Source of the DNA: Parcubacteria bacterium C7867-001
GTDB lineage: Bacteria; Patescibacteriota; Minisyncoccia; Phycocordibacterales; Phycocordibacteraceae
Reading direction: 5' to 3'
DNA length: 64,000 nucleotides
Assembly: GCA_001189095.1 (NCBI GenBank)
Contig: LFCK01000002.1
Coordinates: 65,937-129,936, forward strand
In this document: one piece after another, positions 1 through 64,000 of the stretch
How the letters are laid out: every line of letters starts with the position of its first letter
Numbering within the stretch: position 1 is the stretch's first letter
Program-made: the position numbers and the translations under genes
Notes under the pieces: generated by a model
Databases searched by the model: none
Told to the model about the DNA's origin: nothing
What the model saw: the letters and a program-made list of their open reading frames with translations, nothing else

Positions 1-276
1 TTTCGTAACAAACTAAGTTTGCTGAAAGAACGAATTTCTGGCCCACAAGGAAAGCGGTTTCTTGGAGCTTTAGTGAAGCATACTGGAAGTCCCTTGTTTG
101 ACGAGGAAAATAAAAATCATGCGTTGTTTTATAAGCCCGAGAACTACAAACCACACGCTCTCGTGCGAGATGATCTCGCCTTCCTCCAAAAACGCCTATT
201 ACAAAAAATTGAGAGCGCGTACGCTATCATCGACCAGCAGAAAGATACTGTGGAAGGGTCGCGGGAGGCAGCATAA
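1..276 (+). CDS. Partial CDS, the C-terminal end of a gene that starts upstream of the window; hypothetical protein
   Basis: Frame 1 is open from base 1 into the 19..276 ORF. A strong hairpin plus T-tract follows immediately after the stop (285-325). Confidence 0.45.
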   Translation, partial: FRNKLSLLKERISGPQGKRFLGALVKHTGSPLFDEENKNHALFYKPENYKPHALVRDDLAFLQKRLLQKIESAYAIIDQQKDTVEGSREAA

Positions 277-284
277 GAAACGCA

Positions 285-325
285 AAACCGCGCACGGAAC
301 TCCGTGCGCGGTTTTGTTTGTTCCC
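285..325 (+). terminator. Rho-independent terminator
   Basis: aaaaccgcgcacgg-aact-ccgtgcgcggtttt followed by a T-tract. Confidence 0.6.
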
Positions 326-533
326 ACCCATAACCCTCCAGGCACTCCTTGTACAAGTACAAGGTGAACGAGATGCCTGAGGAGACACCCAGCGAGCCCG
401 CACAAGGCGGGTACCAGATAGTCCTTGGGAAAACGCCCGAAGCCGTCAAGCTTTGCCTAGAGGGTTATAGGAAGGAAGGGAACAAAAAACGAGCCCTTGC
501 TCGTGTGATATAATCCTAGCATACCCCATTTTT

Positions 534-1514
534 ATGTCAAGTGGCCCCTCAGAACCCCGCTCCTTCGACCAAACGCTTGATGCGGCACTGCGCCCTTCCC
601 TCTGGGACGAGTATGTAGGCCAAGGGCACGTTAAAGCGAACGTTCGCATCGGTCTTGATGCGGCAAAAAAGCGTAATTCCATGCCCGAACATATCCTTTT
701 TTACGGGCCACCGGGAGTTGGTAAGACGACCCTCGCCTTTCTCGTCGCAAAAACCCTTGGATCTCCACTCAAAACTACTTCAGGAGTCGCCATTGAGCGC
801 GCGGGTGACCTCGCCGCGATACTTACGAACCTCGAGCCAGGCTCCGTCCTTTTTATAGATGAAATTCACCGGCTCGGAACAAAAGTCGAAGAGCTTCTCT
901 ACCCCGCACTCGAATCAGGATCGCTCGACATTATTCTTGGCAAAGGACCTTCCGCGCGCACGGTCGAACTTTCGCTTCCACCCTTCACGCTCGTTGGCGC
1001 AACGACCCGTATGGCACAAATCTCAGGGCCGCTTCGTTCTCGCTTTGGTGGCGGTGTGTATCAGCTCGATTTCTATACCGACGAAGATCTTCGCTCCATC
1101 ATCAAGCGCTCCGCTTCCCTGCTCGGGCTCTCGCCCCAAAAAGATGTCGTTGAGATGGTCGCCGCGAGAAGCCGCGCGACGCCGCGCGTCGCGAACGCAC
1201 TCCTAAAACGCGTACGCGATTACGCAGAAGTCCACGAGAAGGATCTTGTGCCTGAAACAGTCGAAGAAGCATTCGAACTCTTCGGCGTCGATGCGTTTGG
1301 TCTTACCAAAGACGATATCCGCTACCTTGATACACTCGCAACGAGCTTTAAGGGTGGACCTGCAGGTGTCCGCGCCCTTGCTTCAGCGCTCCACGAAGAC
1401 CCTGACACGGTTGAGAATGTGTACGAGCCGTACCTACTTCGCCTTGGGTTCATTGAGCGCGGTCCACGTGGACGCATACTTACTGAAAAAGGAAAGGAGT
1501 ACCTTGCCTCTTAG
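534..1514 (+). CDS. ruvB: Holliday junction branch-migration ATPase RuvB
   Basis: Walker A GPPGVGKTTLA. RuvB-like N, AAA and C-terminal winged-helix regions over the whole 326 aa. Confidence 0.93.
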   Translation: MSSGPSEPRSFDQTLDAALRPSLWDEYVGQGHVKANVRIGLDAAKKRNSMPEHILFYGPPGVGKTTLAFLVAKTLGSPLKTTSGVAIERAGDLAAILTNLEPGSVLFIDEIHRLGTKVEELLYPALESGSLDIILGKGPSARTVELSLPPFTLVGATTRMAQISGPLRSRFGGGVYQLDFYTDEDLRSIIKRSASLLGLSPQKDVVEMVAARSRATPRVANALLKRVRDYAEVHEKDLVPETVEEAFELFGVDAFGLTKDDIRYLDTLATSFKGGPAGVRALASALHEDPDTVENVYEPYLLRLGFIERGPRGRILTEKGKEYLAS

Positions 1515-1927
1515 CCGTATACCAAAAGAAGCCCGAGGAGCGCTGCTCCCACCCACCCTGCCATTGAGACCGCACCGCTTACGAGCGCTTTCGTCTTTTC
1601 TTCGCGCGTAAGTTCTGAAAACGAATACTTCGTTGCGAGCGATGAAATACGTTCGATAAAAAACCCGTTCACCACGAGCGCAAGAACGAAATCCATCTTA
1701 AGAAGGAACGCGGGATTATGGATGAGATACTCTGCACGGTCGATAAACATTAGTCCGCCCGTAAGCAATGCTGCTGCAAGTCCGATGCTCACGAAAATAT
1801 GTGACCATCGGACACTTCGCTCTTCGAGCGTTCGCTTCTTTCCGAGAAACCACTCGATGCCCTGCTCATCCGCGAGAACAACCGCAATTGCCGCACCGAT
1901 CACTGAAAAGACGTGGAGTGCAGCCAT
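1511..1927 (-). CDS. Hypothetical integral membrane protein
   Basis: 138 aa with 4 predicted hydrophobic helices. Overlaps the ruvB stop by 4 nt. Confidence 0.5.
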   Translation of the reverse strand: MAALHVFSVIGAAIAVVLADEQGIEWFLGKKRTLEERSVRWSHIFVSIGLAAALLTGGLMFIDRAEYLIHNPAFLLKMDFVLALVVNGFFIERISSLATKYSFSELTREEKTKALVSGAVSMAGWVGAALLGLLLVYG

Positions 1928-1930
1928 ACG

Positions 1931-2413
1931 TTAATTCGTAAGCGCACCTATCTTGAACGAAGCGAGCTCTGCAGTCGCACGACGATCACCACCATGCTGA
2001 TCAAGAAAGTCTTCCGTTCCGTCTCGCCCGCACATGCTTCGTATTGCAGAAGATCCGCCGGGGTGCTGGTTGATCCAGCTGGTGAGGTCATACACATTCC
2101 CACTCACGATAGTCCAGCAGCTCGCACTGGTACTGTGTGCAGCAACAGTTGATTTCGTAATTCCGGAAGGAGTTGATGTTTTGTTTGTCGTTGTTTTTGC
2201 GGGAGCAGATGGCGTTACAGATGGTGAGGTTGGGGTAGCAACTGGAGTTGCGCTTACGCTCGGCGCCGAAGTCGGAAGTGCTGTAGCCCCGTTTTGAACT
2301 GACGCTCCCTCAACCACTATTTTCCCTTGAGAAATAGCCAGATACTCGCCAAAAGCGGTTCCTGCTACGAACGCAAACACAAACGTGAGAAGGAGCGGGT
2401 AGAAGAGCTTCAT
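1931..2413 (-). CDS. Secreted cytochrome b5-like heme-binding domain protein
   Basis: N-terminal signal peptide, a Ser/Thr/Pro-rich linker and a C-terminal domain with the HPGG motif (WINQHPGGSS...GTEDF) typical of the cytochrome b5 family. Confidence 0.6.
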   Translation of the reverse strand: MKLFYPLLLTFVFAFVAGTAFGEYLAISQGKIVVEGASVQNGATALPTSAPSVSATPVATPTSPSVTPSAPAKTTTNKTSTPSGITKSTVAAHSTSASCWTIVSGNVYDLTSWINQHPGGSSAIRSMCGRDGTEDFLDQHGGDRRATAELASFKIGALTN

Positions 2414-2483
2414 GAATTCAGTATGTAGTGTAGCCGTATGAAAAGCTTCTTTCTTTCATGTTCGATAGTCTAGACTATGTAGT

Positions 2484-3323
2484 GTGAAGAAGAACCTGCT
2501 TCCCTATTTCCTCGCGTTCGTACTCCTTGTGATGGTCGTTTTCGGCCTCCTTTTTCTTTCTCTTTCGAGATCGGAGACGGACGCGCGCAATCCGTTCGTG
2601 TCACTCGTTTCTGAACTCTTCCCTGCGGCGCCCCAACCCGTTCTCTCTGACTTCGTCGAGGTTGTTGATGGCTGTGGGGCGGAGCACGAAGGATCCTGTG
2701 TGCGTGTTCGTGGGGCGCCAACCAGCACGGCCCCTGTCGTTATGCAGCTGCGCACGGGCATTGTGCTTCCAGTGTCCTCGACTACCGTAACCGATACAAC
2801 GGGTCGGACGTGGTACCAGATTTCATTTAGTGAGTGGCTCCGCTATCCGGAGCGGATCGCCGGTCCATGGTATGTCGCCGCTGATCTTGTGCAACCATTC
2901 TTTGCAGTTGCCACTGAAGAACTTCCTGAGCCGGGCGTAGCATCGACAACCAAACGCATTCTCGTCGACCGTTCGGATCAAACGCTCTATGCCTATGACG
3001 GCGCCGAGCTTTTCCTTGAGACGCCGATATCGACCGGTCTTGATCTCACCCCGACGCCACGCGGCTTGTTTGTCGTATATCGCAAAACGCCGAGCCGCTA
3101 CATGCAGGGCCCGCTGCCCGGCATCAGCAACCAGTACTACGATTTGCCCGGCGTGCCGTGGAATCTCTATTTCACTAATGAAGGTGGTGCGATACACGGT
3201 GCGTACTGGCATACGCAATTCGGAAAGCAGTGGTCCCACGGTTGCGTGAATGTGCCGCTTGAAACGGCGAAGAAGCTATACGAATGGACGCCGCTCGGCA
3301 CGCCGGTGACCGTGCGCGATTAG
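2484..3323 (+). CDS. L,D-transpeptidase (YkuD domain)
   Basis: GTG start, N-terminal TM anchor, and a C-terminal catalytic domain with the conserved SHGCVN motif (Cys nucleophile). Confidence 0.85.
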   Translation: MKKNLLPYFLAFVLLVMVVFGLLFLSLSRSETDARNPFVSLVSELFPAAPQPVLSDFVEVVDGCGAEHEGSCVRVRGAPTSTAPVVMQLRTGIVLPVSSTTVTDTTGRTWYQISFSEWLRYPERIAGPWYVAADLVQPFFAVATEELPEPGVASTTKRILVDRSDQTLYAYDGAELFLETPISTGLDLTPTPRGLFVVYRKTPSRYMQGPLPGISNQYYDLPGVPWNLYFTNEGGAIHGAYWHTQFGKQWSHGCVNVPLETAKKLYEWTPLGTPVTVRD

Positions 3324-3344
3324 ATTTTGGTATAGTGCCGATAC

Positions 3345-3902
3345 ATGGCGGGACATTCTAAATGGGCGCAGATAAAGCGAGCAAAAGCGGTGACGGACGC
3401 CGCAAAGAGCCGCACTTTCTCGAAATTCGCACGAGAAATAACCATGGAGAGCAGGAAGGTTGGCGGCAGCCTCTCCTCCCCTGCTCTTGCGGCGGTCATC
3501 GGGCGCGCTAAGGCGGCCAACATGCCGAAAGACAACATTGACCGCGCAATAGCAAAAGGTACTAGCAAGGATGAAGGTGATCTCGCACAAGTTTCGTACG
3601 AATTCTACGGCCCCGCCGGCATCGCGATTATCGGCGTTGCCGTTACCGACAACACCAACCGCACCGTGCAGGAGATAAAGCATCTCCTCTTAAAAAATGG
3701 ATATGAACTTGGTGCGCCCGGAAGCGCGGCGTGGGCATTTACAAAAACACCGGATGGACGCTACCTCGCAAACGAACCTCTCATGGACGTCGAAGGCGAG
3801 AGTGAGGAAAAACTAGGTCTGGTGCTCGAAGCACTCGATGAACAAGACGATATTCAAGAAATATTCACGAACGCGCGCGGCTATGAGAATACTAGCGATT
3901 GA
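3345..3902 (+). CDS. YebC/PmpR-family protein (short form)
   Basis: N-terminus MAGHSKWAQIKRAK is the YebC/TACO1 family signature. It lies immediately upstream of ruvC, as in many bacteria. At 185 aa it is shorter than canonical YebC. Confidence 0.7.
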   Translation: MAGHSKWAQIKRAKAVTDAAKSRTFSKFAREITMESRKVGGSLSSPALAAVIGRAKAANMPKDNIDRAIAKGTSKDEGDLAQVSYEFYGPAGIAIIGVAVTDNTNRTVQEIKHLLLKNGYELGAPGSAAWAFTKTPDGRYLANEPLMDVEGESEEKLGLVLEALDEQDDIQEIFTNARGYENTSD

Positions 3903-4362
3903 TCCTGGTTACGACCGGATGGGTATCGCGGTTGTTGAAGGAGACCCTTCAAGACCAACGGTTGTGTGGAGCGATTGCGTACTACCTCCGAAAGGAAACA
4001 AAGAAGACCGTCTTGCATTTGTGAGCGCTGCAATAAAAAACGCTATCGACGAGCACACACCTGAGGTGTTTGCGCTCGAATCGTTGTTTTTCAGCGTGAA
4101 CAAAAAAACAGCACTTGGTGTCGCAGAGGCACGTGGCGCCGCGCTTTCAGCAGCGGGCGAAGCGGGTCTTATCGTACGGGAATTTTCTCCGGGGACCGTA
4201 AAGCTTGCCGTTACGGGAAGCGGTCGCGCTGATAAGAAAGCGATAGCGAGTATGGTACCTAAGCTCGTAGCGCTGACGCCAAGAAAACGTCTTGATGACG
4301 AGCTCGATGCAATCGCCGTCGGCATAACCGCCCTTGCCCACCGCTATCCACAGCAACCGTGA
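3883..4362 (+). CDS. ruvC: Holliday junction resolvase RuvC
   Basis: MRILAIDPGYDRMGIAVVEG N-terminal catalytic Asp motif. ~160 aa. The start is chosen at the conserved MRIL rather than the ORF-track start. Confidence 0.85.
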   Translation: MRILAIDPGYDRMGIAVVEGDPSRPTVVWSDCVLPPKGNKEDRLAFVSAAIKNAIDEHTPEVFALESLFFSVNKKTALGVAEARGAALSAAGEAGLIVREFSPGTVKLAVTGSGRADKKAIASMVPKLVALTPRKRLDDELDAIAVGITALAHRYPQQP

Positions 4363-4452
4363 AAATCGGAGCTTGCAAAGAACAACATTTCTGGTGAAAT
4401 GGAGGTGCTTCGCGTGCCGAAGCGACATTATCTTTAAAGACTGTTTTGAATC

Positions 4453-4575
4453 ATGGACGATGAACGTGAGCTTGATGGGAATAAGGGTGAATTAGAGGAC
4501 GAAGCGGTAGTGGGTGATGATGAAACCGATGAAGAAGACGATTTCGCCACCGGTTTAGACGACGAAGAAGAATAG
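4453..4575 (+). CDS. Possible 40-aa highly acidic small protein (MDDERELDGNKGELEDEAVVGDDETDEEDDFATGLDDEEE)
   Basis: Read by eye, below the ORF-track cutoff. It is directly followed by a canonical terminator. It is low-complexity, so coding status is uncertain. Confidence 0.25.
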   Translation: MDDERELDGNKGELEDEAVVGDDETDEEDDFATGLDDEEE

Positions 4576-4589
4576 ATTGGGTAACGAAA

Positions 4590-4620
4590 AAGCTCGGCCC
4601 GTTGCGCCGAGCTTTTTCTT
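4590..4620 (+). terminator. Rho-independent terminator
   Basis: gctcggc-ccgttgc-gccgagc followed by ttttctttt. It overlaps the annotated 5' end of the PBP ORF, so the PBP start must be downstream. Confidence 0.6.
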
Positions 4621-4637
4621 TTGCTACATATGCTAGG

Positions 4638-6746
4638 ATGCATTCCATGCCACGCCCGAAGCGGCATTCTCTTCATAATCCGCATCCGATAACCCGACGC
4701 CTGTATGTTTTCGCGGGCATCGTACTGTGCGTAATGGCCGCGACCATACTCTGGATCGCACTCACGCCGACACCCGATCTCGACTCGTTCGGGGCACGAC
4801 GTGTTTCCCAATCAACCAAAATATTCGACCGAACCGGAAAGACAGTTCTCTACGATCTCAATCCGGACGTCCACCGCACCAGCATTCCCCTCTCAAGCAT
4901 TTCCCCATTCATTCAGAAGGCGACTATTTCTATTGAGGACGCTGATTTCTATAACCATGGCGGTGTAAGTATCACCGGCATCATCCGCTCGGTGTACAAA
5001 GATATTTTCAGTGCATCGTTTGCACAAGGTGGTTCGACCATCACCCAACAAGTCGTGAAAAATACGCTTTTGACCGGTGAGAAAAGTATCGTTCGCAAGG
5101 TGCAGGAGTGGATTCTTGCGAGCAAGCTTGAGCAGCGCTACAGCAAGGACCAGATCCTGGAGTTCTACCTAAACGACACATCGTATGGTGGCACACTCTA
5201 CGGCGTCGAAGCGACTAGCCGTGCATTCTTCGGAAAGTCAGCATCAGACGTATCTATTGCTGAGGCAGCTTATCTTGCGGCAATTCCACAAGCCCCAACC
5301 TACTACTCTCCTTATGGAAACAATCGAAAGTCACTCGATAACCGCCAGAAAATGGTGCTTTCCCGTATGCATGAGCTTGGCTATATCTCGGACACCCAGT
5401 ACGAGGAGTCGAAGAAAGAAACTGTTACCTTTGGTCAACGGTCGTCGGGTTCCATTATTGCTCCACACTTTGTCTTCTATATTGAGCAGCAGCTTGAAGA
5501 AAAATATGGACCTTCGGTTGCCACTATGGGACTTTCGGTCATTACGACGCTTGATGCTGATCTCCAGCATGCGGCAGAAACGACTGTAGCGCAGTATGCT
5601 GCCGAAAACACAAAGAAATTTAATGCTTCGAATGCGGCGCTCGTTGCTATCGATCCCAAAACGGGCCAGATACTCGCTATGGTCGGCTCAAGGAATTATT
5701 TCGATCCTGAAATAGACGGCAATTACAATGCGTCACTCGCAAGCCGCCAGCCCGGTTCTTCCTTCAAGCCTTTCGTATACGCCGCAGCTCTCGCGAAGGG
5801 CTATACTCCTGAGACCGCAATTTTCGATCTCCCGACACAATTCTCGACAGCCTGCAGCGCAAGCGATAACTACAACAGCAACCCTCCGTGCTACGCGCCG
5901 AGTGACTACGACAATAAATTCCGTGGCCCAATGACGTTCACGACTGCACTCGCGCAATCCATCAACGTTCCCGCGGTGAAAGTCATGTACCTCGCTGGCA
6001 TCAAGAACGTCATTGATCTCGCGACACGCATGGGAATCACAACACTTGGTGACCCGAACCATTACGGTCTCTCCCTCGCACTTGGCGCCGCAGAAGTCCA
6101 CCTCCTTGAGCTTACGAATGCGTATGGCGCTTTTGCAAACAACGGAACACTTAACCCAATAACTGGATTCCTTGAAGTTAAGGACGCGGAGGGTAAAACG
6201 CTCGAAAAGTTTGAAGAAAAGCCGCAGCTCGTGCTTGATCCGGGTGTCGCGCATGATATTTCTTCGATGCTCTCCAACAACGAGGCTCGCTTCCCTGAAT
6301 ACCCTCCTGAAAACCCGCTCCACTTCGCTGGATACGACGTTGCTGCAAAGACTGGTACGACAAATGATTACAAAGACGCATGGACGGTCGGCTACACTCC
6401 AAATCTTGTGGTAGGTGTATGGGCTGGCAACAATGACGCAAGTCCGATGGTGAAGGAAATTGCAGGATATATTGTCGCACCTATGTGGCACGCATTTATG
6501 GAGCAAGCGCTTGCGAAACTTCCTAAGGAATTCTTTGGTGAACCACGAGGTATACCGGATGGCGCTCCGGGAATTCTCCGCGGTATCTATCTCGATGGAA
6601 GTGGTGTATCCCATGAAATTCTCCACTTCGTAAACAAGAGCGATCCTCTTTCCGGCGGCGCATCATGGGGAGACCCGCAGTACTCCTATTGGGAATATCC
6701 AGTTCAACAGTGGATGGGAGCAAACCCCGGATACACCGGACAGTAA
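4638..6746 (+). CDS. Class A penicillin-binding protein (glycosyltransferase plus transpeptidase, PBP1A-like)
   Basis: N-terminal TM anchor. GT51 motif EDADFYNHGG. Transpeptidase motifs SGSSFKP (SxxK) and KTGT. The start is placed at ATG 4638, downstream of the terminator. Confidence 0.9.
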   Translation: MHSMPRPKRHSLHNPHPITRRLYVFAGIVLCVMAATILWIALTPTPDLDSFGARRVSQSTKIFDRTGKTVLYDLNPDVHRTSIPLSSISPFIQKATISIEDADFYNHGGVSITGIIRSVYKDIFSASFAQGGSTITQQVVKNTLLTGEKSIVRKVQEWILASKLEQRYSKDQILEFYLNDTSYGGTLYGVEATSRAFFGKSASDVSIAEAAYLAAIPQAPTYYSPYGNNRKSLDNRQKMVLSRMHELGYISDTQYEESKKETVTFGQRSSGSIIAPHFVFYIEQQLEEKYGPSVATMGLSVITTLDADLQHAAETTVAQYAAENTKKFNASNAALVAIDPKTGQILAMVGSRNYFDPEIDGNYNASLASRQPGSSFKPFVYAAALAKGYTPETAIFDLPTQFSTACSASDNYNSNPPCYAPSDYDNKFRGPMTFTTALAQSINVPAVKVMYLAGIKNVIDLATRMGITTLGDPNHYGLSLALGAAEVHLLELTNAYGAFANNGTLNPITGFLEVKDAEGKTLEKFEEKPQLVLDPGVAHDISSMLSNNEARFPEYPPENPLHFAGYDVAAKTGTTNDYKDAWTVGYTPNLVVGVWAGNNDASPMVKEIAGYIVAPMWHAFMEQALAKLPKEFFGEPRGIPDGAPGILRGIYLDGSGVSHEILHFVNKSDPLSGGASWGDPQYSYWEYPVQQWMGANPGYTGQ

Positions 6747-7001
6747 TTACCTCAAGTACTTCTTAATCCACCACTCTTTCAAAGTCGGAAATGTTAGCGT
6801 CGAGAGTAGGAAACCAAGAGTAGGAATGACAGCTCCTAGGTAGGCATTTGGCGCTTGTATGACTAGGAGTGCGATTACTGCCGTTACGTATGTAGTCACA
6901 GCAACCAGGAGTTTGCGGAATAAACTCGTCTCCCAAGCCTTATCGAGCGATACACGCTGGTTCCTTTCTTTTATTTGTTGAATTTCTTTCTCTAACTCCA
7001 T
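6747..7001 (-). CDS. Small membrane protein, hypothetical
   Basis: 84 aa with one hydrophobic stretch, in the compact gene spacing downstream of dnaN. Confidence 0.4.
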   Translation of the reverse strand: MELEKEIQQIKERNQRVSLDKAWETSLFRKLLVAVTTYVTAVIALLVIQAPNAYLGAVIPTLGFLLSTLTFPTLKEWWIKKYLR

Positions 7002-7006
7002 ACAAA

Positions 7007-8107
7007 CTACTGATTCATCGGCATCACAAGATATAAGAGTGAACTATCCCCTACTCCACGCATCACTAGCGCGCGACCGATTCCACTCGCCGAAAGAGAA
7101 ATGTTTTCCGTTGTAAAAAGAGAAAGAGGAGCCTGAAGGTAGCGGTAATTGAACGCAAGCTCAATAGACTCTCCATTGATCGCTGCGGGGATAGACTCCG
7201 CTGTGGTACCAACATCAGCATTACGTGCATCAAGCACCACTCTCTTCCCTGCAGCATCGAATTTAAGCTTCACTTTCTGAAAGGAGTCTGAGAAGACTGA
7301 GGTAAGACGAAGTGCTGGATCGAAGTCCTTACGAAGAAGGGTTGCCTCCGAAACAAATGTCTTCGGAATGATTTGCTGATAGTCCGGATAGGAGACGGTC
7401 ACGAGACGACTGGTAATCACTCCGTCCTTCCACATGACCGCACATTGATGTTCATCAACCAGAACGGTAACTTCGTCGTCAGGAATGGTTTGCGCCAGCT
7501 CTACGGCATTTTTAGCGGGAATAAGCATAGTAAACGGCGGTATTGAACCAGAGCTCGTCACTTTCTTTTCAATAAGACGGAAAGAGTCAGTGGCTGCCGA
7601 GGTAATCACTCCTCCTTCGGCTTTAATGAAGATGCTTGCGAGCTCTGGACGGATAGTTGAGACGGACGCACAGGGCGCGACGGAGAGAATCAGCGACTTA
7701 AGAATGCTACCTGCAATTGCGAATTTAGCTTTCGAACCTTCAGGAATTGGTAGTGTGGGGAAATCTTCATAAGGGAGGGTGCGAAGAGTGCTTTTGGCAC
7801 CTGAAGTTGAAATAACGGCGGTTTCTCCCGCATGCTCAATGGTCACTGCGCCAGCCCCAGTAAAGGAGGCGCTCGTCTCTTTTAGAACTTGTGCGGGAAG
7901 AACCACTACACCGGCATCTTTGATTGTTCCGGTGATTTTTATATCAATACCTGTTTCAAGATTTGTTGCTCGAAGCTTTATTCCGTCATCGCCAGCAAGT
8001 ATGACGATGCCTCCTAGAACAGGAAGTGAGGTCGCTGTTCGTTGTGCAAATCGACTAACTCGAGAAACTGCATCTCCTAATTCTTTTTTTTCTAGAGAAA
8101 TGACCAT
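7007..8107 (-). CDS. dnaN: DNA polymerase III beta sliding clamp
   Basis: ~366 aa immediately downstream of dnaA. Three-domain clamp-like sequence. The start is placed at MVISLEKKELGD. Confidence 0.88.
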   Translation of the reverse strand: MVISLEKKELGDAVSRVSRFAQRTATSLPVLGGIVILAGDDGIKLRATNLETGIDIKITGTIKDAGVVVLPAQVLKETSASFTGAGAVTIEHAGETAVISTSGAKSTLRTLPYEDFPTLPIPEGSKAKFAIAGSILKSLILSVAPCASVSTIRPELASIFIKAEGGVITSAATDSFRLIEKKVTSSGSIPPFTMLIPAKNAVELAQTIPDDEVTVLVDEHQCAVMWKDGVITSRLVTVSYPDYQQIIPKTFVSEATLLRKDFDPALRLTSVFSDSFQKVKLKFDAAGKRVVLDARNADVGTTAESIPAAINGESIELAFNYRYLQAPLSLFTTENISLSASGIGRALVMRGVGDSSLLYLVMPMNQ

Positions 8108-8319
8108 ACAAGGATTATAAGGCGTGTGGATACGGGGATATCGTATTCGAGCTAGTAAATACAACGTTTTTTCGTGAAGGAGTAGCTAAGAAGCTGTGTA
8201 TATTCTTGGCACAGGAAGTGGGGATAACTACTGGAGTAGTGCATGACTGGGTATAACCGATCCTTTTCCCCAACTCCATCCCCATAGTTTTACGGAAGTT
8301 TTTCATATCTTTTCCACAG
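8108..8319. promoter_or_regulatory. Candidate oriC / DnaA-box cluster in the dnaA-dnaN intergenic region
   Basis: Two 9-mers match TTATCCACA/TGTGGATAA at 8/9: TGTGGATAC (8126-8134) and TTTTCCACA (8311-8319). TGGGGATAA (~8221-8229) is 7/9. TGTGTATAT is 6/9. A flanking AT-rich stretch is present. Confidence 0.45.
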
Positions 8320-9681
8320 CTATACCAACAGTCCGCGGATATCGGAGATCTCTTTCGCGAGCTCCGCATCTTCAATAACTTCACGCTTCACTTTCTCGCA
8401 GGAGTGAATAACGGTAGTGTGGTCGCGCCCACCAAGCTTGCTACCAATAGTTGGATACGAAACTGAAAAGTCCTCACGGAGAAGGTACATAATGACTTGG
8501 CGTGGGCGCACTACCTCCCTTCTACGAGTCTTCTCGTAGATACTTTCCTCATCGATACCGTAGAACTCAGCAACTTTAGAGACCACATGCTTAACCGATA
8601 CTGTTTTTGTTGGGCGTGAGAAGGTTCTGAGTGACTGACGTACCTCAGCAAGATCAGGAGGGATCCCCTTTACTTGCGTATGGCAGACAACGCTATTAAT
8701 CACACCCTCAAGCTCACGAATAGAGCCTGAAACTGAGGTCGCGATGTATTCAATAACCGAATCATCAAGGTGGATGCCATGATGAGCGGCCTTTTTACGG
8801 ACAATAGCGATACGTGATTCCGTGTCTGGCTCGCCGATATCGACGGTCATACCACTCGAGAAGCGGCCACGAAGGCGATCGGCGATATCAGGAATAGCCT
8901 GCGGAGGACGATCTGAGGAGAAAATAATCTGCTTATTGTTGTCGTGAAGCGAATTGAAAAGGTGGAAGAGTTCTTCCTGTGTTTTTTCGCGCTTAGTGAG
9001 GAATTGCACATCGTCCATGATCAAAAGATCGTACTGGCGGTATTTTTCCTTGAAACGATTTGCCGTACCGGCCTGAATCGAGTCGGTATAGTCGTTTCCA
9101 AAACGCTCCGAGGTGAGATAGAACACTTTTCGGTTCGGATACATTTTCTTGAAATGGTTTCCTATTGCCTGAATGAGGTGCGTCTTCCCTCTTCCCGTCT
9201 CTCCATAGATGAAAAGCGGGTTGTAGGTGATTCCGGGGCGCTTTATGGCCGCCTGAGCCGCAGTGTGCGCGAGCTCATTGAAAGCACCGATGACGAAGGT
9301 GTCGAAGGTGTAGCGAGGGTTAAGATTGTCACTTTTGTTTATGTAGAACTCATCGAGCGGAAGTTCAGTATTCGGCCTATCGCGGCGTACTTCCTTAGGT
9401 TTTCGGCGGTCGTCTTTAACGATGAGGTACTCAATATTTCGATACTCAAACGAAACTCCACGAATAATTTTGAGGAGGAGGGTGTGAAATTTCTTCTGGT
9501 ACCAGTCGCGGAAGAATTGGCTTGGTACGCCAACGTACACAATGCCGTCCTCTATCTTCACAATGGAGCTCTCTCTGAACCATGTGTTGAAATTTGCTGG
9601 AGAAATGGATAATTCGACCTGCGTCAGCACGTACTCCCACAACTCACGAGGATCGGATTTATTCATGACAGATTCGAGCAT
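8320..9681 (-). CDS. dnaA: Chromosomal replication initiator DnaA
   Basis: Walker [14 protein letters not shown]+ domain III and a C-terminal DNA-binding domain IV. The start is placed at [10 protein letters not shown]. Confidence 0.93.
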
Positions 9682-9761
9682 TATACGCTTCCCTTCTGAA
9701 GCGGGTAAGTGCCGCTTTTTCTTGCAGAACGGTGGAGAACCTGTTAGTATCCTGTGGATAT

Positions 9762-9899
9762 ATGCCAAAGCGAACCTACCAGCCAAAAAAGCGAAAACGA
9801 GCAAAGACTCACGGTTTCCGTACGCGCAGCAAGACGGCGAACGGTAAGAACGTGCTCCGCCGACGCCGCCGAAAAGGCCGCGCCAGCCTTACGGTCTAG
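9762..9899 (+). CDS. rpmH: 50S ribosomal protein L34
   Basis: Read by eye (45 aa): [45 protein letters not shown]. This is the canonical L34 sequence, positioned upstream of rnpA. Confidence 0.9.
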
Positions 9900-9901
9900 C
9901 C

Positions 9902-10234
9902 ATGCTTCCCCGCCGCCACCGTCTCCCGCGGCGCGCGTTTACCTCTCTCCGGCACGCAAAACGTGCTGAGACGGCCCATTTTTCCGTACTCCTCCTCCCT
10001 TCTGGGGCAGAGGGGGGCTGTGCGGCAATAGTTTCAAAAAAGGTCGCCCGACTTTCAGTAAAAAGGCACCTTCTCAAGCGCCGAATACTCTCGGTCATGC
10101 GCCCCTGGTGCCTTACCCATCTTGGTATCGTAGTCCACGCTCGTGCTGGCAGCGATAAGCTCGCCTTCTCGGAACTTAAAGAGGAATTAGGAGCCCTTCT
10201 TGGGCGACTTTTGCCACAAATTCGTGCATACTAG
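9902..10234 (+). CDS. rnpA: RNase P protein component
   Basis: 110 aa basic protein in the conserved rpmH-rnpA-yidC order, with an RnpA-like FSVLLLPS...VSKKV...KRHLLKRR core. Confidence 0.85.
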   Translation: MLPRRHRLPRRAFTSLRHAKRAETAHFSVLLLPSGAEGGCAAIVSKKVARLSVKRHLLKRRILSVMRPWCLTHLGIVVHARAGSDKLAFSELKEELGALLGRLLPQIRAY

Positions 10235-10240
10235 AAATTC

Positions 10241-10981
10241 ATGATTGAATTTTTCCATCAGTTTCTTTACGTTCCGATCTACAACCTCCTCGTGTTTCTC
10301 GTCGGGATCATGCCGGGAGGGGATATTGGCCTCTCGGTCATTGTGGCGACGCTTATCGTAAAAATAATCATCATGCCGCTCTCGCTTGCGGCTGTCCGTA
10401 CGCAGAAGATGATGAAAATCATCGAGCCGAAGGTTAAGAAAATCCAAGAAGAGCTTAAGGACGATAAGGAGAAACAGGCGCGTGAACTTTTTGCCGTCTA
10501 TAAAAAATACAAAATAAAGCCGCTCGCGAGCTTCCTTACGCTCCTCATCCAGATTCCAATACTTATTTCGCTTTATTGGGTGTTTAGCACCGAAATTCTT
10601 CCGCAGGCTGACCTTTCCCTCCTCTACTCCTTCGTGCATCTCCCTGCGTCCGCCTCCCCGCTCTTCCTCGGTCTTTTCCCTGTTGCCGCATCGAGCATCG
10701 CTCTCGCTCTTATCGCAGGTCTCTCGCAGCTTGTTCAGGCGTACGTCGCTATTCCGCTCCCCCCTGCCCCAAGCAAAGATGCAGCTGCCTCAATGCAGGC
10801 TGAATTTGGCCGCGCTCTCGCTCTTCAAGCTCGCTTCATCATCCCGATTCTTATCGGTGTTGTTGCCTATACCTCTGGCGCAATCGCACTTTATTTCATC
10901 ACCAGCAATATCGTGATGCTCTTACAGGAATTCATCGTTCGCCAAGGAAAACTTCCCGAGCTCGCTGAAGAGGATCGCTAA
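10241..10981 (+). CDS. yidC: Membrane protein insertase YidC/Oxa1 (short monoderm-type)
   Basis: 246 aa with 5 TM helices and no large periplasmic domain. Positioned after rnpA. Confidence 0.85.
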   Translation: MIEFFHQFLYVPIYNLLVFLVGIMPGGDIGLSVIVATLIVKIIIMPLSLAAVRTQKMMKIIEPKVKKIQEELKDDKEKQARELFAVYKKYKIKPLASFLTLLIQIPILISLYWVFSTEILPQADLSLLYSFVHLPASASPLFLGLFPVAASSIALALIAGLSQLVQAYVAIPLPPAPSKDAAASMQAEFGRALALQARFIIPILIGVVAYTSGAIALYFITSNIVMLLQEFIVRQGKLPELAEEDR

Positions 10982-12237
10982 AGGTCGAATGCGTAGAGCG
11001 AGCTGTCTCGCTTATTCATGAACACGAGAATGTCCGCTTTCGGATCTAAGGTAAGGTTTTGTACATCAATATCGGTTCCCGTGACATTCGATGGGTCGAT
11101 GGTAAGTACTGCAAGACGAGAAACAAGATCTATCTTCCAGATACGGTCTGCAAAGCGGACGGCACCCTGATACCAATCGTCAGGAAGCGTTCCGGAAATT
11201 TTCTTTGGAACGGCGCAAAAGACATTTGTTTCGTCAGGAGACCAAACGCACTTTTCCGCAAAGGTAGGGGTTGGAAGCGCGGTTATGGTGCGTGTTGCGA
11301 CCGAAAGAACTGCAAGGCGCGGAGTTCCTCCATCAGTGTAGGAAAATAGTACCGATTTGCCCGAAGGACTCGGAAGGGTTGCGAGGCCTGAGAGTGGACC
11401 GAGGAGACGTGAGAAGTTTCCCGAGGCATCAACGAGGAAGGAATAGCCCGGAACACCGGAAGAAGCTTTCGTTGTCGCAACAAAGGTCTTTCCTGCGAAT
11501 CGGACCGAAAGAGAGGAAAGGACGGAGGAGAAGGCTGTTTTAACATTCGAACCGTCTGAACGGGCAGTTGTTCCTATTGAGCCAGAAGAGTTTTTTACGA
11601 GTGAAAATACGGTACTCGACGCACTTGTGGTCACTTCATCGAGATCGCGCTCGAGGAAATACCCCCCTTCCCCGTTTGCCGGAAGCGCGTAAGTCTCAAT
11701 ATGTTCATCGCCCGCGTCGTCCTTCGAAAGGTACTGCGTAAATGCGAGTGAGCCATCAGCGACCCACGCAGCCGTTTGTATCCCCGGAACTGTTTTGTTT
11801 GAAAGGCGGGTCGAGGCGTCGGCATGGAATTTGTAGGAATACACGTTACCGCTCGCGCGGTCGATGTAGCGAATGTCAGTGTCGTCGGTCGGCGCGAGAG
11901 TTCCGGCTGGTGTTGAGGTTGAGGTGGTCGCTGTCTGCCCCGCCTTCGGCGCTGGAACGTATACTGCAGCGAAACCAGCAACGACCGGCGCAGCCGTTAC
12001 TTGTATAAAGCGAGCGGAGAGCTTCTTCCCTGCTCCCTGCGAAATAATGCCCGTGTCCGTATTCCCATTAGTGTTCCCTCCCGTAACATCGTTACTTCCC
12101 GTATTTCCGAACGGATTCTCTCCACCGGTTGTGAGAGTCGGCGAAGAAGGAGCGAAGAAGATGAAATACACCGCAGCAAGTACGCCGAGTCCGACGACAA
12201 TGCTTGCGACAATGATGAGGATACGACGTGTGTTCAT
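10978..12237 (-). CDS. Exported hypothetical protein, possibly beta-propeller-like; last gene of the type IV secretion-like operon
   Basis: N-terminal TM/signal anchor, a Gly/Thr-rich linker and a repetitive beta-rich C-terminus. 4-nt overlap with the upstream gene. Confidence 0.5.
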   Translation of the reverse strand: MNTRRILIIVASIVVGLGVLAAVYFIFFAPSSPTLTTGGENPFGNTGSNDVTGGNTNGNTDTGIISQGAGKKLSARFIQVTAAPVVAGFAAVYVPAPKAGQTATTSTSTPAGTLAPTDDTDIRYIDRASGNVYSYKFHADASTRLSNKTVPGIQTAAWVADGSLAFTQYLSKDDAGDEHIETYALPANGEGGYFLERDLDEVTTSASSTVFSLVKNSSGSIGTTARSDGSNVKTAFSSVLSSLSVRFAGKTFVATTKASSGVPGYSFLVDASGNFSRLLGPLSGLATLPSPSGKSVLFSYTDGGTPRLAVLSVATRTITALPTPTFAEKCVWSPDETNVFCAVPKKISGTLPDDWYQGAVRFADRIWKIDLVSRLAVLTIDPSNVTGTDIDVQNLTLDPKADILVFMNKRDSSLYAFDL

Positions 12238-12239
12238 AG

Positions 12240-13160
12240 TTACTTAACCATACCTGGTGTGACTGTCGTCTCGGAGAATCCGGTCGAGTAGTCACACGCT
12301 GGTGCTGGGAGCTCAACGGTATGAGCGCCTATGGCTTTTTCTCCGACCACAGCGCATCCCTGAAGGGTTTTTATAGGACTATCGGTGCTTGCGCCGTGTT
12401 TCGTATCTGCGTTGCAGTAAGCAGCTAGCTGCGCAGAGGTAACTCCGCCATTTTTCGGAGCAACATATACGTGCTGGAAGAATCCGGACGCACAACCACC
12501 GGTTTTTGATTTATCAAACTCTGCATAGCCGGCCCAAATAACACTTCCAAGTTGGGACGCAACCCACTTCTTAGTAGCCGGCGGTATTTTTTCGCAGTAC
12601 TCGCCAGTAGTACTAAAGACAAGCTCTTCGGTATCAGGATCGCAGACAGGAGTGTCGCCAGCAGGCTCACCACCCTCATCGGCCGGTGTTGTGTCCGTTG
12701 GTGTATCTCCACCACCTGTTCCCCCGTCTCCACCAGCCGGCTTACCGTCCCCTGTTTTCGGGCCTCCATCTCCTGTTCCCGAGACAATAGGCGCAAGGTC
12801 GAGTTTAAGATCGAGAATTCGGGGGTCTATGACACTAAATACAATGGTCGGTGCGAGCACGATAAGGAGACCGAAAATCGACCATCCAATGAGGCTGCGT
12901 GCCTCTTTCTTCTCGGTAATCGAGTCGGGACCGAGATACATGATGCCTGCGCGCATGATCTGGAGAACCGCGAGGGCGGCAGCGATACCGATGCAAATTT
13001 TGTAGAGCGAGTTGAAGAACGGCGCGAAACCTTGGCTGCCCGCATTCACGACTTCCTTGAACGCAGGAATCTGCGTGAGCGGGGTGAAGGTCGCCTCATT
13101 CGCAGCAAAGACGCCGAGCGGAAGAATGAGGAACGCGAGAATGAAAAGAAGAGTTCGCAT
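12240..13160 (-). CDS. VirB2/TrbC-like pilin fused to a Gly/Pro-rich linker and a Cys-rich C-terminal domain
   Basis: Signal peptide plus two hydrophobic helices (IGIAAALAVLQIMRAGIMYLG ... IGWSIFGLLIVLAPTIVF), typical of T4SS pilins. Then a GDGGPKTGDG linker and a ~150-aa domain with 8 Cys. Confidence 0.5.
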   Translation of the reverse strand: MRTLLFILAFLILPLGVFAANEATFTPLTQIPAFKEVVNAGSQGFAPFFNSLYKICIGIAAALAVLQIMRAGIMYLGPDSITEKKEARSLIGWSIFGLLIVLAPTIVFSVIDPRILDLKLDLAPIVSGTGDGGPKTGDGKPAGGDGGTGGGDTPTDTTPADEGGEPAGDTPVCDPDTEELVFSTTGEYCEKIPPATKKWVASQLGSVIWAGYAEFDKSKTGGCASGFFQHVYVAPKNGGVTSAQLAAYCNADTKHGASTDSPIKTLQGCAVVGEKAIGAHTVELPAPACDYSTGFSETTVTPGMVK

Positions 13161-13162
13161 GG

Positions 13163-14128
13163 TTATAGTCCAAATATACCAAGCGGTTTCGCTGCGCCGA
13201 AGGTCACCGGAAGGTTTTGTGAGGCGCTCTGGATGGTTGCTGAGTGAGTTGCCGTGACGCCGATGGTTGCTGAACCAGCGCCGTTTCCGGTCGGTCGCAC
13301 GGTGAGGTCCTTCTCTCCCCCGCTTGCAACGCTATTCACTACCCACGCGATGGTTGGGATGCTCGGGAAGAAGTACGGAACGACGCGAAACGTTTCTTCA
13401 GAGTCGGTCATCGCTACGGTTCCGAAAAGTGCAGTGTTGAAATCAGGACCAAGGAGCGGATCGTTCTTATAAATGCGCAGGAGCGGCACTGCGGGGGCGA
13501 TGGCGAGCTGTGCCCCTCCGACGAGCGACTGATCAGGTGTTACGATAGTGACCGAAACAATTGCATCTCGGTAGCGCACCGGCGCAGTCACCGAAAGAGC
13601 TGAGCGCCCAATGCCCGACTCGGCCATGAGATTTTGATCCCCCACCTTCCACTGATAGGAAAGCGTTGTTGGGTCGATTCGTTTCCCTCCTGTTGTACGG
13701 AAATCGGCCAGCGCTATGAGGCGGATGCGTGATTCGCTCGTAATCGAGCCCGTACCGAGGTAGAGAGGGTGGACGGTGGTTGAAGGTTCAACCACCAGAG
13801 AGACGTCTTGTGGGGTGAGAACGATCTTTTTCGTATAGGTAGCTCCATTTATGGTTGCAGCTACTGAAATGGGGGTGGCCTCGCCTACTCCGCCAAGGGT
13901 GACTGAAATCGGTTCGGTGCCAGTCGTGATGGCGACCTCCTTCCCTCCTACGGTTGTGGTGATGCGAGCGAGCTCAAGCGGGATCTGGGTACTTTCGGGG
14001 GTTAGAGAAATGGTCGAGTATGGCGCAAAGAACCGCGGACTTACAGAAAGGTCGAATTCATTCGCTGCATGAGCAGGAAAAGCCGTTACGAGGAGAGTAA
14101 GGGCGACAAGAAATAGCGGAACGCGCAT
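13163..14128 (-). CDS. Secreted hypothetical protein (T4SS-like operon)
   Basis: Clear signal peptide MRVPLFLVALTLLVTAFPAHA. Beta-rich mature part. Confidence 0.5.
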   Translation of the reverse strand: MRVPLFLVALTLLVTAFPAHAANEFDLSVSPRFFAPYSTISLTPESTQIPLELARITTTVGGKEVAITTGTEPISVTLGGVGEATPISVAATINGATYTKKIVLTPQDVSLVVEPSTTVHPLYLGTGSITSESRIRLIALADFRTTGGKRIDPTTLSYQWKVGDQNLMAESGIGRSALSVTAPVRYRDAIVSVTIVTPDQSLVGGAQLAIAPAVPLLRIYKNDPLLGPDFNTALFGTVAMTDSEETFRVVPYFFPSIPTIAWVVNSVASGGEKDLTVRPTGNGAGSATIGVTATHSATIQSASQNLPVTFGAAKPLGIFGL

Positions 14129-14166
14129 AAGAATAGTATACCGTGCAAAAAAGCGCGTACAGGAAA

Positions 14167-14715
14167 TTACGCAGCTGTTTTTTCGGGTTGGTTTCGGTCA
14201 GGAGTACTTGTTCGTGCGGTTCTTCGCTCTTGAGCTCGCTGGTAGGCGGGAGCGTCCGAAGGGCCTCCTGTTATGACCGCTCTAAGGGCCTCGCGGCGCC
14301 TCTTTGCCGAAGTTGCAAGTGAAATTGTGTCAGCAAAGCTTTTCGGCATTATTCCTGCGTCTTCGAGACGTACGAAGAAAATGGTCGAAGCGACACCGAA
14401 GGTAATCGCAGGAATCATATCAACAAACGGTATGAGTTCGAGAAGTGCGGTACCACCGATTACGGCCCACTTTACGAGCCCAACCTTGAATACTTCCTTA
14501 CTGGGCGCCTGTTTCTTTCCGAATATGATACTCGGATCGATGAGGGGAAACCAAAGGAGATAAAAGAGGAAATTAGCGATAGCGCCAATGAGGAAGCAGA
14601 CTACTACATCAACAAAGGGGATGAAGGTTGCGAGAAACTGTACTCCGTCGAGCGCTCCCGCAACAGTGAGAAGAAGGTTTCCGGTGAGATTCCCAATCCG
14701 TCTCCGAGTGCTCAT
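14167..14715 (-). CDS. Integral membrane protein, hypothetical (T4SS-like operon)
   Basis: 182 aa with 4 predicted TM helices. Overlaps the virB4 stop by 4 nt. Confidence 0.5.
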   Translation of the reverse strand: MSTRRRIGNLTGNLLLTVAGALDGVQFLATFIPFVDVVVCFLIGAIANFLFYLLWFPLIDPSIIFGKKQAPSKEVFKVGLVKWAVIGGTALLELIPFVDMIPAITFGVASTIFFVRLEDAGIMPKSFADTISLATSAKRRREALRAVITGGPSDAPAYQRAQERRTARTSTPDRNQPEKTAA

Positions 14716-16535
14716 ACCCGCTCAGTACTTTCTTGACGCTGCTTTTCCTTTCTAATAGCGAGGAGCTGAGACGGGTCTGAGGTGATGATCTGGTCTTCGG
14801 TGTAGGAAGCGACGATTTTAATAGCGACGTGCTTAAGGCCCGCGAAGAACAGGCCCTCCCCCACTCCAGACTCAAGGAGAAGGTATTTCTCTTCATCGGT
14901 GAGATTGAAAATATCTTTAAGCACCTCAATCGTGGTCGGCGACTGCTTCAGAAGGAGCTGGATGGAGGAGTTCGTAAGAATCGGCTTGCCGTAGGGAGAG
15001 CGAAGGAAGTCTTCCACGTCCTGCGTAATGGTGGCAACGCCGAGGTAGTACTTGCGGCCGCGTTTCGCGAGGCTGTAGAGGAAAGAGGCGGTGTCTTCTG
15101 ATTTCATCATCCACCACGCCTCATCGATGACGAGAAGGCGCTTCTTGAGCTCGCGGCGGACTGCGTTCCAGATGAAGTGCGTAACGATATACATCGCGAC
15201 AGGTTTCAATTCGTCTTCCATGTCGCGTACGGAGAACACGACGAATTGCTTGTTGATATCGACGTTGGTCGGCTGATTAATGAAGCCCGACCATGTGCCA
15301 TGTGTGTACTTACTGAGGCGTTGCACCAAGGACTGGGAGCCCTCCATGCCTGAAAGCACACTCTCGAAGTCTGAGAGGAGTGGCGGCTCGACGCCCGTAA
15401 AATCAGCATCCCCCGTTATGTCCTTAAGCGCGTATGTTTCTGTGACGGCACGGTCGATGATGGCGTCTTCCTCAGGGGAAAGGCCGCCGAGCATGATGCG
15501 GAAGAGGCCGACAAGAGTGATGATGTTCGAGCGCAGAATGTCTGAAGGATTCTCATCTTGGCGTACGACCGGAAGATCGAATGGGTTGATGTGGTGTTCA
15601 GAGGAAAGCGAGATATTGAAGAGGCGTCCACCAGTGGCTTCCGCAAGGTATTCGTATTCGCGCTCAGGGTCGATGACGATGACATCGGTATCAAACATGA
15701 GCGAACGTAGGATCTCGAGCTTCACCGCATAGGACTTACCAGAACCGGATTTTGCAAAGACGACCGAGTTGTAGTTTTCAAGCGAAAAACGGTCGAAGAG
15801 AATCAATGAAGCATTGTGGCGGTTAATGCCGTAGAGGATGCCGTGATCACTCGTGAGGTCAAAGGAGACGAATGGGAAAATGGAAGAAAGAGGCGAGGAA
15901 TTCATCTTTGAATTTACGGCGAGCTCGTCGTTCGCAAGTGGAAGCGTTGAGCGGAAGCCCTGCTCCTGCTGGAAGAGTGCAGGTTTGGTATAGACGAGCT
16001 TGGCGTCGAGGACGCCGCGGAGCTCCCCTTCTATCTTGTCGAGTTCCTCTTTCGATTCCCCGTAGATGGTTATGTAGAGACCGAGATCAAAAATTTTCTC
16101 CTGCGCCTGCTGGAGGTTGTCCCGCAGACCTTCGAGGTCTTGGTATGCCGTGTCGAGCATTGGGTCGCGCACAAACCCCTTCTCTTCCCGTTCAGATATC
16201 TGGCTCTGCACTTCAGCAGTTTTCTTCTGGAGATTCCTAAGAGCTTGCCCTGTTTCGATGGGATGAACGAAAATGCCGATGTCGAAAACACGCGCAAGGT
16301 TGATGATCGGTGTGAACCAGCTATCGGTGAGGAAGCGCGGGTAGGAAATGGTGTAGAACGTGCGGGACATCTTCTCGCCGAGCTGTAGTTCCTTGGCGCT
16401 GACCTTAAGAGCCGCTGGGGCGATGGTATCTGCAAGGTTAAGCTGCCCTTCTGCATAAATGTCCTTCGGCAAGACCGGCACCACCGTTGCGGTGTCGTCT
16501 TTTTTCTTTCGTGCGAGGAAGTCGAGAAGAGCCAT
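14712..16535 (-). CDS. virB4: VirB4/TrbE/TraC-family type IV secretion ATPase, C-terminal 607-aa part
   Basis: Walker A FAKSGSGKSYAV, Walker B LLVIDEAWWMM and a Gram-positive-type N-domain region YPRFLTDSWF. It is in-frame with the upstream 214-aa ORF, separated only by one TAA. Confidence 0.85.
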   Translation of the reverse strand: MALLDFLARKKKDDTATVVPVLPKDIYAEGQLNLADTIAPAALKVSAKELQLGEKMSRTFYTISYPRFLTDSWFTPIINLARVFDIGIFVHPIETGQALRNLQKKTAEVQSQISEREEKGFVRDPMLDTAYQDLEGLRDNLQQAQEKIFDLGLYITIYGESKEELDKIEGELRGVLDAKLVYTKPALFQQEQGFRSTLPLANDELAVNSKMNSSPLSSIFPFVSFDLTSDHGILYGINRHNASLILFDRFSLENYNSVVFAKSGSGKSYAVKLEILRSLMFDTDVIVIDPEREYEYLAEATGGRLFNISLSSEHHINPFDLPVVRQDENPSDILRSNIITLVGLFRIMLGGLSPEEDAIIDRAVTETYALKDITGDADFTGVEPPLLSDFESVLSGMEGSQSLVQRLSKYTHGTWSGFINQPTNVDINKQFVVFSVRDMEDELKPVAMYIVTHFIWNAVRRELKKRLLVIDEAWWMMKSEDTASFLYSLAKRGRKYYLGVATITQDVEDFLRSPYGKPILTNSSIQLLLKQSPTTIEVLKDIFNLTDEEKYLLLESGVGEGLFFAGLKHVAIKIVASYTEDQIITSDPSQLLAIRKEKQRQESTERV

Positions 16536-16547
16536 AGTTCTTGTATA

Positions 16548-17192
16548 TTACCGTCCTTGTGCGGCACCTGCGATTGGCGCGGACTCGTTTTCGCTCAAAT
16601 TGAACGAGCGATAGAGTAACTCAATGATTTCTTCGGTACCGAGCGGTACGGCGCGAAGACCGGTCGCTGAAATGCCGCCTGCAACGAGTGCCATGCGCTG
16701 CTCGAGCTGGACGCGGTATTCCTCGAAAGAGCCGCTCGTCTCACTTTCACCCGCGGTCTTTTTCTTTCCAAGCATGGGAAGCGAACTCACCATCTCCCCT
16801 GCTATTGCTGGTGAATACGGCACGACGAGATAGAAAACCTTCGTCATGATGTCGCTTCCCTCCATGAAGCTCTGAATGAATTGCACGTACTCACGCACCT
16901 GTATGCGCATAAGTTCCGATTGCTGCGCGTCGAGGCGCTCGTTAAGGAGTGCGAGATACGGTCGAATATCCATTTTGCGCGAGTGCACGACTATCTGTAC
17001 CGAGAAATCGAGCGTATTAAGGAAAGTTTGGAAGCCGCCGATGATGGCGCGCTGCTCGTCTTCTGATTTAAGCGCGAAGTTGAGCGAAGAGCACATGAGG
17101 ATGCCGCGATACCCGCCATCTTTCAAAATGACGACACCATTACGGATTTCCTTAACGGGCACGAACGCTTGTGTTGGTTTTGCGTCAGGCAT
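16548..17192 (-). CDS. VirB4 N-terminal segment-like protein (214 aa), separated from the ATPase ORF by a single in-frame stop
   Basis: Resembles the extreme N-terminus of monoderm VirB4 (PrgJ/TcpF type). Its stop TAA (16548-16550) is in the same frame as the ATG at 16535. Confidence 0.6.
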   Translation of the reverse strand: MPDAKPTQAFVPVKEIRNGVVILKDGGYRGILMCSSLNFALKSEDEQRAIIGGFQTFLNTLDFSVQIVVHSRKMDIRPYLALLNERLDAQQSELMRIQVREYVQFIQSFMEGSDIMTKVFYLVVPYSPAIAGEMVSSLPMLGKKKTAGESETSGSFEEYRVQLEQRMALVAGGISATGLRAVPLGTEEIIELLYRSFNLSENESAPIAGAAQGR

Positions 17193-17194
17193 GA

Positions 17195-17608
17195 TTAGTT
17201 CTGAGACTGCTCGCCCTGATCCTTAATATCGAGTTTCCACGCGAGTTCATGGAGTTTATTTTCGGATAGGTTGGCCCGTGGGCGTACTGGCGCGACAACC
17301 GGAGCTTCTACTTGCTGGGCCCCAGTATCTTTTTCCTTTTTCCAGAGATAGAGACGCTTTCCGACGTAGTAATTGAAGCCGGACTCGAGGATTTCGACGA
17401 AGGTTTTGCCATTCATCTTGAAAAACGCGAGCGCGCCGGCAAAGGCCGCTATCGGCGTTGCGAGGATTATAGCGATAACGAGTGGGAAATAGAGGAGAAT
17501 CGCAATGCAAATGCCTGCGCCACCGGCGAGATAGATGAACTGTTTGAGCGTGAAGGGACCGAAGATCTTGTCTTCGACTTCAATGAACTGCGGTACCTGA
17601 TAATCCAT
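17195..17608 (-). CDS. PrgI/VirB3-like small membrane protein
   Basis: N-terminus MDYQVPQFIEVEDKIFGPFTLKQFIYL followed by two TM helices, the hallmark of the PrgI family. Confidence 0.65.
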   Translation of the reverse strand: MDYQVPQFIEVEDKIFGPFTLKQFIYLAGGAGICIAILLYFPLVIAIILATPIAAFAGALAFFKMNGKTFVEILESGFNYYVGKRLYLWKKEKDTGAQQVEAPVVAPVRPRANLSENKLHELAWKLDIKDQGEQSQN

Positions 17609-17638
17609 CGGTACTAGTATAACCGATGCGTTGTGAAC

Positions 17639-18583
17639 CTACTCAACAGGTTCGCGGTAGGGATCGTTGTTACCAACTCGCGGTGGAGGTGAAGCTGCAG
17701 GACGGCGCGAGATTTCAGAAGGCATGTACGGGCGTGCAAATTGCTGCGGAGGAGCGACCGGTTTTGGAGGAGTTGGTGGTGTCCATGTCTGCTGCGGCTG
17801 GGGAGTTTGAACGGGCGTTGGCGCAACTGGTTGTGCGTGCGGAGCTCCGTGTGACTCTGGAAGCGTAATCATGTGCGGAGCTGGATGCTCCCCTGCCTTA
17901 ATGGCCTTCATATCTTCTGCCATGGTGCGCATGGTTCCGAAGGTTGCTGCAGGCTCATTTTGAGGTGCGGGCGCAGGCTGTTGTTGCATATATATATGTA
18001 CGCTCGGTGCCGGCTGCATCACCTGCGGAGCAGGGGCTGCCTGTTGAGGAGCTGGTTGCATAGGGGTTGATCCCGGCAGAACGATGTTGTTCGGGGCCTG
18101 CGCGACAAATGTCTGAGGTGTAGGCGCGGCTACAGGAACTGGTGTTGGAGTTGACGCGATAGGAGCAGGTGGGACCACAGGAACCCACTTTTGTCCCGCG
18201 GCTTTTTGGGCAGGTGCTGGACGTGCTGCGGGAAGAATTTCTTCTCGGCTCTTTTGTTCGGTTGCCTGTATCTTTTTGAACACCTGCTCGTTTATGTCGT
18301 TTATGACTCCTTGAGTCGTTTGCTCATCGAAACCCTCCTTTCGGAGTTCGTCCATGAACTCTTCAGGAGTCGTGATGCCGAGAAGCATGAAAAGGAAGGC
18401 GTGTTCAAACCCACCCGCTTGATCGGCGTGCATTTTATATTTGCGCATAAGAGCAAGAACAACCTCGTTTCGTCGTGGGCCAACGACGAAATCACGAACG
18501 GCTTTCGGAAGCCCTCCAACCAGCGTTGCGACAGCCTCGTCAATGCTTATTTCGGATTGTGTAGTTGAATTTGTCTGGTCCAT
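17639..18583 (-). CDS. Hypothetical protein with an N-terminal globular domain and a long Pro/Ala/Gln-rich low-complexity tail
   Basis: 314 aa inside the T4SS-like operon. PAPQ-rich repeats. Confidence 0.5.
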   Translation of the reverse strand: MDQTNSTTQSEISIDEAVATLVGGLPKAVRDFVVGPRRNEVVLALMRKYKMHADQAGGFEHAFLFMLLGITTPEEFMDELRKEGFDEQTTQGVINDINEQVFKKIQATEQKSREEILPAARPAPAQKAAGQKWVPVVPPAPIASTPTPVPVAAPTPQTFVAQAPNNIVLPGSTPMQPAPQQAAPAPQVMQPAPSVHIYMQQQPAPAPQNEPAATFGTMRTMAEDMKAIKAGEHPAPHMITLPESHGAPHAQPVAPTPVQTPQPQQTWTPPTPPKPVAPPQQFARPYMPSEISRRPAASPPPRVGNNDPYREPVE

Positions 18584-18586
18584 ACG

Positions 18587-20584
18587 TTAGTGACCTCCCG
18601 CGGGCTTTGCGCCACCTCCCCCACCAGATTTGCCTCCACCCCCACCCGAATTACCACCTCCGCCACCTCCCCCACCAGGGATTTTCCCAATAGCATCGAC
18701 AAGGCGATCGTTGTCAGTCTTACTTATGTCCTTAAGTATCTTTGCTGCAGCCTCATGGTTAGCGTGCTTATCAACCGAGGGCCAAGAAATTCCTTGAGTC
18801 TCAATTCTTTGTGCATAGGCACGCTTACCTGTGTTCTTGTCGACTGTCTTGAGTTCTTCGGTGAGGTTCTCAATAGCTTCTTTTGTATTGCGGAGGTCCA
18901 CATCCTTCTGAGCCTCTTTTGCAGCCATCTGCGTTTGGAGCTTCTGGACGTCTCCCGTCTTTCCAGCTGCTTGAGCTGTTTGGATGTCTTTTGCAAGCTG
19001 TACGCGCTCATTTTGCCACTTCTTATTTATCTCTTTTTCTTGAGCCTCTAGAACACTCTTCTGAGACTTGAGAGTTTTCTCCTGTGCTTTTTCTTCTTCA
19101 GTTTGCGTAAGTTTATTTGCATACTCAACTCGCGCCTTTACTGCGGCTTCCTCAACACCATGAATGCCATGCGATGCATCCTTTCCAGCTTTTCCTAAAT
19201 CAAGACCTGACTGCCCGGAAACGAATTTCCCAACACTTCCTGCACGTGCATCAAAACTCGAAGTCGCACCTTTATTGAGCACTCCATAGGTGAAACGTCC
19301 AAACCTCGAACGTCCGAAGCTAGACGAAGCGACTCGGTTAGCAAGCATTGAAGATCCAGCACCAATAGTGCGGCGACCAACAAAGCCCATGCCGCCAAGA
19401 GCAAATCCGCCACCAATCTTAGTCGCTGTTTCTGCGCCGTACGCGCCAATTTGCTTCGCCATTATCAAGGAACCGATCATGAAGCCAATCATCAGGAAGA
19501 AGATAACGAACACTCCCATGAAATTTGCCTGACCAGTTGTAATTGCGTCCAAAATGGTTCCGCTACCTCCGAGGACCGTTTGCAATGAATCGCTTATCTT
19601 CAGGCTCACGAAAATAAGTATGAGGAATACCGGCGCAAAGAATGACTGATTGATGAGTGCGTGCCACCAATCATTCGCCTGTTTATTCAGAAATGGAAGC
19701 GCCATGCCCGCGAAGCCTATCGGCGCGAGCACCATGAGAAGGACCAGCACGACGGCGCGGATGAGAAGCATAATCGTTCCTGCAAAGAGCACCATCGCGG
19801 TACAGAGCACGAATATAGAGAGGCCGATGTAGACAACTGCGACCTCAAAGAATCCACCAGCCGGAACGGCGTTTGGGGTAGCAAGGAATCCTGCGATACC
19901 CGTCGACTGGAGGATCCTGCCGCTGATGCCAGATTTTATGCACTCATCACTCACAACCTTCCCCGAGCATACGTCTCCCCCAGAGGCTTGCGTGTAGACA
20001 GCTGAGCTCAAGGCGTTTGACGTGTCTATTATGGCTTCGGCAACGAATAGGCTGAAGTTAAGAAGAAGCGCGAAGATGATAAGCATCGGAAGCGTCTTCT
20101 TCGCGTTGTAGTCGTGGAGATTGAGGATGATGCCAACGCCGGTGAAGATGAATCCAAAGAGAAGCAAGATGTTTCCAAGGTCGCGAAGTATCTGCCATGC
20201 AGCTATCACTCCCGGAGAGTTGCCAAAAAGGTTTGGGAAACCGAATACGAGGTACACCATCGCCAAGTTGAAAAAGTACCCTGCCATGGCGAGCAGCCAG
20301 TTCGCGAGCGTAAGCACAAGCATGCCGATACCGGTCGCAAAACATCCGCCGAAGTCAAAATGTCCACCAAGAAGATCGCAGGCGCCTCCAGATGTTTTCG
20401 GTTTGTCGGCAGCAGGACCAGCTACGTCGGGGACGTTTGTGGTTTCGGATACACCAACCCCCGGACCCGCTCCCGGCGCGGCAAAGGTTGTTGTTGGGAA
20501 AAAAGAAAGTGCGGCAAGGAGAAAGGTGCCGATTATGAGTGTGCGAAAGATGTATCCCGAACGGATCATGGCGCGCTCGCGCAA
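18587..20584 (-). CDS. VirB6/TrbL-like polytopic membrane protein with a C-terminal coiled coil and Gly-rich tail
   Basis: ~8 TM helices in the central region, a signal-like N-terminus, a charged coiled-coil C-domain and a terminal GGGGGGGNSGGGGGKSGGGGG tract. Confidence 0.65.
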   Translation of the reverse strand: MRERAMIRSGYIFRTLIIGTFLLAALSFFPTTTFAAPGAGPGVGVSETTNVPDVAGPAADKPKTSGGACDLLGGHFDFGGCFATGIGMLVLTLANWLLAMAGYFFNLAMVYLVFGFPNLFGNSPGVIAAWQILRDLGNILLLFGFIFTGVGIILNLHDYNAKKTLPMLIIFALLLNFSLFVAEAIIDTSNALSSAVYTQASGGDVCSGKVVSDECIKSGISGRILQSTGIAGFLATPNAVPAGGFFEVAVVYIGLSIFVLCTAMVLFAGTIMLLIRAVVLVLLMVLAPIGFAGMALPFLNKQANDWWHALINQSFFAPVFLILIFVSLKISDSLQTVLGGSGTILDAITTGQANFMGVFVIFFLMIGFMIGSLIMAKQIGAYGAETATKIGGGFALGGMGFVGRRTIGAGSSMLANRVASSSFGRSRFGRFTYGVLNKGATSSFDARAGSVGKFVSGQSGLDLGKAGKDASHGIHGVEEAAVKARVEYANKLTQTEEEKAQEKTLKSQKSVLEAQEKEINKKWQNERVQLAKDIQTAQAAGKTGDVQKLQTQMAAKEAQKDVDLRNTKEAIENLTEELKTVDKNTGKRAYAQRIETQGISWPSVDKHANHEAAAKILKDISKTDNDRLVDAIGKIPGGGGGGGGNSGGGGGKSGGGGGAKPAGGH

Positions 20585-22170
20585 GCCTGTTTATCGGCGC
20601 GCGCCTGTTTTCCGATGGCAAGCATGGTTGCTGATACCGATTGTATGGTTTCTTCCTCAAGATTTACTGATGAATTCAATTGGCCCGAGCCCGTACCGTC
20701 TTCCTGTATGTGATGCAGCTTCGCTCCGGTGGTGGTGAGCGAAACGACCGGCCCCGGCGTTGCGTCGTCCTCGGCTTCGGAAACTTGGGAGAGGGTTGGG
20801 AAACTGCTCTGCTTCAAAATCGTCTCATATTTCTTCTGAGCGGCCTCAAATCCTTCTGGATCGTTTTCCTGCGCGACCTTTTGGAGGGAGGAGATTATGT
20901 CATTGAGCGAAGTTACGGCTGTGTTTGCAGAAGAAATTCGTCCTGTCGAGTAGTCGGTAAGGACGATGGTGACATCAGGGGAGAAGTTTGCGTTTGTCGG
21001 GCATGAGCCAAGAGCCACAAGGGCTGACTGTGCGTCGGTGGCTGCATCGCGGATGGACTCTATATTGGTGGAGTATCCGCTCAACTGCGCTTGCTGCGCA
21101 GTGACTATTTTAAGGAAAGAGAGAGCGGCATTTGCGGCGGTTCCCTCGGTGTTTGCAGCCTCGGTTGCATCGGCCTGCTGCCCGAGCGCACTTCGTCCGC
21201 TGCCACCTGAGCCGCTTTCGCCGAGACCGAGAAGACCACCACTCCCGAAGAGTTGGCTGCTGATGAAGTTCGCGATGATTTCATTGAATTCATCCGCTTG
21301 CACAATGCGATCCTGCGAGGAACCAAGCGCTTTGTTTACCGTTTCAGCGAGGATGTGGCCCGGCGTCGTGATGTTTCCAAGACACACACCAGCAACCGAA
21401 AGTGATACGGCACCATTCGGGTCCTTCTTATCCTTGCAGCCTGTGCGAATCGGAAGGAAACCATTTCCCTGCTGGAGAAGGTCCCCCTCTTCTTTTTGAG
21501 CGTCGGCAACTTTGCGTCCGAGTTCTTGTTTTGCTATGTAGTCTGCTCCCAGAGGGTTGTTTGCTTGCTTCTGTGTTGCGGAGAAAAAACAATCAAGACT
21601 GACAGGTCCCTTTCCTCCTATTTTACTTTCGCATTCTTTCGAAAGGGTGTACGGGTTACTTGCGAAGAAGGCCCCCTTTCCTGTCGACTTGAAGTAGTCT
21701 TCACGCACCGACTGCGCGATAAGCGACTGGAAGGGCGATTTCACAGCACCATTCGTTGAAAGCTGCTTGAGGAAGTCGTCAGCGACGCTGTCACCGACAT
21801 CGAGCATGTGCTTGCTGATGTTCGTCACTGGCGAAGGAGCGCCGTTATTTCCCGTAAGCGCCTTCTGAAGCGACTGGTTCACCATTTTCTGAATGAGCGT
21901 ATTGCCGATTCCCCACGCTGCGGGGTCAAGTCCAAACTCCTTCATCATGTCCTTGATTGAGTTTGCTGCGGTTATGCCGGACTTAACGGCAATAAAGGCA
22001 GTTTTAATAGACGTTATCGCATTCTTAATGAGGTTCGTTCCGTCGATGACGGGAAGGCCTCCTGCGTACGCAGGTTGAGGGACGAGGGCGATAGATGCTG
22101 AGGCGAGAAGTGTGCAGCCGAGAAGGAGGGCGCCTACTTTTCGTCGAAGAGATGGGTGTGCGTGCTTCAT
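20566..22170 (-). CDS. Large secreted hypothetical protein (T4SS-like operon)
   Basis: Signal peptide ending AYA. 534 aa, Ala/Ser/Gln-rich. Confidence 0.5.
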   Translation of the reverse strand: MKHAHPSLRRKVGALLLGCTLLASASIALVPQPAYAGGLPVIDGTNLIKNAITSIKTAFIAVKSGITAANSIKDMMKEFGLDPAAWGIGNTLIQKMVNQSLQKALTGNNGAPSPVTNISKHMLDVGDSVADDFLKQLSTNGAVKSPFQSLIAQSVREDYFKSTGKGAFFASNPYTLSKECESKIGGKGPVSLDCFFSATQKQANNPLGADYIAKQELGRKVADAQKEEGDLLQQGNGFLPIRTGCKDKKDPNGAVSLSVAGVCLGNITTPGHILAETVNKALGSSQDRIVQADEFNEIIANFISSQLFGSGGLLGLGESGSGGSGRSALGQQADATEAANTEGTAANAALSFLKIVTAQQAQLSGYSTNIESIRDAATDAQSALVALGSCPTNANFSPDVTIVLTDYSTGRISSANTAVTSLNDIISSLQKVAQENDPEGFEAAQKKYETILKQSSFPTLSQVSEAEDDATPGPVVSLTTTGAKLHHIQEDGTGSGQLNSSVNLEEETIQSVSATMLAIGKQARADKQACASAP

Positions 22171-22172
22171 GG

Positions 22173-23249
22173 TTATTTTTTAGTTGCGTCAGCAGCTTCC
22201 TGTTCAACGCGCGCGGCGAGAGAGGCGGCGGTTAGGAATTCATAACCAGACTCGTTCTTCAATAGGGTGATTTGGTTATTTGAGAAAACAGCGCTGAGCT
22301 CTGAAAGTGCTTCCACAAAGGAAAAGGCGGAGCCCTGATAACGGCCCAAGCCAAGGAGGCTGCGCATCGGATCGCTCTCGGTGTAAGTCATATCGGTCGT
22401 GACGGTGCCCATGCGTATGTACGCGTTCGCCAATTTAAGGTGTGCTGCAGCTGCTTCCTGCGGAACGGTGACTCGCATAAGCGCCTTCCCTGTTGCCGTA
22501 TAGGCTGCGCCGATCTCCTTTACCTTCTTAAGTGCAGCTGCATCTCCCTTGGTGGTTGCTTCGTTGTAATACTCAAGCTCGCTCTTGGTGGTTGCGACTG
22601 AGTTCGCCCCCACTGTCTCTTCGACGTGTCCGATGTAGCTGCGAAGCGCCGCTACCCCGCTACCACCCGAGACTATTTTCGAGGCAGTGTAGGTGTCGGT
22701 GAGCGGGTGCGCAGCCACGAACTGTTCGACCGTCGCGTCCACAAAGGCAGCAATTTCTGCTTTGGTAGGCTGATTTGCTCCGCGGCGCTCAAGATAGGTG
22801 ATGAAGAGCATTCGGGTGAACTCATCCGTAAGGGTGTCAGGGCCGGTGGAGACGGTCGAGCTCGGGAGGACGGCGCTCGCCGCCACGGCTGCAGAAGAGA
22901 ATTTCGGCTTTACGACGCCTTTATCTACTGCCTCGCTGTCGGTGAGGGTCTTATCTAGGGAGTGGGCGTCGGTCGGGCTTGCACCGTAGAGGAGCTCTTC
23001 CCAGTCGGGAAGACCGTCGGAGTCGGTATCCTTTGCGGCGAAGGACTTAAGGAGCTCTTCGGTCGAGGCTGCATTAACGCCGCTTGCGCCAAACGGGTTA
23101 TTTGAGCTCGAAAGAAGGAAGGCACTCACAATGAATAGCGCTGAAACAAGGAGCGCACCGACAATGCTTACTGTTTTAAAAGTAAAAGCCACGGTAAAGG
23201 TATAAAAATAGTAGCACGCTTCGTCTGCGTGGACGCGAAGATGAAGCAC
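22173..23249 (-). CDS. Membrane-anchored protein with a thrombospondin type 3 / dockerin-like Ca-binding motif; first gene of the operon
   Basis: N-terminal TM helix. DTDSDGLPDWEE motif (DxDxDGxxDxxE). Confidence 0.5.
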   Translation of the reverse strand: MLHLRVHADEACYYFYTFTVAFTFKTVSIVGALLVSALFIVSAFLLSSSNNPFGASGVNAASTEELLKSFAAKDTDSDGLPDWEELLYGASPTDAHSLDKTLTDSEAVDKGVVKPKFSSAAVAASAVLPSSTVSTGPDTLTDEFTRMLFITYLERRGANQPTKAEIAAFVDATVEQFVAAHPLTDTYTASKIVSGGSGVAALRSYIGHVEETVGANSVATTKSELEYYNEATTKGDAAALKKVKEIGAAYTATGKALMRVTVPQEAAAAHLKLANAYIRMGTVTTDMTYTESDPMRSLLGLGRYQGSAFSFVEALSELSAVFSNNQITLLKNESGYEFLTAASLAARVEQEAADATKK

Positions 23250-23267
23250 TGTTCATGTGTATATTCC

Positions 23268-24050
23268 TTAATTAGGAAAAAGTGCGAGGGTGAGTGCTCG
23301 CCACTTCGAAAGCGGAACATCTTCTGAACGAACGGAATCCGAGAGTTCGACGGTACCAAACGCATTCATAATCGCTTCTTTTGAACTAAGCACCTCAAGG
23401 TTTTTCGCGAGCCGCTTTCGTTTATGTGCAAAGCTCGCATGAAGCACCTCCCAGAACTTGTTCTCGTGTTCTTTTGTGTCGAATGCAGAGTGAATGTCGA
23501 CGATCGAAAGCACGGCAGAGTCGACCGAGGGCGCGGGCACAAATGCGCCGCGCGGAACTTTGAACTCTATGCGCGGAGTTCCGTAGGCTTTCACCGAAAG
23601 CGAGAGCAGCGATTCTTTTTTGCTGCGCGCGATGCGTTCAGCAACTTCCTTTTGCACCAGAAGCGTCATCGAGCTCGGTTTATGTTCGGCGGTAAGAAAA
23701 GCGCGAATGATTTCTCCCGTGATGTAGTACGGAATGTTCGCTACAAGTTTGTAGGACTCTTCGAGAGTTACTGCGTCAAAAGTTCGAACATCTCCTTCGA
23801 TAAGTTCCAAACTTCCCTTCTCAATTTCGGAAGCAAATGTTTCGCGTAGTACCGGAACGAGTTCGCGGTCTGCTTCGATAGCGATAACTTTTTTCGCGCG
23901 TGCAAGAAGTTCGCGCGTGAGCATTCCAGTGCCTGCTCCTATTTCAAGAACGAGATCATCTTTCGTTATGCCAGCGGCGTCCGCGATGCGTGCTGCTGTT
24001 TGTTGGTGCATCAGAAAGTTCTGACCGAGTGATTTTTTTGCGCGCATCAT
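23268..24050 (-). CDS. rsmA: 16S rRNA (adenine1518/1519-N6)-dimethyltransferase
   Basis: LGQNFLMHQQTAARIADAA...LEIGAGTGMLT SAM-binding motif. 260 aa. Confidence 0.9.
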   Translation of the reverse strand: MMRAKKSLGQNFLMHQQTAARIADAAGITKDDLVLEIGAGTGMLTRELLARAKKVIAIEADRELVPVLRETFASEIEKGSLELIEGDVRTFDAVTLEESYKLVANIPYYITGEIIRAFLTAEHKPSSMTLLVQKEVAERIARSKKESLLSLSVKAYGTPRIEFKVPRGAFVPAPSVDSAVLSIVDIHSAFDTKEHENKFWEVLHASFAHKRKRLAKNLEVLSSKEAIMNAFGTVELSDSVRSEDVPLSKWRALTLALFPN

Positions 24051-26050
24051 ATATGTATTGTAAATTCATTGCGCTCGTACGCGTTTGGTGCAAGCTCAAC
24101 GAGTCCCGCGCCGATGTCGTTTAAGAATGATGATGGAGTGGCTAGGTAGTCGGTGCCGTAGATACGGCGCACACGAGCCATCGTGAGATAGAGCTTTCGT
24201 TTCGCACGCGTCACGGCGACATAGAAGAGGCGTCGCTCCTCCTCTTCATCGCGTTCTTCTCCTTCTCTCCCCTCGTGCGGGAAGAGTCCTTCCTCAAGTC
24301 CGGTCACGAACACGACATCAAACTCAAGTCCTTTTGCTGCATGCACGGTCATGAGCGTAACGCCTTTTTGTTCGGTGCGGTCGAGTTCATCTTGATCGCC
24401 GGCGAGCGCAGCGTCATTAAGGAATTGCAAAAGTCCTTCTTCGCCGACGAATGCGTCATACCGGCTGGCTAATGTCGCGAGCTCCTTTATATTCTCGAGA
24501 CGCTCCATACCCTCCTCACCCTCCTTCAAAAGTGCTGATTCTAGGCCAGTTTTTTCGATTATAAGCTTCACAAATTGCGAAGGGATTTCTATCTTTGCGG
24601 CCTCTACAAGCCCCGCAACAATAGACTCGAACACCTCAACTTTTACTCGGTCGGCGGCACGCAACTCGTCGCGCTTCCCTGCCGAAAGTTTTCCAAGCGT
24701 CACTTTTCCGATGCCGCGCGACGGTGCTTGCACGGCGCGCATACGATCTGCTTCACGCGAGGGATCGAGCGCAAGGCGCGTCCACGAAATGACGTCCTTC
24801 ACTTCCTTACGTTCGAAGAATCGCGTTCCGAGAAGTTTGTATGGAACGCTCTCCGAAAGGAATGCTTCTTCGAGCGCTCGCGATTGAAAGTTTGCGCGGA
24901 AGAGTACACATATTTCTTCAGGCGGTGTGCCGTCCCGTAAGCGTTTCTTCGCTTCCCTCGCGACATACCGCGCTTCGTCTTCGGCGTTCATTCCGGAATA
25001 CAGAGTAATGCGCTCCCCTTCCGCATTGTCGGTCACGCTCGTTTTCTCTTTTCGATTCTGGTTCTTCTCGATGATCTGATTTGCAGCGTCGACGATGGTC
25101 TTGGTCGAACGATAGTTATGCTCGAGCACAATAGTTTTTGCCGAGGGATGATTTTCATCAAACGCGAGCAGGTTTTCTATAGTCGCGCCGCGCCATGTAT
25201 AGATGGTCTGATCGATATCGCCGACGACAAAAAGATTTCCATGTTTTTCTGCGAGCATCCGTGCGAGATTTCCTTGGAGCTCGCTTGTGTCTTGATATTC
25301 GTCAACGTGAATGTGCGAGAAGCGCTTCTGCACTTCTTCGCGAACTTCGGGATGATCGCGCAGAAGCGTCACGGGAAGTGTGATGAGGTCGTCGAAGTCG
25401 AGCGCTTTTTCTTCGCGTAGTTTCTTTTCATAGCGCGGCCAAACCTCCGAAACAACGCGCGTGCGGAAACTCCGCTGCCCGAATTGCTCGCGGAACCGTT
25501 CCGGCGTGAGCCCATCCCCTTTTGCTTTTGAAATCGCGCCGAGCACAAACCCTGGTGAAAGTTCCTTCGGGTCGATATCCATTCCTTTTAATATGTCGCG
25601 GACGATAGCTTTCGACTCATCCCGATCAAGAATGCTTGCCGAGCGGCTGATACCCATGACCGAGCCATACTGCTCGAGCAAATGCTTTCCGAGGCCGTGG
25701 AAGGTAGCGACGAGAGGTAGATGTCCTTGGCGATACACCTTGAACTCCTCCCCAAGCATGCGTCCAAGACGCTCTTTCATCTCGCGAGCTGCCTTATTAG
25801 TGAAGGTAACAGCCAGAATCTGCTCAGGCGGGACTCCCTGTCGTATCAAATGGTAGATGCGGGTCGTAAGAACCTTGGTTTTCCCCGAGCCGGCACCGGC
25901 GAGTACCGAAATCGCCCCCTCGGTTGAAAGTACCGCCTCCTTCTGCCGCTCATTAAGTCCTTCGAGGTAATTCACTTGCGAACTATACCAGATGGTATTT
26001 CTCCTGTTTTTGCCAAAATCGTCAACATTTTTTACTCTCCACAGCTTCAT
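24047..26050 (-). CDS. uvrD: UvrD/PcrA-family ATP-dependent DNA helicase
   Basis: Walker A AGAGSGKTKVLT. UvrD motifs throughout. The start is set at MKLWRV to avoid overlap with the divergent gene. Confidence 0.9.
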   Translation of the reverse strand: MKLWRVKNVDDFGKNRRNTIWYSSQVNYLEGLNERQKEAVLSTEGAISVLAGAGSGKTKVLTTRIYHLIRQGVPPEQILAVTFTNKAAREMKERLGRMLGEEFKVYRQGHLPLVATFHGLGKHLLEQYGSVMGISRSASILDRDESKAIVRDILKGMDIDPKELSPGFVLGAISKAKGDGLTPERFREQFGQRSFRTRVVSEVWPRYEKKLREEKALDFDDLITLPVTLLRDHPEVREEVQKRFSHIHVDEYQDTSELQGNLARMLAEKHGNLFVVGDIDQTIYTWRGATIENLLAFDENHPSAKTIVLEHNYRSTKTIVDAANQIIEKNQNRKEKTSVTDNAEGERITLYSGMNAEDEARYVAREAKKRLRDGTPPEEICVLFRANFQSRALEEAFLSESVPYKLLGTRFFERKEVKDVISWTRLALDPSREADRMRAVQAPSRGIGKVTLGKLSAGKRDELRAADRVKVEVFESIVAGLVEAAKIEIPSQFVKLIIEKTGLESALLKEGEEGMERLENIKELATLASRYDAFVGEEGLLQFLNDAALAGDQDELDRTEQKGVTLMTVHAAKGLEFDVVFVTGLEEGLFPHEGREGEERDEEEERRLFYVAVTRAKRKLYLTMARVRRIYGTDYLATPSSFLNDIGAGLVELAPNAYERNEFTIHI

Positions 26051-26141
26051 GATGGCCTCATTGACCCCCTGTCTGGGGCAGCTATAATCCCTTGGTTGGC
26101 AGTCACGGAGGCACTCAAGAAATGGCGTATGTAAGCCATTT

Positions 26142-27314
26142 TTGTACACGGAAGCACGACAGAATTACCCCCGCTACCTTATTTTGCATTTTACGGATTC
26201 CCCCGCTTCTTCAGGTTCGCATACGAAGTGGGACACATACGGAAAGCTCGGCGTGTTCATAGCCTGCACACTTGCCTTGAGCGTAGCTTCCCTCCTTTTC
26301 TGGCCGCGCATGACGAATGCGTTTTGGCCGTTTTCCGACGCCCTAGCCGCTTCAGGAGGTCAGACGCCGCCTATTTTGCATAGTGAAAACCTCGCCCTTC
26401 TTGAACCAGCGACCAACCCCGATCCGAATCCTTTTAAGGCAGCGAGCGACATCCCAACCACGGAAGGCTCGGCGCTTATAGCTAATACCGGCCCCGAGGG
26501 AACCCTTGCCGACGTCGAAAGCCGCACGGGCAACGGTCAGATTTCTCTTTACGTCGTCCGCTCTGGCGATACTCTTTCCGAGATCGCAGACATGTTCGAG
26601 GTTACGCCAAACACCATCCTCTGGGCGAACGACCTCAAGAGCTCGAAGGACATTCATCCGGGGGACACCCTTCTCATCCTTCCGGTCTCGGGAGTGCAGC
26701 ATAAGGTGCTTAAGGGCGAAACGCTCAAGAGTCTTGCGAAGAAATATGGCGCAGATGCTGGTGATATCGCTTCCTATAACGGTCTCGACGAATCAACGGC
26801 GCTTGCGGTCGGTTCGACGGTCATCATCCCCGGCGGCGAACTTTCGGCTCCACCAAAGCCAACTACGACCACTAAGAAATCGACCGGTTCAACGACGAAA
26901 AATCCATACAAGGGCGGCGGAGGTGCCGAGATAGATGGTTACTACAGCAATCCGGTGCCAGGAGGCCTTCTCACGCAGGGCGTTCACGGCTGGAACGGCG
27001 TCGATATTGGCGCACCAGCGGGAACTCCTATCCATGCAGCCGCAGGAGGTACCGTGATTGTAGCGAAGAGCGGTGGCTGGAACGGCGGTTACGGAAGTTA
27101 TGTGGTCGTCTCGCATAGTAACGGAACACAAACGCTCTACTCGCACATGAGCTCGGTTCGTGCGTCGGTCGGCCAAGGCGTTTCCGCAGGCGACACTATC
27201 GGTCTTGTCGGCCGCACAGGCTCAGCAACGGGTAACCATCTCCACTTTGAAGTTCGTGGCGCGAAGAATCCGTTCGCCGGGTGTGCAACGATGAAAGTCT
27301 GCAGTCCTCACTAA
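26142..27314 (+). CDS. LysM-repeat M23 family metallopeptidase
   Basis: Two LysM repeats (YVVRSGDTLSEIA; HKVLKGETLKSLA). M23 motifs HxxxD-like GVDIGAPAGTPIHAAAGG and GNHLHFEV. Confidence 0.88.
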   Translation: MYTEARQNYPRYLILHFTDSPASSGSHTKWDTYGKLGVFIACTLALSVASLLFWPRMTNAFWPFSDALAASGGQTPPILHSENLALLEPATNPDPNPFKAASDIPTTEGSALIANTGPEGTLADVESRTGNGQISLYVVRSGDTLSEIADMFEVTPNTILWANDLKSSKDIHPGDTLLILPVSGVQHKVLKGETLKSLAKKYGADAGDIASYNGLDESTALAVGSTVIIPGGELSAPPKPTTTTKKSTGSTTKNPYKGGGGAEIDGYYSNPVPGGLLTQGVHGWNGVDIGAPAGTPIHAAAGGTVIVAKSGGWNGGYGSYVVVSHSNGTQTLYSHMSSVRASVGQGVSAGDTIGLVGRTGSATGNHLHFEVRGAKNPFAGCATMKVCSPH

Positions 27315-27327
27315 CTAGATAAAAGGA

Positions 27328-27363
27328 ATCGCCGCCGAGCCTTTGGCTCGGCGGCGTTTTTCT
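27328..27363. terminator. Bidirectional rho-independent terminator between convergent genes
   Basis: cgccgccgagcc-tttg-gctcggcggcg followed by a T-tract. Confidence 0.6.
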
Positions 27364-28082
27364 TAGACTGTGATGTCGATCCGGTTCACGTATCCAGCAA
27401 TCGTAGCGCTCTCCGCCTGACTGCTCCGATACCGCGAGAGGGACCGGCGCTCGGTTTCTTCCGCGGCATTCTGCAAGGTAAGAAGTATTTCGTACCCCGG
27501 ATTCCGCTTCAGGTTGTTTGCCATCCAGAAATCGAACAGCTCTTCCTGAAGTTCAGTGTGGGCGATTCCAATCTTGGTCGCTTGGATGTAGATGCTGGAA
27601 ACGTCATTCCACACACCTTCGTAGGTGACCCAACGCTTCCAATCGGCCCAAAGCACATAGAATTTCTTCTTGCGCGACAGGACGAGCGAGCGTGTGGTGC
27701 AGGACTCATCGACTGGAGCGGTGAGTCCGTCGAAGCCGGAGACTTTCTCCTGCCGTGTCGGCCACGTTTTCTGCGAAGGCATTGGTTCGAGATCGAGGAG
27801 TTTCAGGAACGGCGTTTGCGCCCCCAGTGTCTCATCGAGCTCGTATTCCATTGCCGTCGCAACGCTTTTTGGTACGACGCGTCGTGGAAGCTCAAGCGAA
27901 CCATGCTTTTGAGAAAGCAGGTCGCGAGGGCGTTCGAACCCGTCGAAACGATTTATCGAAAGACGCTCTACAGCGCTCTCTATGATGATCCGCCACTCCT
28001 GCATCGTGATAGACGATGCGCTCAGGGCTGCTTTGCCGGTGATAAAATCCGGCGTACTCACTCTCCCTCTGGTCGTAACCAT
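27363..28082 (-). CDS. Hypothetical protein
   Basis: 239-aa ORF with balanced composition. The 343-aa plus-strand ORF it overlaps is Arg-rich and judged antisense noise. Confidence 0.45.
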   Translation of the reverse strand: MVTTRGRVSTPDFITGKAALSASSITMQEWRIIIESAVERLSINRFDGFERPRDLLSQKHGSLELPRRVVPKSVATAMEYELDETLGAQTPFLKLLDLEPMPSQKTWPTRQEKVSGFDGLTAPVDESCTTRSLVLSRKKKFYVLWADWKRWVTYEGVWNDVSSIYIQATKIGIAHTELQEELFDFWMANNLKRNPGYEILLTLQNAAEETERRSLSRYRSSQAESATIAGYVNRIDITV

Positions 28083-28159
28083 CTCAGGGACTCCTTACTA
28101 GTGTTAGCGCTTACGCGCAGAACCGCAGTTCCGTCTCGGACATTACGACATAATTTGTT

Positions 28160-28198
28160 TTATGTCAAAAAGAACGCGCCCCGATATTCGGGGCGCGT
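28160..28198 (-). terminator. Rho-independent terminator for the 28206..28592 gene
   Basis: acgcgccccg-atatt-cggggcgcgt with a T-tract on the minus strand. Confidence 0.55.
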
Positions 28199-28205
28199 AG
28201 CGTAT

Positions 28206-28592
28206 TCAGACCTGTTCGGTTTCAAACACGGCGACCGCATCTTTGAGCGTCGTCGAGTACATCGGGCCGGATTCCCAGCTCATGCGTTTGCGGAGCCACG
28301 AGTTGTCGCTCAGCTTATCGATGACGATGAGATTGGCGCCGAGGCGCTGCTTGAAATACGAGTCGTAGTGCTTGGTTCTCCGTTCGGAGAACGCGGTGAG
28401 TTCCGCGAGCTCGTCGTCGGAATACTTTTCCGGCGGGCCGCTTACGGCGACGACGGACGGCAAGTCAGGACGGTCCGGTCCGGTCGTCGCAAGTCCCCAC
28501 GCCATCGAATTCGCGAGCGAAGGAATGCCGAAGCCGTATCCGCCCTCGTTCCACATGAGTTTTCCGATCAGTTCTGTACGAGACAGTGACAT
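28206..28592 (-). CDS. Hypothetical protein
   Basis: Start placed at MSLSRTELIG. A terminator lies downstream. Confidence 0.4.
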   Translation of the reverse strand: MSLSRTELIGKLMWNEGGYGFGIPSLANSMAWGLATTGPDRPDLPSVVAVSGPPEKYSDDELAELTAFSERRTKHYDSYFKQRLGANLIVIDKLSDNSWLRKRMSWESGPMYSTTLKDAVAVFETEQV

Positions 28593-28667
28593 GAATACCT
28601 CCTCAGGTCGTATGTCTGAAGAGGTTATGACACTAAATACTAACCAATGCAAGACATGGGCCTTTGC

Positions 28668-29000
28668 CTAAATGCCCACCTTCACTTTCCAATTCATTTC
28701 GATTATTGAGACGGTTATGGGGGTGGAGAATCCCGTCTTCTCTCTGAATTCTTTAATTCCCTTTTCAAATACGGCAAGCATCTTTTCTTTGTCTCCTCCA
28801 GGTATGGCGAGTGGCCCAGAGTCCACATACAGTTCGATGAGTGCGGCGCCAACACTGATGTAATTTGGACGCGCATACACGGATTGTTCTTCAAGCGGTC
28901 GCTCCGAAGCTTCTGCGGCCACCGGACACATATGTTCCGCGAGTGCGCGGATTTCTTCTTCACTCACCGACTTTTCGTATTCGATTCGTACGACTGGCAT
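28668..29000 (-). CDS. Hypothetical protein, possibly tautomerase-superfamily-like (N-terminal Met-Pro)
   Basis: 110 aa beginning MPVVRIEY. The assignment is only from the Pro1 N-terminus and size, so it is weak. Confidence 0.35.
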   Translation of the reverse strand: MPVVRIEYEKSVSEEEIRALAEHMCPVAAEASERPLEEQSVYARPNYISVGAALIELYVDSGPLAIPGGDKEKMLAVFEKGIKEFREKTGFSTPITVSIIEMNWKVKVGI

Positions 29001-29023
29001 ACAAGAGATGCTAGCACGCCTCT

Positions 29024-29626
29024 CTATTCAAAACCGAAAAGGCCGCGAGGTCGGTATTGTAGCGCTTCCATCACATGAACCGCGAGCACTTCATCAGAGC
29101 CGGAAAGATCAGCGATGGTGCGCGCGACGCGCATGGTGCGATGGAAGGAACGCGGCGAGAGGTCGAGTTTATTTGCGGCCGTGAGGAGTGTTTGCTTCGC
29201 ATCGTTGGTAAAACCGGATGATTCATCCAGCTCGCGCGGCGAGAGACGCGCATTCGCAGAGTCATTTTTACTGCGCGAACGGGCGCGAGAGCGTGCTTTC
29301 TCAACACGTTCGCGAACAGTATCTGATGCTTCGCCATCAGCGAGCGAGGAGAGCTGGTCGTGCGGAATGTGCGGAACCTCAACCCAGAGATCAAGACGAT
29401 CAGCTATGGGGCGAGAAATTTTGCGCGCCTGCTTCAGTGCTGCCCGCACTGCAACTTCCGAATCCGCGGTAAGCGTGTCAGCTGGATTCATCGCCGCAAC
29501 GATCATGCAGTCTGCGGGAAAGGTGATGCTCGCTTTCGCTCGCGAGACGGTGACCACGCGGTCCTCGAGCGGTTGGCGGAGCGCTTCAAGAGCGCGAATT
29601 TCAAACTCCGGAAATTCGTCGAGGAA
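29024..29626 (-). pseudogene. comM: comM/yifB (Mg-chelatase-like AAA+ competence ATPase) 3' fragment, beginning at the Walker B box
   Basis: Similarity to ComM begins abruptly at FLDEFPEF...[14 protein letters not shown] and continues to the C-terminus. The N-terminal 16 residues of the ORF (TTG start) are element-derived. Confidence 0.8.
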
Positions 29627-29832
29627 AGCCGTCTCGCAAATACTTCCCATAAAGAAAAAAGCCAATAAATACAACGTTTTCTAGCCTTTTTCTCTGATTA
29701 TACTAGTTGTACTTGTTATACAAGTTATAAACATCATACAGAAAACGGCTTATCTAAGCCCTGCTTTGGTGCTTCTTGACAGCAGATTTATGGGAGGTAT
29801 CCTTCTCGGTATTAGCCATAGTAGTTGTTGTT

Positions 29833-30573
29833 ATGACCGAACCTGATAAAAACGTGCGCAAGCCATCACCGACGTACCTGAGCGCACCGCGCCTTGAGAA
29901 GGTGTTCGAACTTATTAGCACCCGTACCTTGAACGAAGTAAGCACGAGTTACTTCGAGCAGTATGGCTTCGGTGGCTCTGATGCTGCCCTAGCCATGGGA
30001 ACTCTCAAGTTCCTCGGCGTACTGGATGAGAACGGGAAGGCCACAGAGAAGATGCGGAGCCTTCAGTTGCGTGGAGAACCGCGTCAGAAAGCACTCCAGG
30101 AGATTCTTAAGGTTGCCTACGCGGATCTCTTCAAGACCATGCCGGAGCCGTTCAACCTCACCTCAGATGAGTTGATTAACGAGTTCATGCATCACTACCG
30201 TCTCAGCCCTCGTGTCGGGAAGCCGGCGGCGGTAGCATTCCTTAAACTTTCCGAGTTCGCTGGATGGAAGGAGCCTACCACTGCTACTCCGCGTAAGCGT
30301 GAAGGAGTTGCGTCAGCGCCGCGTGCTGCAGCGCCTCGTGGTGAAAAGCAGAACAAGGCAAAAGAGACAGACACCCCCATGATTCCGGGAGACGTTGCTT
30401 CGGTAAAACTTGCTGAAGGTAAGGTAGTCCTCTACCTCCCTCAGGAAGTCATGAACCGTGCCGTCCTTGAAGATGATCTCGGAGAAGAGTTCCGCGGGAT
30501 TATGAAATCGTTGAAGGCATTCTGCGAGAAATATATCCCTGCAACTCCAACTACCGAGACTCCTAAAGAGTAA
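29833..30573 (+). CDS. Element cargo protein, hypothetical
   Basis: 247 aa from MTEPDKNVRKP. No recognisable motif. Its GC is higher than the rest of the element. Confidence 0.5.
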   Translation: MTEPDKNVRKPSPTYLSAPRLEKVFELISTRTLNEVSTSYFEQYGFGGSDAALAMGTLKFLGVLDENGKATEKMRSLQLRGEPRQKALQEILKVAYADLFKTMPEPFNLTSDELINEFMHHYRLSPRVGKPAAVAFLKLSEFAGWKEPTTATPRKREGVASAPRAAAPRGEKQNKAKETDTPMIPGDVASVKLAEGKVVLYLPQEVMNRAVLEDDLGEEFRGIMKSLKAFCEKYIPATPTTETPKE

Positions 30574-30811
30574 ACGAAACGGCTCCCACAATGTGGAAGC
30601 CGCCTCGAGTAGTTGTTGTTTCACCCCTAACGGGGTGAGCAGTGGGCCGAGTTCAAGCGAAGGTCTCGTCTCCAAAACTGGGCCCGGGGTGCAATTCCCC
30701 CTCGGTCCACCGCTCACCTCACTAGGCACATATCTATTGTACTCAAGCCAAAAGTCCGCAAGCAAAGAGCCTGTGGACTGTCGGTTTGTTATTAGCAATC
30801 TACCCCATAAC

Positions 30812-32566
30812 TTACTTCATTTCAAATGACGTTGAAGTTAAGGACTTAGGATTTATTTTTCTCATTCTCAGTCTTCCCTCCTCATACGGAAGAGTCTTTA
30901 TGTTGAGGAACAGAGGTATGTTCTTCTGTGGAACATCTATCTGAGTTCCAGAAACTATTGTGCTAGTGGGAAACTTAAATACTACTTCTGCATAGTTATG
31001 CTTCGCATATAGGGTGATTCTCTCGACGAAGAGATGAAGAATATTTTTCTTATCTTCGTATGTGGCATTCTCCAATCGAGTGCTGACTCTTGAACAGAGA
31101 GAACGTAGAACCTGTTCGCGGTTGCCTTCGTCTTCTTTTGTTAGAAGACCCTGTTTGAGTTTCACAATCTCCCTCTCCAGTTGGTCTCGTTCTTGCCGGA
31201 AGGTGTTGTCATGCTTCTTCATGTCGTTGATATCTCCGAACTGGTCATCGAGGTAGAGGGTGATAAGTCGCTTCTGCTTGCCCTCAACAACCTCTATTTC
31301 CTTTTCACGGGCTCTTATTTTCCTTTCAATGGTGTCCTTATCCTCTTCCTTGTACCGATATCTACGGAGGGGATCATGGAGATTCTCAGGGTTCTGAAGA
31401 ATTTCCTTCAAGGTGTCCCAGATTGGAAGTAGTCTCGACTCTGCATACTGGTCACACCTTTCGCATCTCTTTGTGTTCCCTAGCGCGTTCTTCCCTCGAT
31501 AGATTCCGTTGTAGTACTTACCACTCGACTCGTCCCCATCTTTCCGACGAGGAGTCTGGTACCCACTGAACAACTTGAAGTTGCAGTACCCACAATAGAG
31601 AAGTTTTACGAACATGTACGAACGACGGGTATTCCTTTCCGAATCCTCCCTATTCTTGAGGAGTTGCTTCTTGGCCGCCTCAAACATCTCTGAGGTAATG
31701 ATTGCTGGAGCATCAAATGGAATCCAGTCCTTCTCTGGTCTCAGAAGTTTCGGGTCAATGAGACTCGTAAGGTTGTTGTACGGTCTCTTGTACTTACGAA
31801 AGTACGCTCTACCCGCATATATCTCATTTGTGAGAATTCGACCTATTGACCTCGCGTACCAGTGATTGCTCGTCACCCTCTTCCTTATCGTTTTATGCTT
31901 AGGTGCAGGCAGGTTCATTGAGTTAGCCCGGCGCTCCATTTCATGTAGGCTCAATCGTTCGTAAACGAGCCACTGGAAGAACTGACTTACCACTTCTGCT
32001 TCCCGTTCGATGATTTCCAGTTTCTTTGTTTGCTTCACGATGGTGTATCCGTAAGGAGGAAGTCCTGTCACCCACTTCCCGTCTTTCGCAGCACGAATAC
32101 GTCCGTTGTATGTTCGTTCCCTGATGACCATACGTTCGAAATCTGCGAACAGGTCAGTCATCTTCGTCATCGTGCTTCCCATCGGAGTTGCTTGGTCGAA
32201 CGGTTCTGCAACCGACTCCAGAGGAATCCCTATCTTTCGCAGTTCTCTTCTGATGAGGACTGCGACTTCGAGGTCTCTAGCGATTCGGTCTTGTTTCGCG
32301 ACCACTACCACGTCTATCTCTTTGTTGAGAGCAACGCGATACAACTCAGAGAATGCTGGTCTGTCCTGGAATTCAAGGCCGCCTGAGTATCCGTCATCCA
32401 CGAAAACATGCTCCTCATTCAAAGCGTATCCCCTATCCTCACAATATTTTCGTGTGTGGTCTTCCTGTACCTTGAGTCCGTAATGACCCTCCTTTGCCTG
32501 CTCGTCTGTCGAGACTCGAAGGTAGATTGCTGCTCTCTTGTATTTGGTAATTATTGCGTCTTCCAT
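30812..32566 (-). CDS. Large serine recombinase (integrase)
   Basis: N-terminal resolvase catalytic domain AIYLRVSTDEQ (Ser nucleophile). A ~580-aa protein with a Cys-rich zinc-ribbon region (CGYCNFK...CERC) and a coiled coil, as in phage/ICE large serine integrases. Confidence 0.88.
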   Translation of the reverse strand: MEDAIITKYKRAAIYLRVSTDEQAKEGHYGLKVQEDHTRKYCEDRGYALNEEHVFVDDGYSGGLEFQDRPAFSELYRVALNKEIDVVVVAKQDRIARDLEVAVLIRRELRKIGIPLESVAEPFDQATPMGSTMTKMTDLFADFERMVIRERTYNGRIRAAKDGKWVTGLPPYGYTIVKQTKKLEIIEREAEVVSQFFQWLVYERLSLHEMERRANSMNLPAPKHKTIRKRVTSNHWYARSIGRILTNEIYAGRAYFRKYKRPYNNLTSLIDPKLLRPEKDWIPFDAPAIITSEMFEAAKKQLLKNREDSERNTRRSYMFVKLLYCGYCNFKLFSGYQTPRRKDGDESSGKYYNGIYRGKNALGNTKRCERCDQYAESRLLPIWDTLKEILQNPENLHDPLRRYRYKEEDKDTIERKIRAREKEIEVVEGKQKRLITLYLDDQFGDINDMKKHDNTFRQERDQLEREIVKLKQGLLTKEDEGNREQVLRSLCSRVSTRLENATYEDKKNILHLFVERITLYAKHNYAEVVFKFPTSTIVSGTQIDVPQKNIPLFLNIKTLPYEEGRLRMRKINPKSLTSTSFEMK

Positions 32567-32736
32567 AACTTGTAGTACTGCTTACGGAACTTAAGCAACT
32601 CGTTTGCATCCATCTGTTCGAGAGGACTGGTAGTGATCATCACTAGTGTCCTTACCAGTTCCTCCCGTGACATGGATTCAATCTGTTGAATCGTATCCGC
32701 AATAACGTAGTCTCTTAGATCCTCGACGCTATTCAT
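32551..32736 (-). CDS. Small protein immediately upstream of and overlapping the recombinase start; possible recombination directionality factor
   Basis: 61-aa ORF. 16-nt overlap with the integrase suggests translational coupling. Function inferred from position only. Confidence 0.35.
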   Translation of the reverse strand: MNSVEDLRDYVIADTIQQIESMSREELVRTLVMITTSPLEQMDANELLKFRKQYYKLWKTQ

Positions 32737-32997
32737 TGCATGACAGCTATTTCCATATAATCGCGATGGTATATAGCGTGCTGGCGATGTAAACGATAGT
32801 TGTTAACATTTCTGGCTCCAGAATTCCTCTCTCACATAGGAACTCGTTTCTCCAGAAACGAGGGTATTGTTAAGTTGTTTACTGTCTATTGGGTTGTCTA
32901 TTGTGTTGTTCTCAATGAACACACTCCCCTACTCAAGACGAACACTCTGTATTTCCAGAACGAATATAGACGTGTTCGTTTTGAAACGACCTCTCGA

Positions 32998-33363
32998 CTA
33001 TTTTCCAGTCAGGAAGAACTTACTCGTGGAATTCTTGTGTCTCTCGACGATGATGAATCCCTTCTCTTCCAGTCCTGTGATAGCCCTCCTGACCTGTGAG
33101 ATTGAAAGCCCTGTCCCGTGATTCTTCTCTCCCACTCCGTTAACGAATTGACTGAGTGAAATCCAGTCAGACGACTTCCTGAATCCGAAAGTCTGTCTCA
33201 GGATGAAGTCGAGAACCTTCTGCTCGGAACCGGAGAGGTAGTACCAGTGTTCTTCGAGTTCGTTCGGGTACTTCCAGAAATCACTGTGATAGTTATCCTT
33301 GAACCCCTCGAACTCGTCGTGTCCCTTGAATCTATCTGCCCTAGAACGGGACATCTTCGTCAT
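32998..33363 (-). CDS. Putative winged-helix DNA-binding protein (replication/regulatory)
   Basis: 121 aa. YYLSGSEQKVLDFILRQTFG...ISQVRRAITGLEEKGFIIVER resembles wHTH replication-organiser/regulator folds. Confidence 0.4.
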   Translation of the reverse strand: MTKMSRSRADRFKGHDEFEGFKDNYHSDFWKYPNELEEHWYYLSGSEQKVLDFILRQTFGFRKSSDWISLSQFVNGVGEKNHGTGLSISQVRRAITGLEEKGFIIVERHKNSTSKFFLTGK

Positions 33364-33583
33364 CGTCAGTTTCTTCGACCTCCTCGTCTTCCTCCTCGAT
33401 TGGAACGTATACGTTGTTTCTCCAAATATCGAATCTCCAAGCCTTCGGAGTCCCGTATCTACCCTCCATTATCTGGTCGTAGTAAGTAGGATTAGCCTTC
33501 TCTAGTCTCTCCATTCTCCCCTGAAGCCACTCGTCGTACTCTGCTCGTTGACCTTTCGGTACCAGGTACTGATTGCTGCTCAT
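33341..33583 (-). CDS. Small hypothetical protein with an acidic C-terminus
   Basis: 81 aa from MSSNQYLVPKGQ. It overlaps the alternative-frame ORF 33492..33713, and which of the two is real is unresolved. Confidence 0.3.
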   Translation of the reverse strand: MSSNQYLVPKGQRAEYDEWLQGRMERLEKANPTYYDQIMEGRYGTPKAWRFDIWRNNVYVPIEEEDEEVEETDDDEDVPF

Positions 33584-33713
33584 AATCTTCTTTATTAGCC
33601 TTATAAACTGGCTCAACCTCCACGGCCAGTATCGTGTCGAAGAATTGCCGCCACATGTCAGCACGCTCGCTTTCGACAAGCATCGCGCCACCTGTTTCGG
33701 AAAACTCTTTCAT
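33492..33713 (-). CDS. Small hypothetical protein in an alternative frame
   Basis: The first ~47 aa look protein-like (MKEFSETGGAMLVESERADMWRQFFDTILAVEVEPVYKANKEDYEQQ). The remainder looks out-of-frame. A frameshift is possible. Confidence 0.25.
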   Translation of the reverse strand: MKEFSETGGAMLVESERADMWRQFFDTILAVEVEPVYKANKEDYEQQSVPGTERSTSRVRRVASGENGETREG

Positions 33714-33916
33714 AACATCAGCCTACCAAGCACTGACTTGACGGTATAGATAAAAAATGTCCCTATAGTTCCAAAAACATGGAACATTAGTTATCGAAAA
33801 AACGGCTTAAAACAAAAACGCCACGCTATCCACATGGTTTCGATGAAAGATATATAAAACCACCTACCTTACCCCTCTCGTGTAGTGGAGAGGAACGTGG
33901 GAACCCACACGAACCC

Positions 33917-34345
33917 TTATATCCCCTGCTTCTTGTATATCGTCTCCCCGTCGATGCTTATCGCGTAAATATCGAGTTGGTCTCCCACATACTCAAACAT
34001 TACAGACCAGTCGCTACGGATCATTGCACCAAAACTGTTTTGAGAGTCCACATAGGATTCCACGTTGAAAATATTCTCCCCAGCACGACTTATCTTCGCT
34101 TCAGATGATGATGGAAACTTCGCTGTCGAGGGAGACTTGAGTGCTTTCTTTACGATTGCCTGAGCATCTATGTAGGCATCTACATCCGAGTTTTCTTCCG
34201 ATTTCTGTTGCACTGGACTCGAAGTGACGGGACTAGGAGTTGAGTTCAGCATCTGCGAAGCAACCACGCAGAGGATTATAACGACCACGACCCCTAAGAT
34301 CCCCTCTTTCTTGGTGAAACCCTTCCCTGCTGGTTTGGTATCCAT
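33917..34345 (-). CDS. Membrane-anchored exported protein; possible exclusion/immunity-type cargo
   Basis: Start at MDTKPAGKGF, one TM helix and an extracytoplasmic beta-rich domain. Divergent from the XRE repressor. Confidence 0.45.
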   Translation of the reverse strand: MDTKPAGKGFTKKEGILGVVVVIILCVVASQMLNSTPSPVTSSPVQQKSEENSDVDAYIDAQAIVKKALKSPSTAKFPSSSEAKISRAGENIFNVESYVDSQNSFGAMIRSDWSVMFEYVGDQLDIYAISIDGETIYKKQGI

Positions 34346-34361
34346 GTAGAAGAATATATAA

Positions 34362-34382
34362 CAATATCCAGAATTTGGATAT
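34362..34382. promoter_or_regulatory. Palindromic operator candidate AATATCCA-gaatt-TGGATATT
   Basis: 8-bp perfect inverted arms with a 5-bp spacer in the 64-bp divergent intergenic region. An extra TGGATA half-site follows. Confidence 0.45.
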
Positions 34383-34409
34383 TGACTTCTTGGATACACC
34401 CTTTAGGGT

Positions 34410-34631
34410 ATGAAGAAGTCAGTTCACACCAAGGAGTATGCCGTCTTTGTAGACCGGCTCAAGAACGCTCGTTTGGAATCAGGACTGACTCAGGCTCAGG
34501 TGGCCAAAAAGATAGGCCGTCCCCAGTCTCACGTCTCTAATGTGGAGTCCGGTCAGCAGCGCGTGGATGTTATAGAGTTAAAACGTTTCGCCTCAATTTA
34601 CCGAAAAGATATAAATTACTTTTTAAAATGA
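34410..34631 (+). CDS. XRE-family (Cro/CI-type) HTH transcriptional regulator
   Basis: LTQAQVAKKIGRPQSHVSNVESGQQ is a canonical HTH_XRE helix-turn-helix. 73 aa. Confidence 0.8.
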   Translation: MKKSVHTKEYAVFVDRLKNARLESGLTQAQVAKKIGRPQSHVSNVESGQQRVDVIELKRFASIYRKDINYFLK

Positions 34632-35080
34632 CCATAGAGAAGTATAAGAATGTTGCTATAGGAACTCTTGCCTTACTTTTGCTTACCTCTCTGTACTTCA
34701 ACTTCGAAAATCGAACCACTTCTGCTACAGAAAAAGTAGCCACGGTTTCTCAAGATGAGTTATTTCAAAAGAAACAAGAATGTCAGGGATATCAAACCAG
34801 TATTGAAGCAAAACTAAAGACTCTAGATTTCTATAACCCGGATACCAATTACCAGACGACTCATTTCCTCAAGGAAATCTTCTTCAGCCCCAAAGCAAAT
34901 ACTTGTCTCTACATCGAACAGGAGTGGGGACTTCAAAACAACAAACTAGTTGATGAGATTTACACATTAAACGATGCTCTCACGGGAGAAATACTAACCA
35001 GTTCTATTCAAGACAAAACGAACTCAAACTATCTTCAGCAGAAACAGGGGTTTGAGGACTTTGTAAGTGAATATAAGTAA
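34628..35080 (+). CDS. Hypothetical exported/membrane protein (element cargo)
   Basis: N-terminal TM helix, low GC, 4-nt overlap with the XRE gene. Confidence 0.45.
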   Translation: MTIEKYKNVAIGTLALLLLTSLYFNFENRTTSATEKVATVSQDELFQKKQECQGYQTSIEAKLKTLDFYNPDTNYQTTHFLKEIFFSPKANTCLYIEQEWGLQNNKLVDEIYTLNDALTGEILTSSIQDKTNSNYLQQKQGFEDFVSEYK

Positions 35081-35315
35081 TATGACTCGCCGCGAAAAGA
35101 TTCTTTCCTTAGTCGTAGTTGTTCTGTCAGTTCTTCTCGTCTGGTTCGGTACTACAATCGTTCGTTTAGAGAACTATCACTACGCTGTAGAGGTGGGGAT
35201 GTGTGGTCTAGAGACAGGCTCACTGGATGAGGCAGTCGAACGACAAGAGTGTTTAAACACGACAGAGACAAGAACTAGTCCTTTCTGGCATATCTGGTAC
35301 GCACTGGCCAACTAA
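35067..35315 (+). CDS. Small membrane protein (element cargo)
   Basis: 82 aa with one TM helix. Overlaps the upstream gene. Confidence 0.4.
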   Translation: MNISNMTRREKILSLVVVVLSVLLVWFGTTIVRLENYHYAVEVGMCGLETGSLDEAVERQECLNTTETRTSPFWHIWYALAN

Positions 35316-35318
35316 ACT

Positions 35319-35549
35319 TTAGCGAAGTTCACTTCTGTTGAACTTATCGAGAAACACTCTCAAGTTCTCTCCTTTAACGCGGTAACGAGTACCATTCCCC
35401 TTCCCTAAGACCTTGGGTTTGAGTATTAGAGAGTATCTGGGGTGTTTCATGTAGTTCACCACAGACTGGTAAGTGGTGATCCAGGAGAATATCTTCTCCT
35501 TGTAGATGCGATTCGCGCTGTACCAATCGTCGTGTCTTATCTTCGTCAT
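35319..35549 (-). CDS. Excisionase-family HTH protein (Xis-like)
   Basis: 76 aa. LGKGNGTRYRVKGENLRVFL fits the excisionase/MerR-like HTH pattern (G..YR...e.L..FL). It is the last gene before the att junction. Confidence 0.45.
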   Translation of the reverse strand: MTKIRHDDWYSANRIYKEKIFSWITTYQSVVNYMKHPRYSLILKPKVLGKGNGTRYRVKGENLRVFLDKFNRSELR

Positions 35550-35716
35550 TCCTTGATGATACCAGTCCTCATTTAGAGACGGCTCTCAAAACTCTCGTCC
35601 CACAAATTGTGAGTTGGCTCACATAAAAGGCCTCTCACAAATAAAAACAGTTAAAGTCCCCCATGCGCGTGCGCGGGAAAATAGGGACTCGGAACACTGC
35701 TTTGTAAGACCAGTCT

Positions 35717-36667
35717 TAGGAAGAGAACGCCTTTGTGCGCCAGCGTCACCTCCCCTGCTCGTGGATACGTTCCTCCGCCGACGATCGCAGTGTGCGAGGT
35801 TGTGTGGTGCGGCGAACGAAACGGCGGGTAGAGAATCGCTTCTCCTGCAGGAAGCGTTCCTGCGGTCGAGTGTATCGCAGTGACTTCAAGTACTTCATCT
35901 TGTGTTAAAGGCGGAAGAATTCCAGACAGAGCTTTTGCGAGCATGGTCTTCCCTGTTCCCGGAGGGCCATAGAGCACCAGATTGTGTCGGCCAGCGGCCG
36001 CAATCTCAAGTGCGCGCTTCGCGCTCTCTTGGCCTTTGATGTCCGCAAGATTCACCGAAGGAGCTGTGCGTTCTGAAGAGATGTCACCAGTTAGCGGCTC
36101 AAGCGGCTTTGTTCCCGAAAGATGCACGACGACGTCTGCGAGTGATGTCGGCGCGTAGATGGTCATTCCGTGCGCGAGCAGCGCTTCACGTGCATTAGCG
36201 GGTGGAACGAAGACGGTCGTAATGCCTGCGCGTTTTGCTGCAACCACTTGTGGCAACACTCCGCGAACAGCGCGAAGAGTTCCGTCGAGTGCGAGCTCTC
36301 CCGCGTAGAGTGCCGCGTCTTCAGGAAGTTCGATGTCTCCTGCCGCAGCGAGATAGCAGAGCGCAAGTGGAAGATCGTAATGCGAACCCTCCTTCTTGAG
36401 GTCAGCAGGGGAAAGTGAAAGAACAATACGGCGATTCGTTGCTTTCGGCGATTTAAATCCCGCGTGACGAATTGCCGCGGCGATGCGGTCGCGCGCTTCC
36501 TCAACTGCCTTGTCCGCAAGACCAACAACAGAAAACGCGTGGAGACCACGCGTTAGATCCGCCTCAATCGTAACGAGTTCAGCTCCCGCCCCAACGGGCT
36601 GCGCTGCACCGAGTTTTGCATACCCGCCGGTGTCCTTCTTTTTCTTCGCTGCTGCCTCGTCAGCCAT
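35717..36667 (-). pseudogene. comM: comM/yifB 5' fragment (N-terminal domain plus Walker A), truncated at the Walker B box by the insertion
   Basis: GLADKAV...YGPPGTGKTMLAKA...AHKGVLFL matches ComM. The reading frame then runs 21 element-encoded codons to a stop. Confidence 0.8.
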
Positions 36668-36736
36668 GTGGTTTCTATAGTAGTACGAACAAACCCCCGA
36701 TGCACACGAGTGCATCGGGGGTTTGAACCAGGAGAG

Positions 36737-37384
36737 TTACGCAGCTACCGGAGCTGGCGCAGGAGCCGAAGCGGTGCCTCCTACGAGCGAGCGGTACATA
36801 TGCACGACCGCGAAGATCGAGACCGGAACAGACACGAACATACCTATTCCTAGCGCGATGAGACCAAGAAGGTTTACACCGACGATGGCAAGAAGGAAGC
36901 CGAGAAGCTTCCAGCGCTTCCCTTTCGTAAGGCGCGCGCTTTCCTTGACTGCAGCGATAGGGTTAAGACCTTTATCAACGACGAGGTACTGGGCGAACAT
37001 GATTGCGAGCGAGGCGATGATGCCCGGAATGATGAGCAGGATGAAACCGATGAGGACGATGATGACTGCGAGCACATTCACGCCGAGGTACTTCCAGAAC
37101 GGCTTGGGATTCCACAGGTCTTTGAGCTTCACCGAAGAAACCGAGTCATGCGCTTTGAGGTACAGCGAGATGACGCCCATGCCGATAAAGATATTGAGTG
37201 CCGCTGAAATGACGAAGGAAACAACCGGACCGATAGTCTTCCCAAGCATTGCGACGACGATTCCCTGCACGATGCCGATAGCGAATGCGGCAAGCATGAC
37301 GACGAACGGTACGAGCACGAAGAACCACGGACGTGCCTTGAAGGTCTTCCATCCGAACGAAATTGCTTCTTTGATTGAAATCAT
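36737..37384 (-). CDS. Polytopic membrane protein (DUF975-like)
   Basis: 215 aa with ~6 TM helices and an Ala/Pro-rich C-terminal tail. Confidence 0.5.
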   Translation of the reverse strand: MISIKEAISFGWKTFKARPWFFVLVPFVVMLAAFAIGIVQGIVVAMLGKTIGPVVSFVISAALNIFIGMGVISLYLKAHDSVSSVKLKDLWNPKPFWKYLGVNVLAVIIVLIGFILLIIPGIIASLAIMFAQYLVVDKGLNPIAAVKESARLTKGKRWKLLGFLLAIVGVNLLGLIALGIGMFVSVPVSIFAVVHMYRSLVGGTASAPAPAPVAA

Positions 37385-37396
37385 GGTGATGAATTA

Positions 37397-37753
37397 TTAG
37401 ATATGAGCTTTGCAGGTGCGAGCTGCCGGATCGGCATTCAGTCGGTCCTCTTCTATCGCCTCACCGGACACTTCGCAGGTGCCGAAGGTTCCGGCGTCGA
37501 TGCGAGCAAGCGCACCGAGCACGTCGTTGTAGCGAATTTCTAGATCGGTGAGGATGCCGACGTTTTCCGCGTACCCCTCGATGTTGTCGGCAGTGTCGCC
37601 TTCCTCAGGCTCCTTGCCGGTGCCCTGCGGAACAGCTTCCCAATCCGCAGGATTCGATGGGTTTTTGCGGCCAACGCTCGCAAGCTCTCCTTCGAGTTTC
37701 GCTTTTTCTTCTTCTAATCGTGCTTTATATACGCTTGTGTCCATGCCCCACAT
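37397..37753 (-). CDS. DksA/TraR-family zinc-finger protein
   Basis: Coiled-coil N-part and C-terminal ...GTCEVSGEAIEEDRLNADPAARTCKAH resembling the TraR/DksA C4-type finger. Confidence 0.6.
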   Translation of the reverse strand: MWGMDTSVYKARLEEEKAKLEGELASVGRKNPSNPADWEAVPQGTGKEPEEGDTADNIEGYAENVGILTDLEIRYNDVLGALARIDAGTFGTCEVSGEAIEEDRLNADPAARTCKAHI

Positions 37754-37767
37754 GCTAGCACAGCGAA

Positions 37768-39141
37768 TTAATTGGATTTCGTCGCAGCAAGACGCTTCAG
37801 GATAGCGGCGAAGGCGGCCTCATTGCGGGCAATAATGAGTGTCGTTTTGTCTTTATATCCATACAGGAGTACGGGGCGACCGTCCTCATCTGCGTAGATA
37901 CGGACATCGTGATTCGCGACGACCGCGTCGACAAATCCAGCTGTGCGTACCGGCTGGTGGAGAATGGTGGTTGCGCCGGCATTCCCTGTCGTTGTTGCTG
38001 GCGTTGAGGATCCAAACAGGTTCGGGAAGAAGGACGCAGCAGGATGCTCAGGATAGATTGTCGCAAGATCGCGCGCGATGCTTGATTCCCACGCAAGCAT
38101 GCCGGCAAAAGTGCGTTCATACGAAAGGACACGTAGCAGGAAGAATGGACGAGCTTCGTCCCCCGCACGCACGACACCAACAGTACTCGCTTCATCGAGG
38201 TTGCGAAGCAAAATGTCCGGAGCTGGAAGCGAAAGCGCGCGAATGAGCGCACCTCCCGCGAGCGGGGTTGTAATTACTCCTCTCGGAGTCGTGCTTGATT
38301 CGGTGACGTAGGTAAGGAGTATGTTTCCTTCCGGAAGCGGCTCTTCAGACGCTGCGGCGAGCGCGCTCATGAGCTCATCGCCAACCCCCACAACCTCCTT
38401 TTGTTTATCCGCAAAAATGATGGAGGGAATGCCGGCAATAACGGGCGTCTTCGGCTTCGATTGCATGAACGAAACAGCAAATCCGATACCGGTGATGCCG
38501 GCGATGATGAGAAGTCCACCCACGATGCCGGTTATCGGAAGCGGCTTACGCACTTTGAGCGGTGCCGGCGCCGGCGTTCCTGCTGCATCGCTTTGTGCTG
38601 CGAGCACCGCGAAGGTCGAGGCACGTTTCGTGTTAACGCGTTCGGCAAAGTCACTTTTAAAAGTATGGAGCGGTGACGGAGTGTCTGCGGCGCGCGCTGG
38701 CTTCTTTGGTTCTGGTCGCGGCGGTGCAGGAGGCGGAGGAGGAAGTGGTGTCGGCTCGCGCAAACTCACCTCTTCGGTTGCTTCGGGAAGTGGCGCAGGA
38801 GGGGTCGGGGTAACGTCGATGTTTCCCTGCTTCTTCAGGCGACTGAGAATTTCCGAGCGTGCGTCTTCGAGTGAGACCGGCCGCCCCGGCGTTCCCATTT
38901 CAGGCTGTTCTTGCGCGGCGAGCGCTTCTTCGCGCAACATGCCGTCCTCGGGGGTAATTTCCTCTTCGAGCGTTTTTGGTTTCTTCGGAAGACTCAAATC
39001 TTTTTTTGAAACGGTTACTTTTCCATCCTGCACTGGCTTTCCGGTAAGTCGTGCAACATCCTTCGCATAGGTGCGAATGTAGGAAACCGGTTCTGGTGAA
39101 GCGGATGCTGGAGTTTTTTGCGCTGGTTCGGGAGCGTCCAT
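37768..39141 (-). CDS. Bitopic membrane protein with a Pro-rich cytoplasmic N-region, hypothetical
   Basis: Start at MDAPEPAQK, a PPPPPAPPRPEP tract, a single TM (LPITGIVGGLLIIAGITGIGFAV) and a ~230-aa extracytoplasmic domain. Confidence 0.5.
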   Translation of the reverse strand: MDAPEPAQKTPASASPEPVSYIRTYAKDVARLTGKPVQDGKVTVSKKDLSLPKKPKTLEEEITPEDGMLREEALAAQEQPEMGTPGRPVSLEDARSEILSRLKKQGNIDVTPTPPAPLPEATEEVSLREPTPLPPPPPAPPRPEPKKPARAADTPSPLHTFKSDFAERVNTKRASTFAVLAAQSDAAGTPAPAPLKVRKPLPITGIVGGLLIIAGITGIGFAVSFMQSKPKTPVIAGIPSIIFADKQKEVVGVGDELMSALAAASEEPLPEGNILLTYVTESSTTPRGVITTPLAGGALIRALSLPAPDILLRNLDEASTVGVVRAGDEARPFFLLRVLSYERTFAGMLAWESSIARDLATIYPEHPAASFFPNLFGSSTPATTTGNAGATTILHQPVRTAGFVDAVVANHDVRIYADEDGRPVLLYGYKDKTTLIIARNEAAFAAILKRLAATKSN

Positions 39142-39224
39142 GCTACTGAAAGTATACCCGAGACTTCGAGCGAGATATAAGAAATCCCGCGCGGCAGAGC
39201 CGCGCGGGATTTCTTCAGCACTTC

Positions 39225-39743
39225 TTAACGCTCGCGATGTCCGATGATGAACTTCTTCGGGTTCTCGCACATGTCGGTGAAGGCGTGTGCCGCTTCCTTG
39301 AGCTTGCTCGAGGAAGACTTACCGAATGAAATGACTTCCACTTGGCAGCCCTCGTTCATGTCTAAGTACTCGATGAGCGGAACAAAGTCGCCGTCGCCCG
39401 AGGCGATGATGACGGTGTCGAGCTTCGGCGCGAGTTTCACTGCGTCGATAGCGAGACCAACGTCCCAGTCAGCCTTCTTAGCACCGTCGGCGAAGATCTG
39501 AAGGTCTTTCACCTTGGTTTCGATACCCATTTTGGTGAGTGCATCGAAGAATCCGGACTCTTCCCCGCTCTCCGTGCTGATGACGTAGGCGATGGCGCGC
39601 ACGAGGACGCGTCCGCCGAGCGCCTCCTCAAGGAGGTTGGCGAAGTTAACGCGAGCTTTATAAAGGTGTTTTGCGCTGTGGTAGAGGTTCTGCGTATCGA
39701 TGAAGAGACCCACCCGCTGCGCGGCGTGTTTGATTACAGCCAT
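39225..39743 (-). CDS. NYN-domain (LabA-like) protein
   Basis: GLFIDTQNLY ... IIASGDGDF motifs typical of NYN/LabA. Confidence 0.7.
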   Translation of the reverse strand: MAVIKHAAQRVGLFIDTQNLYHSAKHLYKARVNFANLLEEALGGRVLVRAIAYVISTESGEESGFFDALTKMGIETKVKDLQIFADGAKKADWDVGLAIDAVKLAPKLDTVIIASGDGDFVPLIEYLDMNEGCQVEVISFGKSSSSKLKEAAHAFTDMCENPKKFIIGHRER

Positions 39744-39842
39744 AGAAATTTAGTTAAAAACGTATAAAAACGAAGCGAGATCGCTTCCCTACAAGCTTAC
39801 CATTCCAAAAAAGAAAGAATCCGGGTTTCCCCGGATGCTTCC

Positions 39843-40109
39843 TTACTTCTTGAGCCCGAGTTTCTTGAGGACTGCGTTATAGCGACGCTTGTCGTTCTTC
39901 TCGAGATACTGGAGATGCGTGCGGCGGTCAGCAACCATCTGGAGAAGGCCGCGGCGGGAGTGGTTGTCCTTAGCGTTCTTCTTGAGATGGCGGGTGAGCT
40001 CATCGATTTTTCGGGTAAGGACAGCAACCTGAACATCCGGAGAACCGGTGTCCGTGTCGTGTCGTGCCGAATCCTTGATGACGGCCGTCTTTACGCGCTT
40101 GGTAAGCAT
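39843..40109 (-). CDS. rpsO: 30S ribosomal protein S15
   Basis: 89 aa. MLTKRVKTAVIKD...HLKKNAKDNHSRRGLLQMVADRRTHLQYL is canonical S15. The start is chosen at MLTK. Confidence 0.9.
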   Translation of the reverse strand: MLTKRVKTAVIKDSARHDTDTGSPDVQVAVLTRKIDELTRHLKKNAKDNHSRRGLLQMVADRRTHLQYLEKNDKRRYNAVLKKLGLKK

Positions 40110-40258
40110 GTCCCCGTACTCTACCACACCTTGATAAAAAGCGCAAGTGTTTTCTGGTATTCGGCACATCGCGTGTGTATTGACAAAAAGTCATGAATAT
40201 GATATAAATGTATACAGGTCCTTCCCCACTCCGGGGCAGGCAAACAGGGAGAAACGCT

Positions 40259-40690
40259 ATGCGTTTCATCGTATCTCTCGCAACGCTGTTCCTCGTTGGC
40301 ATCGTCGCTCGTCATGCATGGCTCGTGGCTTCCGGTGCGCCGCTCGACGGTGCGCTCAGCACGCAGTTCACGTATGCCGCTTTCGGCGCGATCACGATCG
40401 AACTCGCCTACTGGGCGTGGGGCGTGGTGACGAAGCAGAAATTCGGCGCCATGCACTCGATCGACGGCTTCTTCAGCGTCATCCTCGTCGGCTGCGCCGT
40501 CGCAGCGCTCGCGCGCTACGCCGGTCACCCGCTGTTCGAGATGACGCCGATCATGCAGGGCGTCGCCACCACCGGCCTCGCCATGGTGCTTGGCCTCAAG
40601 GTCGTGACGGCAGTCCTGCGTGCGTTCGGCTCCCTCGCTCTCGCGAGCGCGCCGATCGATCAGCGCCTCGATACGGTCGCCGAGGTCTAA
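40259..40690 (+). CDS. Hypothetical membrane protein in a locally very GC-rich patch
   Basis: 143 aa with 4 TM helices. A short AGGGAG purine stretch lies upstream. Reverse-strand ORFs throughout this patch indicate unusually high GC. Confidence 0.45.
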   Translation: MRFIVSLATLFLVGIVARHAWLVASGAPLDGALSTQFTYAAFGAITIELAYWAWGVVTKQKFGAMHSIDGFFSVILVGCAVAALARYAGHPLFEMTPIMQGVATTGLAMVLGLKVVTAVLRAFGSLALASAPIDQRLDTVAEV

Positions 40691-40785
40691 CACCCTCAGG
40701 CGCTCCTCACTAAGTAACGCCGCGGCCTTCCAGCCGCGGCGTTTTGTTTTGAATATTGTGCGAAGCCCTGCGCTATACTTTTCAT

Positions 40786-41703
40786 ATGGAAATACAGTCG
40801 GCCAAGCGTCAGTTCCTCGAATACATCGAAATTGAGCGCGGTCGCGCGGTTAAAACGGTCGAGAACTACGACCACTACCTCACCCGCTTCTTCGGGCAGA
40901 TGGCGATTAAGGCCTCAGGAGACATTACGGAGGAGAAAATCCGCGAGTTCCGCATCTGGCTTAACCGTCAGCCGGGAACATCGGGGTCCATGAAGCGTCG
41001 CACGCAGAATTATTACCTCATCGCGCTGCGTGCCTTCCTTAAATTCCTCCGAAAGCGCGAAATCCCCTGCATTTCGCCTGAGCGCATCGAGCTCGCGAAG
41101 CTTCCAGAACGCTCGCTCGACCTCATCACTTCCATTGAGCTCGATCGCCTCCTTTCGGCTGCAAATGGCGCCGATGAGAAGTCGCTGCGCGACAAAGCAA
41201 TACTCGAGATGCTCTTTTCGACCGGTCTGCGCGTTTCGGAGCTCTGTGCGCTTAATTCCGATCTCGATCTTTCCCGCGATGAGCTCTCGGTGCGCGGAAA
41301 GGGCGAGAAGGTTCGGGTCGTATTCGTCTCCCCTGCTGCGAAAGACGCGGTGAAAGCGTATCTCAAGGCCCGTAAGGATATGGAAGAGGCGCTGTTCGTC
41401 TCCGCATCGACCATAGGTAAATCAAAAGCGGCGAAACTGAAACATACGCCGACCCGCCTCACCTCCCGTTCCATTGAGAACATCATGAAAACGTATGCCG
41501 CGAAGGCGGGCATAACGAAGAAAGTCACCCCGCACATCCTTCGCCACTCCTTCGCCACGGATCTTCTCAGCAACGGAGCGGATATCCGCTCCGTGCAGGC
41601 GCTCCTTGGCCACGCCTCTATTAATACGACTCAGATATATACGCACGTGACGGACGCTCATCTCAGGGAGGTCCATAAGAAGTTCCATTCACGCGGTAAG
41701 TAG
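40786..41703 (+). CDS. Tyrosine recombinase XerC/XerD family
   Basis: N-terminal core-binding domain. Catalytic motifs RHSFATDLL and LGHASINTTQIYTHV (R-H-R-Y with terminal Tyr). Confidence 0.8.
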   Translation: MEIQSAKRQFLEYIEIERGRAVKTVENYDHYLTRFFGQMAIKASGDITEEKIREFRIWLNRQPGTSGSMKRRTQNYYLIALRAFLKFLRKREIPCISPERIELAKLPERSLDLITSIELDRLLSAANGADEKSLRDKAILEMLFSTGLRVSELCALNSDLDLSRDELSVRGKGEKVRVVFVSPAAKDAVKAYLKARKDMEEALFVSASTIGKSKAAKLKHTPTRLTSRSIENIMKTYAAKAGITKKVTPHILRHSFATDLLSNGADIRSVQALLGHASINTTQIYTHVTDAHLREVHKKFHSRGK

Positions 41704-41782
41704 GCTGTAGCGGGTACTTGACAAATACCCTATTTGGGGTGTATAATTGATGGCAGTAGCAAACAACCTGAAAGGGTTCACT

Positions 41783-42097
41783 ATGCACTCGTACATCAAA
41801 GTCCCGCTGTTCGTTCTGTCGCCGGTGATCGCGGCTGCCTACCTCGCTGGCTGCGTCTCGATGGTCGTCCTTCCGGAATTCCTGCTGTTCATGATGTGGA
41901 TCAACCACGACATTAGCGGCACGGCGTTCGGCCTTGGGCTCGGGGTGATGGCTGCGCTCGCCGTCTTCACCTACAAGTTTACGGGGTGGAACGACGACAA
42001 GCACGGCGAAGCAGGTTCGATGGTCATCATCGGTTGCGTGTTCTACTTCATTGTGGGACTCGCCGCTCTGGTGGCTTGGCGGATCTTCGTCGGCTAG
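41783..42097 (+). CDS. Small hypothetical membrane protein
   Basis: 104 aa with 3 TM helices, followed by two hairpin terminators. Confidence 0.45.
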   Translation: MHSYIKVPLFVLSPVIAAAYLAGCVSMVVLPEFLLFMMWINHDISGTAFGLGLGVMAALAVFTYKFTGWNDDKHGEAGSMVIIGCVFYFIVGLAALVAWRIFVG

Positions 42098-42120
42098 ACG
42101 AACAAGGAAAGTACGAAAAG

Positions 42121-42155
42121 GGGGCGGACGCTTGCGTCCGCCCCTACGTTTTTAT
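42121..42155 (+). terminator. Rho-independent terminator
   Basis: ggggcggacg-cttg-cgtccgcccc followed by tacgttttta. Confidence 0.6.
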
Positions 42156-42166
42156 ACGAAAAGAAA

Positions 42167-42202
42167 AGCTGCCGCGCAAAAGCGCGGCAGCTATTTTTTG
42201 TG
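42167..42202. terminator. Second, bidirectional hairpin terminator
   Basis: agctgccgcgc-aaaa-gcgcggcagct with T-tracts on both sides. It serves the convergent SPFH gene. Confidence 0.55.
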
Positions 42203-42216
42203 TCGGTTGAGCCTAT

Positions 42217-43077
42217 TTAGGCTTTGCCCGCTTCAGCGCTCATAATCGCGCCGCGGATCTGACCCATGAGATCGACGACACCTTCGGGCGAGCCGGGCAA
42301 GAACACGGTCGCGAGCTTGCCGCTCTCAGCCATGCGCTGCATGGTCTCGAAGTATTGCGTCATCAGGACCGCGACCATGATGTCGAGAGGATTCGCGTCC
42401 GGCATTTCCTTCTTGTACTTCTCGAGGATGGCGAGACGCTGGTCGCCCATGCCCTCACCTTCCATCTTCATCCGGATGCGCTTGGCTTCGCCTTCCGCCT
42501 GCGCGATCGCCGCTTGGCGATTGGCAATGTTGATCTTAGCCATCGCTTCGAGCACGCGCGGATCGGTCGGGTCGATACCGGTGATGTTGGTGTCGACGAT
42601 CTCGAAGCCATATTCCTTGAACTTCGGGCCGAGTCGAACGCTCAGAGCTTGCGCGACTTCGTCCTTCTTCAGGAAGAGGTCGTCGAAGTCGTGTTCCGGA
42701 ACAACCGAGCGCACGGCGTCGTAGAGTGCCTGCTTCAGCTGCTTATCGCGTTCCGCGAGGACGTAGAAGGCGTTATAGATGTCCTTCGCGTCGTCGATGA
42801 GGCGATACTGGATCGCCAGATCGACTTGTACGCCCGTCTTGTCTTTCGAAATCGACGTGACCGGCTCGATAAGCGGGGTAACCCGCAAGGAGAGACGGCC
42901 GGCGATCCGATCGAGGATGGGCCACCGGAACCGAAGTCCCGGACGGCTCGCGCGGACGAATTTGCCCCAGCGTTCGATGATAAAGATCTCCTGCTGCTCG
43001 ACGATGAATGCCGACATCAGCAGAAGGATGATGGCCAACACGATAAGAATCGCGGGGACCACAATGCCACTAATCAT
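42217..43077 (-). CDS. SPFH/band-7 (stomatin/HflC-like) membrane protein
   Basis: N-terminal TM anchor, an SPFH core (IIERWGKF...LRFRWPILDRI...VDLAIQYRL) and a coiled-coil C-region. Confidence 0.8.
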   Translation of the reverse strand: MISGIVVPAILIVLAIILLLMSAFIVEQQEIFIIERWGKFVRASRPGLRFRWPILDRIAGRLSLRVTPLIEPVTSISKDKTGVQVDLAIQYRLIDDAKDIYNAFYVLAERDKQLKQALYDAVRSVVPEHDFDDLFLKKDEVAQALSVRLGPKFKEYGFEIVDTNITGIDPTDPRVLEAMAKINIANRQAAIAQAEGEAKRIRMKMEGEGMGDQRLAILEKYKKEMPDANPLDIMVAVLMTQYFETMQRMAESGKLATVFLPGSPEGVVDLMGQIRGAIMSAEAGKA

Positions 43078-43184
43078 GGACTTATCTTTCTATAGAGCTC
43101 AACTCCCCAACGGAGCTGGTTAGCTCAAACTAGTATACTTCTTCCCTTTGTCAAAGGAACTCTATCTTTTGCTAGAATGCACTA

Positions 43185-43976
43185 ATGCGCATCGTTTCGT
43201 GGAACGTAAATGGCATTCGTGCCGTCCATAAGAAGGATCTCTTCCTTCCCTTCATAAAAAAGCTCCGTCCGGACATCATTTGCCTCCAAGAGACCAAGGC
43301 CGAGCAGCATCAGTCCCCCATCGACCTCCCCGACTACGAGGAGTTTTGGTATTCCGCAAAGAAGAAGGGCTATAGCGGTACTGCTATCTTCACTAAGATG
43401 ACTCCAGAAGACGTTCTCTTCGGTATTCCGGAAGATATTGCGAAGAAGTACGGGCTAACCGATGACGGGTACGGCGATCCCTGCGAAGAAGGTCGAGTCA
43501 TTGCGGCGGACATGCATGATTTCTACGTAGTCTCGGTGTATACCCCGAACGCTAAGGACGATCTCTCTCGCCTTTCGCTCAGACACAAGCACTGGGATCC
43601 CGCATTCCTTGCTTATATGAAGCGTCTCGAGGAGGAGAAGCCGGTTATTTTCTGCGGCGACTTGAATGTGGCCCATACCGCCGATGACCTTGCTCGTCCC
43701 AAGGAAAATGAAGGAAAGAAGGGTTTTACAAAGGAGGAACGTGAAGGAATCGATAACGTGGAGTCTGCAGGGTTCGTCGACACCTTCCGTCTTTTCACTA
43801 AGGGAAACGGGTTTTACACATGGTGGAGTAACTTCGGTGGCGCCCGCGAACGTAACGTAGGATGGCGTATTGACTACATATTCTCCTCAAAGAAGTTTGC
43901 AAAGAATGTTACGAAAGCGGAAATTCACCCTGAGATATTAGGCTCCGATCATTGCCCCGTTTCGATTGTCCTATAG
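43185..43976 (+). CDS. xth: Exodeoxyribonuclease III (AP endonuclease)
   Basis: MRIVSWNVNGIRA start and conserved EEP-family motifs through the C-terminal SDHCPV. Confidence 0.9.
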   Translation: MRIVSWNVNGIRAVHKKDLFLPFIKKLRPDIICLQETKAEQHQSPIDLPDYEEFWYSAKKKGYSGTAIFTKMTPEDVLFGIPEDIAKKYGLTDDGYGDPCEEGRVIAADMHDFYVVSVYTPNAKDDLSRLSLRHKHWDPAFLAYMKRLEEEKPVIFCGDLNVAHTADDLARPKENEGKKGFTKEEREGIDNVESAGFVDTFRLFTKGNGFYTWWSNFGGARERNVGWRIDYIFSSKKFAKNVTKAEIHPEILGSDHCPVSIVL

Positions 43977-44326
43977 GACATAAAGGACATTATCCACACC
44001 ACAGCGTATTTACTTTGTCCTTTAAGGACTTAGTATATATCTCAGACGGGACGGCACGTGCGAAATAATATACGCTCTCCCGAACCCATGAGTTCGTTGC
44101 TAGCTCTTTCCGTTCCTTCATCAAGCGCCAAGCGAAACCGTGTCGGCTAACGCCTTCGGGGCGAATCCCCGCAAAACATACGAGTAGCCGCGAAGTTCCA
44201 CGTGAAAGCGCATCAAAACACATAAAGCCGCCAATTGACTTACATTTCTCGGCGGAGACCACCATCACATTGCCCCGCTCCTTTTCTCGGTCTCCCCAAG
44301 TCAGGCGGCTTTTGTTATACCCAAAC

Positions 44327-44358
44327 GAAAAGGGGTTCCATGTGGAACCCCTTTTCCT
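44327..44358 (-). terminator. Hairpin terminator downstream of cca
   Basis: aggggttcca-tg-tggaacccct, a perfect palindrome flanked by A/T tracts. Confidence 0.55.
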
Positions 44359-44364
44359 TATTTT

Positions 44365-45837
44365 CTAGCTAACTCCGTGCTTCTGATGGATTTTTCGTAC
44401 TTCCTCTTCTTCTGCCTCTTCCCTCTTTTTCTTCCCCGACTCCCCCAAGTCCCTAAGTTCTGAATCTTCGAGTTTGAGGAGTTCCTCAGTCCGTCCATCG
44501 AGATACTTCTCCGTGTTCTTCTTCGGGTCTTCTAGAACCTCCTCAAGGAGGGCGTTTAGGGCCCACCCTATCCTAGGACCCGGTTCCACGTGGAACTTTT
44601 CCATGATCCTTGAACCGTCGGTGTTCAGGCTAGTGACCGAAATAGGGTCCCTAAGGGCCTGCTCCACCATCGCCTTGTATTTACGGAATCGGAACGGCTG
44701 CTCTTTTGGTCGGCCGGTACCGATACGGTCGCAAATACGGAGTTCGAGCAAATCCCAGATATTCTCTTCCCCGACGTTACGAATCATACGTCGGACAGCC
44801 GACAAGGTTATCTGATCAGGGTCGGAAAAGAACATGTGCCACCTAACAAGTTTCACAGATTTATCGATTGTTTCCCGTGAAAAGCGCAAATCCTCGAGGG
44901 CCTTACGTGTTACACGTGAACCAACTACCTCGTGGCCGTGGAAGGTCCAGTCCTTCTTTTCGTCTGACCAGCGGCGGGTCTCAGGCTTGGAGATGTCATG
45001 GAAAAGGGCAGCAAGGCGTATATCGAATGACCATTTCTTGTCGGTTGCATGCTGGAGAGCACGGAGAAGGTGACCAAAGACGTCATAACTGTGGGCTTGG
45101 TTCTGGTCGACCCCAATGCTCCGGATGATGTCCGGAAGGATGTATTCGAGGAGTCCAAGCTGCTGGGCAAGGACCAGTGCCATCATCGGCTGATCTGACT
45201 CTATGATCCGGACCAGTTCGTCACGGATTCTTTCACGGGAAACATGGGCTAAGTTAGAGGCCTTTTTCTGTATGGCGGAAGCGGTGTCGGTATCTAGGGC
45301 AAAACCAAGTTCCGCCACAAGGCGTACGGCTCGCATGAGGCGCAGCGCATCTTCTTCAAATCTATCGGTAGGGATGCCAACTGTCCTTAATACCTTGGAT
45401 TCTATGTCCTTTTGTCCTTTAAAAGGGTCTACGATATGTCCTTTAGACTCATCGAGGGCGATAGCGTTTACGGTGAAGTCTCGACGGGCAAGGTCGTCCT
45501 CAAGACTGTCGCCGAAGGAGACCTCATCAGGATGACGCTTATTAGAGTATCCCGATTCCGTCCGGTAAGGGGTAACCTCGATCACTTGAAGGGTCGGGTC
45601 TTCGGAGTCGGTCTTAATCCCCACTGTACCGTAGTCGTTCTCATAGAAGGAGTCTGGGAAAATACGCTGTATATCCTCAGGCTTTGCGTTTGTGGTGACA
45701 TCCCAGTCCTTAGGTCTACGGTTAAGAAGGAGGTCACGGACGCATCCGCCAACGAGGTACGCCTCAAAGCCTTCTTTTCGGAGTCCTTCGGCTACCGCTT
45801 TTACCTCTAGTGGAACAGGGAAGTGCATGTAAGCCAT
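44365..45837 (-). CDS. cca: CCA-adding enzyme / poly(A) polymerase-family nucleotidyltransferase with an HD domain
   Basis: LVGGCVRDLLL...DWDV nucleotidyltransferase head, tRNA-NT body and an HD phosphohydrolase region. This is consistent with tRNA genes that lack an encoded CCA. Confidence 0.85.
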   Translation of the reverse strand: MAYMHFPVPLEVKAVAEGLRKEGFEAYLVGGCVRDLLLNRRPKDWDVTTNAKPEDIQRIFPDSFYENDYGTVGIKTDSEDPTLQVIEVTPYRTESGYSNKRHPDEVSFGDSLEDDLARRDFTVNAIALDESKGHIVDPFKGQKDIESKVLRTVGIPTDRFEEDALRLMRAVRLVAELGFALDTDTASAIQKKASNLAHVSRERIRDELVRIIESDQPMMALVLAQQLGLLEYILPDIIRSIGVDQNQAHSYDVFGHLLRALQHATDKKWSFDIRLAALFHDISKPETRRWSDEKKDWTFHGHEVVGSRVTRKALEDLRFSRETIDKSVKLVRWHMFFSDPDQITLSAVRRMIRNVGEENIWDLLELRICDRIGTGRPKEQPFRFRKYKAMVEQALRDPISVTSLNTDGSRIMEKFHVEPGPRIGWALNALLEEVLEDPKKNTEKYLDGRTEELLKLEDSELRDLGESGKKKREEAEEEEVRKIHQKHGVS

Positions 45838-45869
45838 TCTAACAGTCTTGTGTGGTAATGTTCACGTAC

Positions 45870-45941
45870 GCTCTCGTGGTGAAATGGATATCATGCCTGC
45901 CTTCGAAGCAGTTGTTGGGGGTTCGAATCCCTCCGAGAGCA
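45870..45941 (+). tRNA. tRNA-Arg (anticodon TCG)
   Basis: Cloverleaf read by eye. Acceptor GCTCTCG/CGAGAGC, anticodon loop cTTCGaa, T-arm GGGGG-TTCGAAT-CCCTC. Genomic ACCA follows. Confidence 0.7.
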
Positions 45942-46134
45942 CCAAATGAAGTTTAGTGCGTTCGAGTTTGCCTGGGAGGCAAACGTGAGGGATTCGAAAG
46001 CCGGAGCGCGTCGGCGCGAGGCGGGGTCGCGGAATTTCCCAGCAGGGAAATATCTGTGACCGAACCTCCGAGAGCACCCCAAGGGTACTTCCAATCGCTA
46101 ACCGCGAAAGGGGCGCACCAAAAAATTCCGTTAG

Positions 46135-46205
46135 TGCGGTTAGGGAGAATCGAACTCCCGACTGGTCCTTGGCAAGGACCCGTTTTACCACTAAACCATA
46201 ACCGC
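46135..46205 (-). tRNA. tRNA-Gly (anticodon GCC)
   Basis: Minus-strand cloverleaf. Acceptor GCGGTTA/TAACCGC, anticodon loop TTGCCAA, T-arm GGGAG-TTCGATT-CTCCC. No encoded CCA. Confidence 0.75.
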
Positions 46206-46396
46206 AATGGGGCGATAATAACATATCGTTCGCTCCAAAAGAAATAGCCTGTGTTTATGCCATTTCTTCAAAAACAGGCTCAAGAATAACTGTGGACAAA
46301 CATGTTCATACTGGGGATAAAGGACACATTCAAGGGTCTTGCAGCAAGGCCCGATTCTAATGAATAATGAGCAAATAAGCCGTAATTTTAAAGGCC

Positions 46397-46792
46397 GTGA
46401 ACCTAGAATCCTTTTCCACAAAAGACATAGGCAATTTAGGCGAAAAGGTCGCTGCGGATTACCTGAAGAAGCACGGATTCCGGATTATCGACCGGAATGT
46501 TGCCCGAAAAACAGGCGAACTGGATATCATTGCGCGGAAAGGGGACACGCTCCATTTCATTGAGGTGAAGGCGCTCAAGCGTCGTGAGTTTCCCGACCTC
46601 GAGCGGACGAATGATGACTACGATCCTTCGGACAACCTCCATCCCTACAAAATTCAGAAAGTAGCTCGAACGGCGGAGTGGTATGTAGCAGAAAAAGACT
46701 GGGAAGGGGACTGGCAGGTGGACGGCGTGCTGGTTTGGCTACGTGAGCGGGATGGTATGGCGAAGGTCACCTACCTCCCACAAATCGTTTAA
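46397..46792 (+). CDS. yraN: YraN-family (UPF0102) endonuclease-like protein
   Basis: GEKVAADYLKKHGFRIIDRN...GELDIIARKGDTLHFIEVK matches the YraN restriction-endonuclease-like fold signature. Confidence 0.75.
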   Translation: MNLESFSTKDIGNLGEKVAADYLKKHGFRIIDRNVARKTGELDIIARKGDTLHFIEVKALKRREFPDLERTNDDYDPSDNLHPYKIQKVARTAEWYVAEKDWEGDWQVDGVLVWLRERDGMAKVTYLPQIV

Positions 46793-46796
46793 TTGG

Positions 46797-64000: not shown

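Follow-up and report, generated by a model that had tools for sequence, protein, structure and literature searches.

The DNA analysed here, a 64-kb window of a Parcubacteria MAG (C7867-001), includes an operon of eleven genes (10978-23249, minus strand) that almost certainly encodes a type IV secretion system (T4SS) of the Patescibacteria type. Besides six accessory proteins, the operon specifies a VirB4 ATPase, a TrsD-like protein that corresponds to a detached VirB4 N-terminal domain, a PrgI/VirB3 protein, an extended VirB6/TrbL protein and a single VirB2-type pilin; it has no relaxase or coupling protein (T4CP) gene nearby and is located beside dnaA, dnaN and ksgA. Apart from the accessory proteins, these are all features of the Patescibacteria clade of T4SSs. 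Judging from its match to the CD1110 family and the titles of the best 80 of its 561 relatives, the VirB4 appears to belong to this clade, which is nested within MPF_FATA. The locus represents a kind of system that is already known, not a new one: an origin-proximal T4SS cluster is carried by nearly all CPR/Patescibacteria and has been in the literature since 2020-2025 (Wang 2023 Cell, PMC10633639; Quinonero-Coronel 2025 Microb Genom, PMC12102498; FEMS review 2025), and 2,400+ Patescibacteria genomes have the same T4SS composition, without a relaxase and in a dnaA/ksgA neighbourhood (PMC12102498). A Patescibacteria T4SS serving an epibiotic lifestyle is probably the best explanation of the locus as a whole.

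Gene order, boundaries and inheritance

As originally predicted, the eleven genes (g01 to g11 in order of position) are consecutive, intact and tightly packed, with intergenic gaps of 2-38 nt. The 4-nt overlaps that had been noted are present, two of them inside the operon: one between the VirB4 gene (g05) and g04 at 14712-14715, and one (ATGA) between g10 and g09 that is conditional on g09 starting at the ATG at 20569, which is its probable true start. Outside the operon, uvrD and ksgA overlap by 4 nt, as do g01 and the convergent yidC. Directly upstream is ksgA (23268-24050, minus strand; Pfam RrnaAD, 3.6e-49), separated by 18 nt from the listed g11 ORF, or by about 75 nt if g11 begins at its likely GTG, and upstream of ksgA is a codirectional uvrD/pcrA-type helicase gene (24047-26149, minus strand; Pfam UvrD-helicase, 1e-80). 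These two genes are housekeeping context, not T4SS parts, and possibly belong to one transcription unit with the operon. An M23-LysM peptidase is encoded at 26142-27314, outside the operon. Immediately downstream, dnaN and dnaA (minus strand) and yidC (plus strand), located within 7007..10981 and recognised by Pfam matches and conserved synteny, constitute a replication-origin neighbourhood and thus place the locus on the chromosome.

The comparison set consisted of the best 80 of 561 confirmed VirB4 relatives, which are mostly titled Paceibacteria, Parcubacteria, Kaiserbacteria or Patescibacteria (the remaining titles are uninformative) and across which VirB4 identity is 75-87%. The eleven-gene order from g11 to g01, then yidC, dnaA and dnaN, is common to many species: the canonical g11-g10-g09-g08 order is found in 42 of the 56 loci having sufficient upstream flank, VirB4 is immediately preceded by the genes for the TrsD-like and PrgI proteins in 75-78 of 80 loci, and g03, g02 and g01 are present in 59-62 of 62 loci (g03 in 59, g01 in all 62). 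Synteny with uvrD-ksgA is conserved in the loci with sufficient flank, and synteny with yidC-dnaA-dnaN is also conserved. Since dozens of Paceibacteria genomes show this order, the operon is evidently part of the chromosome and passed on by vertical descent, as opposed to being a mobile element. Carriage on a mobile element was rejected from the native GC content of the operon (equal to that of its surroundings), its fixed dnaA-side position across species and the lack of an adjacent recombinase or tRNA, the nearest of which lie at 30.8 kb or beyond and at 45.8 kb or beyond, respectively; no integrase, tRNA or repeat boundaries were found at the locus.

Across all loci the median identity of VirB4 is 77%, versus 56% for DnaA of the same genomes. 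VirB4 is conserved at least as strongly as DnaA, that is, at the level of a housekeeping gene, whereas the exported parts diverge fast. The median identity of PrgI across loci is 49-60%, and among the 13 closest loci g10, g08, g11 and g09 are 29-38% identical.

The original prediction had stressed that VirD4, relaxase and VirB11 are missing in and near the operon, and none was detected by Pfam and NCBIfam scans of window ORFs of at least 250 aa, plus several smaller ones, over the 64 kb. A conjugative ICE or plasmid of the MPF_FATA type was rejected because the window has neither a MOB relaxase nor a VirD4/TcpA coupling ATPase. The operon could still be part of a dispersed ICE or chromosomal transfer system, that is, an ordinary conjugative T4SS with its relaxase and coupling protein elsewhere in the genome: its VirB4 belongs to a family of Firmicutes conjugative elements (CD1110/CTn2), and T4CP genes are often distant from virB4 (VirD4-like genes, reported in most Patescibacteria genomes, 2,918 in number, are mostly far from it; PMC12102498). 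The search here covered 64 kb, and this genome may have a distal VirD4-like T4CP too. This reading is highly improbable, given the fixation of the locus beside dnaA in dozens of species with native GC and no integrase, tRNA or repeat boundaries, the housekeeping-like conservation of VirB4, the rarity of relaxases (103 of 3,035 Patescibacteria genomes; PMC12102498) and the finding that in Southlakia epibionticum the distal T4CP is non-essential whereas the T4SS is essential (PMC12102498).

Motor, channel and pilin

VirB4 (g05, 14712..16535, minus strand, 607 aa) is of the monoderm type (MPF_FATA, CD1110-like), matching NCBIfam conju_CD1110 over profile positions 183-733 with 379 bits, above the cutoff of 325, and Pfam P-loop_TraG (1e-24), with Walker A (KSGSGKS) and Walker B (LLVIDEAW) motifs. 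The preceding gene encodes a TrsD-like protein (g06, 16548..17192, minus strand, 214 aa), a detached VirB4 N-terminal domain that matches positions 2-119 of CD1110-VirB4, positions 103-233 of VirB4_plasma and TrsD (2.9e-4) in NCBIfam; in 78 of 80 loci an equivalent immediately precedes VirB4. Next is a small membrane protein of the PrgI family, the VirB3 equivalent (g07, 17195..17608, minus strand, 137 aa; PF12666, 3e-10, above the Pfam gathering score), with two neighbouring TM-like segments by hydropathy. Profile-HMM searches, which had been proposed as a check, matched VirB4 and PrgI directly and recognised VirB6 and the pilin through orthologues; VirB8 was not recognised in the operon.

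The VirB6/TrbL-like protein with a Gly-rich tail is a polytopic membrane protein, as expected (g09, 18587..20584, minus strand, 665 aa). In addition to a signal peptide and some 7 TM segments, it has a coiled C-terminal region rich in K, E and Q, and its tail is poly-Gly. The window protein itself has no Pfam match, and its VirB6 assignment leans on its syntenic orthologues, 9 of 40 of which match PF04610 (TrbL/VirB6; best 1.9e-7). The VirB2/T4SS-pilin-like protein (g02, 12240..13160, minus strand, 306 aa) likewise matches PF04956 (TrbC, 5.5e-4) and PF18895 (T4SS_pilin, 1.9e-3) only under the Pfam cutoffs, but PF18895 is matched by 35 of 40 syntenic orthologues (best 3e-11) and TrbC/VirB2 by 19 of 40, and its designation as a pilin leans on these orthologues. 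It consists of a signal peptide, two hydrophobic helices and a variable Gly/Cys-rich C-terminal extension of ~190 aa, and is encoded by a single copy in the window, not an array.

Two further proteins are encoded among these genes. The first (g08, 17639..18583, minus strand, 314 aa) is cytoplasmic, lacks both a signal peptide and TM segments, and has no family match in Pfam or NCBIfam scans; an alignment of 27 syntenic orthologues shows a helical N-domain of ~110 aa joined by a Pro/Gln-rich linker of hypervariable sequence to an invariant peptide, D-P-Y-R/H-E-P, at the C-terminus. The second (g04, 14167..14715, minus strand, 182 aa) is a small polytopic membrane protein with ~4 TM segments by hydropathy; an ORF with 2-5 TM segments comes after VirB4 in the majority of close loci, many distant loci lack it, and g04 is an accessory part whose conservation is positional, not sequence-based. 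The six secreted or membrane proteins without recognisable domains that were originally counted must thus be revised, as g08 has no signal peptide or TM segment and g06 is TrsD-like.

Exported proteins and a candidate VirB5-like subunit

The first gene of the operon encodes an exported or membrane-anchored protein (g11, 22173..23249, minus strand, 358 aa; translation probably begins at the GTG at 23192) with the thrombospondin-type-3 Ca-binding motif that had been noticed (DTDSDGLPDWEE), followed by an all-helical 4-helix-bundle domain; its orthologues carry PF18884 and are named 'thrombospondin type 3 repeat-containing protein' by NCBI. The last genes include one for a Sec-exported beta-rich protein (g03, 13163..14128, minus strand, 321 aa), which has a signal peptide and weak Ig-like matches in a profile comparison with the PDB (Hoc at 0.006) and probably consists of tandem Ig-like domains. 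The other is for a protein anchored by an N-terminal TM segment (g01, 10978..12237, minus strand, 419 aa; residues 6-24), of which 12 of 13 profile matches in the PDB are TolB (E 0.004-0.03) and the orthologues have weak PD40 and DPPIV_N matches, making a TolB/PD40-like beta-propeller the probable fold of its ectodomain.

The 534-aa protein that had been described as secreted is indeed Sec-exported, and helical (g10, 20566..22170, minus strand). It belongs to a family of >5,600 clusters at 50% identity that carries no annotation and whose genes always immediately precede that for VirB6. Its mature N-terminus, GLPVIDGTNL, aligns to GIPVIDGTNL of TrbJ, right after the signal peptide, and this match to TrbJ/VirB5, together with the position of g10 directly upstream of VirB6, makes it a candidate, as yet unproven, for a VirB5-like subunit. 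By tblastn, g10 matched 122 plasmid records, with 12 of the 15 listed matches inside trbJ, each at E 0.1-9; hhalign aligned g10 to TrbJ over 29 N-terminal columns with a probability of 57%. The NCBIfam TrbJ score of g10 is 17.9 bits against a cutoff of 286, the best E of the TrbJ HMM among ORFs of the locus is 0.81, no sequence similarity to TrbJ is detectable past the first ~30 residues, and Foldseek gave no match to g10 in the PDB. The survey of the Patescibacteria clade (PMC12102498) does not report such a TrbJ/VirB5-like N-terminus.

Discoidin and Ig-like domains occur in some orthologues of g10, and in some lineages such adhesin domains fused to g10 could determine host recognition. These domains, the pilin gene, the adhesin-type folds of the exported proteins (Ig-like, beta-propeller, Ca-binding TSP3 motif) and the fast divergence of the exported parts, which fits host-specific binding, would all suit an organelle for adhesion only, in which the VirB4 machinery builds a VirB2-type fibre with adhesive accessories and translocates nothing. 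Such a restricted function is very unlikely, as type IV pili already serve attachment and motility in Patescibacteria (PMC12857230, PMC11665869), and the extended VirB6 channel and the strong conservation of the VirB4/TrsD/PrgI core point to a translocon.

Relation to known systems and probable function

The locus shares with the T4SSs of the Patescibacteria clade (PMC12102498) an MPF_FATA-type VirB4 with adjacent TrsD, PrgI/VirB3, VirB6, a nearby VirB2-like pilin, no relaxase or nearby T4CP and a chromosomal location adjoining dnaA, dnaN and ksgA, and does not differ from them in kind; the neighbours that were left 'grey' in that survey are resolved here into seven families recurring at conserved positions in related loci. 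In the synteny comparison that had been suggested, Southlakia ML1 has its core genes in the order found here, VirB6 - x - (x) - PrgI - TrsD-like - VirB4, and also has an exported Ig-like protein downstream, proximity to dnaA/dnaN (locus tags 0001-0019) and no recognised relaxase or coupling protein. Southlakia differs in having six tandem, divergently transcribed pilin genes instead of one with a long Cys-rich extension, larger VirB6 (1,088 aa) and PrgI (300 aa) proteins, and lysozyme/CHAP and peptidase genes after VirB4, where this operon has the small membrane protein and the M23-LysM peptidase is only outside; g10, g11 and the beta-propeller protein g01 were not paired with Southlakia genes in this comparison.

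The VirB4 family, PrgI, TrsD and a monoderm architecture without VirB7/9/10 are shared with MPF_FATA systems of Firmicutes (the CTn2 CD1110 family, pCF10 Prg/Pcf, pGO1 Trs). Unlike those, the operon has no relaxase, T4CP, VirB1-like hydrolase or recognised VirB8-like protein (PrgL/TraM), is non-mobile, and includes a VirB2-type pilin, which the Gram-positive systems do not have. The pilin type, the TrbL matches among g09 orthologues and the order of g10 and g09, which mirrors trbJ-(trbK)-trbL, resemble the P-type (MPF_T) TrbC-TrbJ-TrbL system of IncP, but g10 is twice the length of TrbJ and the outer-membrane core TrbF/G/I is missing. Bordetella Ptl, Brucella VirB and H. pylori ComB also operate without VirD4 coupling protein and relaxase, but, as diderm MPF_T systems, they possess VirB11 and a VirB7/9/10 core, and homology to them is limited to the VirB2/3/4/6 families. 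Of these T4CP-less T4SSs, Ptl and Brucella export protein and ComB imports DNA.

On another reading, the operon would encode an uptake machine like ComB or archaeal Ced, working inwards to supply an organism that cannot make nucleotides with those of imported host DNA. ComB likewise works without relaxase and T4CP, neither of which was found in the window, a UvrD/PcrA helicase is conserved immediately upstream of the operon, T4SS loci of class ABY1 co-localise with comF, recG and radA (PMC12102498), and reviews list the T4SS as a candidate route of nucleotide acquisition (PMC11665869). Nevertheless, uptake is an unlikely function. The uvrD-ksgA pair consists of ordinary origin-region housekeeping genes, and the operon shows no DNA-binding or nuclease component. 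A Ced system was rejected on NCBIfam scores far under the cutoffs (CedB 37.6 bits versus 700, CedD 16 versus 600), and a ComB-type set from the absence of VirB7/9/10-like proteins in the window. The T4SS of S. epibionticum (SEML1_0006-0019) is essential for epibiotic growth by Tn-seq (PMC10633639), whereas deletion of comEC abolishes transformation but not viability (PMC12857230); thus, the essential role of the T4SS is not ComEC-dependent DNA uptake.

The non-conjugative, CPR-type surface machine envisaged originally is supported by lineage, composition and the dnaA/dnaN/ksgA context (PMC12102498). Functionally, contact-dependent exchange with a host cell is somewhat favoured, by extrapolation from one Saccharibacterium, S. 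epibionticum. In such a machine, VirB4, tethered to the membrane via PrgI and acting with TrsD, would drive extraction and polymerisation of the pilin on the VirB6 platform; secreted g10 may cap or nucleate the pilus or stalk; and the Ig-like g03, the beta-propeller g01 and the Ca-binding helical g11, all exported and quick to evolve, would form the wall-spanning or host-contacting part. Export of protein or import of host macromolecules would be likelier than conjugative DNA transfer as the exchange that supports the epibiotic lifestyle. More tentatively, and with some doubt, the system may be a chimera of a Gram-positive-type motor (VirB4/TrsD/PrgI) and a diderm P-type-like VirB2-VirB5-VirB6 pilus or stalk, with g10 as the VirB5/TrbJ-like tip or nucleator and g08, with its invariant DPYREP, as a tethered motor adaptor. 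If so, monoderm T4SSs would have in g10 their first VirB5-like subunit, and g08 would be an adaptor that had escaped recognition.

Few machines are conserved across the Candidate Phyla Radiation; the T4SS is one of them, and it is essential to epibiotic growth in the one species tested. This locus provides a clean and complete example from Paceibacteria, with the limits of all eleven conserved parts defined, and to what was known it adds the candidate VirB5-like g10, g08 with its invariant DPYREP, and the contrast between a conserved motor and fast-evolving exposed parts, three handles usable for experiment or complex modelling.

Organization and components of the operon

The interval 10978-23249 is filled by eleven consecutive minus-strand ORFs found by ORF calling over the window (g01 to g11, numbered from low to high coordinate), with spacers of 2-38 nt, confirming the tight packing described in the original prediction. 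The genes g05 and g04 overlap by 4 nt, and g10 and g09 share an ATGA overlap provided that the ATG at 20569 is the start codon of g09. The g11 start is likely the GTG at 23192, because orthologues begin there. A promoter and terminator scan gave no convincing sigma-70-like candidate ahead of g11, and it detected neither such a promoter nor a strong terminator between the genes of the minus-strand series. Directly upstream of g11 and in the same direction are ksgA (23268-24050, 18-75 nt from g11) and the UvrD/PcrA helicase gene (24047-26149), which overlap each other by 4 nt; because of this tight co-directional linkage, which is kept in related loci, the transcription unit may comprise 13 genes, uvrD/pcrA and ksgA included. 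Downstream of g01 are yidC (convergent), dnaA and dnaN. The T4SS block (10978-26149) reads towards the dnaA (8320-9804)/yidC region, and cumulative GC skew has its minimum at approximately 4-10 kb and increases through the operon, which would be head-on to replication if oriC is located at that minimum.

The predicted motor, channel and pilin components are borne out, the latter two through their orthologues. VirB4 (g05, 14712-16535, 607 aa) matches the NCBIfam model conju_CD1110 at profile positions 183-733 (379 bits, cutoff 325) and Pfam P-loop_TraG (1e-24), with intact Walker A (KSGSGKS) and Walker B (LLVIDEAW) motifs. Since g06 (16548-17192, 214 aa), which also matches TrsD, covers the N-terminal part of the same CD1110 model (positions 2-119), it is assigned as a TrsD-like VirB4 N-domain, and VirB4 is, judged by these matches, effectively split. 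PrgI/VirB3 (g07, 17195-17608, 137 aa) matches PF12666 at 3e-10. The g09 product (18587-20584, 665 aa) has a signal peptide, approximately seven transmembrane segments, a charged coiled region and a poly-Gly tail, and is identified as an extended VirB6 from its orthologues (9/40 match PF04610 TrbL/VirB6, best 1.9e-7). The g02 product (12240-13160, 306 aa), with a signal peptide, two hydrophobic helices and a variable Gly/Cys-rich C-terminal extension, gives only below-threshold Pfam matches of its own; its syntenic orthologues (PF18895 T4SS_pilin in 35/40, TrbC/VirB2 in 19/40) identify it as a VirB2-type pilin. Neither pilin arrays nor paralogues of any operon family were found elsewhere in the window.

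The prediction of six secreted or membrane proteins lacking recognisable domains needs correction for g08, which has no signal peptide or transmembrane segment, and for the TrsD-like g06. The membrane-anchored g01 (10978-12237, 419 aa) matches mainly TolB beta-propellers (12 of 13 PDB profile matches, E 0.004-0.03), and weak PD40 matches occur among its orthologues. The exported, beta-rich g03 (13163-14128, 321 aa) has weak Ig-like matches in PDB sequence-profile searches, and the small polytopic membrane protein g04 (14167-14715, 182 aa) keeps its position in related loci rather than its sequence. In g11 (22173-23249, 358 aa), PF18884 and the NCBI names of orthologues uphold the predicted thrombospondin-type Ca-binding motif (bacterial type 3), after which comes a helical domain (AF2 model, pLDDT 82); a VirB8- or VirB5-like identity was rejected for g11, as this confident model resembles generic four-helix bundles only. 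In g08 (17639-18583, 314 aa), comparison of 27 syntenic orthologues reveals a conserved helical N-domain of approximately 110 aa, joined through a Pro-rich, hypervariable linker to the peptide DPY(R/H)EP at the extreme C-terminus. This peptide is invariant in all 27 and resembles a docking motif carried by a disordered tether.

Synteny and uneven divergence

A genome scan with VirB4 yielded 561 confirmed relatives, of which the best 80 (75-87% identical) were kept; most of these derive from metagenome-assembled genomes titled Paceibacteria, Parcubacteria, Kaiserbacteria or Patescibacteria. The synteny check proposed with the original prediction was run among these loci, and a conserved order recurs across related species: uvrD-ksgA-g11-g10-g09-g08-PrgI-TrsD-VirB4-(g04)-g03-g02-g01-yidC-dnaA-dnaN. 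By family HMMs, 42 of the 56 loci with enough upstream sequence have the complete g11-g10-g09-g08 series in canonical order, and g03, g02 and g01 are each present in 59-62 of 62 loci. In one sister subclade of 13 loci (L015, L016, L019-L023, L025, L028, L031-L033 and L035; VirB4 approximately 81% identical), the g08-g11 module was not found upstream of PrgI, where ORFs of 500-650 aa occupy its place; these could be analogues that have diverged strongly, or the module could lie at another position.

VirB4 is conserved at least as well as DnaA of the same genomes: its median identity over all loci is 77%, versus 56% for DnaA, a comparison possibly biased by the choice of loci on VirB4 similarity; in the 13 closest loci the medians are 86% and 85%, respectively. 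The other medians in these 13 loci are 68% for TrsD, 60% for PrgI, 47.5% for the pilin, 47% for g01, 43.5% for g03, 38% for VirB6, 35% for g11, 30% for g08 and 29% for g10. The exported T4SS proteins stand at 27-47%. Thus, the motor is constrained like a core housekeeping gene, whereas the membrane-distal and exported parts diverge fast.

A candidate VirB5-like subunit

The exported g10 product (20566-22170, 534 aa), which like g11 is 100% identical to a protein of Parcubacteria bacterium C7867-001 (ABA06_02845/02850), has no Pfam, above-cutoff NCBIfam or PDB sequence match, and its PDB sequence-profile search, like those of g09 and g11, returned coiled-coil or Ca-motif noise only. Word-indexed searches with the single sequence or a 24-sequence alignment yielded just 4-5 proteins; exhaustive HMMER revealed a family of 5,606 clusters at 50% identity (E ≤1e-3), 2,420 of them at ≤1e-30.

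At its mature N-terminus g10 reads GLPVIDGTNLIKNAITSIKTA, which is almost the same as the GIPVIDGTNLSQNIMTAIESVA found there in P-type TrbJ of the VirB5 family. Residues 37-104 matched 122 records among 72,556 plasmids (tblastn), and 12 of 15 among the matches listed are inside trbJ, starting just past the signal peptide, each at E 0.1-9. Alignment by hhalign joins 29 columns of g10 and TrbJ (probability 57%), and the NCBIfam TrbJ model matches g10 below cutoff (E 0.0014). Gene order is also similar: trbJ is followed by (trbK and) trbL in IncP-type plasmids, as g10 is by g09 here, with a median gap of 2 nt in 42 loci. Against this link, a full-length TrbJ HMM run over the 80 loci (8,165 ORFs) ranked a g10 orthologue first but without significance (E 0.81), and Foldseek of g10 against the PDB gave nothing below E 0.38. 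The published survey did not report VirB5 in the Patescibacteria clade (PMC12102498), and none of the papers searched links VirB5 to the T4SS of this clade. We tentatively regard g10 as a candidate VirB5-like subunit, an assignment somewhat more doubtful than secure. In some g10 orthologues, discoidin and Ig-like domains lie at the C-terminus, as would fit a protein exposed at the surface and binding a ligand. A machine serving adhesion only is kept as a rival explanation of the system.

Relationship to known systems and possible function

Searches of all window ORFs of at least 250 aa and several smaller ones with Pfam and NCBIfam found no VirD4/TraG/TcpA-type coupling protein, relaxase or VirB11, bearing out within the 64-kb window their predicted absence in or near the operon. 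A conjugation system with dispersed genes is retained as a rival. In Patescibacteria, T4CP genes are mostly distant from virB4, and relaxases are almost absent from the virB4 loci (PMC12102498). The operon has the GC content of its flanks, and a mobile-element origin was rejected on synteny and composition. Only two recombinases were found in these searches, neither of them adjoining the operon: one is a large serine recombinase (30812-32566), the other a XerC/D-like integrase (40756-41703). The former is located, with a DUF5343 protein (29776-30573) and small ORFs, in an island of approximately 6 kb (~29675-35650; GC 0.46-0.49 versus 0.52-0.55 elsewhere) that splits comM/yifB (Mg-chelatase-like AAA) into an N-terminal part (35651-36715, minus strand) and a C-terminal part (29024-29674, minus strand); it resembles a mobile element that has integrated here or the remnant of a prophage, and no convincing att-like repeats were found flanking it. 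A 421-aa ORF (55064-56329, minus strand) with weak DGQHR/DndB-like matches, both below cutoff (NCBIfam 1.1e-5, Pfam DndB 6e-4), may be linked to DNA modification or defence.

The operon is of an already described kind. VirB4 is encoded in 2,417 of 3,035 Patescibacteria genomes, nearly all in one monophyletic clade nested in MPF_FATA, associated with TrsD, PrgI/VirB3, VirB6 and VirB2-like pilins and, in Paceibacteria and Microgenomatia, sited near dnaA, dnaN and ksgA (Quinonero-Coronel et al. 2025, PMC12102498). The saccharibacterial cluster SEML1_0006-0019, essential for growth on the host by Tn-seq and noted for unusual pilins and a missing coupling protein and relaxase (Wang et al. 2023, PMC10633639), shares with the window operon the core order VirB6-x-x-PrgI-TrsD-like-VirB4, with an exported Ig-like protein encoded downstream. 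The match of composition and dnaA/ksgA location with these reports supports the earlier reading as a T4SS-like surface machine of CPR/Patescibacteria. Just upstream of the cluster and divergent from uvrD is a LysM + M23 peptidase gene (26142-27314, plus strand; syntenic in four loci only); since M23/LysM-containing VirB1-like proteins occur near virB4 in Paceibacteria according to the literature, its product could be the wall hydrolase of the system, or equally an ordinary division hydrolase.

From the directly observed set of parts, their topology classes, order and conservation, and the window free of conjugation genes, we infer a mechanism in which PrgI would anchor VirB4 at the membrane together with the N-domain detached from it, VirB4 would energise pilin dislocation and polymerisation on a VirB6 platform, and a g10 oligomer may nucleate or cap the resulting structure, as modelled for VirB5 in diderm systems (summarised in PMC12857230). 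The g03, g01 and g11 products would be wall-spanning or host-contacting accessories, and g08 may tether a partner to the motor via its C-terminal peptide. Reviews call the function of these systems "completely unknown" and suggest effector delivery, nutrient or DNA uptake, or pilus formation (PMC11665869, PMC12857230). DNA import by the T4SS is kept as a rival; however, comEC deletion in Southlakia epibionticum abolishes transformation and preserves viability (PMC12857230), which argues that the essential role of the T4SS is not ComEC-dependent DNA uptake. The most likely use would be contact-dependent exchange with a host cell, through protein export or macromolecule import. The value of the locus lies in the question of what this system does and in three leads: g10, whose link to TrbJ/VirB5 may be a new detail, g08, and the divergence of exposed parts versus the motor.

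Follow-up and report, generated by a model that had tools for sequence, protein, structure and literature searches.

In Patescibacteria, TrsD, which is remotely homologous to the N-terminus of VirB4, is the commonest T4SS component and is usually encoded beside virB4, with 1,664 of 2,272 TrsD homologs adjoining that gene, and outside this group it occurs in the pGO1 subclass of MPF_FATA alone (Quinonero-Coronel et al. 2025, Microb Genom, PMC12102498). The same study describes the T4SS locus of these bacteria as often lying near the replication origin, states that T4SS genes were found to be essential for the epibiotic lifestyle in the single species tested, and notes that the TrsD homolog of Ca. 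Southlakia epibionticum is listed as essential. The statement that TrsD is homologous to VirB4 rests on this work; TrsD is unnamed in the main text of Guglielmini et al. 2014 (PMC4027160). The N-terminal domains of VirB4 connect the protomers with each other, are embedded in the membrane and make contacts with VirB3 and VirB8 (review PMC12857230).

Here we analysed a 64,000-nucleotide stretch (the window) from Parcubacteria bacterium C7867-001, a member of the Patescibacteria, in which the original prediction had described a VirB4 interrupted by a single in-frame TAA. We conclude that this TAA is the normal end of a first gene and not a lesion, and that the chromosomal T4SS operon almost certainly encodes a genuine, conserved two-polypeptide VirB4, composed of a TrsD-like protein and a short VirB4. 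The arrangement is the same as that published for the phylum, with a ~210-aa TrsD homolog, virB4 and PrgI/VirB3, and we found no substantive difference from it, the 12-nt in-frame spacer at this locus being one of many spacer states. Because the TrsD and VirB4 arrangement has already been published (PMC12102498), the junction is of a known kind and the finding is an ordinary one: biologically, it adds one more case of a described Patescibacteria arrangement.

Layout of the operon

The features considered below all lie on the minus strand and are given from upstream to downstream.

18587..20584, minus strand: ORF for a hydrophobic 665-aa protein that ends in a poly-Gly tail, first gene of the tightly packed cluster
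17195..17608, minus strand: gene for a PrgI/VirB3-like small membrane protein (Pfam PrgI, 40.9 bits, cut-off 27)
16548..17192, minus strand: trsD-like gene of 214 aa, ending in TAA, with a product that corresponds by homology to the VirB4 N-terminal domain over its first ~200 residues
16536..16547, minus strand: 12-nt intergenic spacer TATACAAGAACT, which reads TAT ACA AGA ACT (16547..16536), four sense codons for YTRT
14712..16535, minus strand: gene for a short VirB4 of 607 aa, ending in TGA, predicted to encode the distal N-terminal domain and the complete ATPase domain
12240..13160, minus strand: 306-aa protein, secreted or membrane-bound, whose N-terminal region weakly resembles VirB2/TrbC pilins

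The PrgI/VirB3-like gene ends 2 nt before the trsD-like gene, at the junction TAATCATG, and the resulting order of PrgI (137 aa), 214-aa gene and 607-aa VirB4 agrees with the context in which TrsD is recognised, namely as a stand-alone gene of ~200-230 aa lying between a VirB3-like gene upstream and a short VirB4 gene immediately downstream. This order also occurs in pSK41 and in the 79 relatives considered below. The 665-aa protein gave no match in a Pfam scan and is a candidate VirB6-type channel subunit by its position only. For the 306-aa protein, the match with Pfam TrbC fell under the cut-off (E 5.5e-4, 20.5 bits, cut-off 27.9). The replication genes dnaA (8320-9804) and dnaN (7007-8164) lie ~1.2 kb past the last gene of the T4SS cluster, and the proximity to the origin seen in other Patescibacteria is likewise found here.

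Two proteins collinear with one VirB4

Profile matches and Walker motifs place the 607-aa protein among the predicted VirB4-type ATPases. Its translation contains intact Walker A (AKSGSGKS) and Walker B (LLVIDEA) motifs and scored 87.3 bits against Pfam P-loop_TraG (cut-off 25.8), with matches to AAA_10 and DUF87 as well, and 379.2 bits against NF045971, the NCBIfam profile of CD1110-family VirB4 (cut-off 325). The protein also matched the VirB4 C-terminal domain in PDB 4AG5 (E 1e-44), and its ATPase core matched TrwK too. Along the CD1110-family profile, which is 752 positions long, residues 30-571 aligned with positions 183-733. One check proposed with the original prediction was whether the 607-aa product alone keeps the canonical N-domain, and it does not: the first ~180 profile positions are absent from it, and positions 2-119 are supplied by the 214-aa protein, whose residues 8-124 match them. 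Because the alignment of the 607-aa protein begins at position 183, the two proteins are collinear with one VirB4, which bears out the proposal that the pieces sum to a full-length protein.

The correspondence of the 214-aa protein to the beginning of VirB4 was further examined by profile and by fold. In addition to the CD1110-family match, it matched positions 103-233 of the Mbov_0397 VirB4 profile, and a weak match was obtained with the TrsD/TraD family NF041427 of NCBIfam (E 2.9e-4, 20.7 bits, against a curated cut-off of 200). Pfam PF26593 (TraC-like) is the precomputed annotation of P0001, whose sequence is identical to this protein, and of every one of the 120 listed homologs, whereas our local Pfam scan of the 214-aa protein returned no match even at E <= 10. 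Similarly, a sequence search of this protein against PDB chains gave no match, and VirB4 was recovered by the fold search only. When the AlphaFold2 model (pLDDT 72.8) was used as the query in the PDB, the top 14 matches were all TrwK/VirB4 chains of the R388 T4SS, with probabilities of at least 0.99 and moderate TM values of 0.40-0.44, and the next matches were unrelated proteins with probabilities of at most 0.63. The model thereby suggests, with moderate confidence, a VirB4-like fold for the 214-aa protein.

Geometry of the junction

On the minus strand, the TAA at 16550..16548 closes the 214-aa ORF, and the ATG at 16535..16533 follows 12 nt on in the same frame, with a single-frame translation across the junction reading ...AAQGR*YTRTMALLDF.... 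The original prediction had reported a TAA at 16548-16550 that ends the 214-aa ORF, and a 607-aa ATPase ORF that starts in the same frame four codons on, from the ATG at 16535. The ORF listing and the translation agree with the former in coordinates and arithmetic, and the latter was confirmed by translation.

The spacing is unremarkable for this operon, whose junctions in the window measure 3, 30, 2, 12, -4, 38, 2 and 2 nt, the 12-nt value being that between the 214-aa and 607-aa genes. The other junctions are equally tight, and the one between the two pieces is an ordinary example of them. A shared frame occurs at three of the eight, in two cases between genes for unrelated proteins, as compared with a chance prior of 1 in 3. 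The frame shared by the 214-aa and 607-aa ORFs is no more than the chance expectation, and it is incidental to the 12-nt spacer.

Conservation of the split in relatives

Searches with the 214-aa protein identified 3,741 homologs, the closest 120 of which (69-100% identity) are all 207-227 aa long. An exhaustive search of 1.84 billion representatives yielded 2,543 relatives, and the protein is stand-alone in 149 of the best 150 of these (35-97% identity). We compared 37 representatives of at least 260 aa with the 607-aa protein and observed that 36 have no ATPase similarity, their additional length being due to tails of low complexity, to extensions at the N-terminus or to short additions at the C-terminus; the remaining one is fused. 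Homologs of 280-443 aa were considered as fused genes cut at contig ends, and this was rejected in view of their low-complexity tails and lack of ATPase similarity. The fused protein, P0207 (797 aa), is the sole one of its kind among the best 150 representatives, and with PrgI upstream and dnaA nearby it is a real gene. Its N-domain joins directly at the equivalent of residue ~35 of the 607-aa protein, and both the YTRT spacer and the MALLDF head are missing.

We subsequently retrieved 80 loci from different species-level genomes with a 13-sequence alignment. They form one family (64-78% identity) and are phylogenetically non-independent, and both genes could be analysed in 79 of them. The original prediction had proposed a comparison with orthologous loci, and this comparison revealed the same conserved split in every one of the 79 species-level loci, with the gene for the N-terminal piece directly adjoining virB4 throughout. 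The two-gene arrangement is retained in hundreds of related ultra-small bacteria. The junctions of the 79 loci are distributed as follows.

Stop codon of the upstream gene: TAA in 66, TAG in 11, TGA in 2
Spacer: 1 nt in 13, 2 nt in 15, 3 nt in 33, 4-19 nt in 13, 55-142 nt in 4, -32 nt in 1
Frame of the downstream gene relative to the upstream gene: 0 in 39, +1 in 19, +2 in 21

The start of the downstream gene is constant, with ATG followed by ALLDF in nearly all of the loci, and the first seven residues of the 607-aa protein, MALLDFL, are conserved at 81-100%. This head is specific to the split form of VirB4. No conserved spacer sequence was detected in the 79 loci apart from the T preceding the ATG.

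The nearest distinct relative (sample DRR274965, 84% DNA identity) has a TAG stop and a 13-nt spacer, which leaves the two pieces out of frame. Comparison with this relative gave dN/dS values of 0.016 (214-aa gene) and 0.008 (607-aa gene, codons 1-154), with dS of ~1.1, showing that both are under strong purifying selection. The stop was also recovered in an independent Logan assembly of run SRR2043728, which is 100% identical over 3,880 bp, TAA and spacer included, and which may share its reads with the deposited genome.

Alternative explanations

Four readings had been offered for the TAA, namely a recent nonsense mutation, a sequencing error, stop-codon readthrough and a genuine two-polypeptide VirB4, and only the last of them stands. 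That a recent nonsense mutation turned a once-intact VirB4 into a pseudogene would account for two pieces that add up to a full-length protein, and one fused relative does exist. However, each of the 79 species-level relatives has the split, as do thousands of homologs, the downstream gene has its own conserved start and head, and its Walker A and B motifs are intact. A pseudogene would be expected to show relaxed selection and to have an intact counterpart in close relatives, and no uninterrupted gene was present in the close relatives examined. Because the split occurs in 79 of 79 relatives and dN/dS is as low as 0.016 and 0.008, we rule this reading out and consider its probability negligible; the conserved gene boundary likewise refutes the framing of the locus as an interrupted VirB4. 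A false stop created by sequencing or assembly has in its favour that the source is a metagenome-assembled genome, a kind in which single-base errors occur. It is contradicted by the Logan re-assembly, with the caveat of possibly shared reads, and by relatives from other samples and assemblers, which all have a stop at this boundary. Given that the Logan assembly is identical over the whole 3,880 bp and that the split is universal, an error is ruled out with practically the same certainty.

Programmed readthrough of the TAA, which would give a ~825-aa full-length VirB4 either alone or beside both separate products, has in its favour that the two ORFs are in one frame and four codons apart here and that frame 0 is the commonest state in the relatives. 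Frame 0 is indeed over-represented there (39 of 79 loci, binomial p = 0.002, the loci being non-independent), and we considered this excess as a hint of readthrough. It was rejected, as the excess is wholly due to spacers of 3 nt, which 33 loci have; among the remaining 46 loci, 6 are in frame. A 3-nt spacer, TAACGTATG, also parts two unrelated genes of the same operon (665-aa to 314-aa). At a recoding site, the frame of the downstream ORF would be kept across relatives, and the identity of the stop and its 3' context or structure would be conserved; what we observed is a downstream gene out of frame in about half of the relatives, three different stops, and spacers of -32 to 142 nt without a conserved sequence. 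In addition, neither the YTRT spacer nor the head of the 607-aa protein is present in the natural fused relative, and TAA is the least leaky stop codon. Because the second gene is in another frame in 40 of the 79 relatives, the nearest included, we rule readthrough out as very improbable. A different reading accepts both genes as real and regards the TrsD-like protein as a factor that has become independent, with an accessory or regulatory role, and that keeps only the ancestral fold. Many homologs have gained long tails of low complexity that add as many as ~230 residues, which would suit such a role. Against this, the gene directly adjoins virB4 in all 79 informative loci, both genes are strongly constrained, the fused relative shows that both parts can work as one chain, and the 607-aa protein alone leaves the VirB4 N-domain uncovered up to profile position ~180. 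We regard this alternative as quite unlikely and favour a VirB4 made as two polypeptides.

Proposed mechanism of the two-polypeptide VirB4

In the model that we favour, the TrsD-like protein would be a polypeptide of its own that comprises the beginning of the VirB4 N-terminal domain (its first ~200 residues), and the short VirB4 would carry the remainder of the N-domain and the whole ATPase on a second polypeptide. The two genes are probably co-transcribed within the tightly packed operon and translated separately. With regard to the independent RBSs named in the original prediction, Shine-Dalgarno enrichment was sought in the genome and found to be absent (present at 4 of 48 genes; background 9.6%), and because the genome is without this signal, we infer that translation of the second gene would start either by re-initiation or coupling once the stop of the first has been reached, or on a transcript with a short leader. 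With 61 of the 79 spacers in the relatives being 1-3 nt long, coupling of termination to re-initiation is the simplest reading. An internal short-leader transcript for the second gene is also possible, because in the window 18 of 57 starts are preceded, at a distance of 5-25 nt, by a TANNNT -10-like hexamer (background 12%) and because the stop and spacer of the junction together form GGTAATAT, a weak -10-like element that resembles GGTATACT upstream of neighbouring genes. The two proteins would then re-associate non-covalently at the membrane. In view of the role described for the VirB4 N-domain (review PMC12857230), the TrsD-like protein may supply the part that contacts VirB3 and VirB8.

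These results matter mainly as a caution for annotation: genome pipelines and readers should not flag the junction as a frameshifted or interrupted VirB4, and the upstream gene is to be named TrsD-like (VirB4 N-domain module).

Comparison with full-length VirB4 and with plasmid pSK41

Once both pieces are summed, the domain content equals that of full-length VirB4 proteins such as R388 TrwK and the CD1110 family of Bacillota ICEs. Those proteins are single chains, whereas here the N-domain is split over two polypeptides.

Plasmid pSK41 has the same gene order as this locus, with a 135-aa gene in the VirB3 position, likened by position to the VirB3-like gene here, followed by trsD (227 aa), a 14-nt spacer and a gene for a 672-aa DUF87/VirB4 protein. 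Residues 35-574 of the 607-aa protein align with residues 35-617 of pSK41 TraE (E 3e-37, 24% identity). An hhalign comparison of the 214-aa protein, represented by a 43-sequence profile, with pSK41 TrsD aligned residues 8-201 with 34-217, nearly the full length, at ~17% identity over 173 aligned columns, with weak scores (E 1.1e-4, probability 56%). The break point is the same in the two systems, residue 35 of the 607-aa protein aligning with residue 35 of TraE, and the first residues of both ATPases are hydrophobic and lead into a run of lysines (MALLDFLARKKK here, MIMAFLKKKK in TraE). The settings differ: the staphylococcal pSK41 system, which with pGO1 belongs to an MPF_FATA subclass, is plasmid-borne, serves DNA conjugation and is one of the Bacillota, whereas the locus described here is chromosomal and belongs to the Patescibacteria.

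The split could conceivably be exploited functionally and not merely tolerated, with MALLDFL and the lysine run acting as a docking or membrane-anchoring peptide in a reversible assembly of the TrsD-like protein with the ATPase; we offer this tentatively and consider it unlikely. The idea starts from the head of the short VirB4, which the rare fused form does not have and which finds an echo in the first residues of pSK41 TraE. If it were true, the N-domain in these systems would be regulated or sub-stoichiometric, and the break point common to both would reflect descent of the Patescibacteria T4SS and the pGO1/pSK41 subclass from one ancestor.

The junction between the TrsD-like gene and virB4

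The short VirB4 encoded at 14712-16535 (-) begins with MALLDFL (residues 1-7), which displays 81-100% conservation across 79 species and is followed by a lysine-rich run within the first 12 codons. This head is missing in the fused relative P0207, and it resembles the start of TraE from the staphylococcal plasmid pSK41, MIMAFLKKKK (compared at L084:26584-26625). The MALLDFL head may represent a docking or membrane motif peculiar to split VirB4s.

Junction analysis revealed that the spacer from the TrsD-like gene to virB4 extends to 55-142 nt in four relatives (L018, L039, L060 and L069). In three of these four, L018, L060 and L069, an ATG lies a few bases past the stop at the start of the spacer (TAATGGTATGAGTATG, TAATATGAGTATG, TGATATGAAG). 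It looks as if the original start in these three was displaced by an insertion, with a new MALLDF start lying downstream; the long spacers could also contain a tiny ORF.

A natural but rare fusion was located in one relative:

L081:544-2937, fused TrsD-VirB4, 797 aa (GCA_964615945.1, contig CAZTUR010000004.1)

The PrgI/dnaA surroundings of this gene are those found at split loci, and the fusion could represent either a re-fusion or the ancestral state.

The TrsD-like protein

In other Patescibacteria lineages, TrsD-like proteins (P0142, P0181, P0192, P0208, P0212 and about 25 more) carry a long low-complexity C-terminal tail rich in Pro, Gln, Thr and Glu, adding up to about 230 residues. Two Pfam sources conflict on the product of 16548-17192 (-): an identical protein bears the precomputed label PF26593 (TraC-like), whereas hmmscan against a local Pfam-A copy returned no match even at E <= 10.

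Genomic setting of the T4SS cluster

The cluster and its neighbors are arranged as follows:

7007-8164 (-), dnaN
8320-9804 (-), dnaA
10978-20584 (-), tightly packed T4SS cluster
17639-20584 (-), gene for a 665-aa hydrophobic protein and adjoining gene for a 314-aa protein

Since dnaN and dnaA are separated by only about 1.2 kb from the last gene of the cluster (10978), the cluster lies near the replication origin, a placement that has been described for T4SS clusters in Patescibacteria (PMC12102498) and that the window shares. The 665-aa protein ends C-terminally in a poly-Gly tract (GGGGGGGNSGGGGGKSGGGGG), and the 314-aa protein, encoded next, is rich in Pro, Gln and Ala. Neither has a Pfam match; the two may be the VirB6-like and cell-wall-spanning T4SS components.

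Shine-Dalgarno enrichment was not found upstream of window genes (4/48, against a 9.6% background), and a -10-like TANNNT hexamer, frequently in the form GGTATAMT, lies 5-25 nt ahead of the start codon in 18 of 57 window genes (background 12%). Together, these sequence patterns suggest that many transcripts in this Parcubacteria genome would have short leaders or none.

Record titles of the relatives

Some titles seem taxonomically inconsistent: one relative, L015 (JBLNCF010000007.1), is a MAG titled 'Bacillota bacterium', and many loci with CAY and CAZ accessions are titled 'uncultured Candidatus Saccharibacteria' beside relatives titled Paceibacterota or Parcubacteria. The ortholog in the 'Bacillota'- and 'Saccharibacteria'-titled records shows 65-76% identity, and the bins behind these titles were probably labelled loosely or wrongly.

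Follow-up and report, generated by a model that had tools for sequence, protein, structure and literature searches.

Several mobile elements with a serine integrase lie inside a host gene. In Listeria, A118 and phi10403S occupy comK, and in B. subtilis, SPbeta (integrase SprA) and skin (SpoIVCA) occupy spsM and sigK, respectively. In these systems excision rebuilds the gene and a small recombination directionality factor (RDF) sets the direction. Another target of mobile elements is comM. The role of ComM in transformation is established in Gram-negative models; a role in CPR bacteria is an extrapolation from these.

Disruption of comM by mobile elements has been well reviewed (PMC12378983). 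The AbaR/Tn6022 islands of Acinetobacter insert in comM together with their cargo, and the disruption shields AbaR islands from transformation-mediated removal, protection from such deletion being the proposed gain (Tuffet et al. 2024, PMC11441513). The chromosomal-curing model is described by Croucher et al. (2016, PMC4774983) and in PMC12378983. A preliminary description of the locus analyzed here considered a serine integrase in comM unusual. That judgment does not hold: in the survey of Durrant et al. (2022, PMC10083194), homologs of Mg-chelatase and ATP-dependent proteases are the most enriched target of large serine recombinases (LSRs), with 12.4% of the site-specific LSRs, and competence genes are also enriched among the targets. 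The Wolbachia prophage WO sr1WO likewise has an LSR that inserted into the host magnesium chelatase gene, leaving gene fragments at its flanks (PMC9203015). Since insertion of LSR elements in comM is already established, the present locus leaves the view of integration unchanged. What makes it useful is that it opens up a coherent family of elements in CPR/Patescibacteria, a group with poorly characterized mobile elements.

The interrupted comM gene and its predicted attachment sites

The window, i.e., the whole 64-kb stretch of DNA that was analyzed, comes from a genome of the Parcubacteria (CPR/Patescibacteria) and contains two minus-strand ORFs, 35651..36715 and 29024..29674, with the coordinates and end motifs first reported for them. 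Their comM-derived parts are as follows.

35718..36715, minus strand: comM/yifB 5' fragment, residues 1-333, with the ChlI/Lon-like N-domain and Walker A, ending …HKGVLFL
29024..29626, minus strand: comM/yifB 3' fragment, residues 332-531, from Walker B DEFPEF to the end, including Mg_chelatase_C

On the minus strand, the 5' part ends CAC AAA GGC GTT CTC TTC CTA followed by AGACTGG, and its ORF continues 21 codons into the element to a stop at 35651. The 3' part reads …GACGGCTTTC CTC GAC GAA TTT CCG GAG (…FLDEFPEF). The sequence TTCCT is common to both junctions (AGGAA on the plus strand, 29622-29626 and 35718-35722). Deletion of 29627-35722 (6,096 bp) in silico generates a single uninterrupted ComM/YifB ORF of 531 aa, where ~500 aa had been expected; the element ends are exact and, in this reconstruction, comM is split without gain or loss of a base. 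The boundaries proposed earlier, 29627-35716, were right to within the 5-bp shared core.

The joined ComM has the full Pfam architecture of the family (ChlI, 1.3e-37; Mg_chelatase, 1.3e-77; Mg_chelatase_C, 4.4e-26). The two ORFs match contiguous parts of one ComM homolog, the product of an intact comM at locus L169, in an unbroken alignment of residues 9-531 with 77% identity, and the comM neighbors in L169 and the window are alike (NYN, dksA-like, DUF975, comM, LysM-M23, UvrD). The joined protein is also 70-79% identical to many uninterrupted Patescibacteria YifB proteins of ~515 aa, and the syntenic intact orthologs, at 77-79% identity, are named YifB family in their sources. In most related genomes comM is uninterrupted. 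No match to the joined ComM above 79% identity, and thus no same-species empty site, was found among 5.8 billion proteins, so that only the orthologous empty site of L169 is usable for comparison. The element interior, described as AT-rich before, has a GC content of 0.40-0.50 versus 0.53-0.58 in the flanks, with the exception of the DUF5343 gene (0.52-0.55). All tests made thus bear out the interpretation, already drawn in the preliminary description, that one comM/yifB gene is interrupted at Walker B by a ~6.1-kb LSR-integrated element.

The predicted attachment sites span the two junctions.

35695..35740, minus strand: attL (comM orientation), host half …GGCGTTCTCTTC, core CT at 35719-35718, element half AAGACTG-GTCTTACAAA; its 5-bp identity with attR is at 35718-35722
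29600..29650, minus strand: attR (comM orientation), element half TTTGCGAGAC-GGCTTTC, core CT at 29623-29622, host half CGACGAATTTCCGGAG; its 5-bp identity with attL is at 29622-29626

The predicted attB, …GGCGTTCTCTTCCTCGACGAATTTCCGGAG…, consists of the Walker B codons of comM (…GTT CTC TTC CTC GAC GAA TTT…) and shares 5 bp of identity with the predicted attP, …TTTGCGAGACGGCTTTCCTAAGACTGGTCTTACAAA…. The reconstructed attP, TTTGCGAGAC-N7-CT-N7-GTCTTACAAA, has imperfect inverted-repeat arms around a 2-bp core. The arms are symmetric, 7 nt on each side of the dinucleotide, which corresponds to positions 1 and 2 of codon 333. In this reconstruction attP is a typical LSR palindrome centered on a CT dinucleotide, and the crossover is placed at this dinucleotide, in codon Leu333. 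A search for long direct or inverted repeats at the element ends found none, as expected for an LSR. The 64-kb window has no second attP-like site, and the exact predicted attP does not occur in IMG/VR. When attL and attR were aligned across the related elements described below, the element-side palindrome was conserved, with the consensus TTTGTGGGACA…TGTCCCACAAA. The core dinucleotide is predictive of element orientation: cores of the CT and TT type are always co-directional with comM across this family, and palindromic AT cores occur in both orientations (direct in L168, inverted in L163 and L250).

The locus is thus very probably a small site-specific integrative element whose LSR recombined attP with the attB of the comM Walker B region. 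The mobility of the window copy is a prediction from its sequence, no empty-site allele of the species and, in IMG/VR, no free copy or exact attP having been found.

Genes and regulatory features of the element

Apart from its cargo, the element comprises the integrase gene, a series of small genes and several non-coding features.

30575..30607, no strand: terminator-like hairpin with a 15-bp stem, between the convergent LSR and DUF5343 genes
30812..32566, minus strand: LSR, 584 aa, with Resolvase and Recombinase domains, YLRVSTDEQ motif, CxxC…CxxC and a charged coiled-coil-like region
32551..32736, minus strand: conserved 61-aa ORF, its end overlapping the LSR start; candidate second RDF or regulator
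32737..32997, no strand: non-coding stretch of 261 nt that contains inverted repeats and a 12-mer in tandem (TGTCTATTGGGT/TGTCTATTGTGT)
32998..33363, minus strand: Phage_rep_O-like winged-helix protein, 121 aa (Pfam 5.7e-11; phrog_678)
33341..33583, minus strand: conserved acidic 80-aa protein, homolog of the 80-aa ORF of L001
33492..33713, minus strand: conserved small ORF, homologous to a 49-aa ORF in L001 (40% identity, 5e-10)
33917..34345, minus strand: membrane-anchored protein of ~142 aa (phrog_13160 match, 1e-18)
34362..34384, no strand: candidate operator, a perfect 9-bp inverted repeat, CAATATCCA-N5-TGGATATTG
34410..34631, plus strand: XRE-family HTH regulator (HTH_3, 8e-12), a conserved backbone gene divergent from the main operon
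35319..35549, minus strand: 76-aa MerR/excisionase-fold winged-helix protein, candidate RDF

The LSR has a Resolvase domain (PF00239, E=2.1e-31, residues 12-165) followed by a Recombinase domain (PF07508, E=6.7e-15, residues 188-305), and matches the phrog_95 integrase over residues 8-530 (E=3.7e-91). Within its catalytic motif, AIYLRVSTDEQ, residues Y15, R17, S19, T20 and Q23 are invariant in an alignment of 26 sequences. CxxC pairs, a putative zinc ribbon, are located at 325/328 and 368/371. The region 395-500 is charged and proline-poor; the 105-residue stretch that follows the CxxC pairs is 52% charged or Gln with a single Pro. The zinc-ribbon model PF13408 matches the homologs P0038 and P0050 and gave no match to the window LSR at E<=0.01. 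The enzyme is distantly similar to the XisF and Ccr developmental/cassette recombinases, and IMG/VR contains no relatives above ~30% full-length identity. It is predicted to integrate by attP x attB recombination and, aided by an RDF, to excise by attL x attR recombination.

The genes are laid out as in a phage-like switch, the XRE gene and a candidate palindromic operator being divergent from an operon that ends with the Rep_O-like wHTH gene, the 61-aa ORF and the LSR gene. This palindrome, CAATATCCA-GAATT-TGGATATTG, is located within the 64 nt that separate XRE from the divergent o160 gene, o160 being the listed 160-aa ORF, from a GTG at 34399, of the ~142-aa membrane protein. This protein shares the N-terminus MDTKPAGKG and the TM helix with its L001 counterpart; the ectodomain differs. 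The 80-aa acidic protein is the real part of a listed 116-aa ORF. Scans for sigma-70 promoters and terminators gave no enrichment over shuffles; only the operator palindrome and the LSR/DUF5343 hairpin were notable.

Two features bear on replication. The Rep_O-like protein of the window has only the N-terminal wHTH domain common to the family (121 aa versus 177-259 aa in relatives), and no convincing signal of C-terminal domain remnants was found downstream of its gene. Autonomous replication of the window copy is therefore doubtful. The 261-nt non-coding stretch is, by inference, a candidate origin or regulatory region. Two other genes may control recombination. The 76-aa protein has the excisionase/RDF fold shared with Xis, AlpA, TorI and RdfS (HTH_17 type), and its gene is conserved in the family; it directly follows the LSR gene in some members, and here lies at the opposite end of the element from the end of the LSR operon. 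The 61-aa ORF has a counterpart of 57-64 aa in every family member examined.

The remaining genes are cargo.

29776..30573, plus strand: DUF5343 protein (Pfam 8e-13; PADLOC candidate PDC-M34A, 8.3e-16)
34628..35080, plus strand: 150-aa protein, hydrophobic at its N-terminus and without a family match; cargo specific to the window
35067..35315, plus strand: 82-aa protein with a single TM helix (residues 14-32); cargo specific to the window

The DUF5343 gene, whose true start is likely the ATG at 29833, occupies the interval between LSR and attR. Its product matches component A of the PDC-M34 models, which no other ORF of the element matched, and is a candidate defence component only. The 150-aa gene is translationally coupled to the XRE gene by an ATGA overlap, and the 82-aa gene, whose start overlaps the end of the 150-aa gene, is the last of the XRE operon. 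Homologs of these two membrane proteins were found in none of the profile libraries searched.

The gene calls of the preliminary description agree with this analysis. Its large serine recombinase has the Resolvase and Recombinase domains, phrog_95 match, catalytic motif and CxxC…CxxC; its terminal Xis-like HTH gene encodes the 76-aa protein with the excisionase-type fold; its XRE repressor with a palindromic operator corresponds to the XRE HTH protein and the perfect palindrome at 34362-34384; and its wHTH protein is, more specifically, a Phage_rep_O N-terminal domain. Of the small membrane or secreted proteins that it listed, the 82-aa and 160-aa proteins have TM segments, and its guess that the cargo is related to exclusion or immunity fits both the DUF5343-PDC-M34A match and the defence genes in the slots of sister elements.

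Related elements in CPR bacteria and alternative origins

Members of the family were collected individually, by retrieving contigs that encode LSR relatives. Back-translated, generic pattern scans of genome and metagenome contigs yielded at least six close relatives, the matches listed being mostly distant LSRs. Every one of the 15 distinct elements whose LSR reaches at least 41% identity interrupts comM at the codon used in the window, and they come from several CPR lineages. They consist of conserved backbone genes and two variable cargo slots, slot A between the 76-aa gene and the XRE gene and slot B, which holds the DUF5343 gene in the window, between the LSR gene and attR. In the sister elements the slots mostly hold restriction-modification systems (EcoO109I, HincII, AlwI, ThaI and type I), Shedu SduA_C and an OLD-like (OLD-family) nuclease; a Panacea TA module is also found. 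The operon has a Rep_O-like or a Prim-Pol/AAA_25 gene, depending on the member, and both orientations of the element in comM occur. The window copy is the smallest member (6.1 kb; family range 6-15 kb) and contributes three small cargo genes, all uncharacterised, at positions that known defence systems fill in relatives.

No Pfam or PHROG matches to capsid, portal, terminase, tail or lysis genes were found among the 10 ORFs of the window element or in the sister elements. With no virion genes in either, and no close LSR relatives in IMG/VR, a prophage reading was rejected. Relaxase, oriT, coupling protein and T4SS genes were not detected in the window element by Pfam, NCBIfam or PHROGs, and ICE/IME transfer genes are likewise absent from the precomputed Pfam tables of the sister elements; an ICE/IME reading was rejected on this basis.

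A literature search combining Patescibacteria, serine recombinase and chelatase/comM retrieved no paper, and no published description was found of a CPR-wide family of comM-LSR elements with mostly defence cargo. Tentatively, at somewhat less than even confidence, the window element may be taken as the minimal representative of a family of small CPR LSR elements that spans the phylum and has so far gone undescribed. Its members would have one conserved attP palindrome, insert at the comM Walker B Leu codon and act as the main portable carriers of defence (R-M, Shedu, OLD, TA, DGR) in tiny genomes. As CPR bacteria are believed to depend on DNA uptake, the recombination of incoming DNA could be switched by reversible insertion and excision of such elements. 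The DUF5343/PDC-M34A protein and the two membrane proteins linked to XRE could have novel roles in defence or exclusion.

The integrative-element reading suggests the following course of events. Integration would inactivate ComM because it leaves Walker A and Walker B on separate polypeptides. By analogy with the AbaR islands and the chromosomal-curing model, loss of ComM may lower the chance that transformation with an empty site deletes the element. Excision by the LSR, with the help of the 76-aa protein, the 61-aa ORF or both, would give back an exact comM and free a circle, which the Rep-like protein may replicate. Slots A and B would serve as cargo sites, usually for defence systems in the family; in the window copy the cargo would be a candidate defence gene (DUF5343/PDC-M34A) and, expressed from one transcript with XRE, two small membrane proteins that may act in exclusion.

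A less probable possibility, still of some weight, is that the element is a phage satellite of the PICI/P4-like type, which is silenced by XRE, de-repressed by a helper phage, excised, replicated through the Rep or PrimPol-helicase module and packaged in helper capsids. Its defence cargo would lie in hotspots, an arrangement shared with P4-like satellites and PICIs. The satellite reading would refine the transfer route and is compatible with integration. The repressor gene that diverges from an operon comprising a Rep_O-like or Prim-Pol/AAA_25 gene and an integrase, the sizes of 6-15 kb, the defence hotspots and the lack of virion genes are all consistent with it. However, none of the members has a recognizable gene for a terminase small subunit, capsid remodelling or packaging interference, several of the small ORFs scanned for packaging genes being unannotated while integrase, repressor and replication modules are present. 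Furthermore, close relatives are absent from IMG/VR, a helper phage is not known, and the integrase is at the distal end of the operon, whereas PICIs usually have it beside the repressor.

It is rather improbable that the element is a domesticated switch, by which the host would use LSR excision to rebuild comM when competence is needed, as modeled on Listeria phi10403S in comK and on skin and SPbeta of B. subtilis. The split is precise and in frame, both halves of comM are fully intact once rejoined, the RDF candidates are conserved and the LSR distantly resembles XisF and Ccr, all in keeping with such a switch. But the uninterrupted comM of most related genomes, the rapid turnover of selfish- or defence-looking cargo and the presence of both orientations do not suggest host domestication.

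A decayed, immobile prophage remnant, made small by deletion of virion genes, is very improbable. The PHROG matches to integrase, repressor and Rep_O, the reduction of the Rep-like protein to one domain and the small size of the window copy would be expected of a remnant, but all 15 related elements lack virion genes and have the same compact backbone, and the LSR, both att half-sites and the comM halves are intact. The differing cargo at two fixed slots points to an actively evolving element type rather than independent decay. An assembly chimera, with a foreign insert joined via a short repeat, can be dismissed, even though the window derives from a MAG and interior GC is below that of the flanks: the same arrangement recurs in at least 15 assemblies that are independent of each other, among them a closed 1.08-Mb contig and isolate-independent projects, and the junctions fall at one codon, with a shared core that at 5 bp is too short to mislead an assembler.

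Comparison with known systems

The defined attP/attB pairs of the family, together with the LSR and two candidate RDFs, could become genetic tools for Patescibacteria. No established way of bringing DNA into these bacteria other than natural transformation is known. The family is also a natural catalogue of the defence cargo exchanged among ultra-small genomes. Furthermore, it allows a test of whether elements disable comM to avoid transformation curing, in a phylum believed to depend on DNA uptake.

Among described systems, the LSR elements of Durrant et al. (2022, PMC10083194) likewise insert site-specifically inside ComM-family coding sequence, many divergent LSR clusters sharing the target. 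The aim there was a catalogue of integrases and att sites for use in genome engineering; the text consulted does not deal with element families, CPR hosts, cargo or the site at the Walker B codon. The sr1WO prophage (PMC9203015), like the window element, has XRE-type regulators near one end, but it is a complete tailed prophage, carries a eukaryotic association module and has an alphaproteobacterial endosymbiont as its host, whereas the window element is 6.1 kb, has no virion genes and resides in a CPR bacterium. The AbaRs (PMC11441513) are Tn7-like transposons of Proteobacteria with antibiotic-resistance cargo; the window family uses a serine integrase, a different site in comM and defence-type cargo. 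The Aggregatibacter-type comM elements, grouped by a shared integrase, are also from Proteobacteria and are likewise set apart by antibiotic-resistance cargo. The comK, spsM and sigK elements are prophages or relics with documented regulated excision, whereas the window element is known from sequence alone and has another target and other hosts. PICIs, P4-like satellites and pipolins (PMC11551731) are likewise compact, with repressor, replication and integrase modules and defence hotspots. In contrast to these, the window element has no packaging/hijacking genes or PolB, encodes a serine rather than a tyrosine recombinase, and occupies comM instead of a tRNA or intergenic site.

The split comM gene and its attachment site

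Two minus-strand ORFs of the window, interpreted in the preliminary description as a single comM/yifB gene split by a serine-recombinase element, are both present, and that interpretation is correct. The 5' ORF (...CAC AAA GGC GTT CTC TTC CTA, continuing across the junction as AGACTGGTCTTACAAAG...) resembles ComM as far as ...HKGVLFL, beyond which 21 codons unrelated to it precede the stop at 35651; the 3' ORF (...TTTGCGAGACGGCTTTC CTC GAC GAA TTT CCG GAG...) matches ComM from FLDEFPEF onward. TTCCT is common to both junctions (AGGAA on the plus strand, 29622-29626 and 35718-35722). In-silico removal of 29627-35722 (6,096 bp) leaves a single open frame of 531 aa with complete Pfam architecture: ChlI, Mg_chelatase (E=1.3e-77) and Mg_chelatase_C. 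Many uninterrupted Patescibacteria proteins of ~515 aa, named YifB family Mg-chelatase-like AAA ATPase at their source, match about 96% of the joined protein at 70-79% identity; these were the best uninterrupted matches, and the comparison found no empty-site allele of the same species. P0122, the intact ComM of locus L169, aligns to residues 9-531 unbroken across the junction. L169 and the window are syntenic: NYN, a ~440-500-aa protein, dksA-like, DUF975, comM, LysM-M23 peptidase, UvrD. The interior is AT-richer, as first described (GC 0.40-0.50 vs 0.53-0.58 in the flanks). The element is real and cleanly delimited, and the boundaries first given for it are accurate up to the 5-bp core that the junctions share.

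The stretch that separates the comM 3' end from the LysM-M23 gene (27363-29000) has host-like GC and contains three ORFs on the minus strand (239, 148 and 110 aa), none with a Pfam match; L169 has one 78-aa gene only at this position. The stretch may have arisen as a second small insert, or as an addition specific to this lineage. Four clustered tRNA genes (Arg-TCG, Gly-GCC, Pro-TGG, Gly-TCC; 45870-48324) lie ~10 kb from the element and are unrelated to the comM insertion.

When the element-side halves of attR and attL are joined, the attP obtained is TTTGCGAGAC-GGCTTTC-CT-AAGACTG-GTCTTACAAA, an imperfect palindrome in which 7 nt flank the central CT on either side. This dinucleotide forms bases 1-2 of the Leu333 codon and lies within the 5 bp common to attP and attB. 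The element ends carry no long terminal repeats; together with a short core flanked by inverted motifs, this is the architecture expected of a large serine integrase. The exact predicted site was sought in IMG/VR and no free attP was found.

Gene content of the element

Features of the inserted element, in comM orientation
attL: first
35319-35549: 76-aa excisionase-fold protein, directly after attL
Strand opposite to comM: XRE, 150-aa and 82-aa proteins, one overlapping three-gene operon
64-nt gap after the XRE operon: perfect palindrome CAATATCCA-GAATT-TGGATATTG
33917-34345: ~142-aa membrane-anchored protein, phrog_13160 match, first gene of the main operon
Main operon: two small conserved ORFs
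Main operon: 121-aa Phage_rep_O-like winged-helix protein
Main operon, past the 121-aa gene: 261-nt non-coding DNA with short repeats
Main operon: 61-aa ORF overlapping the start of the recombinase gene
Main operon, last gene: recombinase, 584 aa
Between the recombinase and DUF5343 genes: strong hairpin
29776-30573: DUF5343 gene, convergent with the main operon
attR: end of the element

The serine recombinase and the XRE gene with its palindrome, both noted from the sequence at the outset, were borne out. The recombinase matches the phrog_95 integrase at 3.7e-91 and combines Resolvase and Recombinase domains with a YLRVSTDEQ motif, two CxxC pairs and an extended charged region; among named NCBIfam families it comes closest to CcrB, CcrC and XisF, with scores far under their cut-offs. 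An identical protein is present in the metagenome-assembled genome Parcubacteria bacterium C7867-001. No ORF of the element matches capsid, terminase, portal, tail, lysis, relaxase or secretion families in Pfam, PHROG or NCBIfam. The 150-aa and 82-aa proteins had zero matches in the profile libraries searched; the former has a hydrophobic N-terminus and the latter a single clear TM helix. The ~142-aa protein shares a near-identical N-terminus (MDTKPAGKG/MDTKPVGK) and TM helix with its counterpart at L001:8109-8549, a related element, and the extracellular parts are unrelated; from these alignments the pair looks like a conserved anchor on which the surface-exposed domain has been exchanged. 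Some homologs of the 76-aa protein (P0242, P0243, P0247) carry two or three tandem domain copies per polypeptide.

The DUF5343 protein matches the PADLOC candidate defence component PDC-M34A (8e-16). Its gene has a GC of 0.52-0.55, like the host chromosome, and the remainder of the element 0.40-0.48, which suggests that this cargo slot differs from the backbone in origin or age.

A family of elements at the Walker B site

Relatives of the recombinase at 41-74% identity are numerous and mostly from CPR bacteria. All those with obtainable flanking DNA were examined (L001-L005, L083, L084, L085, L163/164, L165-167, L168, L250, L253 and L254), giving 15 distinct elements including that of the window. 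In 15/15 the large serine recombinase (LSR) adjoins or lies between comM fragments; the 5' fragment runs to ...GVLF(L/I) and the 3' fragment starts from (F)(L/M)DEFPEF. Hosts named for these elements are, among others, Paceibacterota, Kaiserbacteria, Curtissbacteria and Saccharibacteria; a closed 1.08-Mb contig carries one of the elements. Delimited elements span 8.7-14.6 kb, and the window copy (6.1 kb) is the smallest. Below this identity range, the LSR of L251 (40%) is away from comM and that of L252 (37%) is at a contig end.

The element-side palindrome is conserved (consensus TTTGTGGGACA ... TGTCCCACAAA) and the central dinucleotide differs among elements. Those with CT or TT are co-directional with comM in every case; both orientations are seen among the three with the palindromic AT (direct in L168, inverted in L163 and L250). 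In this small sample the pattern agrees with the prediction from serine-integrase chemistry, in which polarity is determined by the dinucleotide alone.

The conserved backbone consists of the LSR, a 57-64-aa ORF overlapping its start, a Rep_O-like N-domain, XRE and the 76-aa protein. A Prim-Pol/AAA_25 primase-helicase stands in for the Rep_O-like gene in other members. The 76-aa gene is found at the far end or immediately past the LSR, places that neighbour each other in the circular form. Cargo occupies two slots: A, from the 76-aa gene to XRE, and B, from the LSR to attR.

Cargo of slots A and B
Window: A, two small membrane proteins; B, DUF5343
L001: A, MORC-like ATPase, methylase and MutH-like protein; B, Shedu SduA_C
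L002: A, EcoO109I R-M system; B, XRE + M78
L003: A, HincII R-M system; B, UvrD-like helicase
L004: A, C5 methylase and partners; B, AAA_14/DUF4143
L163: A, type I R-M system; B, DUF5655
L165: B, Schlafen/AlbA_2 ATPase
L168: A, N4/N6 methylases; B, Panacea TA module
L250: A, AlwI R-M system; B, DUF6119
L252: A, OLD-like nuclease and ThaI R-M system
L253: B, repair/mutagenesis set with UmuD-like and Y-family polymerase genes
L254: A, D12 methylases

In L253 (13845-17433: SRAP, DUF72, Peptidase_S24 UmuD/LexA-like, Y-family polymerase; UDG elsewhere in the element), DNA repair and mutagenesis genes take the place of classical defence genes. L165 (4686-6093; also L166 and L167) carries a diversity-generating retroelement (bAvd and RVT_1 reverse transcriptase) beside AAA_5/VWA genes. 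The family is a coherent CPR group of small defence-carrying integrative elements, of which the window copy is one representative.

In two independent genomes the LSR is encoded as two overlapping ORFs of 362 aa and 227/231 aa (L003:9980-12154, L004:9974-11738), both with a +1 frame change at one and the same place, residues ~357-373, where the second CxxC of the zinc ribbon lies. Possible readings are a programmed frameshift, a variant of two subunits or a pseudogene state that both share. L003 and L084 have an additional ~145-aa resolvase-like ORF immediately upstream of the LSR.

Proposed life cycle and relation to known elements

As shown in silico, LSR integration is site-specific at the Walker B codon, the ends are exact, and the family is conserved with fixed cargo slots. 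Insertion would inactivate ComM, because Walker A and Walker B come to lie on separate polypeptides. Loss of ComM may in turn make deletion of the element by transformation with an empty allele less likely, by analogy with the AbaR islands of Acinetobacter, where comM disruption was shown experimentally to lower such deletion (PMC11441513); the general idea of protection from transformation-mediated deletion is that of Croucher et al. (PMC4774983; reviewed in PMC12378983). XRE probably represses the main operon through the palindrome, a candidate operator. Upon de-repression, the LSR, assisted by one or both of two putative recombination directionality factors (the excisionase-fold protein and the 61-aa ORF), would excise the element, restoring comM and releasing a circle, which may be replicated by the Rep-like protein. 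It is doubtful that the window copy can replicate, since of the Rep-like protein it has the 121-aa wHTH domain only. Among the sub-hypotheses, a satellite-like lifestyle is the most attractive; no packaging gene could be recognised, however, and a search of IMG/VR gave no close relative.

LSRs only 23-28% identical to that of the window (Solibacteraceae, Acidobacteriaceae, Thermoleophilia) lie directly beside truncated comM (L008:9924-10967, L012:11604-12638, L031:11680-12688), the fragments ending at another conserved motif, ...VAAMNP, about residue 379. A Chloroflexia LSR also abuts truncated comM, matched to residue 248, a different break point. Thus comM is a point of convergence for unrelated LSR lineages, with ...VAAMNP as a second site within it.

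The preliminary description called a serine integrase in comM unusual, which does not hold. In the LSR survey by Durrant et al. (PMC10083194), Mg-chelatase/ATP-dependent-protease homologs are the most enriched target: 12.4% of predicted site-specific LSRs insert there, and the targets show a strong enrichment of competence genes. A 2025 review tabulates diverse elements that disrupt comM (PMC12378983). A 2025 study on the genomic islands of Patescibacteria refers to a type I R-M island and mentions neither integrases nor comM. Among open-access papers and preprints, we found no description of the CPR-wide family, its Walker B site, attP motif or defence cargo, and none that brings Patescibacteria, serine recombinase and chelatase together. 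The window element belongs to an already known kind, LSR elements in comM, and its added value is as an entry to a coherent CPR family of small integrative elements carrying defence genes. It resembles the Wolbachia phage WO variant sr1WO, whose LSR likewise inserts into a magnesium chelatase gene (PMC9203015).
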